From IMG/VR virus record IMGVR_UViG_3300033149_004284, positions 1 through 64,000 of that record: 64,000 nt of DNA; one strand, given 5' to 3'. Numbering within the stretch: position 1 is the first letter of the stretch; the number at the start of each line of letters is the position of its first letter. This document shows positions 1 through 64,000 of this stretch, piece after piece. Under the pieces are notes generated by a model. The model saw only the letters and a list, made by a program, of their open reading frames with translations. It did not search any database and was not told the origin of the DNA. Both the position numbers and the translations under genes were made by a program. Source of the DNA: a virus.

Positions 1-1
1 T

Positions 2-868
2 ACAGGCAATGAGCGTATTCAATTCAATGCCGCTGGCACGGTTCAAGTCTTGGGCGCAGATGTTACGATGGATTCTGATCTGACGGTATCTGGCGGCGTC
101 AACGTCGGCACGGCGACGGGGGCGGCGACTAATCAAGTGGCCATTGGTGCTCCTCCTAGCTCCCTGCTGACAATTGGCATGACCATCAATCAGGCTGGCA
201 ACGACGATGAAATCCTAGCATTTCAATCTAGCGATGTAGCGCATGGAGGCACAGACATTGCGGATACAGACACATATGGAACTATCCAAAAGGCTGGTGG
301 GGTCGCTGGCGGACTGAAGATTACTGGACTGAGGGACGCTGATGGGCCCAACCGCCAGGCACTTCTCTTGGCGGGATTTTTGGGCGAGAATGCAGACACA
401 ACCAAAAGTGCAACTGGGACGGCTATTATCGAAATGGACGCAGCGCAGATTAGTGGAACTGGAGACGCTGATTTGGTAGCCAACGGGAATATTGTTGCCA
501 TTCGGGCACATCGGGATGGAGGATTCGCCACTATCTGGATTCTTGATGAGGATGGCGATGTATACATAGATGGAACCCAGAATACATATGATAAATACGA
601 CGACGCAGTGATGGCCTGGGACGCGACTAGGGTGTTGGCAGACAGGGGTGCGGAAATTTTGCGCTATAACAAGAAATCTCTTGTAAGAGCGGGAGTTATG
701 TCACCTGCTGGCTGGATAAGCCAAAGGGGTACGACGAAGCTATTGATGGGTGCTGTTGGACAACTTTGGCAACAGGATCAGCGGGCCGACGCCGAACGCG
801 AGGCAATCCGGGCAGAGATATTGGTGTTACAGAAGCGATTGAATAGTATAGAGGGGAGAGACCAATGA
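2..868 (+). CDS. Tail fibre-like protein, C-terminal part (5' truncated by window edge)
   Basis: Frame is open from position 2; Gly/Thr/Ala/Asp-rich beta-type sequence ending in a coiled coil (EREAIRAEILVLQKRLNSIE), typical of fibre C-terminal chaperone regions. Confidence 0.65.
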   Translation, partial: TGNERIQFNAAGTVQVLGADVTMDSDLTVSGGVNVGTATGAATNQVAIGAPPSSLLTIGMTINQAGNDDEILAFQSSDVAHGGTDIADTDTYGTIQKAGGVAGGLKITGLRDADGPNRQALLLAGFLGENADTTKSATGTAIIEMDAAQISGTGDADLVANGNIVAIRAHRDGGFATIWILDEDGDVYIDGTQNTYDKYDDAVMAWDATRVLADRGAEILRYNKKSLVRAGVMSPAGWISQRGTTKLLMGAVGQLWQQDQRADAEREAIRAEILVLQKRLNSIEGRDQ

Positions 869-1302
869 CTGAAGTCAGCATTCCTAATCACCAACTGATT
901 GACAACTCCCGTAACGACCATGCGGGGGTAGTGCTCAGAGCCTTGCGGAAACTTTTGCCTCTCAACATTCCGCTGGATGGCGGGCTTCGAGTAAGGAAGT
1001 TGCTCAGGGCTATCACAGAACACCTTGAGGATGTAGAGAGCCTGCGGATGGATACTTTGAAGACACTCGCGGTGTTGGATGAGAATGGCAATTTCGCCCA
1101 TGAAGAGGGAAGTCCTGCCACGTCTGTGCAATTCAGAGATACCGAGGCGGCGATGCAATTCGCTGAGTTCTACAATGAGCTCATGCAGAAGACATTCGAC
1201 ACTGACCTTACCCTGACCAGGGCGCATCTCCAGGACGATAAGCATGTCTGGCAAGGCAAAACTGAAATACTCACAGAACTTGGTGATTTGCTGGAGGAAT
1301 AA
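865..1302 (+). CDS. Hypothetical phage protein, DUF1617-like (fibre-associated)
   Basis: ATGA overlap with fibre gene; helical protein with ..LRMDTLKTLAVLDENGN.. pattern. Confidence 0.45.
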   Translation: MTEVSIPNHQLIDNSRNDHAGVVLRALRKLLPLNIPLDGGLRVRKLLRAITEHLEDVESLRMDTLKTLAVLDENGNFAHEEGSPATSVQFRDTEAAMQFAEFYNELMQKTFDTDLTLTRAHLQDDKHVWQGKTEILTELGDLLEE

Positions 1303-2852
1303 TGCTAGGCTATCCCACTACGCGGCGTTGGCATGTCAGTCAGAGATTTGGAGACCATCCCGACTGGTATGCTCCCTATAATCTGGCTGGCCATGAGGGA
1401 GTCGATTTTGCTTGTCCAGCGGGAACGCCAGTCTTTGCAAGCCATGACGGATGGTGTGAGCCAAGATGGAGAACTGCCTATGGAGAGCACGTCTATCTTT
1501 ACGGAGACGAGTGCTTGACTCTTTATGCCCATCTTAGTAAGATCAGTGTGGCTATGGGTCAGCGAGTGAAACGAGGGGAACAGATAGGGGAATCGGGGAA
1601 CACAGGCCGAACAACTGGCCCCCACCTCCATTTGGGCTTGAAAGTGAATGGGGTGCTGAACGGCCCATATAAAGATTGGATTGATCCTGTGCCGTACTTT
1701 GAGAAGGAGGATGTTATGACTAAGACCACAATGCATGTTCAGAGAGTTGAATCATGGATGGAGCAGGCTATCCGTGACCTGGGGGCCGATTGGGTGAAGT
1801 TAGTAAACCCTCCAGCTGGGCCAGACCCGATGCCGCGCGTGGCGAACAAGCTAGTTCGGTTATGGACAGACGACATAGACGCTGGATACATTCGCCGAGG
1901 GGAGGAGGGAGGCCGTGACTTTGTACGTAGGATGTTGCCAGAATGGAGAGGTCGCCCGTGGGCTACCTGCTACTCCCTTGCGAATGAGCCAGAGTGTAAC
2001 AATCCAGATAGCAACCCAGACGCCTTAGCCCATTTATGTGGCTATTCTATTGGGGCGATGAAGGAAGCCAGTGCGAACGGCATCCGAGTAGTCATTCTGG
2101 ACTTACCAGAAGGTAACCCATCAGGCGACGAGGGGGCAGTTCGCTGGAAATTAGAACAACTGGCTCCTGCGGTGCAGATGGCTGGGGTATTGGGGCACTA
2201 TGTTGGCCTTCATGCCTACTGGCGACCCGATGTCGAGGGGCCACTTGGCCGATGGCATGCTTTGGGCCGCATCGAGTGGGATATGGCCCAATGGATAGGC
2301 AAGGGTGTAACCTCCATGGGTGTAACCTCTAGCCCGCGTGTGCTCCTGACCGAGTGGGGAGTAGACGGTGGTATCGCAGGCCGCACTCCAAAGGAAGGCT
2401 GGCGTAAACTATATCCTGATCCACAGACATATTTCCACGAGGTGGCAGAGGGTGAGAAGCGACTTCGAGACTTACCTTGGATCATCGCGGCATTCCTATT
2501 CGACTTCGGCTACGAGGAACCTTGGTACCACTATGATCACGACGAGGGGGCAACCAGAAGCATCATAGGAGCGATGCAGGCATTACCTGACGAAGCCAGC
2601 TCAATAGCTCCCGTAGAGGAGTCCTCAGTGTCTGATATCGCATGGGCCAAATCTGCGCTCGGCAGCTGGCCCGCGACCATGAAAGACGCAAGGATCAATC
2701 ATGAGGAATGGATTATGCAAGACCCTGATAATCCGTGGCGCTACATTTCGCGGGTCGATACGACTGACACCTACTATGTAGTAGTGCTCGACCCCAATAC
2801 ATGGAAGCGAGTGCGAGCCACTTTAGTAGGCCAAACAACAGACTTGCTCTAA
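1302..2852 (+). CDS. Endolysin: N-terminal M23 peptidase plus glycoside-hydrolase-like TIM-barrel domain
   Basis: M23 motifs HEGVDF, YAHL, TTGPHLH; downstream clan-A GH-like NEP, GLHAY and LTEWG motifs. Confidence 0.85.
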   Translation: MLGYPTTRRWHVSQRFGDHPDWYAPYNLAGHEGVDFACPAGTPVFASHDGWCEPRWRTAYGEHVYLYGDECLTLYAHLSKISVAMGQRVKRGEQIGESGNTGRTTGPHLHLGLKVNGVLNGPYKDWIDPVPYFEKEDVMTKTTMHVQRVESWMEQAIRDLGADWVKLVNPPAGPDPMPRVANKLVRLWTDDIDAGYIRRGEEGGRDFVRRMLPEWRGRPWATCYSLANEPECNNPDSNPDALAHLCGYSIGAMKEASANGIRVVILDLPEGNPSGDEGAVRWKLEQLAPAVQMAGVLGHYVGLHAYWRPDVEGPLGRWHALGRIEWDMAQWIGKGVTSMGVTSSPRVLLTEWGVDGGIAGRTPKEGWRKLYPDPQTYFHEVAEGEKRLRDLPWIIAAFLFDFGYEEPWYHYDHDEGATRSIIGAMQALPDEASSIAPVEESSVSDIAWAKSALGSWPATMKDARINHEEWIMQDPDNPWRYISRVDTTDTYYVVVLDPNTWKRVRATLVGQTTDLL

Positions 2853-3003
2853 GATGATACAGAAGCGTGGAAAGTGTTAGATGGTAAGGTACTGTGAGAG
2901 GCAACTTGTGGAGATGATGCGCCTGGCCATGTACCATATCTTGCCCAGGGCCAATTTCGAGGCTATAATAAAAAGTAACTGGTGAACAACTAGGGAGGTA
3001 GAA

Positions 3004-3513
3004 ATGCAAGCAACATTGGCACGAACACTGAGCACACACTTCGATGTGGTGTGTCGGGGGCCAGACGGGAAACTCAAGTGGACGGATGAGTTCGATAACC
3101 TGGTGGTGAACGCCGGCCTGGACGACAGTCTGGACAAACACCTCAAAGGGTCGTCTTACACAGCGGCCTGGTATGTTGGGCTTACTGATGGTACTCCATC
3201 ATTTGCCGCAGGCGACACAGAATCTAGCCATGCTGGTTGGACTGAGGTAACTGCATACGATGAGGCGAACCGCCAGACACTTACGCTTGGTTCGGTCTCA
3301 GGGCAGTCGGTGGATAACTCGGCTTCCAAGGCAGTCTTTACCATCGATACCAACGACACTACAGTCGGTGGAGCCTTCATCACTACTACTGCTACCAAGG
3401 GCGGTAGCGTGGATACTCTCTATGGTGGAGGAGCTTTCACAGCGGGTGACAAGACGATTGATGACGGGGACTCCCTCACCCTGACAATAACCTGTACCGC
3501 TGCTGCGAGCTGA
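3004..3513 (+). CDS. Phage structural/tail-associated protein
   Basis: Strong RBS GGAGGT; Thr/Gly/Ala-rich beta protein with NLVVNAG..WYVGL pattern, in structural context. Confidence 0.6.
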   Translation: MQATLARTLSTHFDVVCRGPDGKLKWTDEFDNLVVNAGLDDSLDKHLKGSSYTAAWYVGLTDGTPSFAAGDTESSHAGWTEVTAYDEANRQTLTLGSVSGQSVDNSASKAVFTIDTNDTTVGGAFITTTATKGGSVDTLYGGGAFTAGDKTIDDGDSLTLTITCTAAAS

Positions 3514-3540
3514 CTCTAAGCTCACAACTAAGGGTAAGGT

Positions 3541-3681
3541 ATGGCTAGAAAGTGGTTGGAGGTTCTGTCAAAGCGTAACAGAACCTCCAAAACGAAGCGG
3601 CTCTACGAGGACGGTCAGTCCACCAACAAGTACAGTTGGGACGGTACGCTCCTGTATTATGATAGGAGACTGGGATTTTGA
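3541..3681 (+). pseudogene. 46-codon N-terminal relic of a large virion protein
   Basis: Translates MARKWLEVLSKRNRTSKTKRLYEDGQSTNKYSWDGTLLYYDRRLGF*; TGATG-coupled to the next ORF. Confidence 0.4.
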
Positions 3682-6407
3682 TGCTCCGAGAACCATCCTT
3701 GAAAGAAAACAGCACATATGAGATCACACTTGCTGGCGGCGATATAGTTGAAGTTGGCAACAGGCAAATTACGGATTTCGAGCCTCATGTCAAGCTAAGT
3801 CGCTGGGGAGGCGAGTGCTTCGTCAAAGTTGGTCTTTCACCCCAAAGGAAGATTTTGCCTGTTCTAGAAGACGGTAAAATCAAATGGATTGATAGGGATA
3901 CGGAAGCCTACTTCTATGCACTGGAACCCAGGACTGTCGTCGCCAAAAATAAGGCAGGTATAGCTAGTGAGTTCGGCCAATGTGAACTTGGAGGTTTTGA
4001 ATTTGAGGTTATCTTCAAGAAGAAGCCAGCTACTAACGAGATTATCTTCAATATTGAAACACAGGGACTCAAGTTCTACTACCAACCGCCACTTACACAA
4101 GAGGAAATTGCTGATGGGGCAATCGGACCAGAAAACGTAGTTGGCTCCTATGCTGTCTACCATGCCACCAGAACGAACATGCACACCTCTGAGGCAGATG
4201 CGGAAAAGTACAGATGTGGCAAAGCCTTTCATATCTATCGGCCAAAGATGACCGATGCAGAAGGAAACTGGACTTGGGAAGAGCTGAATATTGAGAATGG
4301 AATTCTGTCCATTACTTGCCCCCAAGAGTTTCTGGATAATGCTATTTATCCTATAAGTAGCAAGGGAACGAAGTTCGGATATGAAACACTGGGGTCTTAT
4401 AGTTTTAGCGCAATTCCTGATGGGGCAATTATAGGAAGTATTTTTACTCTATCCGAGGCTGGGGATGCTTCTAAGATGACATTGGGGCTTAGCCTGTTTT
4501 TGGATTCGATAGAAGAGAATAGCGTTGTGGTTATTCAAGGTAAAGGCGAGCTTCCTATTAAACAAGCAAGAATTGGAGACCTTGTTTTAGGTTACGATTT
4601 AGACAGGGAGAGAGTATCTTACAATAAAATCACCCGCTTGCATAGCCATAAGATAAAGGGATACATAGAAATCAATGGCCTGAAACTGACGCCAGATCAT
4701 TTGGTGTATGTTGAAAAGGGTTGGAGAAAAGCAGACGAGATTAGAGAAGGAGACAAGGTATTCGATGGACAAAGATGGATTGTTGTAAAAAAGGCCATTC
4801 CTCACGATGAATCAGTAGTTGCATATCATTTTGAGATAGAAGATGAACACAATTGCTTCGCCAACGGCATACTTGTTCACAATTTTGAGATCGCGTTTAA
4901 GGCAGCAATTTACGATTCATCTTTGGATTTAGTCGAACACGGAACAACCGATGAAGGAACTACAACCCAAGAAGCAGAGAAGTGGTATGATGTAGCCTTT
5001 GGCACCTCTCCAAGTCTGGCTGCTGGGGATTATTGGTTAGTTTTTAGTAGCGATGATCCAGGAGCCTACGCCTTCAATAAACTGTGCTACGATGTTGGCG
5101 CAGAGAATCAAGGAATGGGCGACGATACATCATGCGCTAGCTACGGAAGTTTATGGCCTGCCACTATATCCCTCGATGAACAAAATAACTACAAATACTC
5201 CATTTATTGTACGTACACGGCGGGGGCACAGCCTGAAGACTATCCCGTATCTCTATCCCTCTCACGCGTGGCTACAGCGGCAGCGTCGGGTCAGGCAGGA
5301 ACTCTTGGCAGCGCATCGCTAGGGCGGGCAGCTGGGGTATCTGATGGGGGGCAAGCTGGGACGCTGGCTGGTGCGTCGCTGACTAGGTCAGTGGGGCTAT
5401 CACCAACGAGGGTGGCAGGAATTGGAGCCGCCATTTCTTTGGCTAGGTCAGTGGGGGTGAGTGATACCGCTCTAGGCGTAAGCCTGGGCACGATGACTTT
5501 GGACCGAGAAGGCGGAATCTCGACGGCGGCTCTGGCTGCTGTAATAGCTGATGCTTCCCTAGCAAGACAAACAGGACTGACAGATTCAGGGCAAGCGACA
5601 GGCTTGGGTGTACTAGACCTAGAACGAGTCGATGCAATATCAGCAGCGGGAGTAGCAGCTGCCTTGGCGAGTACCTCTCTGGCAAGATTAGCAGGGATGT
5701 CAGCAACAAGAGTAGCAGGGGTCAAGGCCGCCATATCCTTGGCCAGGGCTGCTGGATTGAGCGACGCGGCTCTAGCTGTAAGTCTGGGTACAATAGCTCT
5801 GGACCGAAATGCCACTATCTCGGCTGTGGCTCTGGCAGTGGCATTAGCAAGTGCCTCCTTGACAAGGCAGATAGGATTGACAGATGCAGGCGTGGCTGCC
5901 ACTCAATCTGCTGCCTCCTTGTTGAGACGGGCAGGACTAAGTGCTGAGTCTTTGGCCTCGGCCTTGGCCGCAGCAGCACTTTCGAGGTCGGATGGAGCAA
6001 CTCTAACAGCCTCAGCTCAGGCCCTAGCAGATGCCCTCCTGGGCATATTTCAAGGGCTGGCGGCTTCCCCTAGACTAGACTTCAAATCTTCACTTACCCT
6101 AGACCGCTCCCTGGGACTGACCTCCTCAGGAGCAGCTGCAACAGAGGCACTTACAGCCTCAGCCTTAGCCCTAGGCGTGGACGCAAGTGCTTTGGCTTCA
6201 GCCACTACCTCAATGACATTGACTAGGCAACAGGTCATCTCGTTGCTTGTCGAAGTAGTCGTGATTGCGTCCCTTGGATTCGTAGAAGTCGCAGAGACAT
6301 TGCTGAATACCATCTCGGCCAGCGACACGAGCTCGACTAACCTGGCTGTCAGTGAGACGCTTCTTGGCAAGATCGCTGTTAGCGACTTGGGGGATGAAAA
6401 TGGCTAA
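3678..6407 (+). CDS. Large virion-type protein with internal Hint (intein-like) domain and C-terminal 20-aa Ala/Ser/Leu repeats
   Basis: 909-aa ORF; Hint blocks recognisable; about 16 LxR-anchored 20-aa repeats. Confidence 0.75.
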   Translation: MMLREPSLKENSTYEITLAGGDIVEVGNRQITDFEPHVKLSRWGGECFVKVGLSPQRKILPVLEDGKIKWIDRDTEAYFYALEPRTVVAKNKAGIASEFGQCELGGFEFEVIFKKKPATNEIIFNIETQGLKFYYQPPLTQEEIADGAIGPENVVGSYAVYHATRTNMHTSEADAEKYRCGKAFHIYRPKMTDAEGNWTWEELNIENGILSITCPQEFLDNAIYPISSKGTKFGYETLGSYSFSAIPDGAIIGSIFTLSEAGDASKMTLGLSLFLDSIEENSVVVIQGKGELPIKQARIGDLVLGYDLDRERVSYNKITRLHSHKIKGYIEINGLKLTPDHLVYVEKGWRKADEIREGDKVFDGQRWIVVKKAIPHDESVVAYHFEIEDEHNCFANGILVHNFEIAFKAAIYDSSLDLVEHGTTDEGTTTQEAEKWYDVAFGTSPSLAAGDYWLVFSSDDPGAYAFNKLCYDVGAENQGMGDDTSCASYGSLWPATISLDEQNNYKYSIYCTYTAGAQPEDYPVSLSLSRVATAAASGQAGTLGSASLGRAAGVSDGGQAGTLAGASLTRSVGLSPTRVAGIGAAISLARSVGVSDTALGVSLGTMTLDREGGISTAALAAVIADASLARQTGLTDSGQATGLGVLDLERVDAISAAGVAAALASTSLARLAGMSATRVAGVKAAISLARAAGLSDAALAVSLGTIALDRNATISAVALAVALASASLTRQIGLTDAGVAATQSAASLLRRAGLSAESLASALAAAALSRSDGATLTASAQALADALLGIFQGLAASPRLDFKSSLTLDRSLGLTSSGAAATEALTASALALGVDASALASATTSMTLTRQQVISLLVEVVVIASLGFVEVAETLLNTISASDTSSTNLAVSETLLGKIAVSDLGDENG
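4506..4883 (+). mobile_element. 126-aa Hint domain (mini-intein / bacterial intein-like), no endonuclease
   Basis: Block A SIEENSVVVI..PIKQARIGDLVLGYD, block B LTPDHLVYV, block F/G YHFEIEDEHNCFANGILVHN; next residue is Phe. Confidence 0.85.
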
Positions 6408-6699
6408 CGTGTATGATATAGGCGACCTAGTCAAGGTCGCAGGAGCCTTCACAGATGTGGACGACCAGGACGTCGACCCAACGACCGTCACCTTTAAATT
6501 CACTGACCCCTCAGGCAATACTACTACGTACATCTACGAAACTGACGACGAATTAGTCCAAGACTCAAAGGGCCACTATCATGCGAATGTCAGCATTGAT
6601 GAGGCAGGGACTTGGTTCTACCGATGGGAGAGTACGGGTACGGGCCAGGCTGCTGAAGAGGGTCACTTCGTGGTGCGGAGGTCAAACATTGCGACATAG
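6400..6699 (+). CDS. Small beta-sandwich structural protein (BppU N-terminal-like)
   Basis: YDIGDLVKV..DPTTVTFKFTDPSG..GHYHA..GTWFYRW pattern; overlaps previous stop. Confidence 0.55.
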   Translation: MANVYDIGDLVKVAGAFTDVDDQDVDPTTVTFKFTDPSGNTTTYIYETDDELVQDSKGHYHANVSIDEAGTWFYRWESTGTGQAAEEGHFVVRRSNIAT

Positions 6700-6803
6700 T
6701 CCACGGAACCGTGATTGCATACTATCCCTAGTGGGGTGAGAATAGAAACATCCCCATAGGTAGTAGGTGGCTTAGACATCACACAAAAAATAGGGAGATC
6801 ACA

Positions 6804-7082
6804 ATGGGGGTTTCTTTCGAGGTCTTTGTTCCCGTGATAGTTGCCTGTTTCGCTGCTATCTTGAGAGTTTACAGTTACAGCCACAAGGTAGCCCGCGACA
6901 TCGAGGCCAGGGATATCAAAGACAAGGAAGCCATTCTCAGGAAGTTGGATGGGTTAGTAACAGACATCCAGGGGATGAAAGTGGCCTTAACCAACCGTCT
7001 AACTAGGATTGAGACGACGCTCTCCATTGATCCACCTGGGAAGGCTTCACTTGATCCCCCTGGGAAGGTTTTGAGGAAATGA
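6804..7082 (+). CDS. Single-TM coiled-coil membrane protein (holin/hemolysin-like)
   Basis: N-terminal hydrophobic helix followed by coiled coil ending RLTRIET; RBS GGGAG. Confidence 0.55.
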   Translation: MGVSFEVFVPVIVACFAAILRVYSYSHKVARDIEARDIKDKEAILRKLDGLVTDIQGMKVALTNRLTRIETTLSIDPPGKASLDPPGKVLRK

Positions 7083-7486
7083 CCATTACTGATGTGTATA
7101 AGCAGCGTCATGCGGGGAGGATGGCGGGGCTTTTTGAGTTAGACCCTGAAGACCCCGACTATGAGGTCTTTGGTAGGCCAACTCACATCGCAGTTGGGAG
7201 CGGGACTTTGACTTCAGGGGAAGCCAGCAAATTGACTGCCCTGGTGAACGAAGTCGCCAGACAGCCGATCACGGCCAGATGGCGGACTGGGGGCAATTCA
7301 GACATAGCCAGATTCTCGGCCATCTTCACCAAGGGGGTTGGCAACGCTACCTGGAAGGAGATAGGGCTGTTCAATGCGGGGTCAGGTGGGGATATGCTGG
7401 TGAGGGACGAGAATGCGGATGGATACTGTACTAAGACAGCCTCTCAAGTCAAGGTTGTGGTATGCCAGTTGCGTATCAGTGGCTAG
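7079..7486 (+). CDS. Tail-collar/fibre N-terminal-like domain protein
   Basis: THIAVGSG..L.NEVAR..WKEIGLFNA..GDML.R motifs. Confidence 0.65.
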   Translation: MTITDVYKQRHAGRMAGLFELDPEDPDYEVFGRPTHIAVGSGTLTSGEASKLTALVNEVARQPITARWRTGGNSDIARFSAIFTKGVGNATWKEIGLFNAGSGGDMLVRDENADGYCTKTASQVKVVVCQLRISG

Positions 7487-7501
7487 CTAAAGCTAGGAAA
7501 G

Positions 7502-8449
7502 GTGTCTATGAGAGACTGGTTTGGTAGGCTATTCAGATTCCTTAATCCATCCAGTAAGATCACTATTTACGAAGACCTGGTAACCGATACCTATAGGCTA
7601 TTACATGCTAAGTGGTTGCTGGGAGGGGATGCCCAGGACGCGCCTGGCGACTATTCAGACCCCGCCATTCCTGACTATGTAGCAGTAGGAACTGGGCAGT
7701 GGGAACTAGGCAGTGGAGCGAAGGTCAAGACGGCCCTGAAAGCTGAGATGGCACGGGTGCAGGTTCAGACTAAGCAAGTGAAAGACCTGGGCTTGACTGC
7801 TAGATTGACAGCAGTGTTTCCTCCAGGTACAGCGACCATGGCCTGGCATGAGATAGGGCTGTTCAATGCGCCTGAGATAGCTACTACCATCTCCGAATGC
7901 GACTCGGAGGGCACTGCTCCCGCCTGGACTTACGGGGATAATAGCGGAAGTCTGGAGCTAGTAGCATACCGCCAGGGATCAGCTTGCCTGGAGGCAGTTG
8001 GAACTGCGCCCAGCCCAAGGTTTGTGAACTCGATTTTAGATGTTACTCCCAACATTACTACTGCGGGCTACTTCCAGCTATACTACTATGTAGATGCCAT
8101 CACGCATCTAGCAGGTAACCTTGAGATTAAAATTGGGAACGATAGTAGTAACTACTGGCAATTCAATACCGCTCATGGAGATATCGAGGCAGGCTGGCAG
8201 TGGTTATCCTTCAAGGTCAGTGAAAGGAGCTCTGAGACAGGCAGTCCTGACATAGGCCAGACTATCAACTACTTCTATCTGGGATACAGTGCGCCTCTGG
8301 GTGGCTCCCTCCTCGATAGGATAGACTTCATTCGGATGTTTGAGGAGAACGGAGATATGTATACTCGCCATGAGATGGTAGCGAGTAACACGAAAGGCGT
8401 CAATGAAGCCAAACACGTCATTGCGAAATTACAGATAAAGGGAGGCTAG
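7502..8449 (+). CDS. Paralogous tail-collar/fibre-like protein with inserted CBM-like domain
   Basis: YVAVGTG..LKAEMAR..WHEIGLFNA, then about 155 aa aromatic beta-rich insert, then GDMYTR. Confidence 0.65.
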   Translation: MSMRDWFGRLFRFLNPSSKITIYEDLVTDTYRLLHAKWLLGGDAQDAPGDYSDPAIPDYVAVGTGQWELGSGAKVKTALKAEMARVQVQTKQVKDLGLTARLTAVFPPGTATMAWHEIGLFNAPEIATTISECDSEGTAPAWTYGDNSGSLELVAYRQGSACLEAVGTAPSPRFVNSILDVTPNITTAGYFQLYYYVDAITHLAGNLEIKIGNDSSNYWQFNTAHGDIEAGWQWLSFKVSERSSETGSPDIGQTINYFYLGYSAPLGGSLLDRIDFIRMFEENGDMYTRHEMVASNTKGVNEAKHVIAKLQIKGG

Positions 8450-8452
8450 GGC

Positions 8453-8944
8453 ATGAGTATGGAGAGTAGCGATCTTGGCGCAGGGGATGTCAAAGTTCTC
8501 AAGTCCCAGTATAACAACCTAAGGACAGACGTCAAGAATACTAGCAATCGCATAGTCTGTATTTGGGTTCCGGTTTTACTCAGTGGAGTGGCGACTACTA
8601 CTTCGACAACTTACGTAACTGTGCCTGTAGCTGGCAAAAGTGCGCTTGGCGTTCCTATAGATACTTCTCATCCCAAAACAGAGGGTGCTGGAACAGGAAC
8701 CTATAGATTCTATGCTTGGCTGCGGACAGTAGGTTCGGGGCTGGCAACAGGATACGTAAGATTGACTTATGCAGGAGGGACGTTGGAGCTTACTTCAACT
8801 CATGATGACCATGACATATACAGGGTAAACGATACCTTCTCTCCGTCCTCAGGCGTTTCAGATCTTTCCTTGGAGATAAAGACTAGCGATGCCGCGAAGG
8901 ATGTATATCTCTACGGTGCAATGGTGCAGGTTTGCATAACTTAG
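8453..8944 (+). CDS. Putative tail tip/fibre protein
   Basis: RBS GGAGG; N-terminal AGD..LKSQYNNLRTD motif and Thr-rich beta body. Confidence 0.5.
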   Translation: MSMESSDLGAGDVKVLKSQYNNLRTDVKNTSNRIVCIWVPVLLSGVATTTSTTYVTVPVAGKSALGVPIDTSHPKTEGAGTGTYRFYAWLRTVGSGLATGYVRLTYAGGTLELTSTHDDHDIYRVNDTFSPSSGVSDLSLEIKTSDAAKDVYLYGAMVQVCIT

Positions 8945-9050
8945 TAGATGGTAGAGGATAGATGGTAGGTGGACTGGAGTCGCTAGTAGACGTCCCAAGG
9001 ATACTACCTGGGCCTAAGATAGCAGGTGGCCCAGGTCCTGAGTCTGTGAT

Positions 9051-9118
9051 AGCAGGTGGCCCAGGACCGTCGCCCAAGCGATCCTGGACCCGTGAGTCTG
9101 GGCAACTCACAACCTGCC
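9051..9118 (-). ncRNA. Candidate structured RNA (three-way junction core)
   Basis: Intergenic; stems GGCAGGT/ACCTGCT, GTGAGT/ACTCAC, GGTCCAGGA/TCCTGGGCC; G-U pairs work only on the minus strand; directly downstream of a minus-strand promoter. Confidence 0.5.
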
Positions 9119-9137
9119 GGAGGAAAGCATGCCCAAC

Positions 9138-9166
9138 TTGACTTCTGATCACTCTTATTATACCAT
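9138..9166 (+). promoter_or_regulatory. Sigma70-type promoter for the 9200 and holin genes
   Basis: TTGACT-17 nt-TACCAT, overlapping the minus-strand promoter. Confidence 0.5.
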
Positions 9167-9185
9167 GTTCAGGGAGTTTCGTCAA
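9157..9185 (-). promoter_or_regulatory. Sigma70-type promoter, antisense to the tail genes
   Basis: TTGACG-17 nt-TATAAT with extended -10 TG. Confidence 0.75.
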
Positions 9186-9199
9186 GGAGAAAGACAGCT

Positions 9200-9511
9200 A
9201 TGACTTACATCAGTGTACATTCAGGACAACCTTACGCCTACGAAAGCATCACAGTCGGAGATTCGGCGGTAGGTCTGACTGCTGATTATCTAGCCCCTGA
9301 TGGGGCTGCTCCGCCTATTGCAGCCTTGCTCAGCCTGGAGACAGCCGCAATACGGTTCAGGATGGACGGGACCGACCCTACTTCTAGTGAGGGACACCTC
9401 CTGGCCAGTGGGGACGAACTAACTATCTCCAGCATTAATGCTCTCAGGGCGTTCAGGGCCATTAGAGACACGGAAACGAATGGCACTCTCAGAGTCACCT
9501 ACCTAAGATAG
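9200..9511 (+). CDS. Small conserved-type phage beta protein
   Basis: RBS AAGGAG; IRFRMDGTDPTSSEGHLL motif. Confidence 0.6.
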   Translation: MTYISVHSGQPYAYESITVGDSAVGLTADYLAPDGAAPPIAALLSLETAAIRFRMDGTDPTSSEGHLLASGDELTISSINALRAFRAIRDTETNGTLRVTYLR

Positions 9512-9521
9512 GAGTAGAGAC

Positions 9522-9821
9522 ATGGAGCTTCGAGAATTTCTAGCATGGATTATCTCCGGTGGCGGGGCCGGCGTGCTTGCTTACCTGCTTATGGGGCAGA
9601 TTGCGGGGCTGGCGAACCTAGCCCCCAAATGCAAACGCGCTGTAACCTTCTTGCTAAGCGCTGTCCTGGCCATGGCTGCTTATACTGTGGCGGCCTACGC
9701 TGGCTACCAAGACCTCCCTCAGACGGGTTTCGTCTGGGTAGAGAAACTGTTTCTTGTAGCCAGTACAAGCTTTGGCCTGGCCACTCTCATCCACACGAGA
9801 GAACTGAGGCCAAGGGGCTAG
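9522..9821 (+). CDS. Holin-like protein (3 TM)
   Basis: RBS AGGAG; three hydrophobic helices and a basic C-terminus; 99 aa. Confidence 0.65.
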   Translation: MELREFLAWIISGGGAGVLAYLLMGQIAGLANLAPKCKRAVTFLLSAVLAMAAYTVAAYAGYQDLPQTGFVWVEKLFLVASTSFGLATLIHTRELRPRG

Positions 9822-9840
9822 GGCATCTGCAACATATCTA

Positions 9841-10215
9841 TCAACCGGCAACCTGTTCAGGCGTAATTTCGATGTGCTCGCTGGGAGATATTTCCTTAGC
9901 GATCTTCATCAAAGCCCTGTGCACCGCCAAGTTCTTGCCCGCCTCTGCATCCCAAGTGAGACGCATTGTGGCAAAGCCAAACGCCTGCATAGCTGGGTAG
10001 TCGATGTGCCGCAGAAGTATCTTTACCGCTGTGTGTGGACACTCCTGCCAGCATTCTACTAGCATATCCTTGTCATGGGATTCGTACAATCCCCAAAGCC
10101 GCTGGAGCAAGTCGTCGCCGACAGGTCTCGGCGTCTGCGAGTCATCCATTTCCTCCTCCTCTCTGTGTTGGGATTCGTCATGGTGCGGGGTGAGAGTCGA
10201 ACTCACCAGGGGCAT
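9841..10215 (-). CDS. Hypothetical protein (last gene of the leftward region; start uncertain)
   Basis: ORF convergent on the holin; internal GGAGG-ATG start likely. Confidence 0.5.
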   Translation of the reverse strand: MPLVSSTLTPHHDESQHREEEEMDDSQTPRPVGDDLLQRLWGLYESHDKDMLVECWQECPHTAVKILLRHIDYPAMQAFGFATMRLTWDAEAGKNLAVHRALMKIAKEISPSEHIEITPEQVAG

Positions 10216-10798
10216 CTAGCACTGTCTCGATGCCATGCTCTCCAACCAGTATGGTTGATGTTCAGTGAGACATCCTGCCTTCCGGGCAGGCCACCCGCAC
10301 CATACAGTCATTCCCCGGCCTCTGCGCTTAGTTTCTCTAGCAGTTGTAGGATCCGCGCCCAGGGGCATATGTCCTTGTGTAAGTCAGGGTTGCCCCAGTC
10401 CCACGAGCCAAGCCTGGCATTGCACCAATCACAATACCAAGCAGAGATGTCTTCGTCATAATCGCGCTCGCCTGTTCGGAGACATTCTACTGGAGGATGA
10501 TACTCTTTTTCGCGAATCTCTTTGAGAATAGCAGCCGCTTCAGTCTGAGTCCACATGGTTCAATGATCTCCTTTCGCATACTCAAGACAAAGCCTATCTT
10601 CATTCACTTCCTGGCTCCATAGACCATCACATCTGTACCATCCGCGTGATGCCATGGCTGACTCGAAATCTTGCAAGGAGATGCCAAAGCAGGTCAATAG
10701 CAAGTACGCATCGTCGTCAGTGAAAGTGAAGCCTGGTATTGCGCTGATCTTGCGCTCTAGGGTATCCCATACTGCCATTTGGCATTTAGGACAGAGAT

Positions 10799-11359
10799 TC
10801 ATTGGGCTGCCGCACATTGCTGACAGATGCCATTCGCCATATCTTGCTCCAAGCACATGGCACCACATCGGGAGCACTCTGCCCAAGGCCGTTGTTCTAC
10901 TTGCTGTACGAGCCATGCTACCACTTTGCCTGTATCCTCCTCGACCAATTCACCAAGTTCTGGATGGGCCTCAAGATATAGTCTCTGCCCCATTTGTACC
11001 GCCTTTGCATATAAGGCGAAACTCGCACGAAGGCCCTGCAGCTCCTCAAGCACGGCAGGATAGCCTTCACGCATGGCAGCGATGAGCGCAAAGTTGGCAT
11101 CGTACTGATGACGAAATTCGTCTTGGCGGTATTGTTGATCTGGTGCCGAGCGACACTCAGAAACGATTAGAAAGTAATCGCCATCGCTGTGAATCTCATT
11201 GTGCATGCCATCGTAACGCCAAGGCCCCTTCGTCGCAGTGTTACAAAGAGCGATCTGCTCCTCGATCCAGTCGTCGGTTACAGGCCCACGAAACGCAATT
11301 TTTCCTTCTGCTTTAGCAAGACCGTCGCCTGCCTCCACTTCTGTTCTGTAAGTCTCCAT
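10799..11359 (-). CDS. Ead/Ea22-like phage protein
   Basis: ATKGPWRY..DANFALIAAMR motif; RBS GGAGGAGG. Confidence 0.55.
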   Translation of the reverse strand: METYRTEVEAGDGLAKAEGKIAFRGPVTDDWIEEQIALCNTATKGPWRYDGMHNEIHSDGDYFLIVSECRSAPDQQYRQDEFRHQYDANFALIAAMREGYPAVLEELQGLRASFALYAKAVQMGQRLYLEAHPELGELVEEDTGKVVAWLVQQVEQRPWAECSRCGAMCLEQDMANGICQQCAAAQ

Positions 11360-11663
11360 CTTCCTCCTCCATGTCATTCTTCCTCCAGGGTCCATTGGGT
11401 AACTACCTTTTGGGGTTTGGGTACTACTATCCTGCCCTTGATAATAAGCATTGGTCTGCACTTCTCCCCAGTATCCCAGCAGGCAGGGGCACAATTGGCA
11501 ATACCATCTTGAAACGTAACGCATCCAAAGTATCCCTTGTCAAGATGTTGTTTAATACCAGTCCGATCATACTGCCTAATGGAAGCCTCACCATCCTCGC
11601 TAACGATGATCACAAAATACGAATCAGGTGTCTTGCTCATGTTTCCTCCTCATGTCACATACT

Positions 11664-12005
11664 TTACTCGTCTCTGAATCGCTCCTCGATGCAAGCAGCT
11701 AACAGCAAGAGATAATTGCGCGCATCTGCAAATCGCTGCTTGAGTCCCTCGCCGCCATCTGGGTTTATCCAACACCACTTAGTATCTCCCTTCTGCACAG
11801 CCATGTTGATGCTTTGCAGATGCTTGAGCAGATAGGTCATGGCTACCTGAGGCATGGTGCGGTCTTCAAACGTAGCAATCTGTCTGAAGTTCAAGAGACG
11901 GTCGGTGGTGGATGCGTACTCCTCGGCTTTGAATCCCATCAATTCATGCTCACGTTTTTCAAACTCCTCGCAAAGTGCCTGGAACTGTTCTGGGGACATT
12001 CTCAT
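11664..12005 (-). CDS. DUF1599-like (nucleotide-modification-associated) helical protein
   Basis: KAEEYA..DRLLNF..LLKH..RFADARNY motif. Confidence 0.55.
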   Translation of the reverse strand: MRMSPEQFQALCEEFEKREHELMGFKAEEYASTTDRLLNFRQIATFEDRTMPQVAMTYLLKHLQSINMAVQKGDTKWCWINPDGGEGLKQRFADARNYLLLLAACIEERFRDE

Positions 12006-12024
12006 ATTCTCTCTCCTCACATGG

Positions 12025-12234
12025 CTACTCTCGTAACTTCTCAATCGCTCGGCGAAACCTTTTCGCAACTCCCTGGTGTGACATGTGATACACGTCCGCT
12101 ATTTGCCGGAAACTAAGCCCCATGTACCGCAATGCTATTAACAGGCGGTCGTCGGGGCGCAGGAAGTCTAGTTTGCGCTCAAAGTCGATGGCGTCATCCA
12201 CCCAATCTGTGCCTCTGGCGTATTCTCTCCCCAT
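12025..12234 (-). CDS. Sigma70 region-4-like HTH protein
   Basis: LRYMGLSFRQIADVYHMSHQGV. Confidence 0.65.
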   Translation of the reverse strand: MGREYARGTDWVDDAIDFERKLDFLRPDDRLLIALRYMGLSFRQIADVYHMSHQGVAKRFRRAIEKLRE

Positions 12235-12649
12235 AGTTGTCTTTAGTCCATCCTTGGTCTATACACCAGCCACATAATCCGTCTTTGCCCTCTGGCGCTT
12301 CTGATAGCAGAACCTCGCATAGACAGCATTTCGGCGAATTATTCTTCCGCCAGCTACGGTGTAGCGGTTCATTGCGCCGCTTCAGTAGCTTCAATACAGC
12401 CTGTCCACTAAGCCCAAAAGGTTCGCCTGCTCTCTTTGCTCCCATACCATCTCGATACCGTGCAACGATCTCATCACCGTGCTCCTCGGCCAGCATTGTC
12501 TTCTGGCGGGTGCTCAGACGTATCGGCTCCCCCATGCTAACTAGGATGGCCCGTGTTCTCTCTTGGCTCAAACCAAAGAGTGCCCCTGCTCGTTTCATGG
12601 AACCGATTTCCCGATACCGCTCGACTACTTGCTCTGCTACGGTCTTCAT
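12194..12649 (-). CDS. Double HTH protein with C-terminal Zn-ribbon
   Basis: Two repeats of RY..G.KRAG..FGLS; CxxC..CxxC at C-terminus. Confidence 0.55.
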   Translation of the reverse strand: MKTVAEQVVERYREIGSMKRAGALFGLSQERTRAILVSMGEPIRLSTRQKTMLAEEHGDEIVARYRDGMGAKRAGEPFGLSGQAVLKLLKRRNEPLHRSWRKNNSPKCCLCEVLLSEAPEGKDGLCGWCIDQGWTKDNYGERIRQRHRLGG

Positions 12650-13571
12650 GGCCGCACTGCATAGAGTAACTTGAACAGCATCTCGTCGCCACACCACCAG
12701 CCCCAACGAGCAGAGATAGCGGCCCAGAAGATCGCCGTCCCAATAAACGCAAGCCACAGAATCTTTTCAAATAGGTTACGCATCGTTCTCCTTTCATCTT
12801 CCGTCTGGGTCCCACAGCGTAGCAAGTATCAGTGCCACGATCAGAAGAAACAATGTTGTGTAGAGAATAGGTAATACCTCCGATACAAGGTCGATAGGCG
12901 TTCCAGTGATCTTGCAGATAAGGGCCGCCAATGCTACAAAAGACGAAACTATTAAGTTGCCCATTGTTAGTGCCTTCAGTATCCGCCACAATACTTTCTT
13001 GACGTTCACTCTATTGCCTCCTCTGGTCTATAAGAATCACTCCGTCAACATTTCCTTCCTCTTCTGCACCCAAGTAGTCTCCTCAAGGACAAGATGTGTC
13101 TCGTATCCGTCCCTTTCCCAATTCATATGAGCAGACATCTCTAATAGGAGGCCACTCAAATACAGAACTTTTAGACACGACGGAGACGAGCGCTGGTTAG
13201 GGCGTAGCGGGAATGAGCTCCAGGGCATAACCAGATTGATTCGCTCTCCAACCAAGGAATGCAACTGACAGACCACGGCCTTGTCATAGATTAATGTGTC
13301 TACATCCAACGATCTTCCCCTTATCGAGCCTGTGGTGAATATGGTATTGCAACTCAGATGAACATTATGCTCATCGGATTGTCTTTCTGTTGTATCCATC
13401 CTCTTCCTCAATTCAAACAGATTGCTGGTCAAACGGTCTATTCGCCATCACTACAGGCCTCCCCGCAAGAATATGAACCCGTCCATAACGGATATGAACG
13501 TTGTCATATATTTGTACGCTGTTCATAAAGTGCGTCTCTCTTCCCCGAATGAATCCACCCCGTAACGGCTC

Positions 13572-13922
13572 TTACGGCATCACTATCCGAAAGTCTACGT
13601 CCCCGCCCAGGCAGTATCTCTTAATGAACATCTTGCGTTTGATTTTGAAATCCGCAGTCATCACCTTCTTGCTCCCCTTCACATCCTCAACGACTTTCTG
13701 TCCATTCTCCACATACGAGAAGTCGTCTATGTAGATGATGGGCCTTATCCACTTGCCCTGATAGCGGAAACCCTCCTGGAGCATGTGCCGAGTGTGTATT
13801 TTCAAGTCGGTTATCTCGCCAGCTCGCTCTAGCAGTTTCAGTTCGCCATATCGGGCAGCCTCGTCTAGCGAGTCGAATGTGAAGCCATCCTTGCGCGTCT
13901 TCACATTGTGCCATTTGCTCAT
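13572..13922 (-). CDS. DUF1064 family PD-(D/E)XK endonuclease
   Basis: DGFTFDS..EA.RY..L..IYIDDFSY..VVEDVKG. Confidence 0.85.
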   Translation of the reverse strand: MSKWHNVKTRKDGFTFDSLDEAARYGELKLLERAGEITDLKIHTRHMLQEGFRYQGKWIRPIIYIDDFSYVENGQKVVEDVKGSKKVMTADFKIKRKMFIKRYCLGGDVDFRIVMP

Positions 13923-14055
13923 ATTCTTCCTCTCTTCTATAACGAATCTATGACGAATCTATGCGCATAGAATTCGTTATAGGGGGAATGTGGCTTACTC
14001 AGTTTCATCGGCAGATTCCAGATTTAACCGGGCAGACTCACCCTAGCCGCTATAT

Positions 14056-14874
14056 CTATTTATGTTGCGCCATCATAATAGCTGGACGAGACCAGCGCCG
14101 AGCAATGCCACGCCAGCATGTATCATAGAGAATCCTTTGCTTACTAACAGGCTGATAGAGCTGGGCAAATGGCATGAACCCCATATCCCATATCCGACGA
14201 AGCCGCAAGATTGCCTCATCTGGCGTCTCGCCGTGAAAACCGATGAGAACATAGCAGCGTAATTGCCTCCGCCTTAGAGGGGAGAGCTTATCTCTCACTG
14301 GCCGCAGATTGTCAATGGCTGTCTTGCTGTCAGCTGCGAAGAAAACCTGTCCTATCTTGAGCATCAAGAGTTGATCCGCCGCCCAGTCAGTTAGTAATCG
14401 GGAATCCAATCCTCCAGGAAAGCTGACAGCGCGATGTTGAGACCGCAGCATCTCAAAGACCTTGCTCTGATGTTTATGTGATGTTGCAAGCAAGTTGTTG
14501 TCCTGCACAATCCACCCTGGCATTATTGCAATCTCTTGGATGCCTCCCTCCCTCTTGGGCACAAGGCACCAGGGGCAGTGACGAGGGCAACCCCTGCTAG
14601 TGAATGTGACGCCAGGACGCACATACATCCCCGGCACAAACTCGCCTGGTGGGTTCTCATCTATCGCTGGGCCACCAATTTTGACAACGGGATAATACTG
14701 TGCCCAAGCGTCCCTCAAGCGATGCCCTTCCTCTACATCCCAAGTGAACGTCACCGATACATGCACTTCATCGGCTTCTGGCCTCCATAACGGGGGATCG
14801 CCGACGAATGCTAACGTATCCGTTGGCGTTATGCTTGTGCGTCTTGGGAACACTCTCAAAATGCGCCTGTTCAC
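14056..14874 (-). CDS. Radical SAM protein
   Basis: FTSRGCPRHCPWC (CxxxCxxC), DNN, GLD, YVLIGF motifs. Confidence 0.85.
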   Translation of the reverse strand: MNRRILRVFPRRTSITPTDTLAFVGDPPLWRPEADEVHVSVTFTWDVEEGHRLRDAWAQYYPVVKIGGPAIDENPPGEFVPGMYVRPGVTFTSRGCPRHCPWCLVPKREGGIQEIAIMPGWIVQDNNLLATSHKHQSKVFEMLRSQHRAVSFPGGLDSRLLTDWAADQLLMLKIGQVFFAADSKTAIDNLRPVRDKLSPLRRRQLRCYVLIGFHGETPDEAILRLRRIWDMGFMPFAQLYQPVSKQRILYDTCWRGIARRWSRPAIMMAQHK

Positions 14875-15117
14875 TGCCCCCTACCTCGCGCTCAGATTGC
14901 TCATAGCATCCTCTTTTGCTTTGGCTCCGCAACTGGCCGAAAATGCTCTATCTTATGTATTGTCCAGATGAAAGCCTTAGCCGCCAGCTCAGGCGACCAC
15001 CCCGCGCGATACATGCCGCGGACAGCCTCTCCTAGAAAGTCAGCAAACGTGGTCTTGAACGCTCCATCCAATATCCCATTGAATCGTTTAGCCCAGATGT
15101 TCCAGGCATCTACCTTC

Positions 15118-15774
15118 TCATCGTCTTGAGACATCGTGCCTGCCTGTATCTACATTTGGCTCTAGGGTATAGACCCACACCCAGGGGCTGTCCTCCCATC
15201 GCGTGCCCGGCTTCTTGTGAAGTGATTCCCAATACTCTCTGTACCAGTCTCGATACTGACCATCGTAACGAGTTATGGGTATGTTAGGGAAGGCGTTCAG
15301 TGTCCCCTCAGCCACAATATCTCTGTCGCCGATGTCCTGCAACCCTTCTGGACGCACAGCCAATATCTTGACATAATAGCGACAGCTCCACTTGGGCATG
15401 AACATTGCGGGGAGTTTGCTCCGCTTCCATGTCCATTGTTTTGTCTCCACGCCTTCTGCAGCATGTCTACCGACAAACCAGGCCGGAGTTCCATCAGCCT
15501 GATAGACTACAATTCCACTCTCGCTGCGTTTCAGCCCTTCCCGTATCCAGCAGATAGTGCCTGGTGCGTAGGGCTGGTGCATGGCGACAAGTCTGCCTCG
15601 AAGCCTGTCTTTAGAATGACGCCAGTACCAAATGCCGTGCACCTCGTCTTGCCAGGGTATCCAGGAATTGCCAGGCGACAGCGGCCTTATCAGCCGTCTA
15701 GTCTGTGTCTTCTCCGCAGCCTGGTGAGCCAATATCGAACGTGTAGAATAGATTATGGGCCTTTCAGGAGTCAT
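15118..15774 (-). CDS. ASCH/PUA-like phage protein
   Basis: ERPI..KTQTRR..WIRE..PAMFMPKW..LQDI..AEG..W..PWVWV. Confidence 0.7.
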   Translation of the reverse strand: MTPERPIIYSTRSILAHQAAEKTQTRRLIRPLSPGNSWIPWQDEVHGIWYWRHSKDRLRGRLVAMHQPYAPGTICWIREGLKRSESGIVVYQADGTPAWFVGRHAAEGVETKQWTWKRSKLPAMFMPKWSCRYYVKILAVRPEGLQDIGDRDIVAEGTLNAFPNIPITRYDGQYRDWYREYWESLHKKPGTRWEDSPWVWVYTLEPNVDTGRHDVSRR

Positions 15775-16157
15775 GCTTTGCTTTCCTCCCTTATCCAATT
15801 CAGGGCTGCCAGAGTGATGGCCTTGGCATCAGTCGCTCCAAATGCACTAGCATATTCCTTGCTAGAGGGCCACCAAAATTCGGCGTAACAATAGCCTGAA
15901 CAACTTTTCAACCTAAATGACACACCTCGGCCCACTATGGCATCTTTTACCCGCATCGCCTGGGCAATATTCGAGTGCGGCGACCAGACACGGTTCTCCT
16001 CCACTGGGCAGCCCGTTGTCTCTGCTATCCTATCGGCCTCTTCAGCAAGATACATTAGCATTAGGGGATCGCCAGGATCGTACCAATGTCCTGTCTCTGA
16101 CGTCCATCCCATCAAGTCTCGTGCTAACTTGTTGTCGATCTCTCGCCAGTCAGACAT
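15771..16157 (-). CDS. Phage ABA-sandwich-like protein
   Basis: EIDNKLARDLMGW..WSPHSNIAQAM..AITLAAL. Confidence 0.6.
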   Translation of the reverse strand: MSDWREIDNKLARDLMGWTSETGHWYDPGDPLMLMYLAEEADRIAETTGCPVEENRVWSPHSNIAQAMRVKDAIVGRGVSFRLKSCSGYCYAEFWWPSSKEYASAFGATDAKAITLAALNWIREESKA

Positions 16158-16402
16158 GCTCTCTCTCCTTTTTCCATAGCTAACTGGATCGCAAGTGCAT
16201 GGGCGCAAAGATTGTCGGTGAAGGAATGGTCTGTACCCCAAGGACAGGTGCAGAGAAAGTGACCAGAGTTAAATACGATGGTATGATAGTATCCCTCCTT
16301 TTCTCGGACTGTTCCTTCGGCGTCCCGACCATTCCGCCAGAGGATAGTGATTCGTTCCTCGTCCACCAGCCGTTGCGCCTTCTTCACGCGGGTCTCGGTC
16401 AT
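16124..16402 (-). CDS. SWIM zinc-finger protein, copy A
   Basis: CTC-x12-CAH motif. Confidence 0.75.
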   Translation of the reverse strand: MTETRVKKAQRLVDEERITILWRNGRDAEGTVREKEGYYHTIVFNSGHFLCTCPWGTDHSFTDNLCAHALAIQLAMEKGERACLTGERSTTS

Positions 16403-16644
16403 AGTTCCGTCCTCCCCATAGCCAGTTTGACCGCGAGTGCGTGGGCGCAGAGGTCGTCGGTGTAAGAATGGTGTTGGCCCCAGTCGCAAGTGCAGAAGAA
16501 GCAGCCAGAGTCGTAGATCACAGTGCGGTAGAAGCCCCCATCTCTCAGTATCCTGGCTTCAATATAGTTGTGCCGTCGCATAATGGCACAAACCCGTCCT
16601 TCATCCTCCAGCCGTTGTGCCTTCTCCAGGCGTGTCTCAGTCAT
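16399..16644 (-). CDS. SWIM zinc-finger protein, copy B
   Basis: CTC-x12-CAH motif; paralog of A. Confidence 0.75.
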   Translation of the reverse strand: MTETRLEKAQRLEDEGRVCAIMRRHNYIEARILRDGGFYRTVIYDSGCFFCTCDWGQHHSYTDDLCAHALAVKLAMGRTEL

Positions 16645-17499
16645 GCTCCGTACTTCTCCCCTGCAAGAAAGGCTCCTAGGACAAATACAAAGATCATGAC
16701 AATACCCCGTGCGATGGACACGGGTGTGGCGAGCCAAGTCCAAAGATCAGTCATTTGCTCCTCCTTGCATAGTGTGTCTTCATGATCTCTCAGCCTCATC
16801 GGGCCATAGGGCTTGCAACAGAACTTTCTGGCATTTGAAACACAGGTAGAACGATTCGCCCCCCATCTCAAAGGCCTTGAGACTGTTTGTTGCTCTCTCT
16901 GGGATTCCGCATCGCCTACAGAAAGGTTCGTCGGGTCTGCGTATACTTTGCCAGTATTGTTTTAGTGTGGGGCTGATGTCAGAAGCTAGGTGCATATCTC
17001 TTTCCTTCTTTCCGTGATGATTGATACTGGGCGGCGTTCCTGGGTTGCCTTCAGGATCGAACCACGTCCAGTATTTGCCATCTACTGTGTATCGCTTTTC
17101 CCATCCCACCATCGGTTTGGCTTGTTGCTGATAGGGGGGCATCGGTCAGTTCTCCTTTCGCATAGGATTACAACAACGAGCCTATTCATTGAGTTGCCTC
17201 GTTATTGTGTCTCTCTTCTTTTCTTCGCCAGATCACCTAATGCTTCCGACACAGCAATCAGGCAACTGGAAACACGAGAGTTGGCATAGCCTGTATAGCT
17301 CTTGTAATACTCATCCCACAAGTGAGGCTCTTGGTAATAAGCTCTTGCGTTCCAGCCTCGATCACGTACTCCAATGGCAATCTCGGTGCCATCTGGCATG
17401 TTTGCTATCAGATTGCCTATCGCTGCATACTCTGTACCAGACGGCATGTTTGCTATCTGTTTGCCTAAAGCCTCACGCTCTGCCTCGGTTAGCATTTGG

Positions 17500-17742
17500 T
17501 CAGTTCTCCTTTTCCATGGCCAACTGAACGGCAAGTGCATGAACGCAGAGGTCGTCGGTGTAAGAATGGTGTTGACCCCAGTTGCAGGTGCAGAAGAACT
17601 TGCCAGAGGTATAGACCGTAGTGTGATAGTGGCTCCTCTCTGTCTGCACAACTGCTCCCGTCTCGTAAGCGCCACGATAGCCAATCTTCACCTTTCCCTC
17701 GTCCACCAGCCTCTGCGCCTTCTCCAGGCGTGTCTCGGCCAT
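17500..17742 (-). CDS. SWIM zinc-finger protein, copy C (frame open back to 17928)
   Basis: CTC-x12-CVH motif; paralog of A and B. Confidence 0.75.
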   Translation of the reverse strand: MAETRLEKAQRLVDEGKVKIGYRGAYETGAVVQTERSHYHTTVYTSGKFFCTCNWGQHHSYTDDLCVHALAVQLAMEKEN

Positions 17743-18638
17743 TTGCGGATTTCCTCCATGTTGTCCTCTCTGATCTAGCGCTTTCCTCAAAGCTTCTCTT
17801 GCATCCAGAATATCCAGATCGTACAGCATCCCGTTCCCGATGTTGTCCATCTTCTCTAGCAAAAGTTCACCCGCTTCCCTCAATTCATCCACCGGCTGCT
17901 GCACATTCTCTGTGCATGTCTCTGTCATCGGTTACTCCTTTTCTACAGAGCTCTCATAGTGGTAAGTTACTCCATGGACATTCCTATGGTAGTAAGTGCA
18001 ACCATGACAATAGCCGATATAGCCAGGTTCGCCTGAGTGACTCATACTGGCGTATAATGACTCGCTGCTCTTGCAACTCTTTCTCTATTCGCGATGCCAC
18101 AATGCTGTCCACCAAACCTGCCAATTTATCTGGCAGGTCGTCGTCACAAACCCAAATCGTCAGTACTTGGTCCTGCTTCCAGTGCCTCCTTGTTAGCTTG
18201 TGGCGATGATAGACCTTAGAAGATACATTTGCCAGATTGCTCTGCCCGAAATCGTACCACACGTCTGGCTCTTCATAGAAACGTTCTCCAGCGAACTTGG
18301 GGGGTACATTCACCGTTCGCGTCTTTACTTCCCACAACTCTATGGTTTCTGTAGTCATAGCGACCCTCCTTCAGTCTCCCACATGAGATAGCAAACTATC
18401 ACCCCCACTGCGCCAAGAGTCTAGCACGGCATCGAACCAGGCACTAGCCTCTCGTCCCTTCATCCGCATGGCTTGCAATTCTTCAGGGGTCACAGAGCCC
18501 CAATATTCCTGGCACATCCGCTCTAGTTCTTCATCAGAATATCCTAGGTCGCCCATCGTCCTCGGGTACTGATTCCATCCACTTTGCGCTTTTTCGTCGG
18601 CCATCTATAGTCTCCTCTTCGCTGCAACTTGGCATGTC

Positions 18639-18923
18639 TCACATATCTCTTCCGTCTCTCCTCCTTATGGAATCACGCAACTCCTCAATCCAGCACCAGT
18701 CTGGCAGACCATAGCTGTGTCTCACTATGACCAGACCAGGGAATCGTTTCCTACCTATTCCTTGAGAAGTAGCGCACTCCATAATGTCAATATAGCCTGG
18801 GTCACCAGACATAATGACATTCAACTCATCCTCTATCTTGGGCAATTTCGCCAGTAATCCCAACAGTGGAGTGGTCGCCAGTGCTTTTACAAACTCGCGG
18901 CGATTCATCTCTCCTCCTATCAC
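18639..18923 (-). CDS. Small protein with twin-arginine-like N-terminus
   Basis: MNRREFVKALATTPLLGLL after RBS GGAGG. Confidence 0.45.
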   Translation of the reverse strand: MIGGEMNRREFVKALATTPLLGLLAKLPKIEDELNVIMSGDPGYIDIMECATSQGIGRKRFPGLVIVRHSYGLPDWCWIEELRDSIRRRDGRDM

Positions 18924-19499
18924 ACGTGCAATTGTTAGTCTGCTACAAGATAGGCATGCTCTATCAGATACGTGTTCTCTGCCAGCAAATCGTCGGTTGA
19001 TAAGAATTCACCGCAGGTAGGACAATGGGTAATGTATTCACCCGCAGTTGGGCTTTCTTCCTCCTCATCCCTATACTCTGGCCTATATCGAATCCCTGTC
19101 CATCGATACACGAGCCAGATTCTGTGACCGCATCCGTGCCGCATGAATACCATAGCCGGGTCCTCCTCGCTAGTCACTCCTTCACAGAATATCTATTAGC
19201 CTAGTTCGAGCGGCCGATCTATCGCTTCGAACTGGCGTCTCGTCGCTACTGAGATGCAAATCTGTCACCAGCCAGTCTATCTCGTTCTTGCCCGTGATGT
19301 CCTTCTCTATTGCACGCAGTGTCGACGAAAGTTTTGAGATGGCTTTGGCAAAATCGTCAAGTGAAACTTTGCCCTCAAGATGAATCGCCAAACTGTCTTT
19401 GTCCATGTTGTTGTTCCCCACACTTACTTTTGTCATCCCATCGCCTCGCTAACAACACCGCAATAAGGTTGTCAGTATCCTAGCCACAGAGAGGACTAT

Positions 19500-19629
19500 G
19501 ACGCGGGCGTGGCTCGCCTGCTTCCGCTAAGGGATTTTGGTTGCCCACGGTAAGCTCAGCTATGCCCCTGTATCATCCCAGACCGGTTGCCACACATACA
19601 TATATCGGGCATATTATGCCGCCCGCGCC
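19500..19629 (-). ncRNA. Candidate structured intergenic RNA
   Basis: Closing stem GGCGCGGGCG/CGCCCGCGTC, inner stems TATGCCC/GGGCATA and GCTGAG/CTTAGC, GNRA loops; in a ~200-nt gap. Confidence 0.4.
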
Positions 19630-20145
19630 TTGTCCTTTAGCCTACACGATTGTTGATTTCATTTACCTCCTTCAGTACCCTCTCCAATCTTACAAGGATG
19701 TTGTCATTCAAAACCTGGGTACAGTTGTCAAGCCGCTGAATCACTTTTGTAGGCTTGGGTATGACCAGTTCTGTTCCCTCGCCGTTTTGAGAGATTCCCA
19801 AAACATCCTCGATATAGCAGAGCCGCCTTTGAATCCGGTCTACACAATCACAGAGTGTCGCAACCTTCACTTCGTCAATCGCCTCTGGATTTCTCATCGT
19901 AGCATCCTCTTGTAACGCTGTCCCACCATAACATCCCAGTGTCATTACTTCCCCTATCCCTGTCGCCTCTGGCCCTAAGATAACCATCCTTCCTCCTTTC
20001 GGTTTTTTGCTATTCTCTCATCCCCTCTTGGTCATAGCCAACAACGCCATGATCGCCATCCCGAACCACACTCCTAACACCCAAGCTACGCCAACCCACC
20101 ATCCCATTATCCCCCCTCCAGACTCACGTTGGTCGAATACGAATA

Positions 20146-20550
20146 TCACTTGCCTCCAGCCTCCTCGCTCACCTCTTCACATGTCCAGACTAGATAGCCA
20201 GGGGTTTCGTGGAGAAGGCTCGCCACTTCCCTAGGAAGCACCTTGGACTTGACAAGTGCATTTACAGCTTTCTTGGAGACTTTGCGCTCAACCAGCTGGG
20301 GTAAAACCTCACCAAGGCCAAGGTCAGCAAGGTAGCTCTGAATCTCAGGGAAAAAGTATTCGCTATGTGTACGCCTGCTGGCTGTAAGTCTGACGCTGCC
20401 AACAATCCTTGTTTCTCGCTTGGCGACTAGAGGGCCCCAGGCTTCCTTGAGTTGCTTCTTGATAGATGCCTCGCGGCGGGCCAGGGCTTTCTGCGTTCTT
20501 CGGACGGAGTAAAGACTGTATGCCAAATATTCTAACTGTCTCTCTTTCAT
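20146..20550 (-). CDS. Gam-like / recombination-associated coiled-coil protein
   Basis: Coiled coil then ..VERKVSKKAVNALV..; at the end of the recombination module. Confidence 0.4.
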   Translation of the reverse strand: MKERQLEYLAYSLYSVRRTQKALARREASIKKQLKEAWGPLVAKRETRIVGSVRLTASRRTHSEYFFPEIQSYLADLGLGEVLPQLVERKVSKKAVNALVKSKVLPREVASLLHETPGYLVWTCEEVSEEAGGK

Positions 20551-20563
20551 ACCTATTCCTCTC

Positions 20564-21280
20564 TTACCCATGCGAGCCATTGCCCTTCCCATACTCAGCA
20601 TGGGCCGCTTGGTAGATTGACCTTGCAGTTACTTTCCCTATGCCTTTCACTGTCCTGAGTTCCTCTTGACTAGCCGATAAGACGGCCAAGGGAGTTTTCA
20701 GCTCCGCCAATAACCGCTTGGCAAGTTCCACACTGACTCGCGGGCAGCCAGTTACAATGTGGATGGCTCGAATGTCGTCTTGATTGCCCATCGCGAACGG
20801 CATCCGCCTTTTCATCAGGCTCTCATGACGCTCCTTCTGAAACCAGCTGTGGATAGAAACGAGTACCTGCGCAGCAGTGTACTTGTTTGGCGCTATAGGC
20901 AGAACTGTGACCCCGTGCTTGCTAATTGATAGCAAGGCATTGGTCAGTTGAGTATAAGTAGGCCAGGGAGGATGGACTTTGACTCCCGTCCTCGTGCGAC
21001 AGTAACCCTGCTTAGTGACAGTCAGGAATCCAAAGGGGAGCAGGAGGGAGGACTCATAGGTCAGTATCATCCGAGCAGATTGCTCAAATAGCCTGCCGCT
21101 GCGGAGGGAGCTCAGCAAGTCATCAGACGCCTTCAGCTCGACGCCAACCGAGATGCCGCCATGAGCCAGGAAGCTGACGTCTCCTGCCTCCAGCCTGGTA
21201 GTCAGGACCTCTGCGCCAGCCTCCTCCAGGAGCTCTAGCACATGGTGATGCCCACGATTGTCGGCTATAAAGAGCGCCAC
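20564..21280 (-). CDS. ERCC4 (XPF/Mus81/Hef-type) nuclease with tandem HhH
   Basis: ADNR..LEAGDV..VELKASDDLLSSLRSGRLFEQ; HhH motifs CPRVSVELA and VKGIGKVTA. Confidence 0.85.
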   Translation of the reverse strand: MALFIADNRGHHHVLELLEEAGAEVLTTRLEAGDVSFLAHGGISVGVELKASDDLLSSLRSGRLFEQSARMILTYESSLLLPFGFLTVTKQGYCRTRTGVKVHPPWPTYTQLTNALLSISKHGVTVLPIAPNKYTAAQVLVSIHSWFQKERHESLMKRRMPFAMGNQDDIRAIHIVTGCPRVSVELAKRLLAELKTPLAVLSASQEELRTVKGIGKVTARSIYQAAHAEYGKGNGSHG

Positions 21281-21299
21281 AGGACTATCCTCTTACAGA

Positions 21300-22331
21300 C
21301 TATTCCTCGCCATATAGACTGCCGTCTTCCTTGACCAATTCACTTAAGTCGAACGTCTCTGTATCCAGGCCTGGCTCCTGGCTTAGTCTTTGATCCACAA
21401 ACTTAACAATTCCCATTTTCTCAAGTTCGGGTATCTCCTTGGAGTAGAGGCCTGATATCATTGTTAAGATAGACTCTCGTCTATCAGCAGCCTCTTTGCT
21501 GTCTAGGACTTCTTTGAGCGCATCCAAGGTAGCCTGAGGTGTGCCGAATTTGGCCTTAGCCTCAGGAATGTCTGAACATTCCAAGAGGTAGAGCGCCTCC
21601 TTGGGACTACGGCCTAAGGCTACAGCAGCCCTAGTGAAGTCCAGCCAGTCTGAGACTGGGGTTCCTGCTAACCCTACTGGTTTCTCCTCACCAGACTCAT
21701 CTAGCAGCGGTCTCTCCTCGCTTGCCATGGATACTACTAGCCCCTCCTCCCTCGACAGAGTAGCCGTTGGCAGTGTAGAGAAAGGAGACTCACCACTGAG
21801 CTCCTCCCAGCCATAGAGATGACTCGATATATCTGGAAATAAAGCTCGTCCTCCTCTTAGGATACATCTGGCTCGATGCATGTCCTTACCGAACTTACGG
21901 TAGGTGTCCTTGTTTGCAAAGCCAGCCCGCTTGTCATCAGCAGATGACCAAGTTGTGGTATAGGCGCTGGGGATTCCCTTTCGCTTCATGGTCATTGTGC
22001 AGGAATCGTCTGTCTCCTCGAAGGAGATATCCTCCAGGAGGCCGCTCCTGAAGATGAGGGCCAAGATAGTTTGAGAGTCTGCCTGGACCGCTCCGTGAAC
22101 TGGGAACAGGCCCCCGCTGACGGATACCATTGGAGGGAGGCCTAACTCACGCCCCCTGAGCATCACTGCCAGTGCTTTCTCAGGAGTATCTAAGCTCTTT
22201 GGGAGGAACCCAGATTCGACTAAGACGTTGGCCTGAGCTCTCATTTCCTCGAAGGAGGCCATGGGCGTAGGCTGCCTGATAGCTGGAACCTGGGAAGTTT
22301 GCGATTGTTGTGAATCTATCACCTCGGTCAT
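21300..22331 (-). CDS. RecT-like single-strand annealing protein
   Basis: A..L.ESGFLP..KALAVMLRGRELGLPPM..KRAGF..Y.KF..DM..AR..RALFPD. Confidence 0.75.
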   Translation of the reverse strand: MTEVIDSQQSQTSQVPAIRQPTPMASFEEMRAQANVLVESGFLPKSLDTPEKALAVMLRGRELGLPPMVSVSGGLFPVHGAVQADSQTILALIFRSGLLEDISFEETDDSCTMTMKRKGIPSAYTTTWSSADDKRAGFANKDTYRKFGKDMHRARCILRGGRALFPDISSHLYGWEELSGESPFSTLPTATLSREEGLVVSMASEERPLLDESGEEKPVGLAGTPVSDWLDFTRAAVALGRSPKEALYLLECSDIPEAKAKFGTPQATLDALKEVLDSKEAADRRESILTMISGLYSKEIPELEKMGIVKFVDQRLSQEPGLDTETFDLSELVKEDGSLYGEE

Positions 22332-22957
22332 GACTCATCCCACCTTTCTCTGTCTGCTCTGTTTTGCCATTCTGATACCCAGTTAGGCATGGGTTCCAAT
22401 TTCTCACCCCGCAGGCGAGCCTCCTCCTTGAGCCAAGTGTCCTCAGCCTCGTCGTCCAATTCAACAAAGGGACCTCGGAAGGGGCCTTTGCGATTCTCTA
22501 GTTCTTGAAAGAAGGCTTGGTCCATAACCTCCTCTAACTCTTCAGACAATTCAGGCGTTCTCACTTTGCCTCCTTTACCAAAGTAACATCGACGGAAGAA
22601 ATACTTACTCCGACTTGAAAGCGGGTTTTGTGCCTCCAAAACCGCATAATGCCGCTCGGATACTCACAGTCTGTTCGTAAAATGGGAATAAGGTTGAAGA
22701 GACTTTTGGGAACCGTCTCCTCAGTAAACTTCCAATTTACATCATCACAGTAGGCGGCTATCTCAGATATCCACTTTTCGCCTATTCGTGTCACTCCCAC
22801 GACTGCAATTTGCATGAAGCCGCTCTCATGCTTGCGACGTGTGGGGACAAGATATAGCCAGTCGTAAGTCGATACTTCGTCCCAAGGCCTTTCAGGTAGG
22901 CTCAATAGGGCCTTATGGGTGATCTTACCTAGAACTTCCATGATATACCTCCCCTAT

Positions 22958-23707
22958 TCAACAAATGTCTCGATAGCTACACCAACGGCATAAGTAGGAT
23001 TCTCTCCTGGGAAATCTGCCTGCCGAGACTCCTTCAACGAACTCTGGGATAATCACGGAGTCAAGTTCATCTAACTGTGCCTCACTACGGTGAACTTCAG
23101 CGATCTGCCACTGAACTGGGAGAGCCTTGGTGCCGATTACAAATAGGAATCTATGCCCAGGAATCTGTTTCATATAGCAAGTGGATTGCAAATCCTCCTT
23201 GAGGCGTTTCTTGGGCCAAGGTCGAGAGGCAGTTTTGAAATCGTAGATAGCGTCTTCAGTCACTAGGTCAGGATGAGATATAAAGGGCAGATGACCGCCG
23301 TCTGGCAGTGAAACCTGTCTCCTCACTGTCATCTCCACGCCCACGATGGGAGAGAGGATAGATGGGGCTATCTCAGTCATGTAGGAGCGAACCATGGCGA
23401 GGCCTAAGGCCCGGAGATCGCTGGGATCGTTCCCAGACCAGTCGATCTGCTCTGTGAAAGTCACTACCCCATCTCGGAAGAAGTCATCTGTGATCCCACA
23501 ATCCCACTCTCTCTCGAATGCTGACAGAGCCCTGGTTTCCTCGTCTATCAGCCCAGCCGCTATGCCAGCATGCACACACCTACCAAAGTAAAGTGGCCAT
23601 GGGCATGCTACTGGGATGGCTAGAACTTCCGAAAGATAGAACTTCCGAGGACACTGACGGTACTGGGATAGATATGTATAGGAGAGAGACTTAAGCTCGA
23701 AACTCAT
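22958..23707 (-). CDS. Cas4/RecB-like PD-(D/E)XK exonuclease
   Basis: SYTYLSQYRQCPRKF, G..VH, PDL..IYDFKT, Q..Y, CRWCSYRDIC. Confidence 0.85.
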   Translation of the reverse strand: MSFELKSLSYTYLSQYRQCPRKFYLSEVLAIPVACPWPLYFGRCVHAGIAAGLIDEETRALSAFEREWDCGITDDFFRDGVVTFTEQIDWSGNDPSDLRALGLAMVRSYMTEIAPSILSPIVGVEMTVRRQVSLPDGGHLPFISHPDLVTEDAIYDFKTASRPWPKKRLKEDLQSTCYMKQIPGHRFLFVIGTKALPVQWQIAEVHRSEAQLDELDSVIIPEFVEGVSAGRFPRRESYLCRWCSYRDIC

Positions 23708-24288
23708 ACCAGTCTCTCCTCACACTTGCTTGGTCTCTCCACATATCTCCCTACCCTTCCCATCTCATCATAGACGACTTCACATGGCAACTCGCCCTTT
23801 GTCCAGGCCAACCCGTTTATGATGATAGTTGTGCCCTCGTCATATTTACATAAGAGGCTATAAAGTAGAGATAATTCTTGTTCATAGCCTCTGATTTGAC
23901 CCATAAGGCCATATCGAGGCAGGGCAACAACAGGAGTGACTTTGCCTGTTAGCCAATTCTTCCTTGCAGGCTTTAGAACCTCAGTTAATGGCTCTTTGCG
24001 AAGATCATCTAGTTCCATCTGATACTTTTCAAGTATGGGCTCAATTACGGTCCTGAGGTCACTCTGTGGCTTACTCATGCTAACTCCCCTGTGAACTCTA
24101 GGCTATCTCTGGGCTTGATCTCCACCCTGACTTTGGCTCCTCTCAATGCCTCAAACAAGTCCTGGCCGTAATGACGCTGTGCTGTTCTCAGAGTTAGCAC
24201 CACTATGCTCTCCTGGCTAGATGCCGAACGACTTACTATTCTAACCAACTCACCGCTCAGAGTGATTTTCATGGATGTCCTCCTGGAT

Positions 24289-24360
24289 GGTGGGCTAGGG
24301 CAAGAATGCTACTCTAGCCCACCTTCTCAAGGGAGATAAGCCTAAGGCAGACTTACTCCC
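24289..24360. promoter_or_regulatory. Two adjacent intergenic hairpins (processing/attenuation site?)
   Basis: GGTGGGCTAGGG/CTCTAGCCCACC 12-bp stem and GGGAG-TAAG/CTTA-CTCCC stem; no U-tract. Confidence 0.4.
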
Positions 24361-24367
24361 CGCGACT

Positions 24368-25075
24368 CTAAAATCTCATCTCAAAGCTGTAGGCTCCGTT
24401 CTCCTCACTCACGCACTCGGCTGCTACTAGGCTGCTCAGAGCGCTGGCTCCTCTAGTGGCTATCGCGGCTTTGAGTCCCTTCTCGTGCTGATTGATGCTC
24501 AGCATCATCAAGGCAGGCCACTTGAGAGGGCCCTTGCCCGAAGCCTTGGCAGCTTCCAGAGTGTCCAGGAGAGCGTTCTGCACAGCTTCATCTGAGTCAG
24601 AGCCAGCAGAGCCAGTCTCCTCGGTCACGTCTCTCTTGCCCAAGTACTTGGTAGGGACCAGGATCATGGGCTCCCTATCACCGATCTTGATCTTGCGTCC
24701 TGATACCTCGGACATGGTCTTACGTTCCCAGTGGAAGGTCATACCCTCCCAAACTGAGGCCTCGTCCCCAGGAGGCAACTTAGCCTCACACTTCAGAGCG
24801 GACTTAACCAGGAGGTCTATCTTGGAGTTCTCCTTGAACTGAGCTCCTCCTACTCTAAGCCCACCGTCCAGTACCACGAAGTCGCCCTTGCCAAGTGAGT
24901 ACCAGGCAAGCTGATTCTCGCCTGCGTAGTCAGGGTCTAGGTTCTTGATCGAGAGAACCATCTGTACTCCGTAGTCGCCCTCTTGGAAGACGGCGGTCTC
25001 CACCACTCCATCGAACTTGTCCAGGAAGCCTGCAGGTTCAGGATTCCTGTTCCAACCAAACTCTCCTTTAGGCAT
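24368..25075 (-). CDS. Putative ssDNA-binding protein
   Basis: Strong RBS; aromatic/Gly beta-rich N-domain with acidic linker; directly upstream of exonuclease and RecT genes. Confidence 0.45.
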   Translation of the reverse strand: MPKGEFGWNRNPEPAGFLDKFDGVVETAVFQEGDYGVQMVLSIKNLDPDYAGENQLAWYSLGKGDFVVLDGGLRVGGAQFKENSKIDLLVKSALKCEAKLPPGDEASVWEGMTFHWERKTMSEVSGRKIKIGDREPMILVPTKYLGKRDVTEETGSAGSDSDEAVQNALLDTLEAAKASGKGPLKWPALMMLSINQHEKGLKAAIATRGASALSSLVAAECVSEENGAYSFEMRF

Positions 25076-25863
25076 GTCTTTCTCCTTTATGTAGATAAAC
25101 GGCTAACCGATCTAGGCCTTATTCCCCTATTCTCCTCCTTTCGATTTTATCAGCTTGGCAGATGCGAGCAAGAACTGCCAGCAAGGATGAACCACAGAAG
25201 ACCGCAGTGGCAGTGGGGAGATCTCCGAGACACAACAGGATAGTAGCTGCAAATCCGCCAAGTGTCGCTAGGGCCATGAGGAAGTTGTCCATCGTTACCT
25301 CTTTTCTCCAATCGAGTCCTTGCATTGTGAATCTCCCTTTTCTGTTTTAGCCCGCTGCCGAGACCTCTTAAGTCAGCTCCTACTGCGATGTGTGCTAAGG
25401 TAGCAAGACCTTCCTTTTTACTGTCTAGCATCAATCCTCTAGGTTAAAGCAAGTACTGCCAAGAGACAAGCACCAACGAGCACACCAGCAATAGATGACC
25501 AGCCAGGTCTCGCCATAGGCCTCATTCCATAGGTACCTCCTCATTGCCAGGAGCCTCGCGGGGCTTCATCTCGATCTCAACTACATTCTTCTTGGCCAGA
25601 AGAACACTCAATTTCCCGCCCCCCGATTCTCGGACTGTAAGTGAATTCTTGACGCCACGGGTCAGGAAGATCTTCCAACGAGGCCCTTTCCAATCCTCGC
25701 CCAGCATGTCTATAACTATGCCGCCGAGATCTTCGGTAAACCCCGTATCGCCTTCACTAACGATCTCCTCCCAGGCACCAGGACATTCACTGCCTTTGGG
25801 GAACTTAACCAAGTAAACCTTCATTATCCCTCCTTTCCCTTGGACATACTTAGTTGTAACAGG

Positions 25864-27444
25864 CTAGCTACTTCCTTTTTTTCTCCAAACTATGGCATCT
25901 TTGAACCACTGGGGGAAATAGTCTCTATACTTATTGACCAGCCAACCCAGATGCCCGTCTAGCATGTAATTGACCGACCAGTCAGTGGGACTCCTAGTTG
26001 TACGCCCCGTAGTCTGCACGATGTTCATGCAGGTCTGATACTGATACCAACGCTTGCTCTCGTTTGCCCTCGCCCGAATCTGCGGATCGGCTAGGGACGG
26101 AAAGGGCGTTTTGACCTGGATGGCGAATCTCGCTCTATCGTCATCGAAGGAGACCCCCTCGGACATAGATGGTGACACGAGAACCTTCGGTCCCTCTGCT
26201 GCCATGAACTCACCCAAGACCTCGCTCCTGTCCGCTCGGCCATGGGTTATCATGTACTCAGACCACCGCGAGTAGGCAAGTAGATAGTCTCGTATCTTGT
26301 AGCTCACGCTGTGAATGATACCCTTCTGGCCCTCGGCGAAATGCCTATCTAGTATCTTGTCGCATTCTTGGACTACTCTGGGAAGTTGGCTCTCCAGTGT
26401 CTTGCGATTCAACTTAACCACAGCCAGATTTATCAAAGGTCTACTTGCAACAGGAAAGGTAGATTGCACTTCAAGGCTACCATGCTCTCCTATTCCTAAC
26501 ACCTCAGGGAACGGTGGCGTTGCCGACATGAGCAGAAACTTCTGGCCATGCTTGAACAAGTACGGATAGGCATACTTGCTAACCCACACTGGCTTGAACT
26601 TGACAGACCAGGGTTTGTATTCCTCCAGCCAGGTCTCATTGAGCTCAGACAGCTTCCCGACTTCCTTGTAGACGCGGTCAAGTCTTTGGTAGTCTTTCAT
26701 GAAGGACTTATCCCAATTGAATGATTGAGCCTGGGCAGCGAGCTTAGCCAGGACATCGCTGACCTTGGGCAGGATGGCCATTGCCCATTCTTTCCACCTT
26801 GTAAAGCCTTTGAGACTGGGAACTTGGATGCCATACTTACCCAGGAGCTTCTTGTTGATAGAGATATTCACCCAGGACATGAGCTCCCGTTCTGTACGGT
26901 GAGACTCATCCAAGATCACAAAAGGCCGTCTCATCTTGCCAATATAGTTGAGCTCATTGAGAGCATAAGCGTAGGGCATCGCCACGATGTCTGCTCCTAG
27001 CGCCCTCTTCTTAGCCAGGTAGTAGGGACATTTCGAGAACTTCACTGGGCACTGATCTCCCATAGTACATGGTGCGATGTCTGCAGTGAGATGCGGATAA
27101 ACATAACAAGGATAATTACTCCTGCCTTTCATCACCACGACGCTTTCTGGGAAGGACATCTCATATTGAGAAGCCAGCTGCTTGGTGCCAACTAAGATGA
27201 GAGCTCTGAGCCTTAGCTCTTTTGCTACTGCGCAGCCAATCAACGACTTGCCCGTTCCGGTGGGTCCGCTCAGGCTTACAAGATTGTAAGAATCGCTAAG
27301 TTGTTTGGCGATTTCCCCAATGGCCTCGCGCTGATGGAGTCTCCAGTGCGGAAACCTTTCCCCTGGAAACCCCAAATCGGCAGGGGTGTCATAATTCATC
27401 GGCGCGTGGTCGGCGGGGAATCCTAGTTCTGATGGTCTAATCAT
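25864..27444 (-). CDS. DinG/XPD-family SF2 helicase with Fe-S cluster
   Basis: GPTGTGKS, KGRSNYPC..C..C..CPYY, DESH, MSAT, EGVSF, QTTGRTTRS. Confidence 0.9.
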   Translation of the reverse strand: MIRPSELGFPADHAPMNYDTPADLGFPGERFPHWRLHQREAIGEIAKQLSDSYNLVSLSGPTGTGKSLIGCAVAKELRLRALILVGTKQLASQYEMSFPESVVVMKGRSNYPCYVYPHLTADIAPCTMGDQCPVKFSKCPYYLAKKRALGADIVAMPYAYALNELNYIGKMRRPFVILDESHRTERELMSWVNISINKKLLGKYGIQVPSLKGFTRWKEWAMAILPKVSDVLAKLAAQAQSFNWDKSFMKDYQRLDRVYKEVGKLSELNETWLEEYKPWSVKFKPVWVSKYAYPYLFKHGQKFLLMSATPPFPEVLGIGEHGSLEVQSTFPVASRPLINLAVVKLNRKTLESQLPRVVQECDKILDRHFAEGQKGIIHSVSYKIRDYLLAYSRWSEYMITHGRADRSEVLGEFMAAEGPKVLVSPSMSEGVSFDDDRARFAIQVKTPFPSLADPQIRARANESKRWYQYQTCMNIVQTTGRTTRSPTDWSVNYMLDGHLGWLVNKYRDYFPQWFKDAIVWRKKGSS

Positions 27445-27787
27445 CCAAGACCTCTGAGAGTACCTGGGCATCTTTGGGCAGAACCAGGAACGGAAATCTC
27501 TGTTGCATAGCGGCCATCCTAGATAGAATAGTTTGGCTTCCTGTATTCCGCCAATCTGCTGCTAGACGTTGAAAGGTGGCCCTAATGTTCTCCCTGCGTC
27601 TAACAATCCGCCTAGATTGAATCAGGGAAAGCTCATCCTCAGTAAACCCCTGATCTTCCTCAATAGCTTTCTGAAGCTTCTCTCTTGCATACTCTGAGAT
27701 GTTCCCGCCACGGCGGTTGGTGACTCTGATAAGACCATCCCAGGTCTCATCATCTAGGCGAACCCGAATCGTGTGATTGAGAGCCAA
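27437..27787 (-). CDS. Ribbon-helix-helix DNA-binding protein
   Basis: TIRVRLDDETW..NISEYARE. Confidence 0.65.
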   Translation of the reverse strand: MALNHTIRVRLDDETWDGLIRVTNRRGGNISEYAREKLQKAIEEDQGFTEDELSLIQSRRIVRRRENIRATFQRLAADWRNTGSQTILSRMAAMQQRFPFLVLPKDAQVLSEVLDD

Positions 27788-28145
27788 TGTTGTCTCCTCC
27801 TGTTCTTTTTCGGGTTACCTCGAGTGCCCTGACGACGGCAGGTTCCAGGCCTAAATTGGGATAAGTCTCGCGAAGACTCTGAATCGCTTCGAGGTGAGTA
27901 AAGTCACCCGTTTTAGTCCAAAGGCTATAGAGAGTCTTCACCTTCTCCTCAGCTAACTCAATGCTATGAAGTTGATGATAGAGGCTGGCAAGGGAACGTT
28001 CCCCCTCAGACGTTCCCCTAAGAATCTTCTCCTCAATCGCGGATCGCACATATTCAGAGAGCGAGGACCTGCCAGTCTCAAGAGCCTCACGGAGAGCAGC
28101 ATATTCAACCCCGCTTAGACGGACCGAAATGACCTTCTCTTTCAT
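27750..28145 (-). CDS. Ribbon-helix-helix DNA-binding protein (paralog of neighbour)
   Basis: VISVRLSGVEY..SLSEYVRSAI; RBS GGAGG. Confidence 0.65.
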   Translation of the reverse strand: MKEKVISVRLSGVEYAALREALETGRSSLSEYVRSAIEEKILRGTSEGERSLASLYHQLHSIELAEEKVKTLYSLWTKTGDFTHLEAIQSLRETYPNLGLEPAVVRALEVTRKRTGGDNIGSQSHDSGSPR

Positions 28146-28393
28146 TTCTCCTCCCTTTTGTATGACGGTAAGAACAGGGCGTTTACGTCCAAAACAGCCA
28201 AATCCTATAAAATCTCGCAATCAACAGTAACCAACCGCTATACATAACATGTGTAAACAATCATACGGCTTTTTGACTCTGGCCTATTAAAGAATAGAGT
28301 AGATTTCTCGGTGGGACGGAGACAGAATCCTTGTAAACGCATAAACATCCTACGCCCCGTTGACGTATTATCGTGTGAATCTAGCCTAATTCT

Positions 28394-28422
28394 ACTATAG
28401 CACAAACGTACACGGTTGTCAA
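28394..28422 (-). promoter_or_regulatory. Sigma70-type promoter for the RHH/helicase/recombination operon
   Basis: TTGACA-17 nt-TATAGT with extended -10 TG. Confidence 0.8.
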
Positions 28423-28441
28423 GTCCCAATTTCACCCCCAC

Positions 28442-28536
28442 CTATGGGCGTCGTTATGTCTAGTGGCTATGAGTGTCGTTATGTCTAGTGACTACCCTCG
28501 GACAGCTACCCGCGGACAGCTACCCTCGGATAACTA
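28442..28536. repeat. Tandem direct repeats (2x ~26 bp, 3x 14 bp)
   Basis: CTATGRGYGTCGTTATGTCTAGTG twice; CTACCCKCGGAYAR three times. Confidence 0.8.
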
Positions 28537-28669
28537 TCTATGAAACCCTATCCAGGCCAGGCAACCGAGCAAGACCACTATTGCTATCCCCGCCTCGACA
28601 GCCAGAATCTCCCAAATCAGTGTGGGCATGATTCACGTATCTCCCTTGGGCAATGTTTCATATGTCTCC

Positions 28670-29095
28670 CTATGGTTCACAGACCTCCTCTGGGCATGAT
28701 TCACATGCCTCCCCTGGGTACACTTCACATACCTCTCTGGTGGGCCACCATGCCCAATTCTCACCAAGAGCATGGCAAGCTGCGAGACTGCTCATCCAGG
28801 GACTCAAACGCGGATCGCCGTTCTTCTCCCAGTTCCATGTTACGCCCATATCGCGTAAGGCAACTCTGATGGATTCCTCATGCCACTGCCAAAGAGAAAC
28901 AGCAGCCCCGTTATCGCCAACGGCATGTAGGTCCCAGTGCGACTCGTGCTCTACTATGCAGCAGGCCAGACTAGGGTCTACATGGTAGAGGCCCGCCGAG
29001 ACTCTGACAACAGCCCTGAGATAGTCCTCTGGTGGCGGCTCAGATGCAGGGTGGATAGCCAATATGAGCAGGGCAGCCAGAATGCGAGGGTTCAA
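28670..29095 (-). CDS. SLT/lysozyme-fold transglycosylase with signal peptide
   Basis: MNPRILAALLILAIH; CIVEHES.W...AVGDNG.A.SLWQ. Confidence 0.7.
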   Translation of the reverse strand: MNPRILAALLILAIHPASEPPPEDYLRAVVRVSAGLYHVDPSLACCIVEHESHWDLHAVGDNGAAVSLWQWHEESIRVALRDMGVTWNWEKNGDPRLSPWMSSLAACHALGENWAWWPTREVCEVYPGEACESCPEEVCEP

Positions 29096-29808
29096 AATGG
29101 TGCCTCCTTGTCTCCTGTAGCAGCCTTGGCAGCTGCGATCCTGTCAGCTTGCATCAGGGCCGCCTCTTGAGCGTCCGCAATATGCCTACCGAGGCTATAT
29201 CCTTGCTCGTCTATTTCTGCCTGCGCTATCTGGTCATGTATCTCGGCGATCTCGTCAGGCAAGCGTCCTCCTGTGCAGTTCTCACAAGGCTCTTCTACGA
29301 ATCCGCCAGCTTCTGGATAGTCTTCAAGAACATAGCCCGTGTCGAAACATTTTGTACAATTGTGCAACATGTCTATTGTCCTTAGAAATACTTGATAGGA
29401 GCACCGAGATAGAGCATCTCTCCCTTTTTCGCCGTTCTCGAACACATTCCTGATTGTTGAAGCTACAGCATTTGCCGGTCTACCAACATTTCTCCAACCC
29501 GCCAGTCACCAGGAAGCGCATCAGCCCGTCTTTGAGCAGCTTCTCTAGTACTCCACGCGGAGTCTACCTCCCAAGGATCGTGGTTACTAAAGCATACCAG
29601 ATATACAATAGACGGCTTCCTTCCCTCTATTATACCAGTGAAATCTTCTGGTGGATTGGTGACATCAACACCCTCACCAGTTACTGTATGTCCTTCCCAG
29701 TCTCCCTTACGCATCATGTGTCCTCCTATAATCTCTCTAATATCCACAATCCTGCTTGGACGGCCAGTAACACTAGCACACAAAGAACAGGTGGTTTCTC
29801 TTCTCTGT

Positions 29809-30264
29809 TCATGTTTCACTATCCAGATATTGAGATAGGTCTTTGGCTATCACAACCCGTTGCCTCTTGATGTTGCTGACTGGTGCGTTAGCAAGGAAGG
29901 GAGCGGCTTCTAGGAACGCTGGCTTATCCAGTTTCACTAGGATGCCTCCGCGCCCACGACACCAGGCTAAAGCGTCATTCTCATCGAACTCAACGGCCAT
30001 GTGCTCCTCGATCTGCACCCCAGGCCAGGGATTCTTATTGCCAGTCTCTGCATAGACAGCCAGAGCTTTTTCTCGGATCCGTGCAGCAAGCCTATCTACT
30101 TCCCTTTGGCTTTCGCGTCGCCAGAATTGCGCATCGCGAAAATGGGTATATGCTGGGCTTTGTTCTACATCCGCCTGGCACTCTGCTTCAAACCGCTTCC
30201 GACTCTCCAGGCTCGCCCGTGCTTCAGCTAGTTGCTCCAATATCGCAAGTATCTCGTCATTCAT
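29809..30264 (-). CDS. Gp157/Gam-like coiled-coil protein
   Basis: ALAVYAETGNKNPWPGVQI..ALAWC..KLDKPAF. Confidence 0.5.
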   Translation of the reverse strand: MNDEILAILEQLAEARASLESRKRFEAECQADVEQSPAYTHFRDAQFWRRESQREVDRLAARIREKALAVYAETGNKNPWPGVQIEEHMAVEFDENDALAWCRGRGGILVKLDKPAFLEAAPFLANAPVSNIKRQRVVIAKDLSQYLDSET

Positions 30265-30604
30265 CTATCTCCTCCTTCGGCAAGTATTGAGATAGGTCTT
30301 CCGCTATTGTAACCTGCGGCTCCTTAGCGATCGGGCTCTCCTCCTCGACCTGTACTCCAGGCCAAGGATTCTTGATGCTCCTCGTTGCATAGACGGTCAG
30401 AGCCGCAGCTCGGATTTGTGCGGCAAGCCTATCTACCTCCTTTTGGCTCATACGCCGTCGATATTGCGCCTTGGTAAGACAGGAATCTGCCAGGCGTTTT
30501 TCTTCCCGACTCTCTGCTTCGATCCTTTTCCAATTTTCCAGGTTTGCCCGCATCTTAGCTAGTCGCCGCAGCATCCAGGCCATGTCCCTCCCTTCCCTGC
30601 TCAT
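30257..30604 (-). CDS. Internally deleted tandem paralog of 29809-30264
   Basis: Shares SQ.EVDRLAA.IR..AL.VYA..KNPWPGVQ.EE and IA.DLSQYL. Confidence 0.65.
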   Translation of the reverse strand: MSREGRDMAWMLRRLAKMRANLENWKRIEAESREEKRLADSCLTKAQYRRRMSQKEVDRLAAQIRAAALTVYATRSIKNPWPGVQVEEESPIAKEPQVTIAEDLSQYLPKEEIDE

Positions 30605-30697
30605 TCTCCACTTGTTGGAAATAACGTTCTGCATTCTCCATAGCCTCCTTGTAATGCTTCTCGCAATAGTCATGCGAGACACCACCGCTTGGCGTCT

Positions 30698-30952
30698 CTA
30701 TCCAGCGTAAGTGCTTCCCACAGACGCAGCACCGGACTTCTGTTCGCATATCATAGCCTCCAGCATCTCGTCAACGGCCTCTGTCCAGTCAAGGCTCTCT
30801 CGCAAACGCTTCTCTAAGGAAGGCGCTGGCAATAGCTTGCCCGTCTCTATGTATGAGATAAATCTGTTATCTGTCATCGCCAAATCTGCCAATTTCTCTT
30901 GACTGTATCCTCTTGTGACTCGTAGGACCCGCATTCGCTTGCCAAAGTTCAT
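30698..30952 (-). CDS. XRE-family HTH regulator
   Basis: FGKRMRVLR..RGYSQEKLA..ISYIETGK..P. Confidence 0.85.
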   Translation of the reverse strand: MNFGKRMRVLRVTRGYSQEKLADLAMTDNRFISYIETGKLLPAPSLEKRLRESLDWTEAVDEMLEAMICEQKSGAASVGSTYAG

Positions 30953-32158
30953 CCAGATGCCTCCCCTCTGTAGCAATGCACGGTTTTCATCAATTGTTCT
31001 TGTGTGGCCTTCCTAGCCTCGACTGCTATGTACTTGCGTTGTGATACTTTGCATAATAGCCATATCTCATTTGGGTGATTGATGATTAGCCAATAGCCTG
31101 GCCTGATTCTTTGTCATAGGGCCTCCTAAGGGGTGATCTGGGGGGCTGCAATGCTGACCAATGCTTTAGGCTGCTCCCCCCGCAGCAATTCAATCAAGCG
31201 CTCTACAGTCATTGTCATGTTTGTCCTTTCTCAATGCTGACCGATGCTTCGGAACTCATTGAGAGTTTTGCTTACTGCTTGGGCCATGGGTATAGGAAGA
31301 CTGGCCGTAAGGCTAGTTCCATAACGCTCCTCAGTCCATGACAGGATGTCGCGACAAACGGAGTTGTTGCGCCTGAGGACTTCCCCGTAGACGAACAAGG
31401 CCCGTTTGAGGACTTGTAGTTCAGCGGGGGATACCTTGAGAACTACTTCTGCTTTCATTACGATCTCTCCTTTCTGCATGTTTGACTCATAGTGAGATTC
31501 ATCGGTCGCATGCATCATCAAGTATAGATTGTGCAATGCTGCCAAGATATGCTATCAGTCTAGTGAACGACAAGAGACTCCATCGCTCTGAGGCCAGAAC
31601 AAGACGCAGCGCGCGACGTAAAGCCATCTGGCGAGAGTCAAATGGTTGTAAAGTGTCAGTTGCTTCATCCAGACACATTTCCAATTGTTCATCTACGGTG
31701 GTCATCGATCTTCCTCCTCTGGGGCACAAATAACTCCATATGGCAATCCCAGTGAGTTTTATCTGCCTGTTTACTTCCGCCAACGCCGCTGATGTAGTAG
31801 TCGAGTTGGTCACAAACAATGTACATGATGGACTCTGGCCTTGATACGCCGGAGGGCTTTGCCCTCCTCGATTACGTGACCACTGGCGGGGCGTTGCCCG
31901 ATTCTGTGATGCCGTCTGAGCTATCGAAAACCAGATCGAGCTTGCAACCGCCCGGTTGTGCCCCTTCTTGATAGTGCTTCTCGCAGAGGGCAAAAGTGGG
32001 CACCTTCTCGCCGGCTCGTGCAATGATGGTAGTGACACGCTCTCTACACCCACGGCAGTTGCAACGACGTAACCCCCAAGTGATAGCTAGTGCAGCTGTG
32101 TAGATGTTTGCTGTGTCTGGGTCTCGGATGATCTCCATTTGTTCCTCCTTGTCTACCG

Positions 32159-32389
32159 TCAGGGCGGGTCTGGCAACCCACTGAAAGGCATCCAGTGTGT
32201 AATCTCTGTGTAAGGAATTAAGCCCCGTGTGGGCCAGCGCATAAAGCTAGGGAGACCGAGAGATGTTGAGTGGCCCCAATAGCGAGCTAAAGCCACGATG
32301 CGCTCACCTTTACACAGACGCCGATAACAGATAAATACGTCACGGTCTCTAGGTACTGGGAAGTCTACTACCCGCTTCCACTCAGTCAT
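32159..32389 (-). CDS. DUF551-like protein
   Basis: MTEWKRV...P..EITHWMP. Confidence 0.6.
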   Translation of the reverse strand: MTEWKRVVDFPVPRDRDVFICYRRLCKGERIVALARYWGHSTSLGLPSFMRWPTRGLIPYTEITHWMPFSGLPDPP

Positions 32390-32433
32390 TTGATTTCTCC
32401 TTCCTGCGGCTCGCTCTTCACTCGATACAGGCA

Positions 32434-33944
32434 TCACTTAGCATTGGGACCTCCTTCGCATAACATATTCAGCATCGGGCAATCATCTATCACCCGCTTT
32501 CTTGCCATCTTGCAATACTCCTCTGACAAGTCTATCCCAATCGCCCTCCTTCCTAGCCGCAGGGCCACCATGACGCTTGTCCCACTCCCAACAAAGGGGT
32601 CAAGAACTATGCAAGGAACTGGGTTATGCCCACATGAACACCCAGGCCGCCATTTGTCCGTTGCGCGACTGGTGAGAGCCCATCCCGTGCTATCAGTTTT
32701 CGTGGGTGCGTTGTTAGGTACGTGCGCTGGCTCTCGCTTGTTAATGTGGCCTGTCCGTTCGATGATTCTGTTCCATCCCTTCCCGCACTCCGGGCAGCAT
32801 CCGCGCTCGGAAGTTCCGAGGTGAATGCACCTCTCAGGAAGCACAGTGGGAAATACGGCGAAGTGCAGCCCTGGAAATCCGCTTGTGGGGAATCTCCAAA
32901 CGTCTCTCAGGTTGGCTCCTCGCCTATCAGGCTCCCATCTCTTACCACTGTAGGTCGGATTCCCGTAGCCAGCTGCCTTCTCACCACCGAACTTGATATT
33001 CAATCGCGGTCTGTCCATTGAGTGTACTGTCTGCCCAGGGACGCCGCGTGAGCGCTTATGGCTGTCGCTCACCCCGCGTTTGTACCTTGCTACTGAGGCT
33101 TCTTTCAAAGGCGTCCTTACAGCGTAGTTGTCATAGTAGTATCGGGCGCTTTTCGTAAGTAGCAGAATATGCTCGTAGCTGGATGTGCATCTGTCAGTGA
33201 CACTTTCCGGCATCGGGTTCGGTTTGGCCCAGACTATTGACGACCTCAGCCACCATCCGTCTCTTTGCAGAGCCATGCCCAGCATCCAGGGGATAGGAAC
33301 CCATTGTTTATCCTGGAATGAACCGGCTATGTTCAGCCACAGCGTGCCGTCATCCCTGAGCACCCTTTTCACTTCTCTGAATATCCCAACCAGATGGCAA
33401 ATGTAGCAAGCTCCGCAAAGGCGCGGCCTGAAATACTTGGCTAGATGAGCAGGCACAGCGTATCTCGGTAGAGTTATCTCGGTTTGCATCCTAGCCCTTT
33501 CGAGTTCTGACATGACATAGGCACGCTCTTTATCAGTCAGGTCTGGCCGCAATTCCTGGAATGGCCGCCCACAGTCTGGCGTTGGCTCCAGGCCCAGCGA
33601 CCCGCGCCAGCAGCCACAGAGACGACAGAAGGCATGATTGTGCGGTTTATGTCGGCTTCCTGCATTACTATCCTGTTTTGCTGATGGCCCACCTGACATT
33701 CCTGGTCGTATCTGCTCGTCCCACTCATGCTTGCACTCATCCGAGCCGCCCCAGAGTAAGGGCGGCAAATTGTAGTCTCTTAATCCCCATGGAATCACCA
33801 GTAGGGTGGCGAGGTACAAACCGTCTGGACGCAAGCATCTGGCATAGTACGCAAGACATCCCTAACATCGCCCTGCACAACAGCCCACTGCCGGCTTCCA
33901 GCCAATACCTCACTCAACCCTACTGGTTGTCTCTCTCCCTTCAT
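32434..33944 (-). CDS. N4-C/N6-A DNA methyltransferase (beta class), interrupted by 11 nt directly after SPPYW
   Basis: 33944-33795 encodes ..QGDVRDVL..VCTSPPYW*; a second frame from 33789 continues WGLRDY..EVKRVLRDDG..WAKPNPMPES..HFAVFP..VLDPFVGSGT..IGIDL. Confidence 0.85.
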
Positions 33945-33959
33945 CTGATAAATTGCCTT

Positions 33960-34117
33960 TCATATTAGCCATGCTATGAACCCAGTGGTGACACTTACGC
34001 AAAGCAAAGTTAGATTGCCAAGGTCACAACGCAGCCATCTATCCTCGCCAAGACCTCCCTACAATCCCCCTGCACGATGGCCCACTTGCGCTGGCCTGAT
34101 AATACTTCATCTATCAT
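33960..34117 (-). pseudogene. Deleted methyltransferase N-terminus joined to a frameshifted HNH C-terminus
   Basis: 34117-34010 MIDEVLSGQRKWAIVQGDCREVL..*; overlapping frames give LRCDLGNLTLLC / RKCHHWVHS. Confidence 0.6.
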
Positions 34118-34367
34118 TTGAGACTACCTCACCAGATATTTTGAGATTCAATTTAAGATATTCAGGGACACTCTCTCCTTCCTCGAAGAAGAGATACTCG
34201 GCGTCTTTACCTAGCCGTCGAATACACCGATCCCTGAATTCAGGCGTTACTGGCTCATGACCATGCTTGAGACGAGAGAGATGCTCGTAACTATAGCCTA
34301 ACAGGTCAGCCATCTCTTTCATAGGTACTCTGTAGTCTTCGGCCCATCGAAACAGACTTGTCTGCAT
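34107..34367 (-). CDS. Cro/XRE-like HTH protein
   Basis: MKEMADLLGYSYEHLSRLKHG. Confidence 0.7.
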   Translation of the reverse strand: MQTSLFRWAEDYRVPMKEMADLLGYSYEHLSRLKHGHEPVTPEFRDRCIRRLGKDAEYLFFEEGESVPEYLKLNLKISGEVVSNDR

Positions 34368-34448
34368 AACAGTCTCCTTGCTAGTTGTTGTTAGTCATTG
34401 GTCACTTAGTCTCTTAGTCGCTCTAGGCTAGTATTCTCTCTAGCCTCT

Positions 34449-35390
34449 CTAACCTAGTATTCTCTCAAGATGGTTGCCAAAATTGCTATGCCCTGCCCTC
34501 TTGAGATACTGTAAGCCGAGAACAGTCAGCTTGCGTCCCCGCCCTGTAATCTCAATAAGAGCCTTTCGCAGCAACAAGGGCTCATAGATCTCCTTGATAG
34601 TTCTCGCGTTCTCGGCTAAGGCTCCTGCTAAGGTCGATGCGCCTGCTGGCCCTCCCCCAAACATTATACCAAGAACCATCAGGTACTTTCTCTCCTCAGG
34701 CCTAATTCCCAAGAAGTCTATCCCCAAACTAGACAGGATTTCGCCGATGTCAGAAGCCGATGCCTGGTTAGTCACGTCCCTGACACGTCTCAGCAGATGG
34801 TTCGCGATCCTCGGCGTGCCCCTGGCCCTTTCTGCCAAAGCCTCACTAGCACCTGGCTCCAGCGTCACGCCCAGTGCTGCTGCTGAGTTCTCGACAATCT
34901 CGGCTAAGTCCTCAGTCGGATAGAAGTCCAGTCTCAGTCTCAGAGGAAACCTGGTTCTGAGGGGGGCTGTTACCTCCGCAGGCCGCGTTGTGGCTGCTAT
35001 GATAGTCCCTCGAGCGCTTCGATCCATTAGGTTTGCCAAACGCTCCTGGCTATCTATGTCCAGAGCATGAACCTCGTCTATGAAGATGAACTGAACGGAT
35101 TCAGGTTCCCTGCTTCCTAGTTCTCTAGTTAGGCCTGCTTCCAAGTCATCATAGTCTTGGCCTGTAACTCTGACAAGGTCCTGGCCTCCTACCAGCCTAG
35201 CCAGCGTCGTCTTGCCGAGCCCTGGTGGTCCAGTCAAGAGAAGGTGATCAAGAGGTTCTGACCTTCCCTCGGCTGCCCCCAGGGCCCTTCGCAAGACATC
35301 TTTGATTTGTTGCTGGCCAATAAAGTCCTGCCAGGCTTGGGGGCGGAGTTTACTATCGAGCATTGCTATTGACAATAGAGTGCAAGCCAT
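34449..35390 (-). CDS. ruvB: Holliday junction branch-migration ATPase RuvB homolog
   Basis: LRPQ...DFIGQ, DHLLLTGPPGLGKTTLA, FIDEVH, AATTR, PLRTRF, RGTPRIANHLLRRVRD, YEP.L..TGRGR. Confidence 0.9.
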   Translation of the reverse strand: MACTLLSIAMLDSKLRPQAWQDFIGQQQIKDVLRRALGAAEGRSEPLDHLLLTGPPGLGKTTLARLVGGQDLVRVTGQDYDDLEAGLTRELGSREPESVQFIFIDEVHALDIDSQERLANLMDRSARGTIIAATTRPAEVTAPLRTRFPLRLRLDFYPTEDLAEIVENSAAALGVTLEPGASEALAERARGTPRIANHLLRRVRDVTNQASASDIGEILSSLGIDFLGIRPEERKYLMVLGIMFGGGPAGASTLAGALAENARTIKEIYEPLLLRKALIEITGRGRKLTVLGLQYLKRAGHSNFGNHLERILG

Positions 35391-35608
35391 CCACGTTTCC
35401 TCTACCTCCGAAAGTACGGGTTGACTAGCAGAGCCACTACAACCAAGAGCCAGCCCAGAACAAAGAAGACAACAAAGACACCAACCGCGACATCCAAGAG
35501 ATTTCTCTTCATCACACCAACGCCTGGTTTGACCAACTGCCAGAACTTGGTCCACGTCATCATGGCCTTTTCCTCCTTCCTAGAATTACCTCTCATTGTC
35601 GCCTCCGT

Positions 35609-36574
35609 CTAAATGTGTGCATCAACCAGATAGACCCTCTGGTTAGGACTCGACTTCTCAAGCTCTCCCACGAAAGACCAGAAGGCTGCATCATAGCCTT
35701 CGTTTGGGTTGGTAGTCAGGGCCCAGTAACCCATCTGGGCTCGTTCTACCCATTCGCCATCCGAGGTCACAAAGGCAAAAGTCAGCGCCCTGGCCTTCTG
35801 CTTCAGGATGAACTCCTTTTCGGATAATGCCAGGAGACTATCGTCCCCCCAGAGAAAGATATTTTCCCTTTGCAGAACTCTCCCCAGTAGCCTCTGTTTA
35901 GTATACTCGTGAAGTGTGCCTTCCCAGTTCTTGTCTCTCTCAAGGAGACTCAGGAAGTCAGCTCTGAACTCGCCAAGGTGAGCCTGAACATCCATCGCCT
36001 CAGCCTCTACCTGGCATGCCTTAACAGCACGGAAGCTCTCTAGGGCTTTCGTGAAATCTTTGCCTCGCATTCCTTCCCAGTCTATCCAGGATACAGGAGC
36101 CCAATCGCAACAGAGCGGGTCTCTCTGGGGCTTGCCAACGACGCCTGGCTCCCCGAACCCCACTGTACCGTCCGCAATACTCGCTGGACTGGGCTTCCGC
36201 TTCATTCGCAAGTAGCCTGACCAGCGGCCTCCTATCTCCCACCAGTCGTACTTCGCGTTTTCGTTCTGCCAGTAGCCAATACGTCCCTTGAGTGGGTCTC
36301 GGTTGAGGCCCGCCCACTCATTGCAGAACTTGTCAAAGTCCCCCTGACCATAGTACTCCAACAGAGTCTGACCAACAGACTCAGGATACTGCCGACCTGT
36401 GTAGCTCTCCTCTGTGATGATCTCCTTGGCCTTCTCCTGGAGCTCGTCCTCTTTGTCAAAGAAAGACATGTAGTCGTAGGGAGGCTGGCTTACGCAGTTC
36501 TCCATGTAGGGTAACATCTTGTCTTCCAGGTCGTTCACGTCATCTGCGGGTATCAAGACACTAAAATGACTCAT
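35609..36574 (-). CDS. Conserved-type phage hypothetical protein
   Basis: RBS GGAGG; MSHFSVL..NAKYDWWEIGGRWSG..LVDAHI. Confidence 0.7.
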   Translation of the reverse strand: MSHFSVLIPADDVNDLEDKMLPYMENCVSQPPYDYMSFFDKEDELQEKAKEIITEESYTGRQYPESVGQTLLEYYGQGDFDKFCNEWAGLNRDPLKGRIGYWQNENAKYDWWEIGGRWSGYLRMKRKPSPASIADGTVGFGEPGVVGKPQRDPLCCDWAPVSWIDWEGMRGKDFTKALESFRAVKACQVEAEAMDVQAHLGEFRADFLSLLERDKNWEGTLHEYTKQRLLGRVLQRENIFLWGDDSLLALSEKEFILKQKARALTFAFVTSDGEWVERAQMGYWALTTNPNEGYDAAFWSFVGELEKSSPNQRVYLVDAHI

Positions 36575-39032
36575 CGAGATTCCTCCTTTTGTTGATTCAG
36601 CCGCCGCCCCAGAGCAGAAACCCTCCCTGCTCAGCAACAACCAGTGGCTCCTTCTGAATATCCTTCTCGACTTGCTCCCGCAACGAAGCAAGGAGAATTG
36701 GATTCTTCACATGCTCGCCGATACTCTGCTCATACGCCTGAAACACTGCCCTCCGCGCTTCCTCAACATCACAAGCCAACGCAAACACCACCCCGCTAGT
36801 CCAGTTGTAAAGAACATCCTCCCAGACGAACAGTTTGAGTTGATCTTGACCTCCCAACACCACAACTCTGTAAATAGACACATTCTCCTGATTCTCTGGA
36901 CAGGGTGCATTCGTCCTGATGTAGACCTTCTCGCCGATGCTCTCCTTGTCCATGGCGTTATCCCAGTACCTAGAACCCGCCGTAGAGAAAAGGTCGCCTG
37001 GCTGTAAGTCTTTTCCCAGAACCGCCTCTGCGCGAGCCTTGACTGTCATTTCTCCTCCTTTTGACATCAATTCCTTCATCGAGGAAGCCCCGCCATGACT
37101 ATACTTCCGCCATCGAAGATTAGGGTTTGCATATTCTCACCCTCCCTTGCGGGCTCTCACAATCTGCGCTTCATACAGTAAGATAGCTTCTTTCCGAGTT
37201 GGCAGAGAACCCTTAGCGCAGAATATCATGCAGCGGTAGAAACAGCCGTCTGGGGACCTCGCAATTTCAGGTTTACCGCTAAAGTGGTCGGAGACTCGCC
37301 GATCAAATGGGCAGAAGTTCCTCAATGTATTGTACTTTGGAGCTACTCGCCCTCTCTTAATGAACTCGTCTGGCCACAGGTGATCTTCGGCATCTGGCCA
37401 TGCTTCTGCGTCCCTACTACACTTACCCCAAGAGCAGTAGAACTCCTTGGCCCCGATCTCGTCACAGTTGTAGTATGAGAAATTCAAGCCTGCTTTCAAT
37501 CGTTCCACCATCCGTTCAAGAAATACTACATAGCGTTCATTGGACAGTTCCATCTTCTTGTACCGACAGAGAATACAGATCGTCTCGGCCTCGACTGGGA
37601 TAAACTCCTTGCCACAAGAATCACAAATGGCTGTCTTTCGCCTTCTTACTCGCATAGCCTTCTCGCCTCCGCAGTGTACCAATCCCAGGTATTCATCGAG
37701 GAAGCCTTACCTTTGTAAATTACTATCCCTCCACCACCGAAGTCGCCCACTCGCGGCTTAGAGCAGGTCCCTGCCCAGGAAAGACTCCAGGGCTCCTCTA
37801 CCTCAAACCGTTCCTGGAAGGCGGCAACTGTGTCTGCCAGAGCGCCAATATCGCCTGAGTCTTCAGAGTGGACCCAAACATCCTTCCCCTCTGCTGCGAA
37901 CTCGCACGGCGGATACGCTGTTCCGTCATCATCCTTGACTGCCCCTGTGAGTTTCTGTATCAGCCAGTCCTGCTGCTCCTTCGTCTTACAAGGAACTATC
38001 TCCGAGAACAGGGTCCAATAGTCAGCCATCAGTTACCTCCCAGGAGACTTTTCCGCTGTCGCCAAAGTCTTCAAGCTGCTGTCCTCGGGCAACTCCCCTT
38101 CCTCTGTGACGTAGGGCAGGACTCCCTCCAGGACATCCGCACTCTTGTAAGTAGGACCCGTCACAAACATATCCAGGAGATGGTGGTCAGGCGTAGTGAT
38201 GATATAGCCATGCACGATACACCTGTCACCATTGTAGTGGAAGAGCTCTGAGACCCAGATGGAGTCCTTGCGCCCCGCTGTCAGTCTGATAACTGACTGC
38301 CGCACCGACGTAGGCATTGTGGGCCAGTTGCCCAGATCATAGTTGCGTAAGTAGCCTGGCTCATAGTCCGTTCGACTCCAGGTCTTGACACACATCTCGC
38401 CTCGCACATAGAAGGCAGACTGAGTATTGGCTATAATGTTGCCTGTGCTGACGATGTTCGTCTGGCGGTCGAAAGTCTTATGCCCAGTCTCGACCAGCAT
38501 ACGATTAGGATTCTTCCAAACTTTCGCTTTCATGATCCCTCCCTTGAGACGCTAAAGAACCCGTTTTCGTCTCCGTACAGACCTCTCAACTCATCAAATA
38601 TCTCCAGTAGCAAGGCTCGATCCTCGCCCTTCAACTCCCGACTAGCGCCATCAAACCAGTTGAGAAACCAGTACTCCACTCTCCAGGCATCATACCTCCC
38701 ACCAGGATAGAAGCGAAACTCGTCCTGAGGGCCACCCCAGGAAATCTGATAACGATAGTAGCCCTGTTGCTGGTCCCTGAAAGTGCCCGCTTCCACATAG
38801 TCAAAACTCAGGCCATAGTCAAACAGATAGGACTCTACCTCTTCGCAGTACTCTTCGCTCCGCTGGTAGGAAGCCCAGAGCAACCTCAAATCCCTGAGCC
38901 TGGCCTCCATCTCCTCGTCAGTTCGCTCCTCACAAGTTCTCTGTTTCACAGTCATACTTCTCCCTCCTTAACAACTTAGTGAGATACTACTGTCAATCCA
39001 TTCGCTCCCTCAGCCTTGTGAGGGGGGTCAAA

Positions 39033-39090
39033 GGTGGGGGCGGGACTCGAACCCGCCCAGGCCTCATACCTGCCTGTTGCCATGCCCACC
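39033..39090 (-). ncRNA. tRNA-like element lacking a D-arm
   Basis: GGTGGG/CCCACC acceptor-like stem, GGCGGG-TTCGAGT-CCCGCC T-arm, CAGGC/GCCTG arm; 58 nt, no encoded CCA. Confidence 0.6.
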
Positions 39091-40796
39091 TTTAACTGCC
39101 GTCTTCTCACGCCCTCGCCATGGCTTCTCGCCAGTCTCTTACCTTCTCTCGCCATAGTCCTGCGAACTCCCGCTGCTCGTCTGGGGTGACGTCTGCCACC
39201 TTGAACAGCCGCCTTAGGTTGGCCTCCCAGTCACTCAGGCTTCCAATGAAGTCGTTGCAGCCGATGTCTCCATCAATGCGAGCCAGCAGGCCACCATCGC
39301 AAGTGACATGCAGCTCCCGTATCTCAGGCTTTGTCCAGGACTGACCCAGAACATAACCCAGAATGGCTGACATCTTGCCACTCATAGCCGTGAACCTACT
39401 TGGGTGCAGCTTCTCACTTAGAGACATGTTCACTTCCTCCTTCTGCTATCCGCCCGTTGGCGGGGCTATTTTCTTGCCTGCCCACAATGCACTCTCCTGG
39501 TAAGCTGGCACTCGCAAGAGCGCGGCCATCGCATATCTACGCTGTCACCCTCCCCACCCCGCGTCGCTGCTCTTATCCAGCGTTGCTATGTTCACATGCA
39601 CATCGCAGACTCGGCCAGGTCGCTTTGCCAGTTACGAGGCCACTGGCAGGGCACTGATTCTGCTCTCTGTGGTCATCTCGCCTTTTGGCAGACAGCACAC
39701 CAGAGAGTTGCCGCCGAAGGGTGTTTACAGCGAATGCTGTACAAGTTGTGCCCACACTTCGGACACAGATAGCGAGTACGCCGCGAGCTGCTGACCCTCC
39801 AGGACGGCGTTCCTGGAAACGGCTGCCCTTTTCGGGGGATATATGGTGTATCCCTTGGGGTTGCCATCTCTCTTACTCCTTATCAGTCACGAGGCTACTG
39901 GTGAGCCGCACATCTACCTGCTTATCAATATTCCAGATAGTCCAGTAGCCAAAGCATCACTTGAAACCCAACTATGCCTAGCATCAGCCACAAGCCGCTC
40001 AGGTCAGGACGTCTCTTCTCAGGCTTCAGCCAGTCTTGACTCGCCCAGTCTCTCTTCATTTGCCTCTCTCCTGTCTACCTCACTATCTGATTGGCGATAT
40101 ATTCTTGTACAGCCACGAGAGCCCTCTCGCCTATCGAGCCTGTCTCTCCGCCCTTCATACGAGCCAGTGCGGGAATATCAGCACACATCTGCAATGCCTC
40201 TCTCCTGTCCCAAGGCCCAAGGTCTTTAGCGACATCCAGGGCCAGATGCCAAGGGCTCCAAGAATTCCAGGAGTCAGGGCTCTCTTTCTGTCGGTACTTG
40301 GCCCACTCTTTGTGCTTGGCCCTGGCTTGCCTAACTATTCTCTCCAGTTTCTGTTTGCTGGTCATCCGAGTTCCTCCTTTTATGCTTGAGTTCCTATAAC
40401 CATGGAAGAGTCTTTGCCTTACCTTCCTTTCTCCACTCCCACCCGCAAGTTAAGCAAAACCGTCTTTGCCTCTTTCTATGAATGTACCGCCGCCTTGTCT
40501 CGCCACATACAGGACACTCCTCTCCAAGAGAGACTTTTCGCAGCGCCCCTTTGGAGATAACAATTCCTTTCGCTGCGAGGATTTCTCCTATCGTTGCCAT
40601 CAGTCTGTGCCCCTCACTGCCGTCTGAGCAGCGATCTCCCTCTTCACTCCTACTAACGCCCTCTCAGCCCGGCTGGCTATCCATCGGGCCGTGTCAAGGC
40701 GATACCCTAGCCAAGGTTTCTCGGCAACGATTTTCTCCAAGCGATGTACTTCCGCCTTCGCCTTGGCTGCTGCGTCCTCAAAGTCAACCAGGTTTG

Positions 40797-41246
40797 TCAT
40801 CTTGTGAATCTCTCTGGCCCAAAGCTCTCAAAAGGATAGTTTTGGACCAGCCTTCTTAGTATTGCCACAAAGTAGCGATTGTGCACTGAGCCTTTCCATC
40901 TCTCGTCTCTGTCCACCTGCAACACATGGGCAAACTCGTGCAGCACTACCCGCCAGACTCCCTCATATCCTCTTTTTACCCCACGCCAGACACACTCCTG
41001 TTCGAGCCTAGAGCCAACGCTGCCATACTGGTAGGCCCAGAGCAATCCTTCTCTGCCATAGGTGATGGCATGTGCCTGGCTTCGCTTGCCGCCACCTCGA
41101 TGGCGACTACCTGTGCCTCTCACTACCTCAGTGTAGAAGTGCAAGCCAACTCGCTCCTTGCGATAGAGTTCCTCGGTCAGCGCAACTGCGTACCGTGCTA
41201 GGCTTACTTGCTCAAGGCTTACTTCCTCAGTGTATACTTGCTCCAT
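40797..41246 (-). CDS. SprT-like zinc metallopeptidase
   Basis: VVLHEFAHVLQ followed by H...F. Confidence 0.65.
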   Translation of the reverse strand: MEQVYTEEVSLEQVSLARYAVALTEELYRKERVGLHFYTEVVRGTGSRHRGGGKRSQAHAITYGREGLLWAYQYGSVGSRLEQECVWRGVKRGYEGVWRVVLHEFAHVLQVDRDERWKGSVHNRYFVAILRRLVQNYPFESFGPERFTR

Positions 41247-41980
41247 ATCTACCTGCCCCGCCGCTTGCGCCTTGGGCAAGTAGGCAAATCTCGGTAGCAA
41301 CATACCGCGCATCTCCATCGGAAAGCCTTCTGGCAATCTTCTATCTCTCGCTTCCTAGCCATCTTCCGGTCCTTCGCCTCTAACCTCCTGGCAAGCCGCA
41401 GATACCGCATGGTGCCAGGCTTAGCGCCGCGTTCCTGGACACGAATGTCCAAGTCAGAATAATAGCCCACAATTCCCTCCTTTCGGCTACTTGCTCTTCT
41501 CTCTCCCACCTACTCCCTACTCTATCTTGTCCATTGCCGTAAAGTCCCCGCAAGATACCGTATACCTACCACGGCGCGCCTTGGGATGCTCATCAAAGGC
41601 AAGATAATCCCACGTGTTCCAGTTCCCTCTACCCTGTTCGTATGCAGCAACTACGGCTTGCTCAGGTGAACAGGTGTACCAACGCTCCTCTCCCGTATCA
41701 AGATTCTTTACTCTCATCATCTCCATCATACCAGAGCCATCTCGCGCGTCTCTTCATCTTCCCGCATAGCCGACGCAATCAAGTCCAGTATCCATACCGA
41801 CTCTTGGCCAAAGTCCACAATGCTCATTCCAGGATTCTCTGGATCGAAGATGAACCCGCAGGCCAGGCACTCCGTGTTGCCGTCGCCCAGTTCCTCCAAC
41901 TCGTGCGCCCCGCACATAGCACAGGTGTGAGACGCATAACTCTCTCTCTGATACATGGCTATCCTCCTTATACTCCACCC

Positions 41981-42448
41981 TTAATATTGACGGAAGCCCA
42001 TAGGCATCTCCTCTCTTCTCTCCCATGCCACTTGCTCTACTAGCTCCTCAGACCACTGAGGGTGTAGGATATGAAGCAACTCGTGTTCTAGGGTCGCTTG
42101 CCAATACCACTGACGCAAAGTCTCCGTTGGTATAAGTATGACCTTCGCCTTGCGATTAAGTGCCCTACCAGCAGACCGACACTGATATTGCGGAGGAATT
42201 GTCATTCTGGCTCGTGCATATTCCTCTTTATACTGGGCAATCCACTCATCATCAAACAAGTTGAAAACGTCAGTGGGCATCACGACAACTTTGACAGGAA
42301 CCTGAAGGTCCGCGCATCGCGCTTCCCACCAGGCCTCTGCCCGCCGCCGCGCCGCACCAGTTCTACTGCCCCTGTCGAGAAACCTTACTCCTCTCATCTG
42401 TCCCTCCTTAATATCTTGTGCCCCGCATATAGCGCAAGTGCGGGGCAC
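41981..42448 (-). CDS. HExxH metallopeptidase-like protein
   Basis: TLEHELLHILHP. Confidence 0.5.
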   Translation of the reverse strand: MPRTCAICGAQDIKEGQMRGVRFLDRGSRTGAARRRAEAWWEARCADLQVPVKVVVMPTDVFNLFDDEWIAQYKEEYARARMTIPPQYQCRSAGRALNRKAKVILIPTETLRQWYWQATLEHELLHILHPQWSEELVEQVAWERREEMPMGFRQY

Positions 42449-42725
42449 ACTTCCCCTCTACCTGCTCGCTGAATAGTTGCGTCGCATACTTGCAACTGCA
42501 TCCTCCAAGGACTCATAGTCGAAGCCAACGTCCTCTGTCTCGAAACGCGAGCCTTCACTGTCGATACCATGATAGAAGTACCCGAAGCCCCCGTTCGCCT
42601 TGAAAATCGTTCCCCAAGTTCCCGCTTGGGGGGGCTCACCTTCTGTCTCGGCTCCATGTGGTCTTTTCTTGGACACCAGAATTGTGATGTACGCCATGTT
42701 CCCTCCCTTGTCCTTCCGAGTTATG

Positions 42726-43008
42726 CCAGTTCTTCTGCCGCTAAGTCCTACTCCTCTCATCTGTCCCTCCAGTTCCATAGTCGCTAATCCAGTTCCCAGT
42801 TTCGCCTTTGACTGCCAGCCCTCAGTTCGACTATAGCCAGCAAATCGGCCAGTTCAGCTCGGCCAGTTCCTAGCCCCAGTTCGCCCCCTTGCCTAACTGC
42901 TGCTCGGTCTAGCAGTCGGACTGGCACGGGGGCTATAATAGCAGCCAGTTCAAAAGTGGCCAGTTCGGAGTGGCTAGCGGCCAGTTCCCAGTTCATAATG
43001 GCCAGTTT
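42726..43008. repeat. Co-oriented heptamer array CCAGTTY
   Basis: 13 copies counted by eye (one TCAGTTC variant), irregular spacing. Confidence 0.8.
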
Positions 43009-43085
43009 CCGCCCGCCTGGTGTAGCCATGGTTGGCCAAGGCTATGACTATGATCGATCCCAGGCTAGGCCGCCGGCGAAATAGA

Positions 43086-43664
43086 CTATGTTATGCTCGC
43101 GTACATTTCTGGTTTGTGTGTTTTTATCCAAGTGGCTGCGTTTGGTGGGTGTGTGCCCTCACCTCGCCAACTGATGCCGCCGCCGTTTGTGAGCTCGAGG
43201 ATGTCGGCCATAGAAGCCCAACTGGAGTAGCTAACGCCCTCATAGGTGGGTTTGCGTATACCTCGACTGTCACCGTTGCCACGTGGTCCGCCCGTGGACC
43301 CCTTGCGCTTTTTTCCATAGACGGTTTCTATTCTGTCTATGGCAGCGGTGCCGTCCTCACGTCGGCCAATGCAGAAGCTAGTTATGGCGTCGGGTATGGC
43401 TACGCTGTTGACCCGTTCGAGGATCGCTTTGGCACATGGCGCGAAATCCGCCGATAGCTTCTCTATGAGCTCATCGTGAATAGACCGCTCCAAAGACCGA
43501 ATCTCACGGGTTAGCGATCCGATAGTCCGAGCGAACATTATGGGATCTCTCTCCTCGAGATCGTAGCGCATGTCCTTCAAAGTTTCCAATTGTAACAGTG
43601 TTGCCGATGGCGTTTTGGTCGCTGCCACTTTACTAGTTATCGCCGTCGTCTTCTCATTAGGCAT
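43086..43664 (-). CDS. Hypothetical protein, first gene of the leftward region
   Basis: RBS GGAGGG; coiled coil plus basic C-terminal domain; downstream of promoter at 43803-43830. Confidence 0.65.
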   Translation of the reverse strand: MPNEKTTAITSKVAATKTPSATLLQLETLKDMRYDLEERDPIMFARTIGSLTREIRSLERSIHDELIEKLSADFAPCAKAILERVNSVAIPDAITSFCIGRREDGTAAIDRIETVYGKKRKGSTGGPRGNGDSRGIRKPTYEGVSYSSWASMADILELTNGGGISWRGEGTHPPNAATWIKTHKPEMYASIT

Positions 43665-43802
43665 GTCATTCCCTCCACATGCGTGACGCCGGCGGCCTAG
43701 CCTAGAGTCGATCCATATGGAGGTTGATCGGTCGCGGAGGTTCCTCCCCTCCCCTCACCCTCGCCCAACACCTCATTTTTTAAGGTACTCAAACCTACCC
43801 CC

Positions 43803-43830
43803 ATGATAGTCCTCGTGATGTAGATGTCAA
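43803..43830 (-). promoter_or_regulatory. Leftward sigma70-type early promoter
   Basis: TTGACA-16 nt-TATCAT. Confidence 0.65.
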
Positions 43831-44043
43831 ATCCGCTATTGTAGCGATGTGCGGTCGGTTGCTGTTTTCTATACCATAACACGACGACTCAAAAGCAGGT
43901 TTTCCTGCTTTATGGGAACCCTGGCGCAGGAAAGTGAGATGGGGATGGATAGCCCCAGCCTCCATTTCCCCCATGTCTGAAACTTTTCCCTCTGCATAAC
44001 AGCGTAAACGACTACAACCCGCTGCTAAGGACTAGGCTAGACC

Positions 44044-44119
44044 GTAGTTCACATAATGGTTATTAGCGGTTGGTTTACATAATGGCTATCTGTCTGTGGG
44101 TAGTTTACATAACGGCTAG
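44044..44119. repeat. Three direct repeats GTTYACATAAYGGYTA (operator/iteron-like)
   Basis: Three spaced copies just upstream of the rightward promoter; partial fourth copy near 46031. Confidence 0.7.
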
Positions 44120-44143
44120 ATAACCACTAGCCAAAATTGGGCC

Positions 44144-44172
44144 TTGACAAGAGTGCCAATTAGGTGTATAAT
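44144..44172 (+). promoter_or_regulatory. Consensus sigma70 promoter (rightward)
   Basis: TTGACA-17 nt-TATAAT. Confidence 0.9.
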
Positions 44173-44222
44173 AGTAATTGCTAGGCTAAAGGGCAGGCTG
44201 GGCAATCTATGTAGTGGCATCC

Positions 44223-44330
44223 GAGAAGTCGGCTTTTTCTCTCAGGCAACCAGGAAGGAAGTTCATTCCTTCCCCCTGTTTGGATGCCCAGGGTTGCCCT
44301 TGGTTGCCTGAGAGAAGAGGGCGACTTCTC
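44223..44330 (+). ncRNA. Candidate structured leader RNA (30-bp stem capped by a multibranch)
   Basis: 30-bp stem with one mismatch and two G-U pairs; inner hairpins GGAAGGAA/TTCCTTCC and CCCTG/CAGGG. Confidence 0.5.
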
Positions 44331-44380
44331 GTGTTATAGGCGATGCAAATAGGAGTAACCAGTAGATAAGCCGATTTGCT

Positions 44381-45121
44381 ATGAAGGAAATTCCCCTCAC
44401 GCAGGACAAGGTGGCCCTGGTTGATGACCAGGACTACGAATGGCTTAATCAGTGGAAATGGACGTATACTTCTAGGGGCTGCACAGGCTATGCTTATCGG
44501 AATGTCTATCAAGGCTCCCGATATGTTAGGTGTGTCTTTATGCACCGTTTCATACTGAATCCACCTCCTGGCTTGGAGACAGATCATATCAATGGCAATG
44601 GCTTGGATAACCGCCGTTGCAATCTGCGTGCGTGCACACATATCCAGAATTCATGGAATAGCCGCAAGCAACAAGGCGCTACGAGTCAGTACAAAGGAGT
44701 CTCCTGGGCACGGAAAAACCAATGCTGGAGGGCGTTTATACATCAAGGTGGTCAGCAGATATCGTTAGGCAACTTTGACTCAGAGGAGGCCGCAGCGCTT
44801 GCCTACAACTATGCTGCGATCAAACTACGGGGTAGCCATACTCTTCTCAACCTTGTCCCTGACGGCCCTCCTCCATCCCGTCGACTAAAAAAGCGTCCAG
44901 GAAAGACTTCTCGCTATGTAGGAGTCTCCTGGTCTCGCCAACCGCAAGGTTGGCGAGCTGAGATTCGAGTTAAAGGCAAGCTCATATATCTGGGTTGCTT
45001 CACCTCAGAGGATGAGGCAGCGCGGGTCTGGAATGCGGCAGCGCTGAAGTGGAGAGGACCAGGAGCCAAGCAAAACATAGTACAAGGAGAAAGAGATGAA
45101 TTTCTTGTTGAGCGAAGTTGA
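44381..45121 (+). CDS. HNH homing endonuclease with two AP2 domains
   Basis: MHRFI..TDHINGNGLDNRRCNLR; two S.Y.GVSW..W.A.I..LG.F.SE..AA repeats. Confidence 0.9.
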   Translation: MKEIPLTQDKVALVDDQDYEWLNQWKWTYTSRGCTGYAYRNVYQGSRYVRCVFMHRFILNPPPGLETDHINGNGLDNRRCNLRACTHIQNSWNSRKQQGATSQYKGVSWARKNQCWRAFIHQGGQQISLGNFDSEEAAALAYNYAAIKLRGSHTLLNLVPDGPPPSRRLKKRPGKTSRYVGVSWSRQPQGWRAEIRVKGKLIYLGCFTSEDEAARVWNAAALKWRGPGAKQNIVQGERDEFLVERS

Positions 45122-46019
45122 GTTGTCAAGAAAGCCAAGGCTCTCTTTTTCATGGAGCGAGAAGCCTGTGCCTGTTCCCTATCACCGCCCACGAGACCCA
45201 GAGAGAAGGAAAAGATACTGTAATTTCTATTCTACTGAGATCGGTCTCTTAAGCGGTAGTCGGGTTTTCAAGCACGGGCCATGTGGAATCTTTCAAGGAC
45301 CCGACCCATGCCCTTCCTGCAGAGCAAGCCGCAAGCGAGAGATTCGCCTCGACTTGTCTTTGGCAAAGGAGATTTTCTATTTCTATGTACTTGCCCCCTC
45401 CAAAACAGAATGGGATACTCTCACCAAATACTGGAAGCGTCACAACATTCTCTTCAAGTGGTGCTATCAGGGCGAGAACTTGCTCCGACTGGTCTTTCTC
45501 AGTGGATTCGACGAACGGATAGGCAAAAGAGGGGCCACTAGGGCGTCGAGTCTCAACTCTGTCTCACTTGACATGATAAGCCTCGATACAATCATGAATC
45601 AGATGCCGTTAGGGTCGAGTTTCCATGGAACATTGAGGGCCTCAAGGGGAGGAAGAGGGAAGCCAGAAGACGAGCAGACCGAGGATGTTCCCCCTGTACC
45701 TAAAGAGGCAATCCCCATAGAGGTCTTTTATGTTAAGGCTTCTCCTGGGGTCGAAGACGAAGCCTGGGATGCCGCCATGGAGAAGTCTTTGGATCTCAAC
45801 CCGAAAACTAGGCAAGAGCTTATCCAGGGAGTCAGGAGACGCTGTGCTATTTATAAAGCGGAGCTGATTGCTAGGAATGCTGTTATTTCATATTCTCGCT
45901 GGGAGAAACGTTATGTCCAAATAGCCCTATTGGATTGGGAATCCTACAATTCTATCTGGACAGCTGCCCATGAGAGGGCATTTAGTTTTGCCCTACCTAG
46001 CCGTGCTTATGTCAATTGA
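45096..46019 (+). CDS. Hypothetical protein with CG..CPSC motif (possible replication protein)
   Basis: 307-aa ORF overlapping the HNH stop. Confidence 0.5.
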   Translation: MNFLLSEVELSRKPRLSFSWSEKPVPVPYHRPRDPERRKRYCNFYSTEIGLLSGSRVFKHGPCGIFQGPDPCPSCRASRKREIRLDLSLAKEIFYFYVLAPSKTEWDTLTKYWKRHNILFKWCYQGENLLRLVFLSGFDERIGKRGATRASSLNSVSLDMISLDTIMNQMPLGSSFHGTLRASRGGRGKPEDEQTEDVPPVPKEAIPIEVFYVKASPGVEDEAWDAAMEKSLDLNPKTRQELIQGVRRRCAIYKAELIARNAVISYSRWEKRYVQIALLDWESYNSIWTAAHERAFSFALPSRAYVN

Positions 46020-46235
46020 CTAGCACGGCTGTTTACATAATCCACGATCTACTACATGGGCCTGAGCCACTAGAGTGGCCAGGTCTGAAAGGTGCTGTTT
46101 AAGAAATGTTTCTCTACTTCGCGCCAACACTCGGAAACTTCCTTCTCTGTCTGGTTTTTTTCCTGGCAGGTTGTCTCTACCTCTACAGTAAATGGTAGGC
46201 AGGGCCAGCAATCCATCTCAGTAGATACGACCTGC

Positions 46236-46763
46236 CTAGCTGCGTCTGGCCCCCCTCACTGCTGTCTTATGACCGATACCTATCTTCTCCTCAATCCAAA
46301 TGCGTGTATCAGGATGCAGTTGCATCTTATCCTTATTCGCCTGGTACCAAGTCTTGGTATTGTCTTCGTAACCCTGTGCCTTGCCAGCTCCCCGCCAATC
46401 TGCCAACATCTCTTTTCGGTAGCGATCAGGCATAGGTAAGACCTTGATATCACCATCATCCTCTCGCAAAACCCACCATTGCCAGTGATGCCTATTGCGA
46501 TGGATGTGCTTGAGCCAAGCTAAGTCGAACTTGTCCTGCACCTCCTGTTTCGTCAGACCGAAGAGCCGCCCCTTGGTCCCTGGCGCGAATCTGTGCCAAT
46601 CGGGATAGTTGCCGTAGAAGTATTTCGTATAGGGCCGCCATTCATCAGGCAGGAACTTGCTCCAATCATGCAAAAAGCCCAACCAAGGTATGCCTAACTT
46701 GCATGCCTCAACGAACACAAACCACTTATGTGCAATCATGTAGCGTAAATATTTCAGATACAT
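46236..46763 (-). CDS. DUF5662-like HD-fold protein
   Basis: HKWFV..LHDWSKF..AWLKHIHRNRHHW..EMLADWRGAG. Confidence 0.8.
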   Translation of the reverse strand: MYLKYLRYMIAHKWFVFVEACKLGIPWLGFLHDWSKFLPDEWRPYTKYFYGNYPDWHRFAPGTKGRLFGLTKQEVQDKFDLAWLKHIHRNRHHWQWWVLREDDGDIKVLPMPDRYRKEMLADWRGAGKAQGYEDNTKTWYQANKDKMQLHPDTRIWIEEKIGIGHKTAVRGARRS

Positions 46764-47333
46764 CTACTGCCTCCTTGCCCACCTCGCCGCTGGATCAACC
46801 CAGGCTCCCTTGTTATCCACTGCCAACTGACTCTTCAGTACAGCCAATATCTCGTCCCTCAGCGCAAACCTCTGCTCCACGGGCAAATGTCTGGCCACTA
46901 TCTCGGTTACTTTCTTGGCCATGGTTACAGCCACACTGACAGGAATCAGATAGCGTCGCTCTTGCTCGATCTTGTTCTTGGTCTGAACTAGCTTCCGAAT
47001 GGTGTCCAGCAGCAAGGCTAAGGTCCTCAAGTCTCCCTCTTTCTCAGCCTCAACCACCTTCTCCCTCGCTAGGGCAATCTCCCCCCTCAATTCCAACACC
47101 TCAGGGTCTTCGAGCTCCTGGCTTGACAGTTCTACCAAGTCCACAGGCTCGGCTACTGGCAATCGCTTGTCATGCAACCAGCAATAACCGACCCCCTTGT
47201 GGTTAGTTCTGGCTCCTGCCCATCTGTGACAGATGCCGTCTTTGCCTTCTTTGCAAGGCGCACCACAGATTCTGCTCGGATCATTGCGGGCTTTGGCAAG
47301 CCCAATTCTCACTTTGTCTGTTATCATGGGCAT
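46764..47333 (-). CDS. terS: Terminase small subunit-like protein (inverted relative to terL)
   Basis: CGA..C..AG..T.H.G.G.C.LH Zn motif, LRGEIALAR helical domain; adjacent to terL. Confidence 0.6.
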   Translation of the reverse strand: MPMITDKVRIGLAKARNDPSRICGAPCKEGKDGICHRWAGARTNHKGVGYCWLHDKRLPVAEPVDLVELSSQELEDPEVLELRGEIALAREKVVEAEKEGDLRTLALLLDTIRKLVQTKNKIEQERRYLIPVSVAVTMAKKVTEIVARHLPVEQRFALRDEILAVLKSQLAVDNKGAWVDPAARWARRQ

Positions 47334-47386
47334 GGTTCTTCTCCTAGATAGTCCATGGGGAGGCTCTGGTACTGTCTTGTAAGTAG

Positions 47387-47450
47387 ATACTAGCCGTTAT
47401 TTCGGAATTTGTCAAGCATACTTGACAATTCAGAAGTTTGCTGCTAAGAT
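47387..47450. promoter_or_regulatory. Back-to-back divergent sigma70 promoters
   Basis: Plus: TTGACA-17-TAAGAT (47422-47450); minus: TTGACA-17-TAGTAT (47415-47387); -35 boxes form TTGTCAAG-CATA-CTTGACAA. Confidence 0.8.
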
Positions 47451-47464
47451 AGAGACGAGAAAGA

Positions 47465-48325
47465 ATGGAGACTAAAGGCATGGAGACATCCTGGGACGCT
47501 AAAAGTCCACGCGCAGCCCTTGTTGAAACCTTCCTGACTGGCCTTGGCGAGGAGAAGACCAAGCCCAGGCGAGCTCGTCGGGACTTTGCATACTTCATAG
47601 AATATGTCTTTTCTGATCAGAGAGGAAAGCCCCTCAAGCTTCAGTGGTTCCACAGGCAAATGATCAAATATCTGATGTTTGAGAAGAGGGTGCTGGTACT
47701 CTTGCCGAGATCGTGGGGGAAAAGTACCATAGGCTCAGTAGCCTATCCGGCCTGGCGTCTTGGGGTAAACCGAGACCTCAGAATTATCATAGCATCAAAT
47801 ACTATAACGCAAGCTAAGTGGTGGTTATCTGAGATCGAGAACTTGATGCTCAAGAATGATAACTTTCACGAGGTATTCGGCTTCATGGTTCCCAAGCCTA
47901 GGACGCTTCGCTGGACTGATACCGAGAAGCGAGTACTTGGGCGTTCTCCTTACGCTATGCACTCCTCACTTCTAGCCACGGGCATTGGTAGTGCATTGCT
48001 AGGAGCTAGAGCGGATGTTATCATTGCCGATGATTGTATCGGTGAAAGAGAGGCCATTTCACCTATCCAGCGCAAGCAAGCCTCGACCTGGTTCTGGAAA
48101 GTTCTCCTCAACACGTTAGAGCCTGATGGCCAGGTGGTCGTCCTCGGCTCTCCCTGGGGGCCCAATGACCTCTACAAGGAAATCCAGGAGAGATGGAAGG
48201 ATCTCCCGTCTGAGATGGCTACCTGGCAACGAGGCGACTTCGTTATGCCAGGGGATTATCCCAGCCAAAGTCAACTGCGTAAGATGGAGCGAGAAGGCAG
48301 CCTGGACCCACTGAGGAATGTTTGA
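47465..48325 (+). CDS. terL: Terminase large subunit, ATPase half
   Basis: LPRSWGKST Walker A, GARADVIIADD Walker B, VVLGSPW..DLY motif III. Confidence 0.9.
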   Translation: METKGMETSWDAKSPRAALVETFLTGLGEEKTKPRRARRDFAYFIEYVFSDQRGKPLKLQWFHRQMIKYLMFEKRVLVLLPRSWGKSTIGSVAYPAWRLGVNRDLRIIIASNTITQAKWWLSEIENLMLKNDNFHEVFGFMVPKPRTLRWTDTEKRVLGRSPYAMHSSLLATGIGSALLGARADVIIADDCIGEREAISPIQRKQASTWFWKVLLNTLEPDGQVVVLGSPWGPNDLYKEIQERWKDLPSEMATWQRGDFVMPGDYPSQSQLRKMEREGSLDPLRNV

Positions 48326-48375
48326 TAACTTAGCCCCACTAGAACCTAGACCCACTAGAGAATGTTTGATAACTT
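48301..48375. repeat. Imperfect 31-bp direct repeat at the terL break
   Basis: CCTRGACCCACT...GAATGTTTGATAACTT at 48301 and 48345. Confidence 0.8.
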
Positions 48376-48387
48376 TGAGGAGGGAAA

Positions 48388-48876
48388 ATGTTTGACGACG
48401 TGATAGTAACTGACAAGTATGGAGCTCCAACAATGAGAGGGGAAGTGACCAGATATGGTCTCGTAACAAAGAATCCTGATGATGTCAGAGGTGGCCTATA
48501 CTGCTGGTATAAGCTAAAAAAGGCAGATGAATTTCTCCTCGCCTACAGGATCGAGGCAAGTAAAAAGCCCGTAGTTGAGCACACAGATGTGGAGGAGTGG
48601 TATCCTGTTACGCTCAGAGAGTCTTTCAAGATAGCAGGAAAAGGGCGATTCATGTTCGAGGAAGGAGAAGGGCCCCATATCTGGTTCAGACTCTCGACGT
48701 TTACCACACCTAACAGGCTGAGGGCCAGGATAGCCGCAGTCAGGTCTGGCTGGCAACGATTCAGGCTTGCAGTTAAGTTTCTAAGAAGACGCCTTCGGGA
48801 AACCCTGGAGATTCTGAAGCCTGTCTATCGAAGAAGTGCCCGTCTCACTAATCCCCTCAGATGGCCTGGATATTAG
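48388..48876 (+). CDS. Hypothetical protein between the terL halves
   Basis: RBS GAGGAGG; 162 aa; no recognised motif. Confidence 0.7.
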   Translation: MFDDVIVTDKYGAPTMRGEVTRYGLVTKNPDDVRGGLYCWYKLKKADEFLLAYRIEASKKPVVEHTDVEEWYPVTLRESFKIAGKGRFMFEEGEGPHIWFRLSTFTTPNRLRARIAAVRSGWQRFRLAVKFLRRRLRETLEILKPVYRRSARLTNPLRWPGY

Positions 48877-49793
48877 GGAGCATCGCCCCGATAGGCTGGG
48901 GGGAAGAGCATTGGAGGTTTATTATCGCTGGCATCTTGATCATACCTGCTCTAACGAACGACTCAGAAGGTAACCAGATCTCGAATTGGCCTGACCGCTG
49001 GCCTCTGAATCGTCTCCTGGCTAAGAAGCAGGAGATTGGTCCCATCCCTTTCTCTAGCCAGTTTATGCTTGATCCCGTTAACTTGGAACACGCATTCCTC
49101 AAACGGGAATGGCTGCAATTCTACCTAGATGAAGACCTTCCTGACCTTATCAACTATATCGGAGTGGACCCGTCACCCTCAGGCAGGCAAGGTACTGACT
49201 ACTTCGCCCTCGCTGTTCTAGGGGTAGATGTTGCCCATGTGGGATATCTCGAATCTGCCTACCGCATCCAAATCGATCCCCTGGAGCAGGCTCAGCGTAT
49301 CCGCATTGAGGCGGGGGTCTGGCATCCAGCTTTAGTCATGGTAGAAGCCGTGGCAGCTCAAGCTCTCTTTACTCGCTATATGCTTCAGGACGTTACCTTT
49401 CCTCTCCGCGAGGGCACGACCAGATTTCCCAAGGAGCTTCGCTATGTCTCAATGTCTCGCTTATTCGCAAGTGGCAGAATCAAGATCAGAGGCAAGCGAA
49501 ACAGTGACGGCGAGATCGTGCCTGCTGACTCTGTTGCCGACTTTGTTGAAGAGTGGGTAGGCTATGCGCCTAAGGGGCCTCGGGACGACACTTTGGATGC
49601 TGTCGAGAAGGCTATTGAGGCCTCTCAGCTAATCTCAGGCAATCCTGTATTCCAGGCATCTCGCCCTGAAAATGTTCCTGTGGGTCGGGGGACGCATCCT
49701 GGACTTGCAAGTGGCGGCAACTTGCTGAGAGGGACCCGAACGCCATTTGGGAACAGGCAGCTGCGCTCGCGGCGATCCCTAGGGAGACGATAG
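48861..49793 (+). CDS. terL: Terminase large subunit, nuclease half (start uncertain)
   Basis: IPAL..WPDRW..FSSQFMLDP, IGVDPS..DYFA, VEAVAAQ, RDDTLDA. Confidence 0.9.
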   Translation: MAWILGSIAPIGWGEEHWRFIIAGILIIPALTNDSEGNQISNWPDRWPLNRLLAKKQEIGPIPFSSQFMLDPVNLEHAFLKREWLQFYLDEDLPDLINYIGVDPSPSGRQGTDYFALAVLGVDVAHVGYLESAYRIQIDPLEQAQRIRIEAGVWHPALVMVEAVAAQALFTRYMLQDVTFPLREGTTRFPKELRYVSMSRLFASGRIKIRGKRNSDGEIVPADSVADFVEEWVGYAPKGPRDDTLDAVEKAIEASQLISGNPVFQASRPENVPVGRGTHPGLASGGNLLRGTRTPFGNRQLRSRRSLGRR

Positions 49794-49829
49794 GTTTAGC
49801 GAGATACACCTTCTACTGGGAGGAAGACA

Positions 49830-50408
49830 ATGACGAGAATACGTTCCTGGTTCCGAGACACAGTTGAACGAATAGTTGAAGACCATCTTGAGAGTCGCTT
49901 TGTTGAGATGCGTGGCGAGCTCTCCTCGAGTATCAGCCAGACCCAGAACGGCCTAGCTGCCGAGATCAAAGAGCGAGAAGACCGCATTCTGGGCCAATTG
50001 AAGAATACCGAGAAGGCTATCCAGAGACGTCTCAAAGGCCAACTCACCTACTACCTTGAGAAGAAAATCAAGGCTCCTGATATCCTGGTTCAGGAGGAGC
50101 TCCAGCCTGAAATCGGAACTGACTATATCTTGGTAAACCTCGAGGTGAAAAACAACCAGCCTATCATGTTTGGGGGCAATCTGAATCTGGCCAATCTTGG
50201 GCGAGGGGACGCCGTGAATCTCGTCTGTCTTTATACCGATCATAAGGGTTCTGAGTCCACCTTCTTCAGACATGAAATCAGAGGCCCGCTTGATGACCCT
50301 TTCTACATTGTTGAGCCTCAAGTAGTAACTGCGGGAGCGAGAATAGTCTTCCGAGCTCTGCAGGGGCGCTCTCGACCTTTTACTTACTGCTTTTATCGCT
50401 GGATATAG
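49830..50408 (+). CDS. Hypothetical protein (coiled coil plus beta domain) between terL and portal
   Basis: RBS GGAGG; 192 aa. Confidence 0.65.
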   Translation: MTRIRSWFRDTVERIVEDHLESRFVEMRGELSSSISQTQNGLAAEIKEREDRILGQLKNTEKAIQRRLKGQLTYYLEKKIKAPDILVQEELQPEIGTDYILVNLEVKNNQPIMFGGNLNLANLGRGDAVNLVCLYTDHKGSESTFFRHEIRGPLDDPFYIVEPQVVTAGARIVFRALQGRSRPFTYCFYRWI

Positions 50409-50480
50409 TTGTTGCGAATAGACTGATGGCGCAGGGGGCTCTGCTAAGTTGTGATAAGCTGGTCTAAGGAGATATCCATT

Positions 50481-51911
50481 ATGCCGATTTTAGGGCGAAT
50501 TGCAAAGAGACGACTGGTTGAGGCAGCGGTTCCTGTTGACGATACGGCTTCCGATACCTCTCGATGGCGCCGATTGACCGAGAAGGCCCCCAGGAACCTT
50601 TCTGACTACGACCACAAGCGAATGTTAGATATCGCCTTGTATCTCTATCGCTTCAATCCATTAGCCCATCGAGGCGTTGAGATCATGCGAGATTTCGTAG
50701 TGGGCAGTGGCATTCGTATTGAGGCCAAGGACAAATCCATCCAGTCAGTCATAGATAGGTTCTGGAACAATCCCGTTCATAAGATGGATCGCCTGCTGGC
50801 CAGGATAGCCTTCGAGCTCAGTCTCTATGGGGAATTCATATCTCCCGCACTGGTAAACAGGCATAACGGGGATGTCGAGCTGAGTTATATTTCCCCCCTC
50901 CAGGTCAAGGATGTCACTCTCAATCGAGGAAACCTTCTCCTGTTTGATTCAGTCGAGATCATGCCCACTGACATCTCTACCGAATCATCGAAGCTCAAGG
51001 TCATCAACCTAGAGACAGATGTTGAGGCCCACCTCGATCCTGAGGACCCAAACTCGCCCTCCACCTATGGCTATCGAACTGGAGACTGTTTCTACTTCTC
51101 GGTGAACCGAGTAGGGGATGCCAGCCGTGGCCTGAGCGATCTCCTGGCTGTTGCCGATTTCGTAGACAGCCTCGACCAACTTATCTTCAATTCATTGGAA
51201 CGCATGACCCACGAGACAGGCTGGCTCTGGGATATCGAGATGCAGGGGGCCTCAAATGAGCAATGCCAGCAGAAAGTCGCGGAGTTAGAGGCCGCTCCTC
51301 CCCGACCGGGCTCCTTCCTAGTCCACAACGAATGGGTCAAGTGGAACCCCATGAAGATCGGTCTGGAAGCCGAGAACGTCACTGACGAGTCTCTTCTCAT
51401 TCGGAACTATGCCCTGGGTGGCATGGGAGTTCCCGTTCACTTCTTCAGTGAACCGCAAGGAGCAGGTCGTGCTGTCGCTGAGTCCATGGCTGCTCCAGCC
51501 TATCAATCTCTGGAGTCTCGCCAGTCTGAAGTTGAGGGCTTTGTTCGGGAGATTCTGGACTTCGTCATAGACCAGAAACTCGTTCGGAAGATGCTAGACA
51601 GCAACTTGGATCGAAGCTATGATGTGATCATGCCAAAGATTTCCCTCCGCAATCTCCAGCGTACAGGAGGGGCCATGAACAGGACGGCGCAGGCTCTCAA
51701 GACCGCCCAAGACGAAGGTTGGATCGATAGCGAGCAAGGAAAGAAAGTCTTTGTGGCCATGCTGGAGCAACTTGGGCTGGGTGTAGACCTCACTCCTAGC
51801 CAAGAGTTGCCAGGTGTCGCTTCTAGCCAAAGGCTACCGTCTGATGTAGGTTTTAGCCAGGCAGATGTAGGTGTCGCTTCTAGCCAGGAACTGCCCAAGG
51901 AGCTGCGCTGA
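50481..51911 (+). CDS. Portal protein
   Basis: LYRFNPLAHR.VEI..DFVVG.G, ELSLYGE, RGLSDL, G.GVP.HF; position after terL. Confidence 0.85.
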   Translation: MPILGRIAKRRLVEAAVPVDDTASDTSRWRRLTEKAPRNLSDYDHKRMLDIALYLYRFNPLAHRGVEIMRDFVVGSGIRIEAKDKSIQSVIDRFWNNPVHKMDRLLARIAFELSLYGEFISPALVNRHNGDVELSYISPLQVKDVTLNRGNLLLFDSVEIMPTDISTESSKLKVINLETDVEAHLDPEDPNSPSTYGYRTGDCFYFSVNRVGDASRGLSDLLAVADFVDSLDQLIFNSLERMTHETGWLWDIEMQGASNEQCQQKVAELEAAPPRPGSFLVHNEWVKWNPMKIGLEAENVTDESLLIRNYALGGMGVPVHFFSEPQGAGRAVAESMAAPAYQSLESRQSEVEGFVREILDFVIDQKLVRKMLDSNLDRSYDVIMPKISLRNLQRTGGAMNRTAQALKTAQDEGWIDSEQGKKVFVAMLEQLGLGVDLTPSQELPGVASSQRLPSDVGFSQADVGVASSQELPKELR

Positions 51912-53389
51912 TGCAAATTGGTCTTTTGCTTAGCTCCAAACACCATGCTGAGATGTTAGCATCTGGTAACAAGACCATGCTCATCAGAGCGAGGCGTTTC
52001 TACCGCTATGTCCGCATACCAGTCTACCTGCTGGCTGATCAGAAGTGTTATGCCAAGATGGTTCTTGGGTCTCCCCAAAAAATAGACCTGAGTGGGTTTA
52101 GAGCATTGCGGAGTCAACACAGAGTAACTGAAAAGGAAAGGGAGCAACAGTGGCCTGACGAACTAGACTTCTACAGCTATAAAGTCCAGGTTCTCGAAAC
52201 TTACGATCCGCCTAAGAAGGTTAAGTTCCCTCCCACCTCTCAGGCTTGGGTACGCCATTGGGAATGGTTAGACCGCCCTCCCAAGGAGCTCCATCTTGAG
52301 AAGGTGGCTGACCTAGAACACTATCATCCGTCCAAGATTCCTGACACAGCACGCGGCAGTGCTATCCTCAGGGACGACGCTCGGCTACTCTTGGCCTACT
52401 GGTCGTCAAAACGGTCAGGCAAGGATGTCAAATATACCTACGACCTCTTGGAGCAGAAGTACACAGCCATCCTCCGTGAACTCGTTCGCAGGAGAGCAGC
52501 TCAGTTCAGTCCTCAGAACTATAAGCCTCATGCTAGAGATCTATTTGACAGAGCTGCGCGAACCCTCCAGTTGGAAGGTATTACTGTCCCACTCAGAAAG
52601 AGCTCGCATCTGAAAGGACTCACAGCCCTCCAGAATATGACGGATAAGGAACTCCTGGCTCACCATGACCACTTGCATCAAATGTATGCTGAGGGCAAAG
52701 TGACTAAGGAGAGCATCGTCAATGCTCATATCTTTGCAGTCCAGGCAATGAGACATAGGGGCCTATCTCACAAGATCGAGGATGACCTTGACAGGGAGCT
52801 CCAGGGATCTGCTGCATCACGCCTCGTCCCCTTCGTCATCATAGACTCAATGGTTTGTCAAACTGGCTCTTCTGTCTACGACATCAGGCCCCCTCACGAC
52901 TGCGACTTAGTGATACGCAGCGATGAGGAAGACTCCAAGATGACCGCAGCTATCCTTAAGGCCGTTAACCTCCCTCCATCAACCATCCACCGTATTTATG
53001 AACCCAGAGGCCCCTCCTTTGACTATGTGGCCCTCCTGGATTATGTAGCAGTGCCAGTAGCCTGGAAAGGTACCTGGACGAAGAAGAGCATCCGCCCCGA
53101 GGACATCCCCGAACACTCTTGGGCTATCTATCGGCAGTTGCCTCCTGCCGTCTTAGTCCACGACCCCTTCGTCACTCAAAGCAACAATACTTTCTACGTC
53201 CGAGATGCTCGCCGCAACACTGGCATTGAGATCAAGCTCACCAGGCTGTTAGCGGCTAACCTCTCCTTCCGATGGCGCGGGGAGGACGAAGCCATGGCAG
53301 GAACGCCGCTCTTTAAGTCTTTCCTGATTCCACATATACCTCTGAGGAGGGCCAAAGTCGATGAGCCTTTCTTCCGAAGATACTACTGA
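51911..53389 (+). CDS. Multidomain head-module protein: ASCH-like N-terminus plus Pol-beta-type nucleotidyltransferase-like motif
   Basis: HAEMLASGNKTMLIR; QTGSSVY....HDCDLVIR (GS..DxD). Confidence 0.55.
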   Translation: MQIGLLLSSKHHAEMLASGNKTMLIRARRFYRYVRIPVYLLADQKCYAKMVLGSPQKIDLSGFRALRSQHRVTEKEREQQWPDELDFYSYKVQVLETYDPPKKVKFPPTSQAWVRHWEWLDRPPKELHLEKVADLEHYHPSKIPDTARGSAILRDDARLLLAYWSSKRSGKDVKYTYDLLEQKYTAILRELVRRRAAQFSPQNYKPHARDLFDRAARTLQLEGITVPLRKSSHLKGLTALQNMTDKELLAHHDHLHQMYAEGKVTKESIVNAHIFAVQAMRHRGLSHKIEDDLDRELQGSAASRLVPFVIIDSMVCQTGSSVYDIRPPHDCDLVIRSDEEDSKMTAAILKAVNLPPSTIHRIYEPRGPSFDYVALLDYVAVPVAWKGTWTKKSIRPEDIPEHSWAIYRQLPPAVLVHDPFVTQSNNTFYVRDARRNTGIEIKLTRLLAANLSFRWRGEDEAMAGTPLFKSFLIPHIPLRRAKVDEPFFRRYY

Positions 53390-54473
53390 GATTCGTGGTC
53401 TCCTGTATCGAGATAGGCAGACTAAGGTGGCATTAAGGTTTCTCAAAAGGATAAATGTATCCCTAGAAGCCATTAGGCGAAACCTCGCAAGAGCAGAGGA
53501 GGCCCTTGCGGATGAGCCTCTATCTAGCAATGTGAGACTTCTAGCCGGCAAGTTTCTGCTAGCGGAGGAAGACATCCCTCTGGAGGATTTGGGTATTCTG
53601 ACAAAGACTCCAAATCTAGCCAGCATCATCATTCTGAACTACAATACTCTCAAGATCACCTCTGACTGTATCAAAAGCGTTCTAGCCTTGACTGAATACC
53701 CTGCGGAGATGATAGTAGTTGATAACGGCAGCACGGATGGCAGTGTGGCCTGGCTCAAGAAACAGAATTACCTAACTTTGATATCTAACAAGAATAACCG
53801 TGGCTGGACTGCCGCAAACAATCAGGGCATCAGAGTCTCCAAAGGGGCCTACTGCCTGTTACTTAACAGCGATACCATTGTGAGGACAAGGGGCTGGCTC
53901 AAAGCCATGATTCGCCTCGCTCAGCCCCCTGACGTGGCGACGGTCGGGGCCAAGCTTCTTTACCAAGATGGTACCATTCAGCATATAGGGGGCAGCATCC
54001 ACGACGTCAATCCCTTCCATCCCTTTGACGGAGCGCCTGCCGACATTCCCGAATCACTTAAAGTCAGAGAAGTCCCTTTCAACACGGGGGCCTGTCTCCT
54101 TATCAAGAAATCCGTCATCGAGCGGGTGGGCTTACTTGACGAGAAATATGTGTTCGGTTATGGTGATGTGGACTATGGCTTGAGGTGTCTTGAGGCAGGA
54201 TTTAGGAATCTCTACTGTCCATCGTCTATCCTAACTCATCTCTGGGCTTACACTCAGCGAAAAACAGGCAAGTGGATTCCATCTGAGAGCTTTGCCAGGT
54301 ACAAACAGAAGTGGACTGACAAGACGCCCGCTCTCTCTAAAAAGGTTGACATGGATTTCAGGTGGCCTGATTCTGCACAGTATATCAGAAGGACTGGTCC
54401 GGGCAGTCATATAGCAACTATTCGCAAGAAGGAGAGCGCTATGACCTGGGGGGCATTAAATGAAAACCAATGA
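53361..54473 (+). CDS. Glycosyltransferase family 2
   Basis: SIIILNYN, VVDNGSTDGS, LLNSD, TGACLLI..GLLDE..DVDY. Confidence 0.9.
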   Translation: MSLSSEDTTEIRGLLYRDRQTKVALRFLKRINVSLEAIRRNLARAEEALADEPLSSNVRLLAGKFLLAEEDIPLEDLGILTKTPNLASIIILNYNTLKITSDCIKSVLALTEYPAEMIVVDNGSTDGSVAWLKKQNYLTLISNKNNRGWTAANNQGIRVSKGAYCLLLNSDTIVRTRGWLKAMIRLAQPPDVATVGAKLLYQDGTIQHIGGSIHDVNPFHPFDGAPADIPESLKVREVPFNTGACLLIKKSVIERVGLLDEKYVFGYGDVDYGLRCLEAGFRNLYCPSSILTHLWAYTQRKTGKWIPSESFARYKQKWTDKTPALSKKVDMDFRWPDSAQYIRRTGPGSHIATIRKKESAMTWGALNENQ

Positions 54474-55311
54474 GTTTGAGCCTAAAGTCTTTGTCAAGAA
54501 CGCAAAGGAATCTGGGCAGCAGGTATCTCTAACCATGGTCACCTTTAATCGGTGGAATCTCACTCAGCAGAGTCTCTCTTCCATTTTCGAGCACACTCAT
54601 CTGCCATACATTCTGACTGTTGTCGATAACGGGAGCTGGGACGAGACGAGGGAAAACCTACAGGAACTCAGGCGGTCTGGTAAGATTAACAGATTGATTC
54701 TTCTCCCCGAGAACCGAGGCATTGACATGGGGAAGAACTTCGGCCTGCGAGCTACCCAGGGCCAGGCTAGCTGGTACTGCTGTATCGACAACGATATCAG
54801 AGTCAGTCCCTACTGGCTCAGCTACCTCTGCTATACATCTACTCTCCCTCGCCTTGGCATAATCGGCTGCAATGTTCAGGGATTTGGCACTCCTGGAGGC
54901 CCGAGCTGGTTTACACCCACGCACTGGAAAACTGTGAAAGGAGTTGTCCTAGACAACTGCCCTAATCCAGGTGGAATCTATGTCATCAGTGCAACTACAT
55001 TCGAGAAGCTAGGCTTCTTCGTTGAGAGGGGCCTCTACGGTCTAGGGGACAGCCAATACTACTCACGGGAGTTTCAACATGGCCTCAGAAGCGTCTATGT
55101 GAGAAATGTCGATTGCAGAGAGATACCTGATGAGGACTTTGTGATGGCAGACGGTACGTCGTATAGGACTTTCAAGGCGACTTCTCACAACTCTATGCGT
55201 CAGAAGGTCAGAGAAATGGCATCTCAAGGCATTGATATCCACCCAAAGCATTACGAGACTAGAGTAACGGCCCAAGAAGTTGAGAAGTATACCTGGACGC
55301 CAGAATCATGA
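54460..55311 (+). CDS. Glycosyltransferase family 2
   Basis: MVTFNR, VVDNGSWDET, ENRGI..KN.G, IDND. Confidence 0.85.
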   Translation: MKTNEFEPKVFVKNAKESGQQVSLTMVTFNRWNLTQQSLSSIFEHTHLPYILTVVDNGSWDETRENLQELRRSGKINRLILLPENRGIDMGKNFGLRATQGQASWYCCIDNDIRVSPYWLSYLCYTSTLPRLGIIGCNVQGFGTPGGPSWFTPTHWKTVKGVVLDNCPNPGGIYVISATTFEKLGFFVERGLYGLGDSQYYSREFQHGLRSVYVRNVDCREIPDEDFVMADGTSYRTFKATSHNSMRQKVREMASQGIDIHPKHYETRVTAQEVEKYTWTPES

Positions 55312-55337
55312 CCTTAGATACTTAGGGGTCCCCAACT

Positions 55338-55814
55338 ATGATTTTAGATGCAGGATCAGGCATGGCATCGAACCCAAGAGCCAACATACTCATGGACAAA
55401 TATCTTCAAGGAGACAGTACCTCTCGTATAACGGGCACTCTTATGATTCGCAAAGGACAGACTATGATTTGTGGTGACCTTGAGGCCATGCCATTTCTGG
55501 ATAAGTCCTTCGACATTGTTATTTGCTCTCAGACGCTCGAACATGTTGATAATCCTGAGAAAGCCTGTGCTGAGTTGGTGCGGGTAGGAAGGAGTGGTTT
55601 CATAACTGCGCCAAACGAGACAGTAGAAAGGCGTCGATATGAGCGTCGCGAGAAGCTCTATCACAAGTGGCTTATCAAGCAACGGGGCACTCACCTCGAC
55701 TTCTATCTCAGAAGTCTCGTTCCAAGCCTCCCGATGATGGAGCATCCTAGCCAGGGCGTGGATATGGCTTGGAAAGGGAGCTTCACTTGGTCAGTGTTCA
55801 GAGAATCGCCATGA
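55338..55814 (+). CDS. Class I SAM methyltransferase (type 11)
   Basis: ILDAGSG, MPFLDKSFD, LEHV. Confidence 0.85.
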   Translation: MILDAGSGMASNPRANILMDKYLQGDSTSRITGTLMIRKGQTMICGDLEAMPFLDKSFDIVICSQTLEHVDNPEKACAELVRVGRSGFITAPNETVERRRYERREKLYHKWLIKQRGTHLDFYLRSLVPSLPMMEHPSQGVDMAWKGSFTWSVFRESP

Positions 55815-56803
55815 CAAGACTCCCCAGAGTCCTATTCGTTAGCATAGCTCCGTCTCTCCACACGGAGTTCTGGGCTGCTGGCTTTATGAAGGCCCTTCGC
55901 AAAGTTGCCGTTCCACTGGCTTTCCCTTTCAGGAAAATGGCTCATGACCACGGGGCAGCCTACATGAACGAGACGCTAGTGGAAACTGCTCTGGAGTTTC
56001 GTCCTGACCTGATCTTTATTAGGAAGGGGGAAAGCATTCTCGGCTCTAGCATTAAGACGCTCAGGGATTCCCTGCCTGCTTATATCATCTACTATTGTGG
56101 GGACTTCCGTCTCAATCCAGTCTCCTTCATCGTCGATATTGGACGATACGCAGATTGTACCATTTTCAACAACGAGGACGAGAAGGTTGCTGATAGATAT
56201 CAGGTTGCGGGTGTGAGACATGTGGGTCCTTGGTGGGACGGTGGAATTGACCCAGAAGTCTTTTGCCCGCAAGACGTACCCAGAGCCTGGGACCTAGCCT
56301 TCATGGGCACTAACGTCCCCTTGCCTCACAGGGGCTATCAGGTACGTCGCCAACTACTGGAGGCTATCGTCGAGAGTAACTACTCTCTTCACATCTTCGG
56401 TGGGGCTGAAGGCTGGAAGTACCTCCACACGAATACCCACCCGTTCGTTTATGGCCCTGCTTTCGCTAAGGCCTGTTCTCAATCGCGTATCACTCTGGGC
56501 GTCAATGGAGTGAACGACATGTATCTGTATGCTTCCTGGCAACGTACTTTCAAGTCAATGGCCAGTGGAGCGTTTCACCTTACTCACTATGTCCCTGGAC
56601 TGGAGACGTTCTTTGAGAACCGCAAGCATCTGGTCTGGTTCATCTCCATACCTGAGGCGATGAGTCTCATTGCTTACTATCTCACTCACGACGAGGAACG
56701 TGAAGAAATAGCCATGGCAGGCCGACAGGAGGTTCTTGCTCACTTCACTTGGGACGATGCTGTCGCAAGGCTTATGAGGATTTGGCAAAGTGACTGCTGT
56801 TGA
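55811..56803 (+). CDS. GT-B glycosyltransferase (CgeB-like)
   Basis: FRPDLIF, DLAFMGT, RTFKSMASG, YYL.H.EER..IA.AG..HFTW. Confidence 0.85.
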   Translation: MTRLPRVLFVSIAPSLHTEFWAAGFMKALRKVAVPLAFPFRKMAHDHGAAYMNETLVETALEFRPDLIFIRKGESILGSSIKTLRDSLPAYIIYYCGDFRLNPVSFIVDIGRYADCTIFNNEDEKVADRYQVAGVRHVGPWWDGGIDPEVFCPQDVPRAWDLAFMGTNVPLPHRGYQVRRQLLEAIVESNYSLHIFGGAEGWKYLHTNTHPFVYGPAFAKACSQSRITLGVNGVNDMYLYASWQRTFKSMASGAFHLTHYVPGLETFFENRKHLVWFISIPEAMSLIAYYLTHDEEREEIAMAGRQEVLAHFTWDDAVARLMRIWQSDCC

Positions 56804-57473
56804 ACAATACCGTAGGGACTTCGCCACGTACATGAGCCTTCCTGGAGCTGAGAGGTGTAGACTCCAAATGTATCCTCGTCTTGAGGATAAGACCGCATCA
56901 ACTCCCCTGGATGCCTATTACTTTCGACAAGATACCTGGGCGTTCAAGCGGATAGTAGACCTCAAGCCTAGCAGCATAGTAGATGTAGGATCGACTGCGC
57001 TCCTCGTGGGAATTCTTGCCCAGATGTTTCCTACAACGAGTATCGATATAAGGCCCATTCCAGTATCTCTTCCTGGATTAACATGTAGGCAAGGCTCGAT
57101 CACTAATCTCCCCTTCAAAGACGCCTCAGTTGAGCTCCTGAGCAGCCTATGTGTGATAGAGCATATAGGTCTAGGTCGATACGGCGACAAGCTCGATCCG
57201 CTCGGTAGCATCAAAGCCTGCAAGGAGATCTCGAGGGTGCTCAAGCCTGGTGGACATTTCATAATGAGCACTCAAGTGAGTCATACCCCTGCCCTCTGCT
57301 TCAATGCGCACCGAATCTTCACGCAGGCCCAAGTTCTGGATATGTTGCCAGCCTTCTCGGTAACGGATGAGGCGTTCTTCTTCCCTCGGCCTGGCAATGC
57401 AGAAGACATAGAGGCACTCACGGGTTTCAGGTTCTGCTTCTGGTGCGTAGACTTGGTTAAGGAGTCAGCATGA
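56790..57473 (+). CDS. DUF268-like methyltransferase
   Basis: YFRQDTWA, VDVGS, IEHIGLGRYGD.LDP, FNAHRIF. Confidence 0.85.
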   Translation: MTAVEQYRRDFATYMSLPGAERCRLQMYPRLEDKTASTPLDAYYFRQDTWAFKRIVDLKPSSIVDVGSTALLVGILAQMFPTTSIDIRPIPVSLPGLTCRQGSITNLPFKDASVELLSSLCVIEHIGLGRYGDKLDPLGSIKACKEISRVLKPGGHFIMSTQVSHTPALCFNAHRIFTQAQVLDMLPAFSVTDEAFFFPRPGNAEDIEALTGFRFCFWCVDLVKESA

Positions 57474-58273
57474 CGCTCTCGGTTGTAACTCCTAGCTACA
57501 TTAACAACCAGCAACGAGCTGATTGGGCCAGAGACTCTCTGGCTTCCCTCAGGGAAACTATCGGCGACGGCTACTTACATGTTGTGGTGCTTGACAAATC
57601 CCTTGAATGGAATATTATTGCTCAGGCAATCTATAACCAGCCTAATGTAATGCTCATGCAGCGTCCCAAGCCTCTTGGCAATACTTCAGCTTTGCTAAAG
57701 GCCGTGAAGGAATCTCGCAAGTTGGGAGCAGATCTCTGTTTTGTCCATATGGACGATAACATCTATGTCCCCGAATTCGGACCTCTTCTCAGATATGCCC
57801 AGGACGCTTTCAGCAACGATAGGGAGTTGCAAGAAGTGCTCTTTGTTGGCTACCCGATCCTTATAAAGAGGCATAGCAAACCACTTCTTGGCAATCGCAC
57901 AGGCCTAACTATCGAGGAGAATCAAGTCTCTTTCGATACCATACAGTTGCACCCTACTCGCTGTACGGATTATACTCTCTGGTGGTCTTATTTTCATGAC
58001 CGAATGGTGGACGGGCGATTTTGGGCAGTTGTCATGTGGATGGCTCTCTACCGAGCTGAGTTCTTGGAGAGTGTCCTTACACTTGCCCCTACGGGCCGGA
58101 CGCTTGGTCAGGTTGAATCTTACTACAGAAACAGAAGCAACTGGGAGAGACTATCCCATCGCTTTCCAGGAAAGCTCGGTTACATAAACATGCAGTTCGG
58201 CGGTTTGGAGATGCACCATCATAGTCAGGAATGGTGTGAGATGATCCGTTTTCCTAATACGCCTGTGAGGTGA
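57470..58273 (+). CDS. Divergent GT-A fold protein
   Basis: SVVTPSY, VVLD, HMDD. Confidence 0.5.
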   Translation: MTLSVVTPSYINNQQRADWARDSLASLRETIGDGYLHVVVLDKSLEWNIIAQAIYNQPNVMLMQRPKPLGNTSALLKAVKESRKLGADLCFVHMDDNIYVPEFGPLLRYAQDAFSNDRELQEVLFVGYPILIKRHSKPLLGNRTGLTIEENQVSFDTIQLHPTRCTDYTLWWSYFHDRMVDGRFWAVVMWMALYRAEFLESVLTLAPTGRTLGQVESYYRNRSNWERLSHRFPGKLGYINMQFGGLEMHHHSQEWCEMIRFPNTPVR

Positions 58274-58309
58274 GACATATAGGAGAAGACTTACCTGTGA
58301 GGTGAAGGA

Positions 58310-58948
58310 ATGACTTACAGAGAGAATCCAGAACTAGGTCAGGACATGGTTAAGTTTGCCTTTCATCGTTGGCAGCAAGGAGAATATCTCTTAGAGCCTC
58401 CTCAGCGTCAAATCTACGAGAATATTGCGGTCAGAGCGAAAGGCAAGACGGTCTGTGATATAGGCTCTGGAGCGGGACTGGGAACTACTATCCTAGCACA
58501 AAGGGCTCAGTCAGTTATTGGCATCGAGAAGGTTGCGTCTTCCGTCAGGTTCTCTAGGAAATGTCATCCCCTAACAAATGTGCAGTTTCTGAATGAGGAT
58601 ATAGGGAAGTGCTCTCTTTCTGACAACAGTTTCGATGTAGTGGTGGCGGTTGAGGTGATAGAGCATATCGCAAACTACCAGGCAGCACTGGATCAGATGG
58701 CTCGAATTCTGAAAGAGTCTGGAACCCTATACATCTCGTCTCCTAACAGGAATCAAGATATTAGAGGAGGAGCGTCAGGCGCAGGCCCGCCAAGGAACAA
58801 GTATCATGTTCGAGAGTGGACAGCCGAGGAGTTTCGGCATATTCTTCTCTCGCGCTTCAGTCAGGTTAGGCTTTCTGACTATACCCTTGACCCTTGCCTA
58901 GACTCCTGTACGCGAGTCTCGCCAGTTATCGCGATCTGTCGAATATGA
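58310..58948 (+). CDS. Class I SAM methyltransferase
   Basis: VCDIGSGAGLG, FDVVVAVEVIEH, SSPN..N.YHVRE. Confidence 0.9.
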   Translation: MTYRENPELGQDMVKFAFHRWQQGEYLLEPPQRQIYENIAVRAKGKTVCDIGSGAGLGTTILAQRAQSVIGIEKVASSVRFSRKCHPLTNVQFLNEDIGKCSLSDNSFDVVVAVEVIEHIANYQAALDQMARILKESGTLYISSPNRNQDIRGGASGAGPPRNKYHVREWTAEEFRHILLSRFSQVRLSDYTLDPCLDSCTRVSPVIAICRI

Positions 58949-59613
58949 GAACTCTGTGGATCGTTATTCCAGCAAAAGATGAGGCTGCTACTATTGCAGA
59001 CCTAGTTGCCGAAGCCGCCCACTACGGAACGGTGTTAGTAGTTACCAGTGGGCCTTCAGACGATACTGGCCCAAGAGCTGCCAGCGCGGGAGCCCAGGTA
59101 ATCTACAACGGCCAGAGCATTGCAGGAAAGATAGTCACTGGCTGGCAGAGAGCCCTCGACAACAATGCGACACGAGTCATAGTCATGGATGCAGGCGGAT
59201 CGCATAGGCCATCAGATATCCCCCGTCTCCTGGCAGCAGAGGCTGACATCGTAATAGGCAGTCGGTTTGTGGCTGGAGGCCAATATCATGGCAGATCGTG
59301 GCGCAGGGTATGCAGTCAAGTCATGGCTCTGCTCTGCAACCTAGCCCAACCAGGTAAACAGGTCCATGACTGGTCTAGCGGCTTCAGGTGTTATTCGGTA
59401 GAAGCAATTGGGCAGCTACTAGCCGTCCATTATAAATCTGATATGCACGCTTGGCAAATCGAGGTGCTAGGCTGGGCTAGGCGCTTGCACCTTTCAGTTG
59501 AGGAAGTCCCTATACAGTATACTGCTGGGCACTCGTCTCTCTCCTGGGATGGGGCTCTCAGGGCTCTCAATATATTGTTAGACATCTTGCTCCGCAGGTG
59601 GGTAGTCGGATGA
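58945..59613 (+). CDS. Glycosyltransferase family 2 (DPM1-like, DxD degenerate)
   Basis: IVIPAKDE, VMDAGGSH, DIVIGSRF, D.SSGFR, EVPI. Confidence 0.8.
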   Translation: MRTLWIVIPAKDEAATIADLVAEAAHYGTVLVVTSGPSDDTGPRAASAGAQVIYNGQSIAGKIVTGWQRALDNNATRVIVMDAGGSHRPSDIPRLLAAEADIVIGSRFVAGGQYHGRSWRRVCSQVMALLCNLAQPGKQVHDWSSGFRCYSVEAIGQLLAVHYKSDMHAWQIEVLGWARRLHLSVEEVPIQYTAGHSSLSWDGALRALNILLDILLRRWVVG

Positions 59614-60683
59614 TATTCTACCTTGATACATACATTACTGACGAGCCTCTCCATCCTGCGTTTGTTTGGCCAAACAGGGAGATCAGGAACTCCTGTCCCC
59701 AGTATAAGATGCCACGGAGAATAGATATCACAAAGTACACGCTTGCGAGTTATAAGATGATTCCGTGGACACATGTTGTCATCGCATACGATGTTGCTGA
59801 TAAGGATGATGAAAGCACGTTCCTGGACTTTGTGCAAGAAGTTTTCCCAGACGCAGATGTTAGTCGGCCTCGCTCCTCTAACCAGAAGACGTACAGGGCA
59901 AGAGTGGAGCAAGTTTGCAGTTTTGAGGATGACTTCATCTTTTATGCACCTAACAACGATCATCCCCTCATAGCAAGCAATCTCAATCACCTGCCCAAGT
60001 TACTCAAAAAGGCTTCAAGGTTCTCACAAAACTACCCATTTGTCTCCGTTGTCTACTCGCACTTCAGTGAGTTCGTCAACGCGCCTGTCGTTGGGAGTCC
60101 TTTCTACAGACAGTTCTCTAGCGACTCACGCATAGTAGAAGACGACGAGATTGCTACGAGCTTTGTGAGATTCAATGGCGACAACTCTTCTATCCAGATC
60201 GTCAATAGGAATCTCCTGCAACACTGGTTTTGCTCACATGATCTCGGTGATGCCAGAATCATCAGAGCAGAAGATGTTCGCAGGTTTCTTCCAACTCCTA
60301 ACCAGTTGATGATAGTGCCCAAGAAGGAGCTCTGTGCGCACTTTGACGGCTACTCGCATACAACTGGTATCACTAAGATCAGTCCTGACCAGATTCCTCC
60401 TCTATTCATTCCAACAGGGTTCTTCGACAGCTCGATTCGGATCGCCTACGGATATCCAGAATACCGAGATGGCTGGGTAAACATAAACCCTTCTGCGAGG
60501 GATTTCAGTTTCCGCGACCGAAAGACGGGCACAGATCTGAAAATTGGTCTTCAGGACATACCTCTTTTCTGGAAGAGCAGAATCGCAGAAATAGACATCA
60601 ATGTGAATGCCGACCTCGAGCGAATTAAGGAGGGCAGAGAGAAATACTTTGAGACAGTTCGTAACCCCTGGAGGAAAGCCTAG
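59610..60683 (+). CDS. Hypothetical, possible divergent glycosyltransferase
   Basis: Coupled inside the cluster; IFYAPNNDH and HFDGY motifs; no TM. Confidence 0.45.
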   Translation: MIFYLDTYITDEPLHPAFVWPNREIRNSCPQYKMPRRIDITKYTLASYKMIPWTHVVIAYDVADKDDESTFLDFVQEVFPDADVSRPRSSNQKTYRARVEQVCSFEDDFIFYAPNNDHPLIASNLNHLPKLLKKASRFSQNYPFVSVVYSHFSEFVNAPVVGSPFYRQFSSDSRIVEDDEIATSFVRFNGDNSSIQIVNRNLLQHWFCSHDLGDARIIRAEDVRRFLPTPNQLMIVPKKELCAHFDGYSHTTGITKISPDQIPPLFIPTGFFDSSIRIAYGYPEYRDGWVNINPSARDFSFRDRKTGTDLKIGLQDIPLFWKSRIAEIDINVNADLERIKEGREKYFETVRNPWRKA

Positions 60684-61258
60684 TGATCAAGTTGCATATA
60701 GGCTGTGGCCCCAGAGTGCTAAAGGGATGGATAAATATCGATCTCAAGTTCACTCCTTACCAGGCGTACCTGAAATACTACACTGACAAGTACTACCCAG
60801 AGTCCGCTAGGGGCGACAAGTCAGATTTTCTTGCACTAGATGTGTCTAGGCAGCCTTTGCCCTTTCCTGACAATTCGGTAGATGTCGTCTTCCATGAGGA
60901 CTTCCTTGAGCACCTGAACCAGCGTAGCCAAGTTCTCTTCCTAGCTGATTCTCTCCGAGTCTTGAAGCCAGACTCCATTCATCGAATTGATACGCCTAAC
61001 CTGTTAGCATCGATGCGCGATCACTCTAATTTCTCCCTTGGCTTTCAGGGTGTCTATGTCCATGAGTGGGATAAGTCCAAGCATCTCAATGTATTGACCC
61101 CTAGCTCGCTTGAAGAGATGGCTCTTATGGTTGGATATTCAACAGTAGTCTTCACAGGTAGAAACCAAAGTGCGTCGCCTCTGATTCCGCCTGAGTATCG
61201 CCCTGATCCAAGAGATCGGCCCGAGAACGGAAACATCTTTGCAGATTTGGTTGCTTAG
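60683..61258 (+). CDS. Class I SAM methyltransferase (type 11)
   Basis: KLHIGCG...GWINID, LPFPDNSVD, FLEHL, RVLKP. Confidence 0.9.
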   Translation: MIKLHIGCGPRVLKGWINIDLKFTPYQAYLKYYTDKYYPESARGDKSDFLALDVSRQPLPFPDNSVDVVFHEDFLEHLNQRSQVLFLADSLRVLKPDSIHRIDTPNLLASMRDHSNFSLGFQGVYVHEWDKSKHLNVLTPSSLEEMALMVGYSTVVFTGRNQSASPLIPPEYRPDPRDRPENGNIFADLVA

Positions 61259-61268
61259 GAGTAGCGCC

Positions 61269-62147
61269 TTGAGGATATTTGTTCTTCCTGTGTCGTCTCA
61301 GTTTCAACCTCCTCCCATGAAGATTCTCTATCCTCCTCACAACAAGCGAGACTACGGCATTGAGCAAGACTTCGCTCAGCATCTCACAGAGCCTTCTAGT
61401 GACTGGACGATCGCAGAGTCTTCTGACGTTGCTGATTGGCATTACCTTCCTATCTACTGGACACGTTACCATGTGACACATAACTATGCCAAGACTGGCC
61501 TAGAAGCACTTCAGCGTGAAGTTGCCCGAAGAATCATTGACGACAAAAGGACCTTTACAATTTGCCAGTATGATGATGGGCCTTTGGTAGACCTTGGTAG
61601 AACTGTGCAGTTTCTAGGGTCTCGCAAAGGGGAAGAAGGCATCGACGTCCCTCTTCTTTCCTATCCTCATAAGCTCCCTGCAGTTGATCCCCCTAAACAG
61701 TGGTTAGCGTCTTTTGCAGGGAGACTCCGAACGCACGAGGTTCGCGCAGACATGCAGCGTGTTCTGGGGCCTCGCCAGGACATTGACATTCAGGACACAC
61801 GCAAAACCAGTAGATTCTTTGTAGACTTGATCCTTCGGTCGTATGTTTCCCTCTGTCCCAGGGGATGGGGTGGCTCGTCTTTTAGGTTTTATGAATCTAT
61901 GCAACTGGGAGTAGTGCCCCTTCTCATTGGCAGCATAGACACCCGCCCCTTCAAACGTTTCCTGAACTGGAGTATAATGAGTCTCTATGCTCGCACGGCC
62001 GAGGAAGCAAATGTGTCCCTCGACTCCCACACTCTGACAGAATTGCTAGAGATGGGGCGATGTGCCAAGAAAGCCTGGCATCAAGATCTATCGTTTGGGC
62101 ACTGGCACAAGTATGTGTTTCAGGAATTGGAGGCTCTATGGCATTAA
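61269..62147 (+). CDS. Exostosin-like (GT47) glycosyltransferase
   Basis: ASFAG..THEVR, SLCPRGWG.SSFRFYESMQLG.VP. Confidence 0.8.
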   Translation: MRIFVLPVSSQFQPPPMKILYPPHNKRDYGIEQDFAQHLTEPSSDWTIAESSDVADWHYLPIYWTRYHVTHNYAKTGLEALQREVARRIIDDKRTFTICQYDDGPLVDLGRTVQFLGSRKGEEGIDVPLLSYPHKLPAVDPPKQWLASFAGRLRTHEVRADMQRVLGPRQDIDIQDTRKTSRFFVDLILRSYVSLCPRGWGGSSFRFYESMQLGVVPLLIGSIDTRPFKRFLNWSIMSLYARTAEEANVSLDSHTLTELLEMGRCAKKAWHQDLSFGHWHKYVFQELEALWH

Positions 62148-63592
62148 AGCACCATCAGCACTCTCTACAGGCCGAGGCGGTATGGGGGAAAGCCTACGGC
62201 GTGTTTGATCGAATTGTTCAGTTGAGAGGTTTCAGGACTGGCGTCGAGGTTGGCGTTGCTTTTGGAGGGCACATAGAAGCACTTCTCAACATCCCCACTA
62301 TTGAGAAGGTCTATGGAGTTGATCCCTATCAGCAAACAGGAACTAGCAGCTCCTTGGGCCTCTCGCAGTCTGAGATGGATACCCTCTATCTCTTCGTTCT
62401 GAACAGACTTGCCCCGTTTGGCGATCGTTACCAGCCTGTACGAAAAAGCTCGGTAGAGGCATCGTCTATCATCCCGCAGGAGATTGATTTCGTCTACATA
62501 GACGCTGACCATTCCTACCAGGAAGTTATGGCGGATCTCTGTGCTTGGTTTCCCAAAGTACGCGAAGGCGGGATAATTGGCGGCCATGACTATTCTCATC
62601 CTGACTTGCCAGGAGTTAAGAAAGCCGTGGATAGATTCTTCAGTCGGTTTGCTCAGCGCGTTCACTCACTAGGCGAATATGTCTGGTGGATAGAGAAGAA
62701 GATGCCCAGCATCAGCTTCGTATTGCCTGCATACAACTGCGCTGAGTTCGTCGAGGAGTCTGTGAAGTCTATTCAGAAGGGGAACTTTGAAGATGGCGAC
62801 GAGCTCATCATTGTTGACGATGGCTCATCTGACAATACCCTGATGATTTTGCAGAGACTGGCCGCGTACTATCCCTCAATAAGGCTTCTCAAACACGACA
62901 GTAATAGGGGCGCATCAGCAGCCAGGAATACAGCGATAGCCAGTGCCAAGAACTCCCTACTCTTCAACCTAGACTCAGATAATATCCTAGTGCCAGGCAG
63001 CATCCCCAAACTCAAAACATATTTGATTAGCTCCAATGCTGATATAGCAGTGTTCGAGGAGACGCGTTTCTTTAGAAACGGAACTGGCCAGATAACACAC
63101 AGCTGGAAGTATGGCCCAGGTCTGTTGACTCTATCCGACTGCTTGGCTGGCCAAATAACTCCTGGGGCTAGTGGGAACTATATGTTCACTAAGGAGTCCT
63201 GGGCCAAAGCTGAAGGTTACCCTGAGTTCGCAAAGACCTATGAAACCTGGGGATTCGCCTTCAGGCAGCTAGCCACAGGCTCCAAAATGATGGCAATGCC
63301 CGACTCTTTCTATCTCCATAGGTATGGCCATTCGTCACTCTGGGTGCGAGAAGGAGGAAATCGGAACGCTTCTCGGAAAACTCTAAAGATGATTCTGCCC
63401 TTTCTTGGCCTGCTTGACTACAAGGACGTTGAATACATAATGAGCCACAAGGAGACCTGGCTTACTAACTTATCTCAGCACCCAATACGAGTCAAGGGGA
63501 GCGCTCCTGGGAATTCGGGCAGCATCAAACTCCAGAGCCCTCCACTTGACTATATGGAGCTTTTGTGTCAGAATATAGACGAGGAGACATAA
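62138..63592 (+). CDS. Methyltransferase (type 24)-GT2 fusion
   Basis: VEVGV..G, DFVYIDADHSY, GGHDY; then SFVLPAYN, VDDGSSD, ARN, LDSD. Confidence 0.9.
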   Translation: MALKHHQHSLQAEAVWGKAYGVFDRIVQLRGFRTGVEVGVAFGGHIEALLNIPTIEKVYGVDPYQQTGTSSSLGLSQSEMDTLYLFVLNRLAPFGDRYQPVRKSSVEASSIIPQEIDFVYIDADHSYQEVMADLCAWFPKVREGGIIGGHDYSHPDLPGVKKAVDRFFSRFAQRVHSLGEYVWWIEKKMPSISFVLPAYNCAEFVEESVKSIQKGNFEDGDELIIVDDGSSDNTLMILQRLAAYYPSIRLLKHDSNRGASAARNTAIASAKNSLLFNLDSDNILVPGSIPKLKTYLISSNADIAVFEETRFFRNGTGQITHSWKYGPGLLTLSDCLAGQITPGASGNYMFTKESWAKAEGYPEFAKTYETWGFAFRQLATGSKMMAMPDSFYLHRYGHSSLWVREGGNRNASRKTLKMILPFLGLLDYKDVEYIMSHKETWLTNLSQHPIRVKGSAPGNSGSIKLQSPPLDYMELLCQNIDEET

Positions 63593-64000
63593 TGATTGAC
63601 TACAAGACAACCGCTGGTTTCTCCCTGACACTTGAGGAGCGTGAGTTCCTCAAAGACTCTGCTGAGGGCTCTGGCTCCATTGTCAGTATCGAGTCTGGCC
63701 CCTGCGCTGCGCTATGGTGCTTCAGGGCAGGCGCGCCTGAGTCTTCCATCTACAGCGTGAAGGAGCAAGGATCGATCATAGATGGTGATCCAGGAGTAAC
63801 TATCCTTAGTGGCTTTTCTGACTTCCCTGGAAACTCTGTAGACCTGCTCTTCATAGATGGCTCACATGCTTTCAAGGATGTTCTACTCGACTTAGTTACT
63901 TGGCAAGATAGCATCCCGCTGAAAGGCTTAGTGGTCCTTCACGACTATGAGCACAACAATATGCCTGAAGTTAAGCTGGCTACTGAGTTCTGGCTCAAGA
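63592..64000 (+). CDS. Methyltransferase (type 24), 3' truncated by window edge
   Basis: Open frame MIDYK..DLLFIDGSH..V..D..VVLHDY. Confidence 0.8.
   Translation, partial: MIDYKTTAGFSLTLEEREFLKDSAEGSGSIVSIESGPCAALWCFRAGAPESSIYSVKEQGSIIDGDPGVTILSGFSDFPGNSVDLLFIDGSHAFKDVLLDLVTWQDSIPLKGLVVLHDYEHNNMPEVKLATEFWLK

What the first reader, a model, noticed from the sequence alone, without database searches (positions are those of the whole stretch)
4506..4886. Hint domain with Ser1 and Phe+1 inserted mid-domain in a virion-type protein
Seen: a 126-aa Hint (S-IEENSVVVI..TPDH..GILVHN) followed by Phe rather than Cys/Ser/Thr. The flanks join as GSIFTLSEAGDASKMTLGLSLFLD|FEIAFKAAIYDSS..WYDVAF..SLAAGDYWLV, which reads like one continuous beta-sandwich. 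Known: canonical intein splicing needs a +1 nucleophile; A-type BIL and pretoxin Hint domains with other +1 residues mainly self-cleave and can splice non-canonically. Inference: either non-canonical splicing restores a binding domain, or self-cleavage releases the N-terminal module from the repeat stalk during maturation.
Basis: partly seen in the sequence, partly recalled or inferred. Interest (0 to 1): 0.7.

Follow-up and report, generated by a model that had tools for sequence, protein, structure and literature searches.

The report
Non-splicing Hint domain inside phage fibre domain
A small intein-like (Hint) self-processing domain that lacks the residue needed for normal protein splicing sits in a tight turn of a sugar-binding-type domain of an uncultured phage's tail fibre protein, so it probably cuts itself out and leaves a nicked or unconventionally re-joined fibre; nothing about this has been tested.

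Summary
Window 4506-4883 encodes a 126-aa Hint domain (Pfam PT-HINT, E 2.4e-10). It has Ser at position 1, a TxxH block B and a perfect C-terminal NGILVHN, followed by Phe (4884-4886).

It lies in a 909-aa protein of the tail module of an 86-kb siphovirus-like phage contig. About 100 Hint-less homologues align straight across the junction. Structure models place the insert in a 6-residue turn between two strands of a lectin/CBM-like beta-sandwich, a fold also found in the Bxb1 tail tip.

The nearest Hint relatives are not canonical inteins. They form a large class ending in HN followed mostly by Lys, often tandem or capping phage fibres. The best structural match is the Clostridium thermocellum type-A BIL domain.

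Five other family members carry Hints at exactly the same turn, none with a +1 nucleophile. They fall in three extein lineages, and a single clade is rejected (p-AU 0.012).

Most likely the domain excises itself and leaves a two-chain fibre held together by the shared sandwich. Aminolysis-type re-ligation and an inert insert remain open.

This scan has already found related "Hint caps" on phage fibres in other genomes. The mid-domain position is the new element.

The parts
3678..6407 (+). 909-aa tail-fibre / tail-tip-type protein (TTG 3678 or ATG 3681 start; stop codon included)
   Evidence: ORF list and translation. 461 homologues, mostly from metagenomes. 276 IMG/VR viral stretches encode the family. 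Tail-module neighbours.
3678..4361 (+). Domain 1 (about residues 1-228): conserved beta-supersandwich with invariant Ser/Tyr/His/Arg motifs (RPENVVGSYAVYH, GKAFHIYRPK)
   Evidence: Invariant columns in alignment A1. pLDDT above 90. VIA Z 8-9 to mutarotase-like and polysaccharide-lyase-type sandwiches, which is a middling match.
4362..4505 (+). N-terminal part of the lectin/CBM-like beta-sandwich (about residues 229-276; strands 251-258 and 262-275). The N-extein ends at Asp276.
   Evidence: DSSP of the precursor model. Alignment with Hint-less homologues.
4506..4883 (+). Hint domain, 126 aa (residues 277-402), of the type-A-BIL / PT-HINT-like class
   Evidence: Pfam. Family HMM 122 bits. Foldseek top hit 2LWY, E 8e-6, TMt 0.73. 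GC 39.4% against 44.8-48.4% in the flanks.
4506..4508 (+). Ser277 codon (TCG): Hint residue 1, the presumed nucleophile for the N-O acyl shift
   Evidence: Falls on the consensus Cys1 of the relatives by gap-free extrapolation from the HMM alignment. The surrounding block A is atypical and was modelled with pLDDT below 50.
4689..4700 (+). Block B Thr338-Pro-Asp-His341 (TxxH)
   Evidence: Sequence. Aligned to the consensus vTpeH.
4878..4883 (+). His401-Asn402, the terminal HN of block G (site of Asn cyclisation)
   Evidence: Sequence. HN ends 208 of 237 related Hint domains.
4884..4886 (+). +1 residue Phe403 (TTT), not a nucleophile
   Evidence: Sequence. The same-site relatives have A, K, Y or G at the junction with the C-extein.
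4884..5237 (+). C-terminal part of the lectin/CBM-like beta-sandwich (about residues 403-520). It retains the family's near-invariant W436, Y452, D472 and the S508-Y513 stretch.
   Evidence: A1 invariant list. Strands 405-515 at high pLDDT. The equivalent domain of Hint-less P0020 matches 9jwb_Z (Z 14.9), Cwp84 lectin-like domain (13.7) and the Bxb1 tail tip (13.6).
5316..6404 (+). Ala/Leu/Ser/Gly-rich C-terminal region with a 20-residue period (about 18 repeats); no Pfam family
   Evidence: Autocorrelation peaks at 20, 40 and 60 residues. No DNA-level tandem repeat. Only Hint families and one weak sub-threshold match were found for the whole protein.

Best explanation
A Hint domain of the non-splicing, type-A-BIL-like class is inserted in a 6-residue beta-turn of the lectin-like sandwich of a phage tail-fibre protein. 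The inferred sequence of events is as follows. The precursor folds, with the Hint ends adjacent at the turn. Asn402 then cyclises and cuts the Hint/Phe403 bond. Ser277 makes an N-O acyl shift whose ester is hydrolysed. Because +1 is Phe, no branched intermediate can form, so canonical splicing is impossible. The main product would then be a two-chain fibre (1-276 plus 403-909). Its halves should stay together because they contribute strands to one beta-sandwich. At most a fraction would be re-joined when the new Phe403 amino group attacks the ester. Shown here: the domain, its class, its catalytic residues, its exact position in the fold, and its recurrence at the same turn in relatives. Not shown: any chemistry.
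For: - Catalytic positions are present: Ser1, TxxH, and HN preceded by a consensus block F/G.
- +1 is Phe. In the 150 best-scoring proteins of the exhaustive search, 208 of 237 Hints end in HN. Their +1 residue is K 132, G 20, A 17, L 11, against S 9, C 7, T 1.
- The top PDB fold hit is the C. thermocellum BIL domain 2LWY.
- For type-A BILs the literature reports cleavage products dominating, with splicing possible by aminolysis (PMC4031507; PMC7664689).
- The insertion lies in a turn between strands 251-262 and 269-276 of Hint-less P0020 (pLDDT above 90). In the window these are strands 262-275 and 405-413.
- The split lectin domain keeps all family-invariant residues. It is no more diverged than unsplit homologues: domain-2 identity 30.6% against a mean of 33.3% at matched domain-1 identity.
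- In relatives with three tandem Hints at the same turn, the outermost junctions keep Cys1 and HN, while the inner ones have lost Asn or the nucleophile. This fits selection for excision and makes one-site splicing chemistry implausible there.
Against: - There is no biochemical evidence.
- Block A (SIEENSVVV) is atypical against the consensus CFLAGT, and AlphaFold models residues 278-291 with pLDDT below 50. N-terminal cleavage is therefore less certain than C-terminal cleavage.
- Once the Hint is removed, the loop has the family's usual length in all three Hint-bearing lineages. This would be expected if the ends are re-ligated.
- A mid-domain site in a conserved fold is typical of splicing inteins. 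BILs are described as sitting in variable regions (PMC7765530).
Confidence: 0.45

Rival explanations
1. Non-canonical splicing is the main outcome. The ester forms at Ser277 and Asn402 cyclises. The freed alpha-amine of Phe403 is held next to Asp276 by the already folded beta-sandwich. It attacks the ester and restores an intact lectin domain. This is the type-A BIL aminolysis route.
For: - The aminolysis mechanism is documented for type-A BILs (PMC4031507; Aranko 2013 as cited there).
- The insert sits in a tight turn, so the extein ends must be adjacent.
- The loop length after removal equals the family norm in all three lineages.
- The host domain keeps its invariant residues.
- The patchy, same-site distribution among homologues is intein-like.
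Against: - In tested BILs cleavage products dominate.
- Ser1 gives an oxyester, which is less reactive to amines than a thioester (general chemistry).
- In the triple-Hint relatives the N-junction nucleophile and the C-junction Asn lie in different Hint domains. Ligation cannot be the general solution at this site.
Confidence: 0.25
2. Inert or decaying insertion. The Hint no longer processes and is simply tolerated as an extra domain displayed on a surface turn of the lectin domain.
For: - The N-terminal block A is atypical and poorly modelled.
- Relatives show decayed copies: the second Hint of the triples ends in DD or SD, the third begins with D or E, and block A of P0087 is degenerate.
- No close relatives of this Hint exist with which to test purifying selection.
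Against: - All catalytic positions are present, including a perfect block F/G.
- In the triples the outer junction residues are exactly the ones that are kept.
Confidence: 0.2
3. A recently disabled canonical intein. The +1 Ser or Cys was lost by a single mutation (TTT is one base from TCT or TGT), leaving a non-splicing remnant.
For: The +1 codon is TTT. The site is mid-domain and intein-like.
Against: - None of the five other same-site Hints has a +1 nucleophile at its junction with the C-extein; they have A, K, Y, G, G.
- The nearest 237 relatives are overwhelmingly HN followed by K, G or A. Absence of the nucleophile is the norm of the class, not a recent accident.
Confidence: 0.05
4. Chemical coupling. 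The ester at Asp276 is captured by an outside nucleophile (another virion protein or a host-surface molecule). The N-terminal part would then be covalently attached, as Hedgehog Hint domains transfer their N-terminal domain to cholesterol (PMC7664689).
For: Analogy only: Hedgehog Hint domains transfer the N-terminal part to an external nucleophile, cholesterol (PMC7664689). The Tetrahymena BIL2 structures (6Y75, 6TMM) are also among the top fold hits, but that they transfer the N-extein to a Lys amine is recalled knowledge, not checked in a paper here. Earlier scan reports raised the same idea for fibre-capping Hints.
Against: There is no candidate acceptor. The site is buried in a turn of a folded domain, and there is no +1 Lys here, unlike most relatives.
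Confidence: 0.05

Closest known systems
Type-A bacterial intein-like (BIL) domains (Amitai 2003; Dassa 2004; C. thermocellum BIL, PDB 2LWY)
   Same: Hint fold. N-terminal Ser/Cys. C-terminal His-Asn. No +1 nucleophile. No homing endonuclease. 2LWY is the best structural match.
   Different: BILs are described in variable regions of non-conserved secreted bacterial proteins (PMC7765530). This one interrupts a turn inside a conserved folded domain of a phage structural protein, and it has Ser rather than Cys at position 1. BIL-A-specific sequence motifs could not be tested because no profile was at hand.
Canonical class 1 mini-inteins (for example Mtu RecA mini-intein, gp41-1)
   Same: Size. Blocks A, B, F and G. 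Ser1, TxxH and HN. Insertion inside a conserved host domain. Patchy distribution among homologues at one fixed site.
   Different: +1 is Phe, so the branched intermediate and canonical splicing are impossible. The nearest sequence relatives are not inteins of replication proteins but HN|K Hints of fibre-type and adhesin-like proteins.
Pretoxin Hint (PT-HINT, PF07591) of polymorphic toxins
   Same: Best Pfam match, above the gathering threshold. HN followed by a non-nucleophile.
   Different: No toxin domain follows, only the rest of a lectin-like domain and an Ala/Leu/Ser repeat region. The location is mid-domain, not an inter-domain linker.
'Hint caps' at the C-termini of phage tail fibres, found earlier in this scan (for example e1-3482894, e1-5319644, e1-3282460)
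   Same: Same broad Hint class (HN followed by Lys, Gly or Ala) and same kind of host protein. My exhaustive search retrieves 47 terminal caps among the relatives.
   Different: Those are terminal modules behind Gly linkers with almost nothing after them. Here 507 residues follow, and the Hint splits a folded domain.
Peptidase S74 intramolecular chaperone autoprotease of phage tail spikes and fibres
   Same: A self-removing module in phage fibre maturation (PMC7824862).
   Different: Unrelated fold and chemistry (Ser-Lys dyad). It is C-terminal, not inserted in a domain.

Membership tests
Hint superfamily | Hint fold and sequence profile | tested here: met
   PT-HINT E 2.4e-10 and Intein_splicing E 6.5e-9. 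Foldseek probability 1.00 to about 30 intein and BIL structures.
Canonical (class 1) intein | Cys/Ser at intein position 1 | tested here: met
   Ser277 falls on the consensus Cys1 by gap-free extrapolation from the HMM alignment. The block A context is atypical.
Canonical (class 1) intein | Block B TxxH and terminal His-Asn | tested here: met
   TPDH at residues 338-341 and HN at 401-402.
Canonical (class 1) intein | Cys/Ser/Thr at the +1 position of the C-extein | tested here: not met
   +1 is Phe (TTT, 4884-4886). The next Ser is about 11 residues downstream.
Canonical (class 1) intein | Insertion in a conserved host domain, with insert-free homologues aligning across the site | tested here: met
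   The turn itself is variable in sequence, but its flanking strands are conserved.
Type-A BIL domain | C-terminal His-Asn together with absence of a +1 nucleophile | tested here: met
   HN|F. Definition taken from PMC4031507.
Type-A BIL domain | Location in hypervariable regions of non-conserved bacterial proteins | tested here: not met
   The insert is inside a conserved lectin-like domain of a phage protein. Definition taken from PMC7765530.
Type-A BIL domain | BIL-A-specific sequence motifs (Amitai 2003) | not tested
   No BIL-A profile was available. There is only the structural similarity to 2LWY, which does not stand clearly above the mini-inteins.
Type-A BIL domain | Autocatalytic N- and/or C-terminal cleavage | not testable with these tools
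   Needs expression and mass spectrometry.
PT-HINT (polymorphic toxin pretoxin Hint) | Pfam PF07591 above the gathering score | tested here: met
   35.6 bits for the whole protein and 41.2 bits for the domain, against a cut-off of 27.7.
PT-HINT (polymorphic toxin pretoxin Hint) | Sits directly upstream of a C-terminal toxin domain | tested here: not met
   No toxin family was found downstream. The downstream sequence is the rest of the lectin-like domain followed by 20-residue repeats.
Phage tail fibre / tail-tip protein | Encoded in the tail module and sharing a fold with known tail proteins | tested here: met
   Neighbours are an M23 tail peptidase, a Gp80-like gene and a tail-collar fibre gene. 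The tape measure lies upstream across the contig end. Domain 2 matches the Bxb1 tail tip at Z 13.6 and many fibre and minor tail proteins in BFVD. Presence in the virion was not shown.

The most novel reading that the evidence does not exclude
The turn between strands 3 and 4 of this lectin-like fibre domain may be a recurrent, selected landing site for endonuclease-free BIL-type Hints. There they would act as a maturation device. One version is efficient splicing without any +1 nucleophile, because the folded sandwich clamps the two ends together; this would be a natural mid-domain example of aminolysis splicing. The other version is deliberate conversion of a single-chain fibre into a nicked, two-chain, force-separable one.
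Probability: 0.2. Interest if true: 0.75.

Novelty: new variant of a known kind. Interest (0 to 1): 0.55.

Why it matters
Inteins are defined by seamless splicing and BIL or pretoxin Hints by cleavage at domain boundaries. This element combines the BIL chemistry (no +1 nucleophile) with the intein position (inside a conserved folded domain).

The phage must therefore either live with a nicked receptor-binding-type domain or use nucleophile-free ligation in nature. Either outcome would be informative for Hint evolution and for protein engineering, as a natural split or ligated beta-sandwich.

It also extends the apparently undescribed association of HN|K-type Hints with phage fibres from terminal caps to internal insertions. 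The recurrence at one turn in three extein lineages offers a small natural experiment on how Hint domains spread without a homing endonuclease.

Tried and rejected
- A word-based homologue search with the Hint alone found nothing at E <= 1e-3.
- The same search with residues 240-520 returned only unrelated Hint proteins and one Hint-less lectin-repeat protein.
- A metagenome scan with the Hint plus flanks found no relative.
- No sequencing run was listed for the region. Read-level checks of the TTT codon and of Hint-less alleles were therefore not possible, and read laying was not used.
The contexts of database homologues came from the search for related loci instead.
- None of 80 IMG/VR loci carries a Hint in ORFs of at least 200 aa. 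Only the Levyibacteriota locus among 80 genome loci carries a same-site Hint.
- The joined-extein sequence could not be handed to the structure tool. A natural Hint-less homologue (P0020) was folded instead.
- A first AU test on a quick tree did not reject one clade of Hint-bearers (p 0.571). The quick tree was poor, with a log-likelihood 119 units below the careful tree. The careful tree and its AU test supersede it.
- The internal 'HN-C' (EHNCF) was considered as an alternative splice junction and rejected. It is the ordinary block F 'HNF/Y' position of the family consensus.
- No DNA-level tandem repeat underlies the C-terminal repeats.
- Literature searches for Hint, intein or BIL domains in phage tail fibres found only inteins in terminase, polymerase and reductase genes.
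- Complex prediction was not used. The two halves of one domain would pass trivially.
Full report
**1. The observation**

It lies in frame in ORF 3678-6407, which encodes 909 aa.

Pfam recognises the segment as a Hint domain. PT-HINT scores E 2.4e-10 and 41.2 bits against a cut-off of 27.7. Intein_splicing scores E 6.5e-9.

I built an HMM from the nearest relatives; it scores 122 bits. Gap-free extrapolation from its first aligned residue puts Ser277 on the consensus Cys1 and Ser282 on the block A Thr. It aligns TPDH (338-341) to block B and the last 21 residues to the consensus block F/G ending VHN. The +1 codon is TTT.

**2. Context**

The window is the first 64 kb of an 86,287-bp contig. 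This is the longest contig of a fragmented 2.57-Mb MAG, and it has no terminal repeat.

The contig is phage throughout. It carries a portal gene, a protease-major-capsid fusion, a 1,477-aa tape measure, a helicase, methyltransferases and an HNH-AP2 gene. The tail module runs off the contig end and resumes at the window start. The genes just upstream of the Hint-bearing gene are an M23-peptidase tail protein and a Gp80-like fibre gene, and a tail-collar-fibre-like gene lies downstream. The host protein is therefore a tail fibre or tail-tip protein by position.

Its family is large but uncultured:
- 461 database hits.
- 276 IMG/VR stretches.
- 119 stretches in MAGs of Dehalococcoidia (the closest, 51-55% identity), Omnitrophota, Patescibacteria, Planctomycetia, and ANME and DPANN archaea.
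- Only one weak hit among 50,697 deposited phage genomes.

**3. Where the Hint sits**

I joined the exteins in a script and used them as a BLAST query. They align continuously from about residue 12 to 390, straight across the junction at 276, with about 100 Hint-less homologues and with 65 of 81 HSPs from viral loci.

MAFFT places the junction in a short variable turn between two conserved strands.

AlphaFold2 models give the same picture:
- The precursor (residues 1-560, mean pLDDT 82) has strands 251-258 and 262-275, then the Hint, then strands 405-515.
- The natural Hint-less homologue P0020 has pLDDT above 90 for residues 1-366. The corresponding strands 251-262 and 269-276 are joined by a 6-residue turn.

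VIA-align splits the conserved module into two domains:
- A beta-supersandwich (1-216), with Z 8-9 to mutarotase-like and polysaccharide-lyase-type sandwiches. This is a middling match.
- A lectin/CBM-like sandwich (217-366). It matches a cyanophage A4 capsid chain (Z 14.9), the Cwp84 lectin-like domain (13.7), a Bxb1 tail-tip protein (13.6) and a PBCV-1 capsid protein (12.6).

BFVD adds many fibre and minor-tail proteins with the same second domain. The Hint therefore interrupts one folded domain after its third strand.

**4. What kind of Hint it is**

An exhaustive phmmer search of 1.84 billion representatives gave 2,667 hits at E <= 1e-3. None exceeded about 42% identity.

In the top 150 proteins I parsed 237 Hint domains:
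- 208 end in HN.
- The next residue is K in 132, G in 20, A in 17 and L in 11, against S 9, C 7 and T 1.
- Residue 1 is mostly Cys, in the motif CFLAGT.

A second parse of the same proteins with the family HMM (266 Hint domains) showed that they occur as tandem arrays (97), as internal modules followed by at least 100 residues (94), as internal modules with 26-99 residues after them (28) and as C-terminal caps (47).

Foldseek ranks the C. thermocellum BIL domain 2LWY first (E 8e-6, TMt 0.73). The RecA mini-intein and the Tetrahymena BIL2 follow closely.

The literature held here describes type-A BILs as having HN but no +1 nucleophile. They give mainly cleavage products. They can splice when the freed C-fragment amine attacks the N-terminal thioester (PMC4031507; PMC7664689; PMC7765530).

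The element is thus a BIL-A / PT-HINT-like Hint, not a decayed canonical intein. Absence of a +1 nucleophile is the norm of its class.

**5. Relatives with a Hint at the same turn**

Five other family members carry Hints at this very turn:
- P0087 has a single Hint, ending HN|A.
- P0067 has a single Hint with Cys1, ending HN|K.
- P0038, P0124 and P0141 each have three tandem Hints.

In four of the five, the C-extein starts exactly five residues before the conserved Lys of the next strand, as in the window.

In the triples, the first Hint keeps Cys1 at the junction with the N-extein and the third keeps HN at the junction with the C-extein. The inner junctions have decayed: the second Hint ends in DD or SD, and the third begins with D or E. 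This pattern fits selection for cutting at both outer junctions. It is hard to reconcile with one-active-site splicing.

P0074 and P0116 carry a Cys1...HN|L or HN|I Hint in a different, C-terminal sandwich-like segment.

Same-site Hints are rare. I found 6 in all: the window plus five others among roughly 280 family sequences inspected. Eighty viral loci had none, and 80 genome loci contained only the Levyibacteriota contig that encodes P0067 and P0038 side by side.

**6. One origin or several**

On an extein-only alignment, with the Hint columns removed, the careful IQ-TREE tree places the six Hint-bearers in three positions:
- The window lies near Hint-less P0003.
- P0087 lies inside a 100/100-supported clade of 25 Hint-less sequences.
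- The P0038 group lies inside a 96/95-supported set with 12 Hint-less sequences.

No bootstrap tree unites them. Forcing one clade costs 107.7 log-likelihood units, p-AU 0.012. An earlier quick-tree test (p 0.571) is superseded, because the quick tree was 119 units worse.

The Hints themselves are not each other's nearest relatives, although their branches are long. The window's lectin domain is not specially similar to those of the other Hint-bearers.

So one of three things happened: the same turn was hit several times, an old insert was lost many times, or the insert moved by recombination between mosaic fibre genes. I cannot tell which. No homing endonuclease is present. The Hint has the lowest GC of the gene, 39.4% against 44.8-48.4% in the flanks and 51.3% for the window. 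This is compatible with foreign origin.

**7. Is the split domain still under constraint**

The window keeps every invariant or near-invariant residue of the lectin domain. For pairs with 58-70% identity in domain 1, the window's domain-2 identity (mean 30.6%) lies inside the range seen for unsplit pairs (mean 33.3%, 5-95% range 23-50%). The insert has therefore not released the domain from selection. The Hint must be removed or tolerated.

**8. Mechanism**

The best-supported step is C-terminal cleavage by Asn402 cyclisation, because block F/G is a perfect consensus.

N-terminal ester formation at Ser277 is plausible but weaker. Block A is atypical, and residues 278-291 have pLDDT below 50 in an alignment that is shallow for the Hint.

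With Phe at +1, canonical splicing is excluded. My estimates are:
- 0.45: excision leaves a two-chain fibre whose halves remain bound through the shared sandwich.
- 0.25: aminolysis re-ligation is the main outcome. It is favoured by the clamped geometry and by the loop regaining the family's usual length after removal in all three lineages.
- 0.20: the insert is inert.
- 0.05: it is a recently disabled canonical intein.
- 0.05: the ester is captured by an outside nucleophile.

All chemistry is inferred.

**9. Relation to what is known and to this scan**

I found no paper in the held library describing a Hint or BIL domain in a phage tail fibre. Phage inteins reported there sit in terminase, polymerase, helicase or reductase genes.

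Earlier reports of this scan describe the same Hint class as C-terminal 'caps' of phage fibres in many other genomes, again with type-A BIL as the closest known family. My search recovers such caps among the relatives. None of those reports concerns this protein family.

The new element here is the position: inside a folded, conserved domain with 507 residues following. I rate it a new variant of a known kind.

Noticed in passing
window 3678-4361 (residues 1-228) and alignment A1: Domain 1 of the fibre family carries strikingly invariant motifs (RPENVVGSYAVYH and GKAFHIYRPK; invariant S157, Y161, Y178, H185, D193) on a mutarotase- or lyase-like supersandwich. This looks more like an enzyme or fixed binding pocket than a structural anchor. 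In some homologues the module is not N-terminal.
   Followed up: partly
L088 (Levyibacteriota MAG contig JBLMVJ010000008.1), ORFs 1867-4314 and 4479-7250: Two adjacent paralogous fibre genes both carry Hints at the same lectin-domain turn, one single and one triple tandem. In the triple, only the outermost junctions keep the catalytic residues.
   Followed up: partly
window 4828-4837 / 4882-4891 and 4508-4516 / 4835-4843: Two exact short direct repeats link block F of the Hint with its junctions. ATTTTGAGAT occurs at block F and at the C-junction, in frame and 54 nt apart. GATAGAAGA occurs at the N-junction and at block F. They may be chance, or substrates for in-frame deletion.
   Followed up: no
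window 5316-6404: The C-terminal 363 residues are Ala/Leu/Ser/Gly-rich with a clean 20-residue period. There is no DNA-level repeat and no Pfam family, so this is an undescribed fibre repeat.
   Followed up: partly
Genome-contig loci L083-L162: The fibre family occurs in MAGs spanning Dehalococcoidia, Omnitrophota, Patescibacteria, Planctomycetia, Gammaproteobacteria, and ANME, DPANN and Asgard-labelled archaea. This is an unusually wide spread for one tail-protein module, though binning artefacts are possible.
   Followed up: no
L001:4922-7600 and L001:527-4558 (contig 68,922-71,600 and 64,527-68,558): An 892-aa protein carries prohead-protease and major-capsid-type matches and an N-terminal endonuclease-like segment. 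A separate 1,343-aa protein combines DNA methyltransferase-like and ligase-like segments.
   Followed up: no
top hits (for example P0126, P0138, P0150): Many proteins carry two to five tandem Hints joined by HN|K-Gly(n)-C linkers. The conserved +1 Lys of this class is unexplained.
   Followed up: no

Follow-up and report, generated by a model that had tools for sequence, protein, structure and literature searches.

A stop-first insert at the catalytic motif of a phage DNA methyltransferase gene, its association with a decayed homing-endonuclease cassette, and a possible ribosome hop across it

The window analysed here is a 64,000-nucleotide stretch of IMG/VR virus record IMGVR_UViG_3300033149_004284 (positions 1 to 64,000). 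Its contig is that of a phage, encoding a portal, a helicase, a RecT-like protein and a peptidase/endolysin. On the minus strand, a DNA methyltransferase gene is interrupted at its catalytic motif, where the sequence runs ACC TCG CCA CCC TAC TGG TGA TTCCA TGG GGA TTA AGA GAC TAC. The features of the locus, in the direction of transcription, are listed below.

34040..34117, minus strand: copy 1, putatively what is left of the resident methylase's N-terminus (MIDEVLSGQRKWAIVQGDCREVLAR...), with 16/23 identity to that of the closest intact homologue, P0002
33940..34034, minus strand: HNH gene relic, corresponding to the 3′ end and spread over two frames, LRCDLGNLTLLC and then RKCHHWVHSMANMKGNLSDE, colinear with the HNH proteins of loci L022, L011 and L369
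33795..33944, minus strand: upstream mini-ORF (copy 2), 49 aa with its own ATG, ending in TSPPYW and TGA
33798..33800, minus strand: candidate take-off codon TGG (Trp of SPPYW), read from the sequence
33796..33798, minus strand: GTG in the resume frame, overlapping the stop as GTGA, a possible restart codon read from the sequence
33787..33797, minus strand: 11-nt insert TGATTCCATGG, comprising the stop TGA (33797-33795), the spacer TTCCA (33794-33790) and the candidate landing codon TGG (33789-33787)
32434..33786, minus strand: methylase body of 450 codons, starting at GGA (Gly of GLRDY), ending with the stop at 32436-32434 and carrying a C-terminal DPFVGSGTS AdoMet motif

An earlier note on this DNA had described a TGG-TGA-TTCCA-TGG break preceded by a 49-codon ORF (33944-33795) ending TSPPYW*, and we confirmed both the coordinates and the frames. 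It had also placed about 450 codons in another frame; we counted 450 from GGA, and the body matched Pfam N6_N4_Mtase (PF01555) at 3e-36. The frame of the second TGG is open to 32434 (451 codons including that TGG) and lies at −1/+2 relative to the upstream frame. The profile match, the SPPYW of the mini-ORF and the DPFVGSGTS near the C-terminus identify the gene as a beta-class N4/N6 DNA methyltransferase. Deletion of exactly the 11 nt at 33797-33787 yields TSPPYWGLRDY, as the note had proposed, and this uninterrupted motif is present in 104 of the 120 best homologues. Frame 0 after the TGA contains four sense codons followed by TAA, and read-through therefore cannot rescue the window gene, in line with the same note. 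We also rejected TGA as a sense codon, since this would not restore the frame in the window gene. Neither the window nor eight loci carrying in-frame stops contained any tRNA detected by ARAGORN, and hence any suppressor.

The window gene is on record solely as a 359-aa fragment (P0001). A blastn search of the locus against phage records returned no match, and the locus DNA matched none of 40 related genomes except the window's own. Just upstream of the methylase locus, at 34449-35555 (minus strand), lies a phage RuvB-like AAA+ ATPase gene, whose product matched RuvB_N, AAA_lid_4 and RuvB_C above threshold and carries a Cys-rich hydrophobic N-terminal extension of about 65 aa. Elsewhere, a 510-aa ORF at 62060-63592 (plus strand) combines a DNA-methyltransferase PHROG (residues 54-213) with GtrB-like glycosyltransferase PHROGs (residues 216-396) and may be a fused DNA-modification enzyme. 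Within the methylase body, GLEPTPD and YICHLV are separated by a module of about 55 aa (CGRPFQELRPDLTDKERAYVMSELERARMQTEITLPRYAVPAHLAKYFRPRLCGAC; 33573-33406, minus strand) that is absent from many homologues. The equivalent module of L007 and L031/L258 harbours an HNH gene, which divides the body into two ORFs and leaves the second with an ATG of its own; the window module may be a fused 'hit-and-run' scar of such an HNH insertion. In P0002 and P0009, the closest intact homologues, ...LLWGG is followed by about 280 aa of low-complexity sequence inserted in frame, which the window lacks. This insert looks as though foreign DNA were being translated, and a gene in another frame or on the opposite strand might be concealed there, as in ShiLan, an element considered below.

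The N-termini of four homologues (P0005, P0024, P0097 and P0105) proved to be out-of-frame readings of TSPPYW-stop, and we therefore scanned public DNA for gapped junctions. Scanning for TSPPYW codons followed by TGA gave 14 viral loci, nine of them methylases in which GLRDY resumed 6-10 nt later in some frame, and the same scan with TAA or TAG gave 15 further loci. Three scans left the insert free of any stop requirement. TACTGG + N{1,14} + GLRDY codons retrieved 21 methylase loci: four had one extra Gly codon, and all 17 inserts of 6-10 nt started with TGA, TAA or TAG. Inserts of 7 nt (NNNN + TGN) were stop-first in 7/7 cases, and SPPY + NNNN + WGLRDY returned TGAC, TGAT or TAAC in 6/6. Inserts from scans without a stop requirement were thus stop-first in 24/24 cases. 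The sole stop-free in-frame insert was a single Gly codon; all in-frame inserts of 6 or 9 nt began with a stop, and no in-frame sense insert of two or three codons was seen in the free-insert scans. A search for Phe-type take-off (SPPYF + TRA) produced 52 matches, none of them methylases, and a scan of GTDB genomes contained at least two real gapped cases among the 119 matches listed. Altogether, the phage, metagenome and genome DNA scans yielded 39 unique gapped junctions, namely the window and 38 independent others, in distant methylases and at the same junction. Several inserts were recovered identically from different samples. The split at SPPYW, for which the earlier note had suggested seeking homologs, is thus not private to the window genome, and its recurrence goes far beyond what chance would give. 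Gapped genes make up about 1-5% of the methylase family, with one found in an unbiased sample of 78 members. We found no description of stop-containing inserts in methylase genes in the literature searched.

The 39 inserts follow a common grammar. They are 4-11 nt long, the window's 11 nt being the longest, and the first codon is a stop in every one (TGA in 23, TAA in 12, TAG in 4). Their lengths modulo 3 are 1, 0 and 2 in 19, 12 and 8 cases, such that all three frames are represented. Where the take-off codon is TGG, the last insert codon is TGG (13), TGA (9), TGC (6), AGG (3), TGT (1) or AGT (1); where it is TAY, the last codon is GAY or AAC in 6/6. The last insert codon matches the take-off codon at two or three positions in 32/33 Trp-type and 6/6 Tyr-type junctions. 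In the window, the take-off TGG (33800-33798) and landing TGG (33789-33787) match exactly, and TGA (33797-33795) directly follows the former. Each of the 39 mini-ORFs has a start codon; 38 span 26-74 codons, and L025 has only 10. The body ORFs are at least 240 aa in 29 genes, run off the contig end in five and are shorter in five. A stop in the resume frame lies within the insert in 16/39, often as its last codon, and an ATG, GTG or TTG in the resume frame occurs within 30 nt in only 4/39. CCA was marginally enriched as the second Pro codon (p 0.056).

Nearly all of the 4-nt inserts are exact tandem duplications of AYTG (TAC|TGAC|TGG being ACTG twice), a duplication that creates TGA automatically, and the L037 insert TAGTGG is a duplicated TACTGG with one change. 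The 4-nt duplications look like the fill-in of a staggered cut, and because these inserts are duplications, the matched codons may partly be a by-product of DNA repair or junction duplication. Such duplication does not account for the stop-first rule in inserts of 5 to 11 nt. The inserts of L016 and L312 (TAAGG) and of L025 (TAACTAAGG) end in AGG and, read as UAAGG(AG/GG), resemble a Shine-Dalgarno sequence; by analogy with the mini-SD of gene 60, these ends could aid landing. RNA structure showed no general excess in gapped over intact genes (z −0.29 against −0.20, p 0.76). Small hairpins are possible in the window, for example a 6-bp UCGCCA/UGGUGA pairing, and have no covariation support.

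A partial second methylase N-terminus lay just upstream in 9/25 gapped loci compared with 3/77 intact loci (Fisher p 1e-4), and two of those three intact loci were full tandem paralogues. In about one third of the gapped loci, including the window, a truncated copy of the N-terminus upstream was accompanied by an HNH or LAGLIDADG gene or relic. The endonuclease gene lies between the two N-terminus copies, with Pfam assigning HNH in L022 and L011 and LAGLIDADG in L037; L018 and L019 have a LAGLIDADG motif in this position, and L029/L040, L014 and the window have only a short spacer. The metagenome scan also provided an intact cassette of the window's own lineage, L369. It opens with a truncated resident N-terminus, which is followed by an HNH gene of 203 aa (L369:1329-1937; Pfam 8e-12). 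A mini-ORF of 48 aa begins 1 nt past the stop of that gene, and a 9-nt insert (TGATCGTGA) separates it from a body of 646 aa. Directly upstream of this cassette, L369:121-1170 is a complete DPPY-type methylase gene. In L014, 52 nt resembling 'copy 1' (L014:7637-7690) are 98% identical to the start of that neighbouring DPPY-type gene, so that L014 has lost the body of this neighbour, along with the true copy 1 and the HNH gene, through a single deletion (end ...RELRGD*).

Two pieces of the window, 34034-33999 (LRCDLGNLTLLC) and, after a frameshift, 33999-33940 (RKCHHWVHSMANMKGNLSDE), align colinearly with HNH residues 155-203. These pieces matched the HNH proteins of L022, L011 and L369 with E values of 0.005-0.02 each in an 800-nt search space; Pfam gave no match for so short a piece. 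The relic (about 95 nt) ends at the start of the mini-ORF, the position at which the HNH gene ends in L369, and the listed ORF 34117-34010 continues from copy 1 into relic sequence before stopping. A scan with HNH protein alignments returned only the two query loci, and Rfam, applied to eight gapped loci, found no group I or II intron and one tRNA far from the gene. Compared with the N-terminus of P0002, copy 1 is 16/23 identical, about the level of the body (73%), and copy 2 only 20/36, which fits a resident origin for copy 1 and an imported one for copy 2. The window mini-ORF is homologous to those of L014 and L369 (57% aa). Both the left breakpoints of copy 1 and the drop in identity fall at the SPPYW junction. 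We conclude that the window very probably contains a decayed homing-endonuclease cassette and, at the catalytic motif of a phage methylase that is otherwise intact, an 11-nt insert beginning with a stop. The methylase/HNH relic that the earlier note had raised as a caveat is real and belongs to the same cassette.

We then compared cassettes and bodies. L014 (identical to L372) and L369 share 90% DNA identity in the mini-ORF and 55% in the body, with identity dropping at the insert; since they share the mini-ORF and not the body, the cassette moved between different methylase genes. Both loci are gapped, by 10 and 9 nt respectively, with TGA first and last in each, so that the frame changed and the end codons were kept. 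Over the 48 codons of the mini-ORF, 13 changes are synonymous and one is non-synonymous (pS 0.39, pN 0.009, binomial p 7e-8). This ratio indicates that the peptide ending in SPPYW-stop was translated and constrained while the gene was gapped, and it appears to be the strongest single argument against a dead gapped gene, from the one close cassette pair in the selection test. Elsewhere among the gapped genes, dN/dS was uninformative: the sequences either had saturated dS at 45-62% identity or were the same copy recovered from more than one sample.

In the family tree, the gapped genes were unclustered, with 11 changes for 11 gapped rows. The window body is sister to the intact P0002 (73% identity, branches of 0.24 vs 0.27). 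An old gap shared by the window and L014 was considered and rejected once more homologues had been added, which placed the window beside P0002. The inserts track cassette lineages rather than gene lineages, and each insertion may be recent, a pattern also seen with the MobA element. The scatter of gapped genes, the intactness of P0002 and the possible youth of each insert weaken the argument from intact ORFs. The window showed neither additional lesions nor relaxed constraint of the kind expected of a pseudogene, both ORFs being open and the branch equal to that of P0002, a weak test should the insert be of recent origin. The window, L014 and L029 have lost the endonuclease but retain an intact mini-ORF and body.

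The best reading of these data, which we hold to be somewhat more probable than its negation, is that a homing cassette supplied a replacement gene start together with an immunity insert, and that ribosomes hop over the insert from UGG across UGA to UGG. A homing-endonuclease cassette would have invaded the beta-class N4/N6 methyltransferase gene of the window phage. Its endonuclease would cut naive alleles, in which the SPPYW|GLRDY-coding DNA is uninterrupted, and carriers of the short insert would be immune because it destroys their cut site. The insert is presumably untranslated, as additional amino acids in the catalytic loop would abolish enzyme activity. The peptidyl-tRNA-Trp would detach when UGG occupies the P site and UGA the A site, slide 11 nt and re-pair with the second UGG. 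Decoding would restart at GGA, giving a normal TSPPYWGLRDY enzyme with the junction peptide TMPDACVQTVCTSPPYWGLR, probably at reduced yield. In synthetic E. coli constructs, the efficiency of short stop-hops is low, in the region of one percent. Across the set, a shared one-base frameshift, read-through and restart are excluded by the three frames, the resume-frame stops in 16/39 and the restart codons in only 4/39. If the gapped genes are expressed as whole enzymes, decoding would therefore have to resume exactly at the codon past the insert, as a P-site tRNA hop does. Hopping between Trp codons, which the earlier note had put forward, thus remains a prediction from sequence, now the best fit to the comparative data on stop-first inserts, near-cognate end codons, three frames and intact ORFs. 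The note's further idea that hopping throttles methyltransferase output found no support, and the evidence points instead to an immunity mark of a homing cassette. More broadly, we consider it an evenly balanced proposition that phage DNA methyltransferases host a widespread natural family of 4-11-nt stop-hops. Cassettes of at least two nuclease families would add a replacement start and an untranslatable, stop-first self-immunity insert, over which peptidyl-tRNA-Trp (or -Tyr) would slide to a cognate or near-cognate codon to yield wild-type enzyme.

The main rival is that the gene is dead: the insert would be a scar of endonuclease immunity or cut repair that inactivated the methylase, with the open frames still undecayed. 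We regard this version of the inactivating insertion already considered plausible in the earlier note as rather unlikely, though it stands ahead of the other rivals, and we favour it less than the hop. Gapped genes occur singly, scattered among intact relatives; among the 4-nt inserts, exact tandem duplications predominate, which is what the fill-in of a staggered cut would produce; and five of the 34 complete gapped genes have short bodies. Phage methylases are, moreover, often dispensable. A scar, however, offers no reason for a universal leading stop, found in three frames and about 20 different sequences, or for a Trp-like end codon, and it leaves the lack of in-frame sense inserts of two or three codons unaccounted for. 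The 13 synonymous changes against one non-synonymous in the L014/L369 mini-ORF accumulated while the genes were gapped, and the cassette comes with an entire substitute N-terminus and its start codon, something that a purely selfish insertion could do without. In the window itself, the nuclease has decayed while both methylase ORFs remain open, and the rate is not accelerated relative to P0002.

Selection on the mini-ORF would also be explained by a split enzyme, in which the 49-aa peptide and the body are made separately and assemble non-covalently, the window body restarting at GTG 33798-33796 with a predicted N-terminus of MIPWGLR. The window does have the GTGA overlap, so that a restart may occur in this one gene; HNH genes split the L007 and L031 bodies of the same family into parts of which the second has its own ATG, and the T4 topoisomerase functions as split subunits (bioRxiv 10.1101/2022.08.31.505936). 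We nevertheless find a split enzyme unlikely, as a resume-frame start codon within 30 nt is confined to four of the 39 genes, restart cannot translate GLRDY in the 16 whose insert contains a resume-frame stop, and the break falls inside the catalytic loop. Conventional recoding, by a −1/+2 frameshift before the stop or by read-through, would produce SPPYW-VIPW-GLRDY or similar (peptide SPPYWVIPWGLR), and the downstream frame is indeed −1 relative to the upstream one. It seems very improbable given that the window has no slippery heptamer, read-through reaches TAA five codons past the TGA, the relatives use all three frames (some with resume-frame stops), and extra loop residues are unseen in natural homologues except for one Gly. 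Least probable of all, to the point of being hardly credible, is an assembly or sequencing artefact. The source is a metagenome-assembled genome fragmented into 411 contigs, and the earlier note had thought an assembly error plausible; yet the 11-nt insert adjoins cassette relics and obeys the family-wide grammar of a leading stop and a Trp-like last codon, and the same kind of insert is present in 38 other independent contigs, several of them identical across samples.

If the hop reading is correct, these methylases would constitute the first natural stop-hop family and a second, independent case in which translational bypassing is tied to homing-endonuclease immunity. Selfish nucleases would then have repeatedly recruited ribosome hopping to reconcile self-immunity with host-gene function. 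The dozens of minimal hop sites, with their varied gaps, stops and landing codons, would amount to a set of natural mutants from which the rules of take-off and landing could be read. Gene calling and annotation would also have to change, so that such methylases are no longer entered as pseudogenes or as proteins truncated at the N-terminus; the homologues P0005, P0024, P0097 and P0105 are currently read in the wrong frame.

Known natural cases of translational bypassing are, to our knowledge, very few: T4 gene 60 with its relatives, the yeast mitochondrial byps, and a candidate in phage phiHau3. In the Streptomyces phage phiHau3, 10-nt disruptive UUA inserts in the terminase gene led to a proposal, partly tested, of bypass at a slow A-site codon (PMC10732093). 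The methylases resemble phiHau3 in having a short disruptive insert in a phage gene for which bypass is proposed; they differ in that the phiHau3 trigger is the rare sense codon UUA, tied to host physiology, rather than a stop, and in that phiHau3 involves no homing cassette. ShiLan, a hidden homing HNH element at conserved sites of actinophage DNA methylase genes (PMC11855218, PMC9957025), likewise shows an HNH homing element targeting phage DNA methylase genes. Unlike the inserts described here, ShiLan is a long, in-frame, translated insertion, without a stop, a duplicated N-terminus or a bypass proposal. As summarised in a 2016 recoding review, synthetic E. coli stop-hops (Weiss et al. 1987) use matched codons flanking a stop, with the peptidyl-tRNA re-pairing a few nucleotides downstream in any frame, and no natural in-frame stop-hop was known (PMC5009743). 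L371 (TGG TGA TGG) and L037 (TGG TAG TGG) have exactly that form; the window, in contrast to those engineered constructs, is natural, and its hop would span 11 nt with a 5-nt spacer.

The closest parallel is T4 mobA/gene 60, as presented in a preprint (bioRxiv 10.1101/2022.08.31.505936). There, an HNH homing endonuclease travels with a replacement segment of the target gene and an untranslated insert at or near its own target, and so it appears here: a homing-endonuclease gene lies beside the insert (a relic in the window, intact genes in relatives), the locus carries its own copy of the target segment (window copies 1 and 2), and cassette and body have different histories (L014/L369). Both systems also share matched take-off and landing codons with a stop after take-off, the hop in the methylases being predicted from sequence. 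The same preprint, citing Bonocora et al. 2011, describes the T4 cases as recent insertions of an old element in which the nuclease was lost while the bypass was kept; in the methylases, too, the nuclease is often decayed or lost while the insert stays, and other nuclease families can substitute. Set against gene 60 as described there, a topoisomerase gene with a 50-nt gap, the present gene encodes a PF01555 DNA methyltransferase with inserts of 4-11 nt (11 nt in the window), and we detected no conserved take-off stem-loop or dedicated nascent-peptide signal in the methylase set. Whereas mobA/gene 60 yields two subunits, the methylase is restarted by a duplicated N-terminus. By this analogy, the window would work like gene 60 while lying outside the gene 60 element family.

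What the first reader, a model, noticed from the sequence alone, without database searches (positions are those of the whole stretch)
53361..64000. At least 13 glycosyltransferase/methyltransferase genes inside the head operon: candidate methylated virion glycan system
Seen: directly after terL, portal and 51911 there is a tightly packed run, mostly with overlapping stop/start codons: GT2, GT2, MT, GT-B, MT, GT-A?, MT, GT2, GT?, MT, GT47, MT-GT2 fusion, MT. It is still open at the window edge. GTs and MTs largely alternate. No nucleotide-sugar synthases, flippase, Wzy/Wzz or obvious TM proteins appear in the visible part. Known: some actinobacteriophages glycosylate capsid/tail proteins with a few GTs, and chloroviruses build O-methylated capsid glycans using GT and MT domains; serotype-converting gtr cassettes need membrane proteins. 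Inference: a late-expressed cytoplasmic pathway that builds a complex O-methylated glycan on the virion, larger than the phage examples I know. DNA hypermodification or host-surface modification are alternatives.
Basis: partly seen in the sequence, partly recalled or inferred. Interest (0 to 1): 0.85.

Follow-up and report, generated by a model that had tools for sequence, protein, structure and literature searches.

The report
Phage head-operon glycan-building gene cassette
An uncultivated 86-kb phage carries thirteen tightly coupled soluble sugar-adding and methyl-adding enzyme genes between its portal and capsid genes, plus a fourteenth beside its tail-tube gene; they most likely coat the phage's own particle with a methylated glycan, as a much larger version of something shown so far only in mycobacteriophages and algal giant viruses.

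Summary
The run ends 179 nt beyond the window.

Downstream come a head-cargo polyprotein, a protease/HK97 capsid fusion, two connector-like genes, a 14th GT and the tail tube. The contig (86,287 bp) is circularly permuted relative to a 91-kb IMG/VR relative, so it is a near-complete phage genome and not a prophage edge or chimera.

The relative has a cassette in the same slot. Seven genes are shared (47-74% aa). The 3' half is replaced by PglD-like, DegT x2, GT2 and GNAT genes. Sixty-six more distant portal relatives showed no homologue of the cassette.

The cassette has no TM segments, priming transferase, flippase, ThyA-type hydroxymethylase or nucleotide-sugar genes.

Best reading (0.6): a cytoplasmic, late-operon virion glycosylation system. 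It is analogous but not homologous to Corndog gp35-38. The glycan, its targets and the expression timing are all inferred.

The scan has noted GT/MT cassettes in phage head modules before (62 notes); this is among the largest. Verdict: new variant of a known kind.

The parts
47422..47450 (+). Promoter-like site (TTGACA-17-TAAGAT with TG) just upstream of the terminase ATPase gene; candidate start of the transcript that runs through the cassette
   Evidence: This is a consensus match only. No excess of terminator-like sites lies between here and the window end (15 found, 15.0 expected).
50451..51911 (+). Portal gene, the upstream anchor of the slot
   Evidence: 29% identical over 85% of its length to the Microcystis phage Mae-JY22 portal-position gene. 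66% identical to the portal of IMGVR_UViG_3300029813_000617. Weak Phage_portal_2 hit.
51911..53389 (+). 492-aa head-module protein of unknown function; probably polyvalent-type cargo, not assigned to the glycan pathway
   Evidence: No Pfam or PHROG hit. Its segments recur inside 1000-2500-aa multidomain proteins. Present in all three cassette-bearing relatives.
53361..54473 (+). GT2 glycosyltransferase (370 aa, with an 85-aa N-terminal extension)
   Evidence: PF00535 E 8.8e-24, full-length domain. 74% identical in the relative.
54460..55311 (+). GT2 glycosyltransferase (283 aa)
   Evidence: PF00535 E 2.2e-17. 63% identical in the relative.
55338..55814 (+). Class I SAM methyltransferase (158 aa)
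   Evidence: PF08241 E 4.2e-13. LDAGSG motif I near the N-terminus.
55769..56803 (+). GT-B glycosyltransferase (Glyco_trans_1_2); the likely true start is ATG 55811, a 4-nt overlap
   Evidence: PF13524 E 2.2e-25. Start analysis. 53% identical in the relative.
56790..57473 (+). SAM methyltransferase (DUF268/Methyltransf_11, 227 aa)
   Evidence: PF03269 E 1.6e-12 and PF08241 E 1.6e-8. 68% identical in the relative, where it sits at a different position in the cassette.
57470..58273 (+). Probable GT-A fold glycosyltransferase (267 aa) with no Pfam hit
   Evidence: The ESM Atlas model has TM 0.72 to GT2 clusters, and the feature hits are GT2-bearing viral clusters. VVLD and HMDDN motifs are conserved with the relative. 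My own AF2 model was too poor to use (pLDDT 46) and hhalign was weak.
58310..58948 (+). Class I SAM methyltransferase (212 aa)
   Evidence: PF13847 E 2.3e-20. The nearest solved chains are small-molecule N- and O-methyltransferases, not DNA methylases.
58894..59613 (+). Probable GT2 glycosyltransferase; the likely start is ATG 58945, a 4-nt overlap; no homologue detected in the relative
   Evidence: PF00535 at the cut-off (23.3 bits). phrog_841 E 4e-5. 34% identical to a GT in the MAG. No match in the relative.
59598..60683 (+). GT-A fold protein of a large uncharacterised family; the likely start is ATG 59610; it forms a unit with the next MT gene
   Evidence: 207 homologues without a Pfam domain, some about 600 aa long and fused to Methyltransf_11. 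AF2 pLDDT 96.3. VIA Z 10.9-9.4 to POMGNT1, B4GALNT1, GnT-I, Mimivirus R699, chlorovirus HAS, TarP and SpsA. NNDH is invariant or nearly so at residues 115-118.
60683..61258 (+). Class I SAM methyltransferase (191 aa); the split counterpart of the MT domain fused to the preceding family elsewhere
   Evidence: PF08241 E 1.4e-7. Fused forms are P0004, P0005, P0016, P0084 and P0102. An MT also follows the distant homologue in L008.
61239..62147 (+). GT47/exostosin-like glycosyltransferase (302 aa)
   Evidence: PF03016 E 2.6e-17, 63.5 bits against a cut-off of 33.4. Weak hit to human EXT1. 52-60% identical in the relative.
62060..63592 (+). Methyltransf_24 plus GT2 fusion protein; the likely start is ATG 62138 with a Shine-Dalgarno site
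   Evidence: PF13578 E 4.2e-13 and PF00535 E 7.2e-27. The GT2 part matches chondroitin and heparosan synthases, E 1.6e-18. No orthologue in the relative.
63565..64000 (+). Methyltransf_24 methyltransferase, the last gene of the cassette. It is cut by the window edge; the full ORF ends at contig position 64179 (contig coordinates equal window coordinates).

Parts of the system that lie beyond the window, in contig coordinates:
- 64527-68558: 1343-aa ligase/Dam/XkdF-protease polyprotein, the downstream boundary of the slot.
- 68639-68667: perfect TTGACA-17-TATAAT promoter consensus.
- 68922-71600: 892-aa fusion of zinc ribbons, protease/scaffold and an HK97 capsid protein; candidate acceptor.
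- 72932-74095: the 14th gene, a GT-B glycosyltransferase.
- 74092-75048: tail tube; candidate acceptor.
   Evidence: - PF13578 E 2.4e-9 on the full ORF L001:1565-2179. ORF end.
- Polyprotein: PF01068, PF02086 and PF14550.
- Promoter: L001:6639-6667, 12 of 12 matches.
- Capsid: PF25209 E 8e-36, phrog_29592 and phrog_4523.
- GT-B: phrog_7162 E 4.3e-31. It is homologous to Streptomyces phage KimJongPhill gp6, E 1.8e-23, and 62.5% identical in the relative.
- Tail tube: PF18906 E 4.2e-21.

Best explanation
This is a phage-encoded, cytoplasmic virion-glycosylation system.

Shown: fourteen genes sit inside the head-tail morphogenesis operon of a near-complete 86-kb phage genome. Thirteen lie between the portal/492-aa gene and the head polyprotein, and one lies immediately before the tail-tube gene. 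Together they encode 9 glycosyltransferase domains (GT2 x4, other GT-A x2, GT-B x2, GT47-like x1) and 6 class I SAM-methyltransferase domains. All are soluble, and most are translationally coupled.

Inferred mechanism: the genes are transcribed with the terminase and portal genes late in infection. The GTs draw on host nucleotide sugars, because the phage encodes no sugar-activation genes. They build an oligosaccharide of up to about eight or nine residues step by step on exposed residues of virion proteins, with capsid and tail tube as the prime candidates. Interleaved methyltransferases, two of them physically or genetically paired with a GT, methylate the sugars as they are added, using host SAM. 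The result would be a hydrophobic, enzyme-resistant glycan coat.

The 3' half of the cassette differs between the two known relatives. This suggests that the glycan structure diversifies in the way a serotype locus does. The likely benefit is shielding or altered surface properties of the particle.
For: 1. Domain content and order.
2. Position inside the structural operon. The order is terminase, portal, 492-aa gene, cassette, head polyprotein, protease-capsid fusion, two connector-like genes, GT-B, tail tube. All are on one strand. Overlaps of 1-4 nt are frequent. There is no terminator excess.
3. Not a prophage edge or assembly chimera. C244 and the 91-kb relative are collinear and circularly permuted with respect to each other.
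4. Both insertion sites are conserved in the relative, and shared genes diverge about as much as core genes do (47-74% against 57-72%). This indicates vertical inheritance under selection, with the 3' half swapped.
5. The relative's version adds PglD-like, two DegT and GNAT genes, which is amino-sugar chemistry typical of protein and surface glycans.
6. No TM segments and no priming transferase, flippase or polymerase domains.
7. Published precedent for the same slot. [quoted passage not shown] They are reported to modify capsid and tail tube (PMC11600133 and PMC12619734, citing Freeman 2023).
8. The tail-tube-adjacent GT-B is homologous to a GT that lies beside an MT in the structural region of Streptomyces phage KimJongPhill.
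9. Precedent for GT and MT modules building methylated capsid glycans in the cytoplasm: PBCV-1 A064R (PMC7826918).
Against: - There is no direct evidence for a glycan, its acceptor or late expression.
- No cassette protein is detectably homologous to the experimentally studied Corndog gp35-38 or Che8 gp108-110 (phmmer, E up to 1). The link is therefore by analogy.
- I found no recognisable acceptor feature. The capsid has no C-terminal extension or Ser/Thr-rich tail relative to cassette-free relatives, only two short lineage-specific loops. There is no enriched tripeptide tag.
- No recognisable polypeptide-specific initiating transferase (GT41 NGT, GT27 or an oligosaccharyltransferase) was seen by Pfam.
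- Peripheral GTs without TM segments also work on undecaprenyl-linked intermediates. Solubility alone therefore does not exclude use of host export machinery.
- Promoter-like sites occur inside the cassette, for example 57591-57618 with 11 of 12 matches, so independent expression is possible.
- The host is unknown.
Confidence: 0.6

Rival explanations
1. Host cell-surface remodelling. The soluble GTs and MTs act at the inner face of the membrane on undecaprenyl-linked or lipid A-core intermediates. They rely on the host's own priming enzyme and its Wzx or ABC exporter. This would alter LPS, S-layer or capsule glycans during infection or lysogeny, to block superinfection or to stop released virions re-adsorbing to debris.
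For: - Most O-antigen GTs are peripheral proteins without TM helices (established knowledge).
- Terminal O-methylation is a known feature of ABC-transporter-dependent O-antigens (established knowledge).
- Large cyanomyoviruses with up to 13 GTs are interpreted this way in the literature (PMC12801897).
- GT2 domains here hit GtrB-like PHROGs weakly.
- IMG/VR classes the relative as a provirus.
Against: - The genes lie inside the head-tail operon and are translationally coupled to structural genes. They are not at a moron position with their own regulation.
- A second GT is wedged directly in front of the tail-tube gene.
- Nothing membrane-associated is encoded: no GtrA or Wzx, no priming transferase, no ligase.
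- Modifying a surface minutes before lysis would bring little benefit.
- The permutation analysis argues that both contigs are free or circular genomes, not integrated ones.
Confidence: 0.17
2. A non-virion cytoplasmic product. The cassette would make a free or carrier-bound polymethylated oligosaccharide or glycoside, comparable to the mycobacterial cytoplasmic polymethylated polysaccharides. Alternatively it would glycosylate host or internal head-cargo proteins such as the neighbouring 1343-aa polyprotein.
For: - GT/MT alternation resembles the pathways for methylglucose and methylmannose polysaccharides, which are cytoplasmic (own knowledge, not tested here).
- The cassette's immediate neighbours are cargo-type proteins: the 492-aa protein and the polyprotein.
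- No acceptor motif was found on capsid or tube.
Against: - No precedent in phages.
- The extra GT at the tube gene and the head-operon position fit external structural targets better.
- No acyltransferase or carrier gene is present in this phage's cassette.
Confidence: 0.12
3. DNA hypermodification. The GTs would glycosylate modified bases in phage DNA to evade restriction, and the MTs would tailor the sugars further.
For: - Phage GTs can build multi-sugar glycans on DNA (Pyle et al. 2024, as cited in PMC12619734; not read here).
- The phage invests in DNA modification elsewhere: an N6/N4 MTase at 32434-33834 and a Dam domain in the head polyprotein.
- One MT24 domain hits a PHROG labelled DNA methyltransferase (phrog_2675).
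Against: - No ThyA-family dCMP/dUMP hydroxymethylase is present anywhere in the contig or the MAG (PF00303 search; positive in 10 of 14 control genomes).
- The genes are not with the replication genes on the minus strand but in the morphogenesis operon.
- Nine GT domains from at least four families and six small-molecule-type MTs far exceed any known DNA-sugar pathway.
- The relative's PglD, DegT and GNAT genes point to amino-sugar glycans.
Confidence: 0.04
4. Artefact. The cluster would be host DNA joined to phage DNA by misassembly or binning, or a decaying, non-functional insertion.
For: - The contig comes from a fragmented MAG of 411 contigs.
- GC in the cassette is slightly lower, 0.49-0.50 against about 0.51.
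Against: - An independent 91-kb contig from another sample and a 3.4-kb contig both have the same junction, with portal, the 492-aa gene and then a GT2.
- All 13 ORFs are intact and tightly packed.
- Shared genes are conserved at core-gene levels.
- The MAG holds only distant GT homologues, 24-44% identical.
Confidence: 0.02

Closest known systems
Cluster O mycobacteriophage (Corndog) cassette gp35-gp38: an O-methyltransferase, two glycosyltransferases and a GlcNAc-transferase (PMC4351075; function per Freeman et al. 2023, Cell Host Microbe, read only through citing papers)
   Same: [quoted passage not shown] It has the same enzyme classes, soluble GTs plus a SAM O-MT. The enzymes are made in infected cells but are not virion components. 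The reported targets, capsid and tail tube, match the two insertion sites seen here.
   Different: It has 4 genes, against 14 here, and 1 MT, against 6. phmmer (E up to 1) found no sequence homology to any of our proteins. The host is an actinobacterium, whereas here the host is unknown and the phage lineage's nearest isolate is a Microcystis phage (about 30% aa). Here the content is mosaic between relatives, and a novel GT-A family is included.
Cluster F mycobacteriophage Che8 gp108-110 (three glycosyltransferases)
   Same: These are phage-encoded soluble GTs credited with capsid and tail-tube glycosylation.
   Different: They lie at the right genome end, outside the structural operon. There is no MT and no detectable homology.
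Chlorovirus PBCV-1 capsid glycosylation enzymes (A064R: two rhamnosyltransferase domains plus an O-2 methyltransferase; A111/114R) (PMC7826918)
   Same: This is a virus-encoded cytoplasmic pathway that builds methylated glycans on the major capsid protein from GT and MT modules. It includes GT-MT fusions like our 62060-63592 protein.
   Different: It belongs to a eukaryotic giant virus, its genes are dispersed, its N-linked glycans are of known structure, and homology was not tested here. In the ESM Atlas feature search, the top cluster for the 267-aa protein is labelled Nucleocytoviricota, which is a lead only.
Streptomyces phage KimJongPhill/Zuko gp4-gp6 (UDP-glucose dehydrogenase, methyltransferase, glycosyltransferase) upstream of the terminase genes
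   Same: gp6 is a true homologue of our tail-tube-adjacent GT-B (E 1.8e-23). It lies next to an MT in the structural region.
   Different: It has three genes and sits before the terminase. Its function is untested. It encodes a sugar-nucleotide enzyme, and ours encodes none.
Serotype-converting gtrABC cassettes and O-antigen (Wzx/Wzy or ABC) loci
   Same: They use GT2-family enzymes. Gene content varies between relatives, as in serotype loci.
   Different: Those systems need membrane components: the GtrA flippase, TM-anchored GtrB and GtrC, a priming transferase, and a flippase or polymerase. None is encoded here. Those cassettes are also lysogeny-expressed morons, not head-operon genes.

Membership tests
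Mycobacteriophage-type virion glycosylation system (Corndog/Che8; Freeman et al. 2023) | Phage-encoded soluble glycosyltransferases (with or without an O-MT) located in or next to the virion structural genes | tested here: met
   13 GT/MT ORFs lie between the portal/492-aa gene and the head polyprotein, and one GT lies before the tail tube. No TM segments.
Mycobacteriophage-type virion glycosylation system (Corndog/Che8; Freeman et al. 2023) | Sequence homology to Corndog gp35-38 or Che8 gp108-110 | tested here: not met
   phmmer of those seven proteins against all cassette proteins of this phage and its relative gave no hit at E up to 1. The relation is functional analogy, not family membership.
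Mycobacteriophage-type virion glycosylation system (Corndog/Che8; Freeman et al. 2023) | Glycans covalently attached to capsid and tail-tube subunits | not testable with these tools
   This needs virions or co-expression plus mass spectrometry. No C-terminal extension or enriched tag was seen in the sequence.
Glycosyltransferase family 2 (Pfam PF00535, GT-A fold) | Domain match above the curated cut-off | tested here: met
   53361 (84.8 bits), 54460 (64.0), 62060 (94.8) and 58894 (23.3, exactly at the cut-off of 23.3).
GT-A fold glycosyltransferase (for the 361-aa ORF 59598-60683) | Predicted structure aligns with the catalytic domain of solved GT-A enzymes | tested here: met
   AF2 pLDDT 96.3. 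VIA Z 10.9 (5ggf, rmsd 3.7 over 187 residues), 10.8, 10.5, 10.3 and so on; the top 13 rows are all GT-A transferases. Sugar nucleotidyltransferases share the fold at lower Z (8-9), so transferase activity itself remains inferred.
GT-A fold glycosyltransferase (for the 267-aa ORF 57470-58273) | Structure or profile match to GT2/GT-A | tested here: inconclusive
   The Atlas model has TM 0.72 to GT2 clusters. My own AF2 model had pLDDT 46. hhalign gave probability 9.5%, E 0.0034, but with the motifs in register.
gtrABC serotype-conversion cassette | Membrane proteins: GtrA flippase, bactoprenol-linked GtrB with TM helices, polytopic GtrC | tested here: not met
   No TM-like segment in any cassette ORF. 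Only weak GtrB-like PHROG hits, limited to the soluble GT2 domain.
Wzx/Wzy or ABC-transporter polysaccharide locus | Initiating phosphoglycosyl transferase, flippase or ABC transporter, polymerase or chain-length regulator | tested here: not met
   Pfam found none of these domains in the 13 ORFs or in 30 other ORFs of the window.
Phage DNA glycosylation (T4-like and related hypermodification) | Pathway for a hydroxymethylated pyrimidine acceptor (ThyA-family hydroxymethylase) | tested here: not met
   The PF00303 search of the whole assembly, including the contig, gave no match; it was positive in 10 of 14 control genomes.

The most novel reading that the evidence does not exclude
This phage lineage wraps its capsid and tail in a long (eight sugars or more), heavily methylated heteroglycan, effectively a phage 'capsule'. 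The glycan would be assembled entirely in the cytoplasm by 15 catalytic domains. These include a widespread, still unnamed GT-A family that works as an obligate pair with a methyltransferase. The swapped 3' half of the cassette between relatives would then be a virion serotype locus evolving under diversifying selection. That would make virion glycan diversity a general axis of phage biology outside the Actinobacteria.
Probability: 0.3. Interest if true: 0.75.

Novelty: new variant of a known kind. Interest (0 to 1): 0.5.

Why it matters
Virion glycosylation by phage-encoded enzymes has been demonstrated only for a few mycobacteriophages. There, two to four enzymes add glycans that blunt antibody recognition.

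This phage belongs to an unrelated lineage, and the MAG it was binned with looks like Candidatus Eisenbacteria. Yet it holds 9 GT and 6 MT domains in the same genomic slot. That suggests the strategy is widespread and can reach the complexity of a bacterial O-antigen locus or a giant-virus glycan.

The case offers three concrete things:
- a compact set of soluble, co-evolved GT/MT pairs for glyco-engineering;
- a first functional context for a large unannotated GT-A family (207 or more homologues, often mis-binned to CPR or DPANN genomes);
- a natural comparison of two relatives, with a shared 5' half and a swapped 3' half, for asking how virion glycans diversify.

Tried and rejected
- DTG 'sequon' lead from earlier scan notes. 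DTG occurs 8 times against 5.8 expected in all ORFs, and no tripeptide is strikingly enriched in structural proteins. The lead does not apply here.
- Acceptor signature in the capsid. The alignment with cassette-free relatives shows no C-terminal extension and no Ser/Thr-rich tail. It shows only two short lineage-specific loops, one carrying a conserved N-A-T. This is too weak to claim.
- Metagenome scan anchored on the 492-aa protein: no relatives found.
- Portal-anchored scans gave 67 metagenome and 19 genome loci. phmmer on the 67 metagenome loci found cassette homologues only in the closest one, L017. The 19 genome loci were not screened for GT/MT. This survey would miss unrelated GT families. 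Pfam on ten ORFs from the four longest portal-capsid gaps showed MuF-like, lectin-like and beta-helix proteins, not GTs or MTs.
- AF2 of the 267-aa ORF from a 2-sequence alignment gave pLDDT 46 and was not used for fold search. hhalign against a GT2 alignment was weak.
- Host link. There are no spacer-like matches between the contig and the rest of the MAG, and the MAG has only distant GT homologues. None of 40 related genomes has the portal. The MAG has no psbA. Its RpoB resembles proteins named Candidatus Eisenbacteria at 82%. The host assignment therefore rests on binning alone.
- Rfam on the window: no family matched.
- The look-up of sequencing runs: none was listed, and no RNA holder was listed.
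- Freeman et al. 2023 (PMC10527164) is not held. Its content is cited only through other papers.
- Complex prediction was not used. Enzyme-substrate pairs are poor candidates for it, and no specific binding claim is made.

Full report
**What is there.** The window is the first 64,000 bases of an 86,287-bp contig, C244. It is by far the largest contig of a fragmented 2.57-Mb, 411-contig MAG with a matching GC of 51%.

From 53361 to 64179 there are 13 consecutive plus-strand ORFs. Pfam assigns eleven of them. Running through the cassette, the order is:
- GT2, GT2, Methyltransf_11;
- GT-B (Glyco_trans_1_2), DUF268/Methyltransf_11;
- an unassigned ORF, Methyltransf_31;
- a GT2 at the cut-off, a second unassigned ORF, Methyltransf_11;
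- Exostosin GT47;
- a Methyltransf_24-GT2 fusion, Methyltransf_24.

The two unassigned ORFs are also transferase-like:
- The 267-aa ORF matches GT2 clusters in the ESM Atlas by structure (TM 0.72). It keeps the VVLD and HMDDN motifs.
- The 361-aa ORF gave a very confident AF2 model (pLDDT 96.3). Its 13 best VIA matches are all GT-A glycosyltransferases, Z 9.4-10.9, including POMGNT1, GnT-I, Mimivirus R699, chlorovirus hyaluronan synthase, TarP and SpsA.

With the most plausible start codons, many junctions overlap by 1 or 4 nt. No ORF has a TM-like hydrophobic segment.

**What surrounds it.**
- Upstream are a split terminase, a portal (29% identical to the portal-position gene of Microcystis phage Mae-JY22, the closest isolate) and a 492-aa protein. 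Segments of that protein recur inside 1000-2500-aa multidomain proteins, which marks it as polyvalent-type head cargo.
- Downstream, beyond the window, the head genes resume. In order they are:
  - a 109-aa ORF;
  - a 1343-aa polyprotein with ligase, Dam and XkdF-protease domains;
  - a 363-nt gap holding a perfect TTGACA-17-TATAAT;
  - an 892-aa fusion of zinc ribbons, protease/scaffold and an HK97 capsid protein;
  - two connector-like genes;
  - a 387-aa GT-B (phrog_7162);
  - the tail-tube gene, overlapping that GT-B by 4 nt.
- A tblastx comparison with the only close relative, IMGVR_UViG_3300029813_000617 (91,230 bp), shows the two contigs are collinear and circularly permuted relative to each other. 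Each contig's ends are contiguous in the other. Both are thus near-complete phage genomes.
- Pfam on 30 further ORFs of 150 aa or more found replication, recombination and DNA-methylase genes, but no nucleotide-sugar synthesis genes.

**Comparative evidence.**
- The relative carries a cassette in the same slot, with 16 ORFs over about 13.5 kb. Seven genes are shared at 47-74% identity, similar to the flanking core genes at 57-72%. One of them has changed position.
- Our 58894-60683 genes, our first Methyltransf_11 (55338-55814), our MT24-GT2 fusion and our last MT have no detectable counterpart there. Our Methyltransf_11 at 60683-61258 has only a distant one (31%). The relative instead has an extra GT2-GT2 fusion, a second GT-B, a PglD-like acetyltransferase, two DegT aminotransferases, another GT2 and a GNAT.
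- The tail-tube-adjacent GT-B is conserved in the relative (62.5%). tblastn found no match in Mae-JY22 to it or to any cassette GT/MT.
- A third contig, L017, shows the same junction: portal, the 492-aa gene, then a GT2.
- Across 66 more distant portal relatives from metagenomes (25-37% identity), phmmer with all cassette proteins found nothing. A further 19 loci from genome assemblies, mostly Pseudomonadota prophages at about 30% identity, were retrieved but not screened. The four longest portal-capsid gaps sampled hold MuF-like and other cargo instead.
- The cassette is therefore a lineage-specific, vertically maintained and modularly varying insertion.

**The 361-aa family.** This ORF belongs to a large family with no Pfam model: 207 hits, typically 45-70% identical. 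Many members sit on contigs labelled as CPR bacteria or DPANN archaea. Several forms of about 600 aa are fused to Methyltransf_11. That is the same arrangement as our adjacent 361-aa and MT genes. A 31%-identical homologue in a viral contig (L008) is again followed by an MT. It sits among radical-SAM, DHQ-synthase-like, GHMP-kinase and DegT genes. This gives the family a consistent glyco-tailoring context.

**Mechanism.**
- Shown: the domain content, solubility, operon position, conservation and mosaicism.
- Inferred: the genes are transcribed with the terminase and portal genes, from a promoter-like site at 47422-47450 with no terminator excess downstream. The GTs extend a glycan from host nucleotide sugars on virion proteins in the cytoplasm. 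The interleaved MTs methylate the sugars. Their nearest solved relatives are small-molecule N- and O-methyltransferases, not DNA methylases.
- Which atoms are methylated, which residues are glycosylated and which GT initiates on protein are all unknown.

**Rivals.**
- Host-surface remodelling remains possible, because peripheral GTs also act on lipid-linked intermediates. It is disfavoured by the head-operon position, by the second GT at the tube gene, and by the absence of any membrane component.
- DNA hypermodification is unlikely. No ThyA-family hydroxymethylase exists in the assembly. The genes are not with the replication module. The number and diversity of enzymes far exceed known DNA-sugar pathways.
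- A cytoplasmic non-virion product cannot be excluded.
- Misassembly is excluded by the independent contigs that share the junctions.

**Relation to known systems.**
- The nearest analogue is the cluster O mycobacteriophage cassette. [quoted passage not shown] These are expressed in infected cells but absent from virions (PMC4351075). They are reported to modify capsid and tail tube (PMC11600133 and PMC12619734, citing Freeman 2023, which I could not read).
- Corndog gp35-38 and Che8 gp108-110 show no detectable homology to any protein here. This system therefore works like the mycobacteriophage one but is not a member of it.
- Only the tube-adjacent GT-B has an actinophage homologue: Streptomyces phage KimJongPhill gp6, which lies beside an MT and a UDP-glucose dehydrogenase before the terminase genes.
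- Chlorovirus PBCV-1 A064R (GT-GT-MT) is the precedent for cytoplasmic assembly of methylated capsid glycans (PMC7826918).

**Novelty and score.**
- The scan's own notebook already holds 62 notes of GT/MT cassettes in phage head modules in at least 59 genomes, some about 10 kb long. The kind of thing is therefore neither unique nor unanticipated.
- This example stands out on four points. It has 15 catalytic domains. It has two insertion sites that match the two published target proteins. A relative with a swapped half is available for comparison. It includes a new GT-A/MT pair.
- The host is unknown. The MAG's RpoB is 82% identical to proteins named Candidatus Eisenbacteria. Nothing beyond binning links the phage to that MAG.
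- I rate it a new variant of a known kind, of moderate interest.

Noticed in passing
contig C244 64527-68558 (beyond the window; L001:2527-6558): A 1343-aa head-operon polyprotein joins an ATP-dependent DNA ligase domain, a D12-class adenine methyltransferase and a C-terminal XkdF-type prohead protease. It looks like packaged or ejected cargo. It is conserved at 64-71% in the relative, where the ORF is 1507 aa.
   Followed up: partly
contig C244 68922-71600 and 68639-68667 (L001:6922-9600, 6639-6667): The major capsid protein is the C-terminal third of an 892-aa fusion. Its N-terminus carries two zinc-ribbon pairs (CPKC...CPKC), followed by an acidic Pro/Glu-rich linker (residues 405-430). The gene is preceded by a perfect sigma-70 consensus promoter in a 363-nt gap.
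   Followed up: partly
window 51911-53389: The 492-aa protein after the portal has no Pfam or PHROG hit. Its segments (about 1-120, 125-300 and 300-492) recur separately inside 1000-2500-aa multidomain proteins (679 hits). It contains a GSS-x9-DCD stretch (residues 319-332) that resembles a nucleotidyltransferase motif. It is probably polyvalent head cargo.
   Followed up: partly
window 59598-60683 and loci L008-L016: The 361-aa GT-A protein defines a large family without a Pfam model. Members are often fused to, or followed by, a Methyltransf_11 domain. Many lie on contigs labelled CPR or DPANN. In viral contig L008 a distant member sits among B12-radical-SAM, DHQ-synthase-like, dioxygenase, TPP-enzyme, GHMP-kinase and DegT genes.
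   Followed up: partly
whole contig C244 versus IMGVR_UViG_3300029813_000617: The two contigs are circular permutations of one gene order, so both are essentially complete genomes of about 86-91 kb. IMG/VR nevertheless classes the relative as 'provirus' with 84% completeness, which looks doubtful.
   Followed up: yes
window 47465-49793: The terminase large subunit is split. One ORF is 71% identical to the relative's N-terminal terminase part, and a separate ORF has a weak Terminase_6C nuclease hit (E 0.006). A 162-aa ORF lies between them. The relative has the same split, with an unrelated insert of about 0.8 kb. An HNH-AP2 homing-endonuclease-like gene lies nearby at 44381-45121.
   Followed up: no
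window 3678-6407 and 1302-2852: A 909-aa probable tail or fibre protein carries a Hint/pretoxin-HINT domain at residues 289-402. A neighbouring 516-aa protein has an M23 peptidase domain.
   Followed up: no
G000 contig C93:5213-6754: The MAG's RpoB is 82% identical to proteins that NCBI names Candidatus Eisenbacteria. The MAG (85.5% complete) has no psbA and no ThyA. None of 40 related genomes carries this phage's portal.
   Followed up: partly
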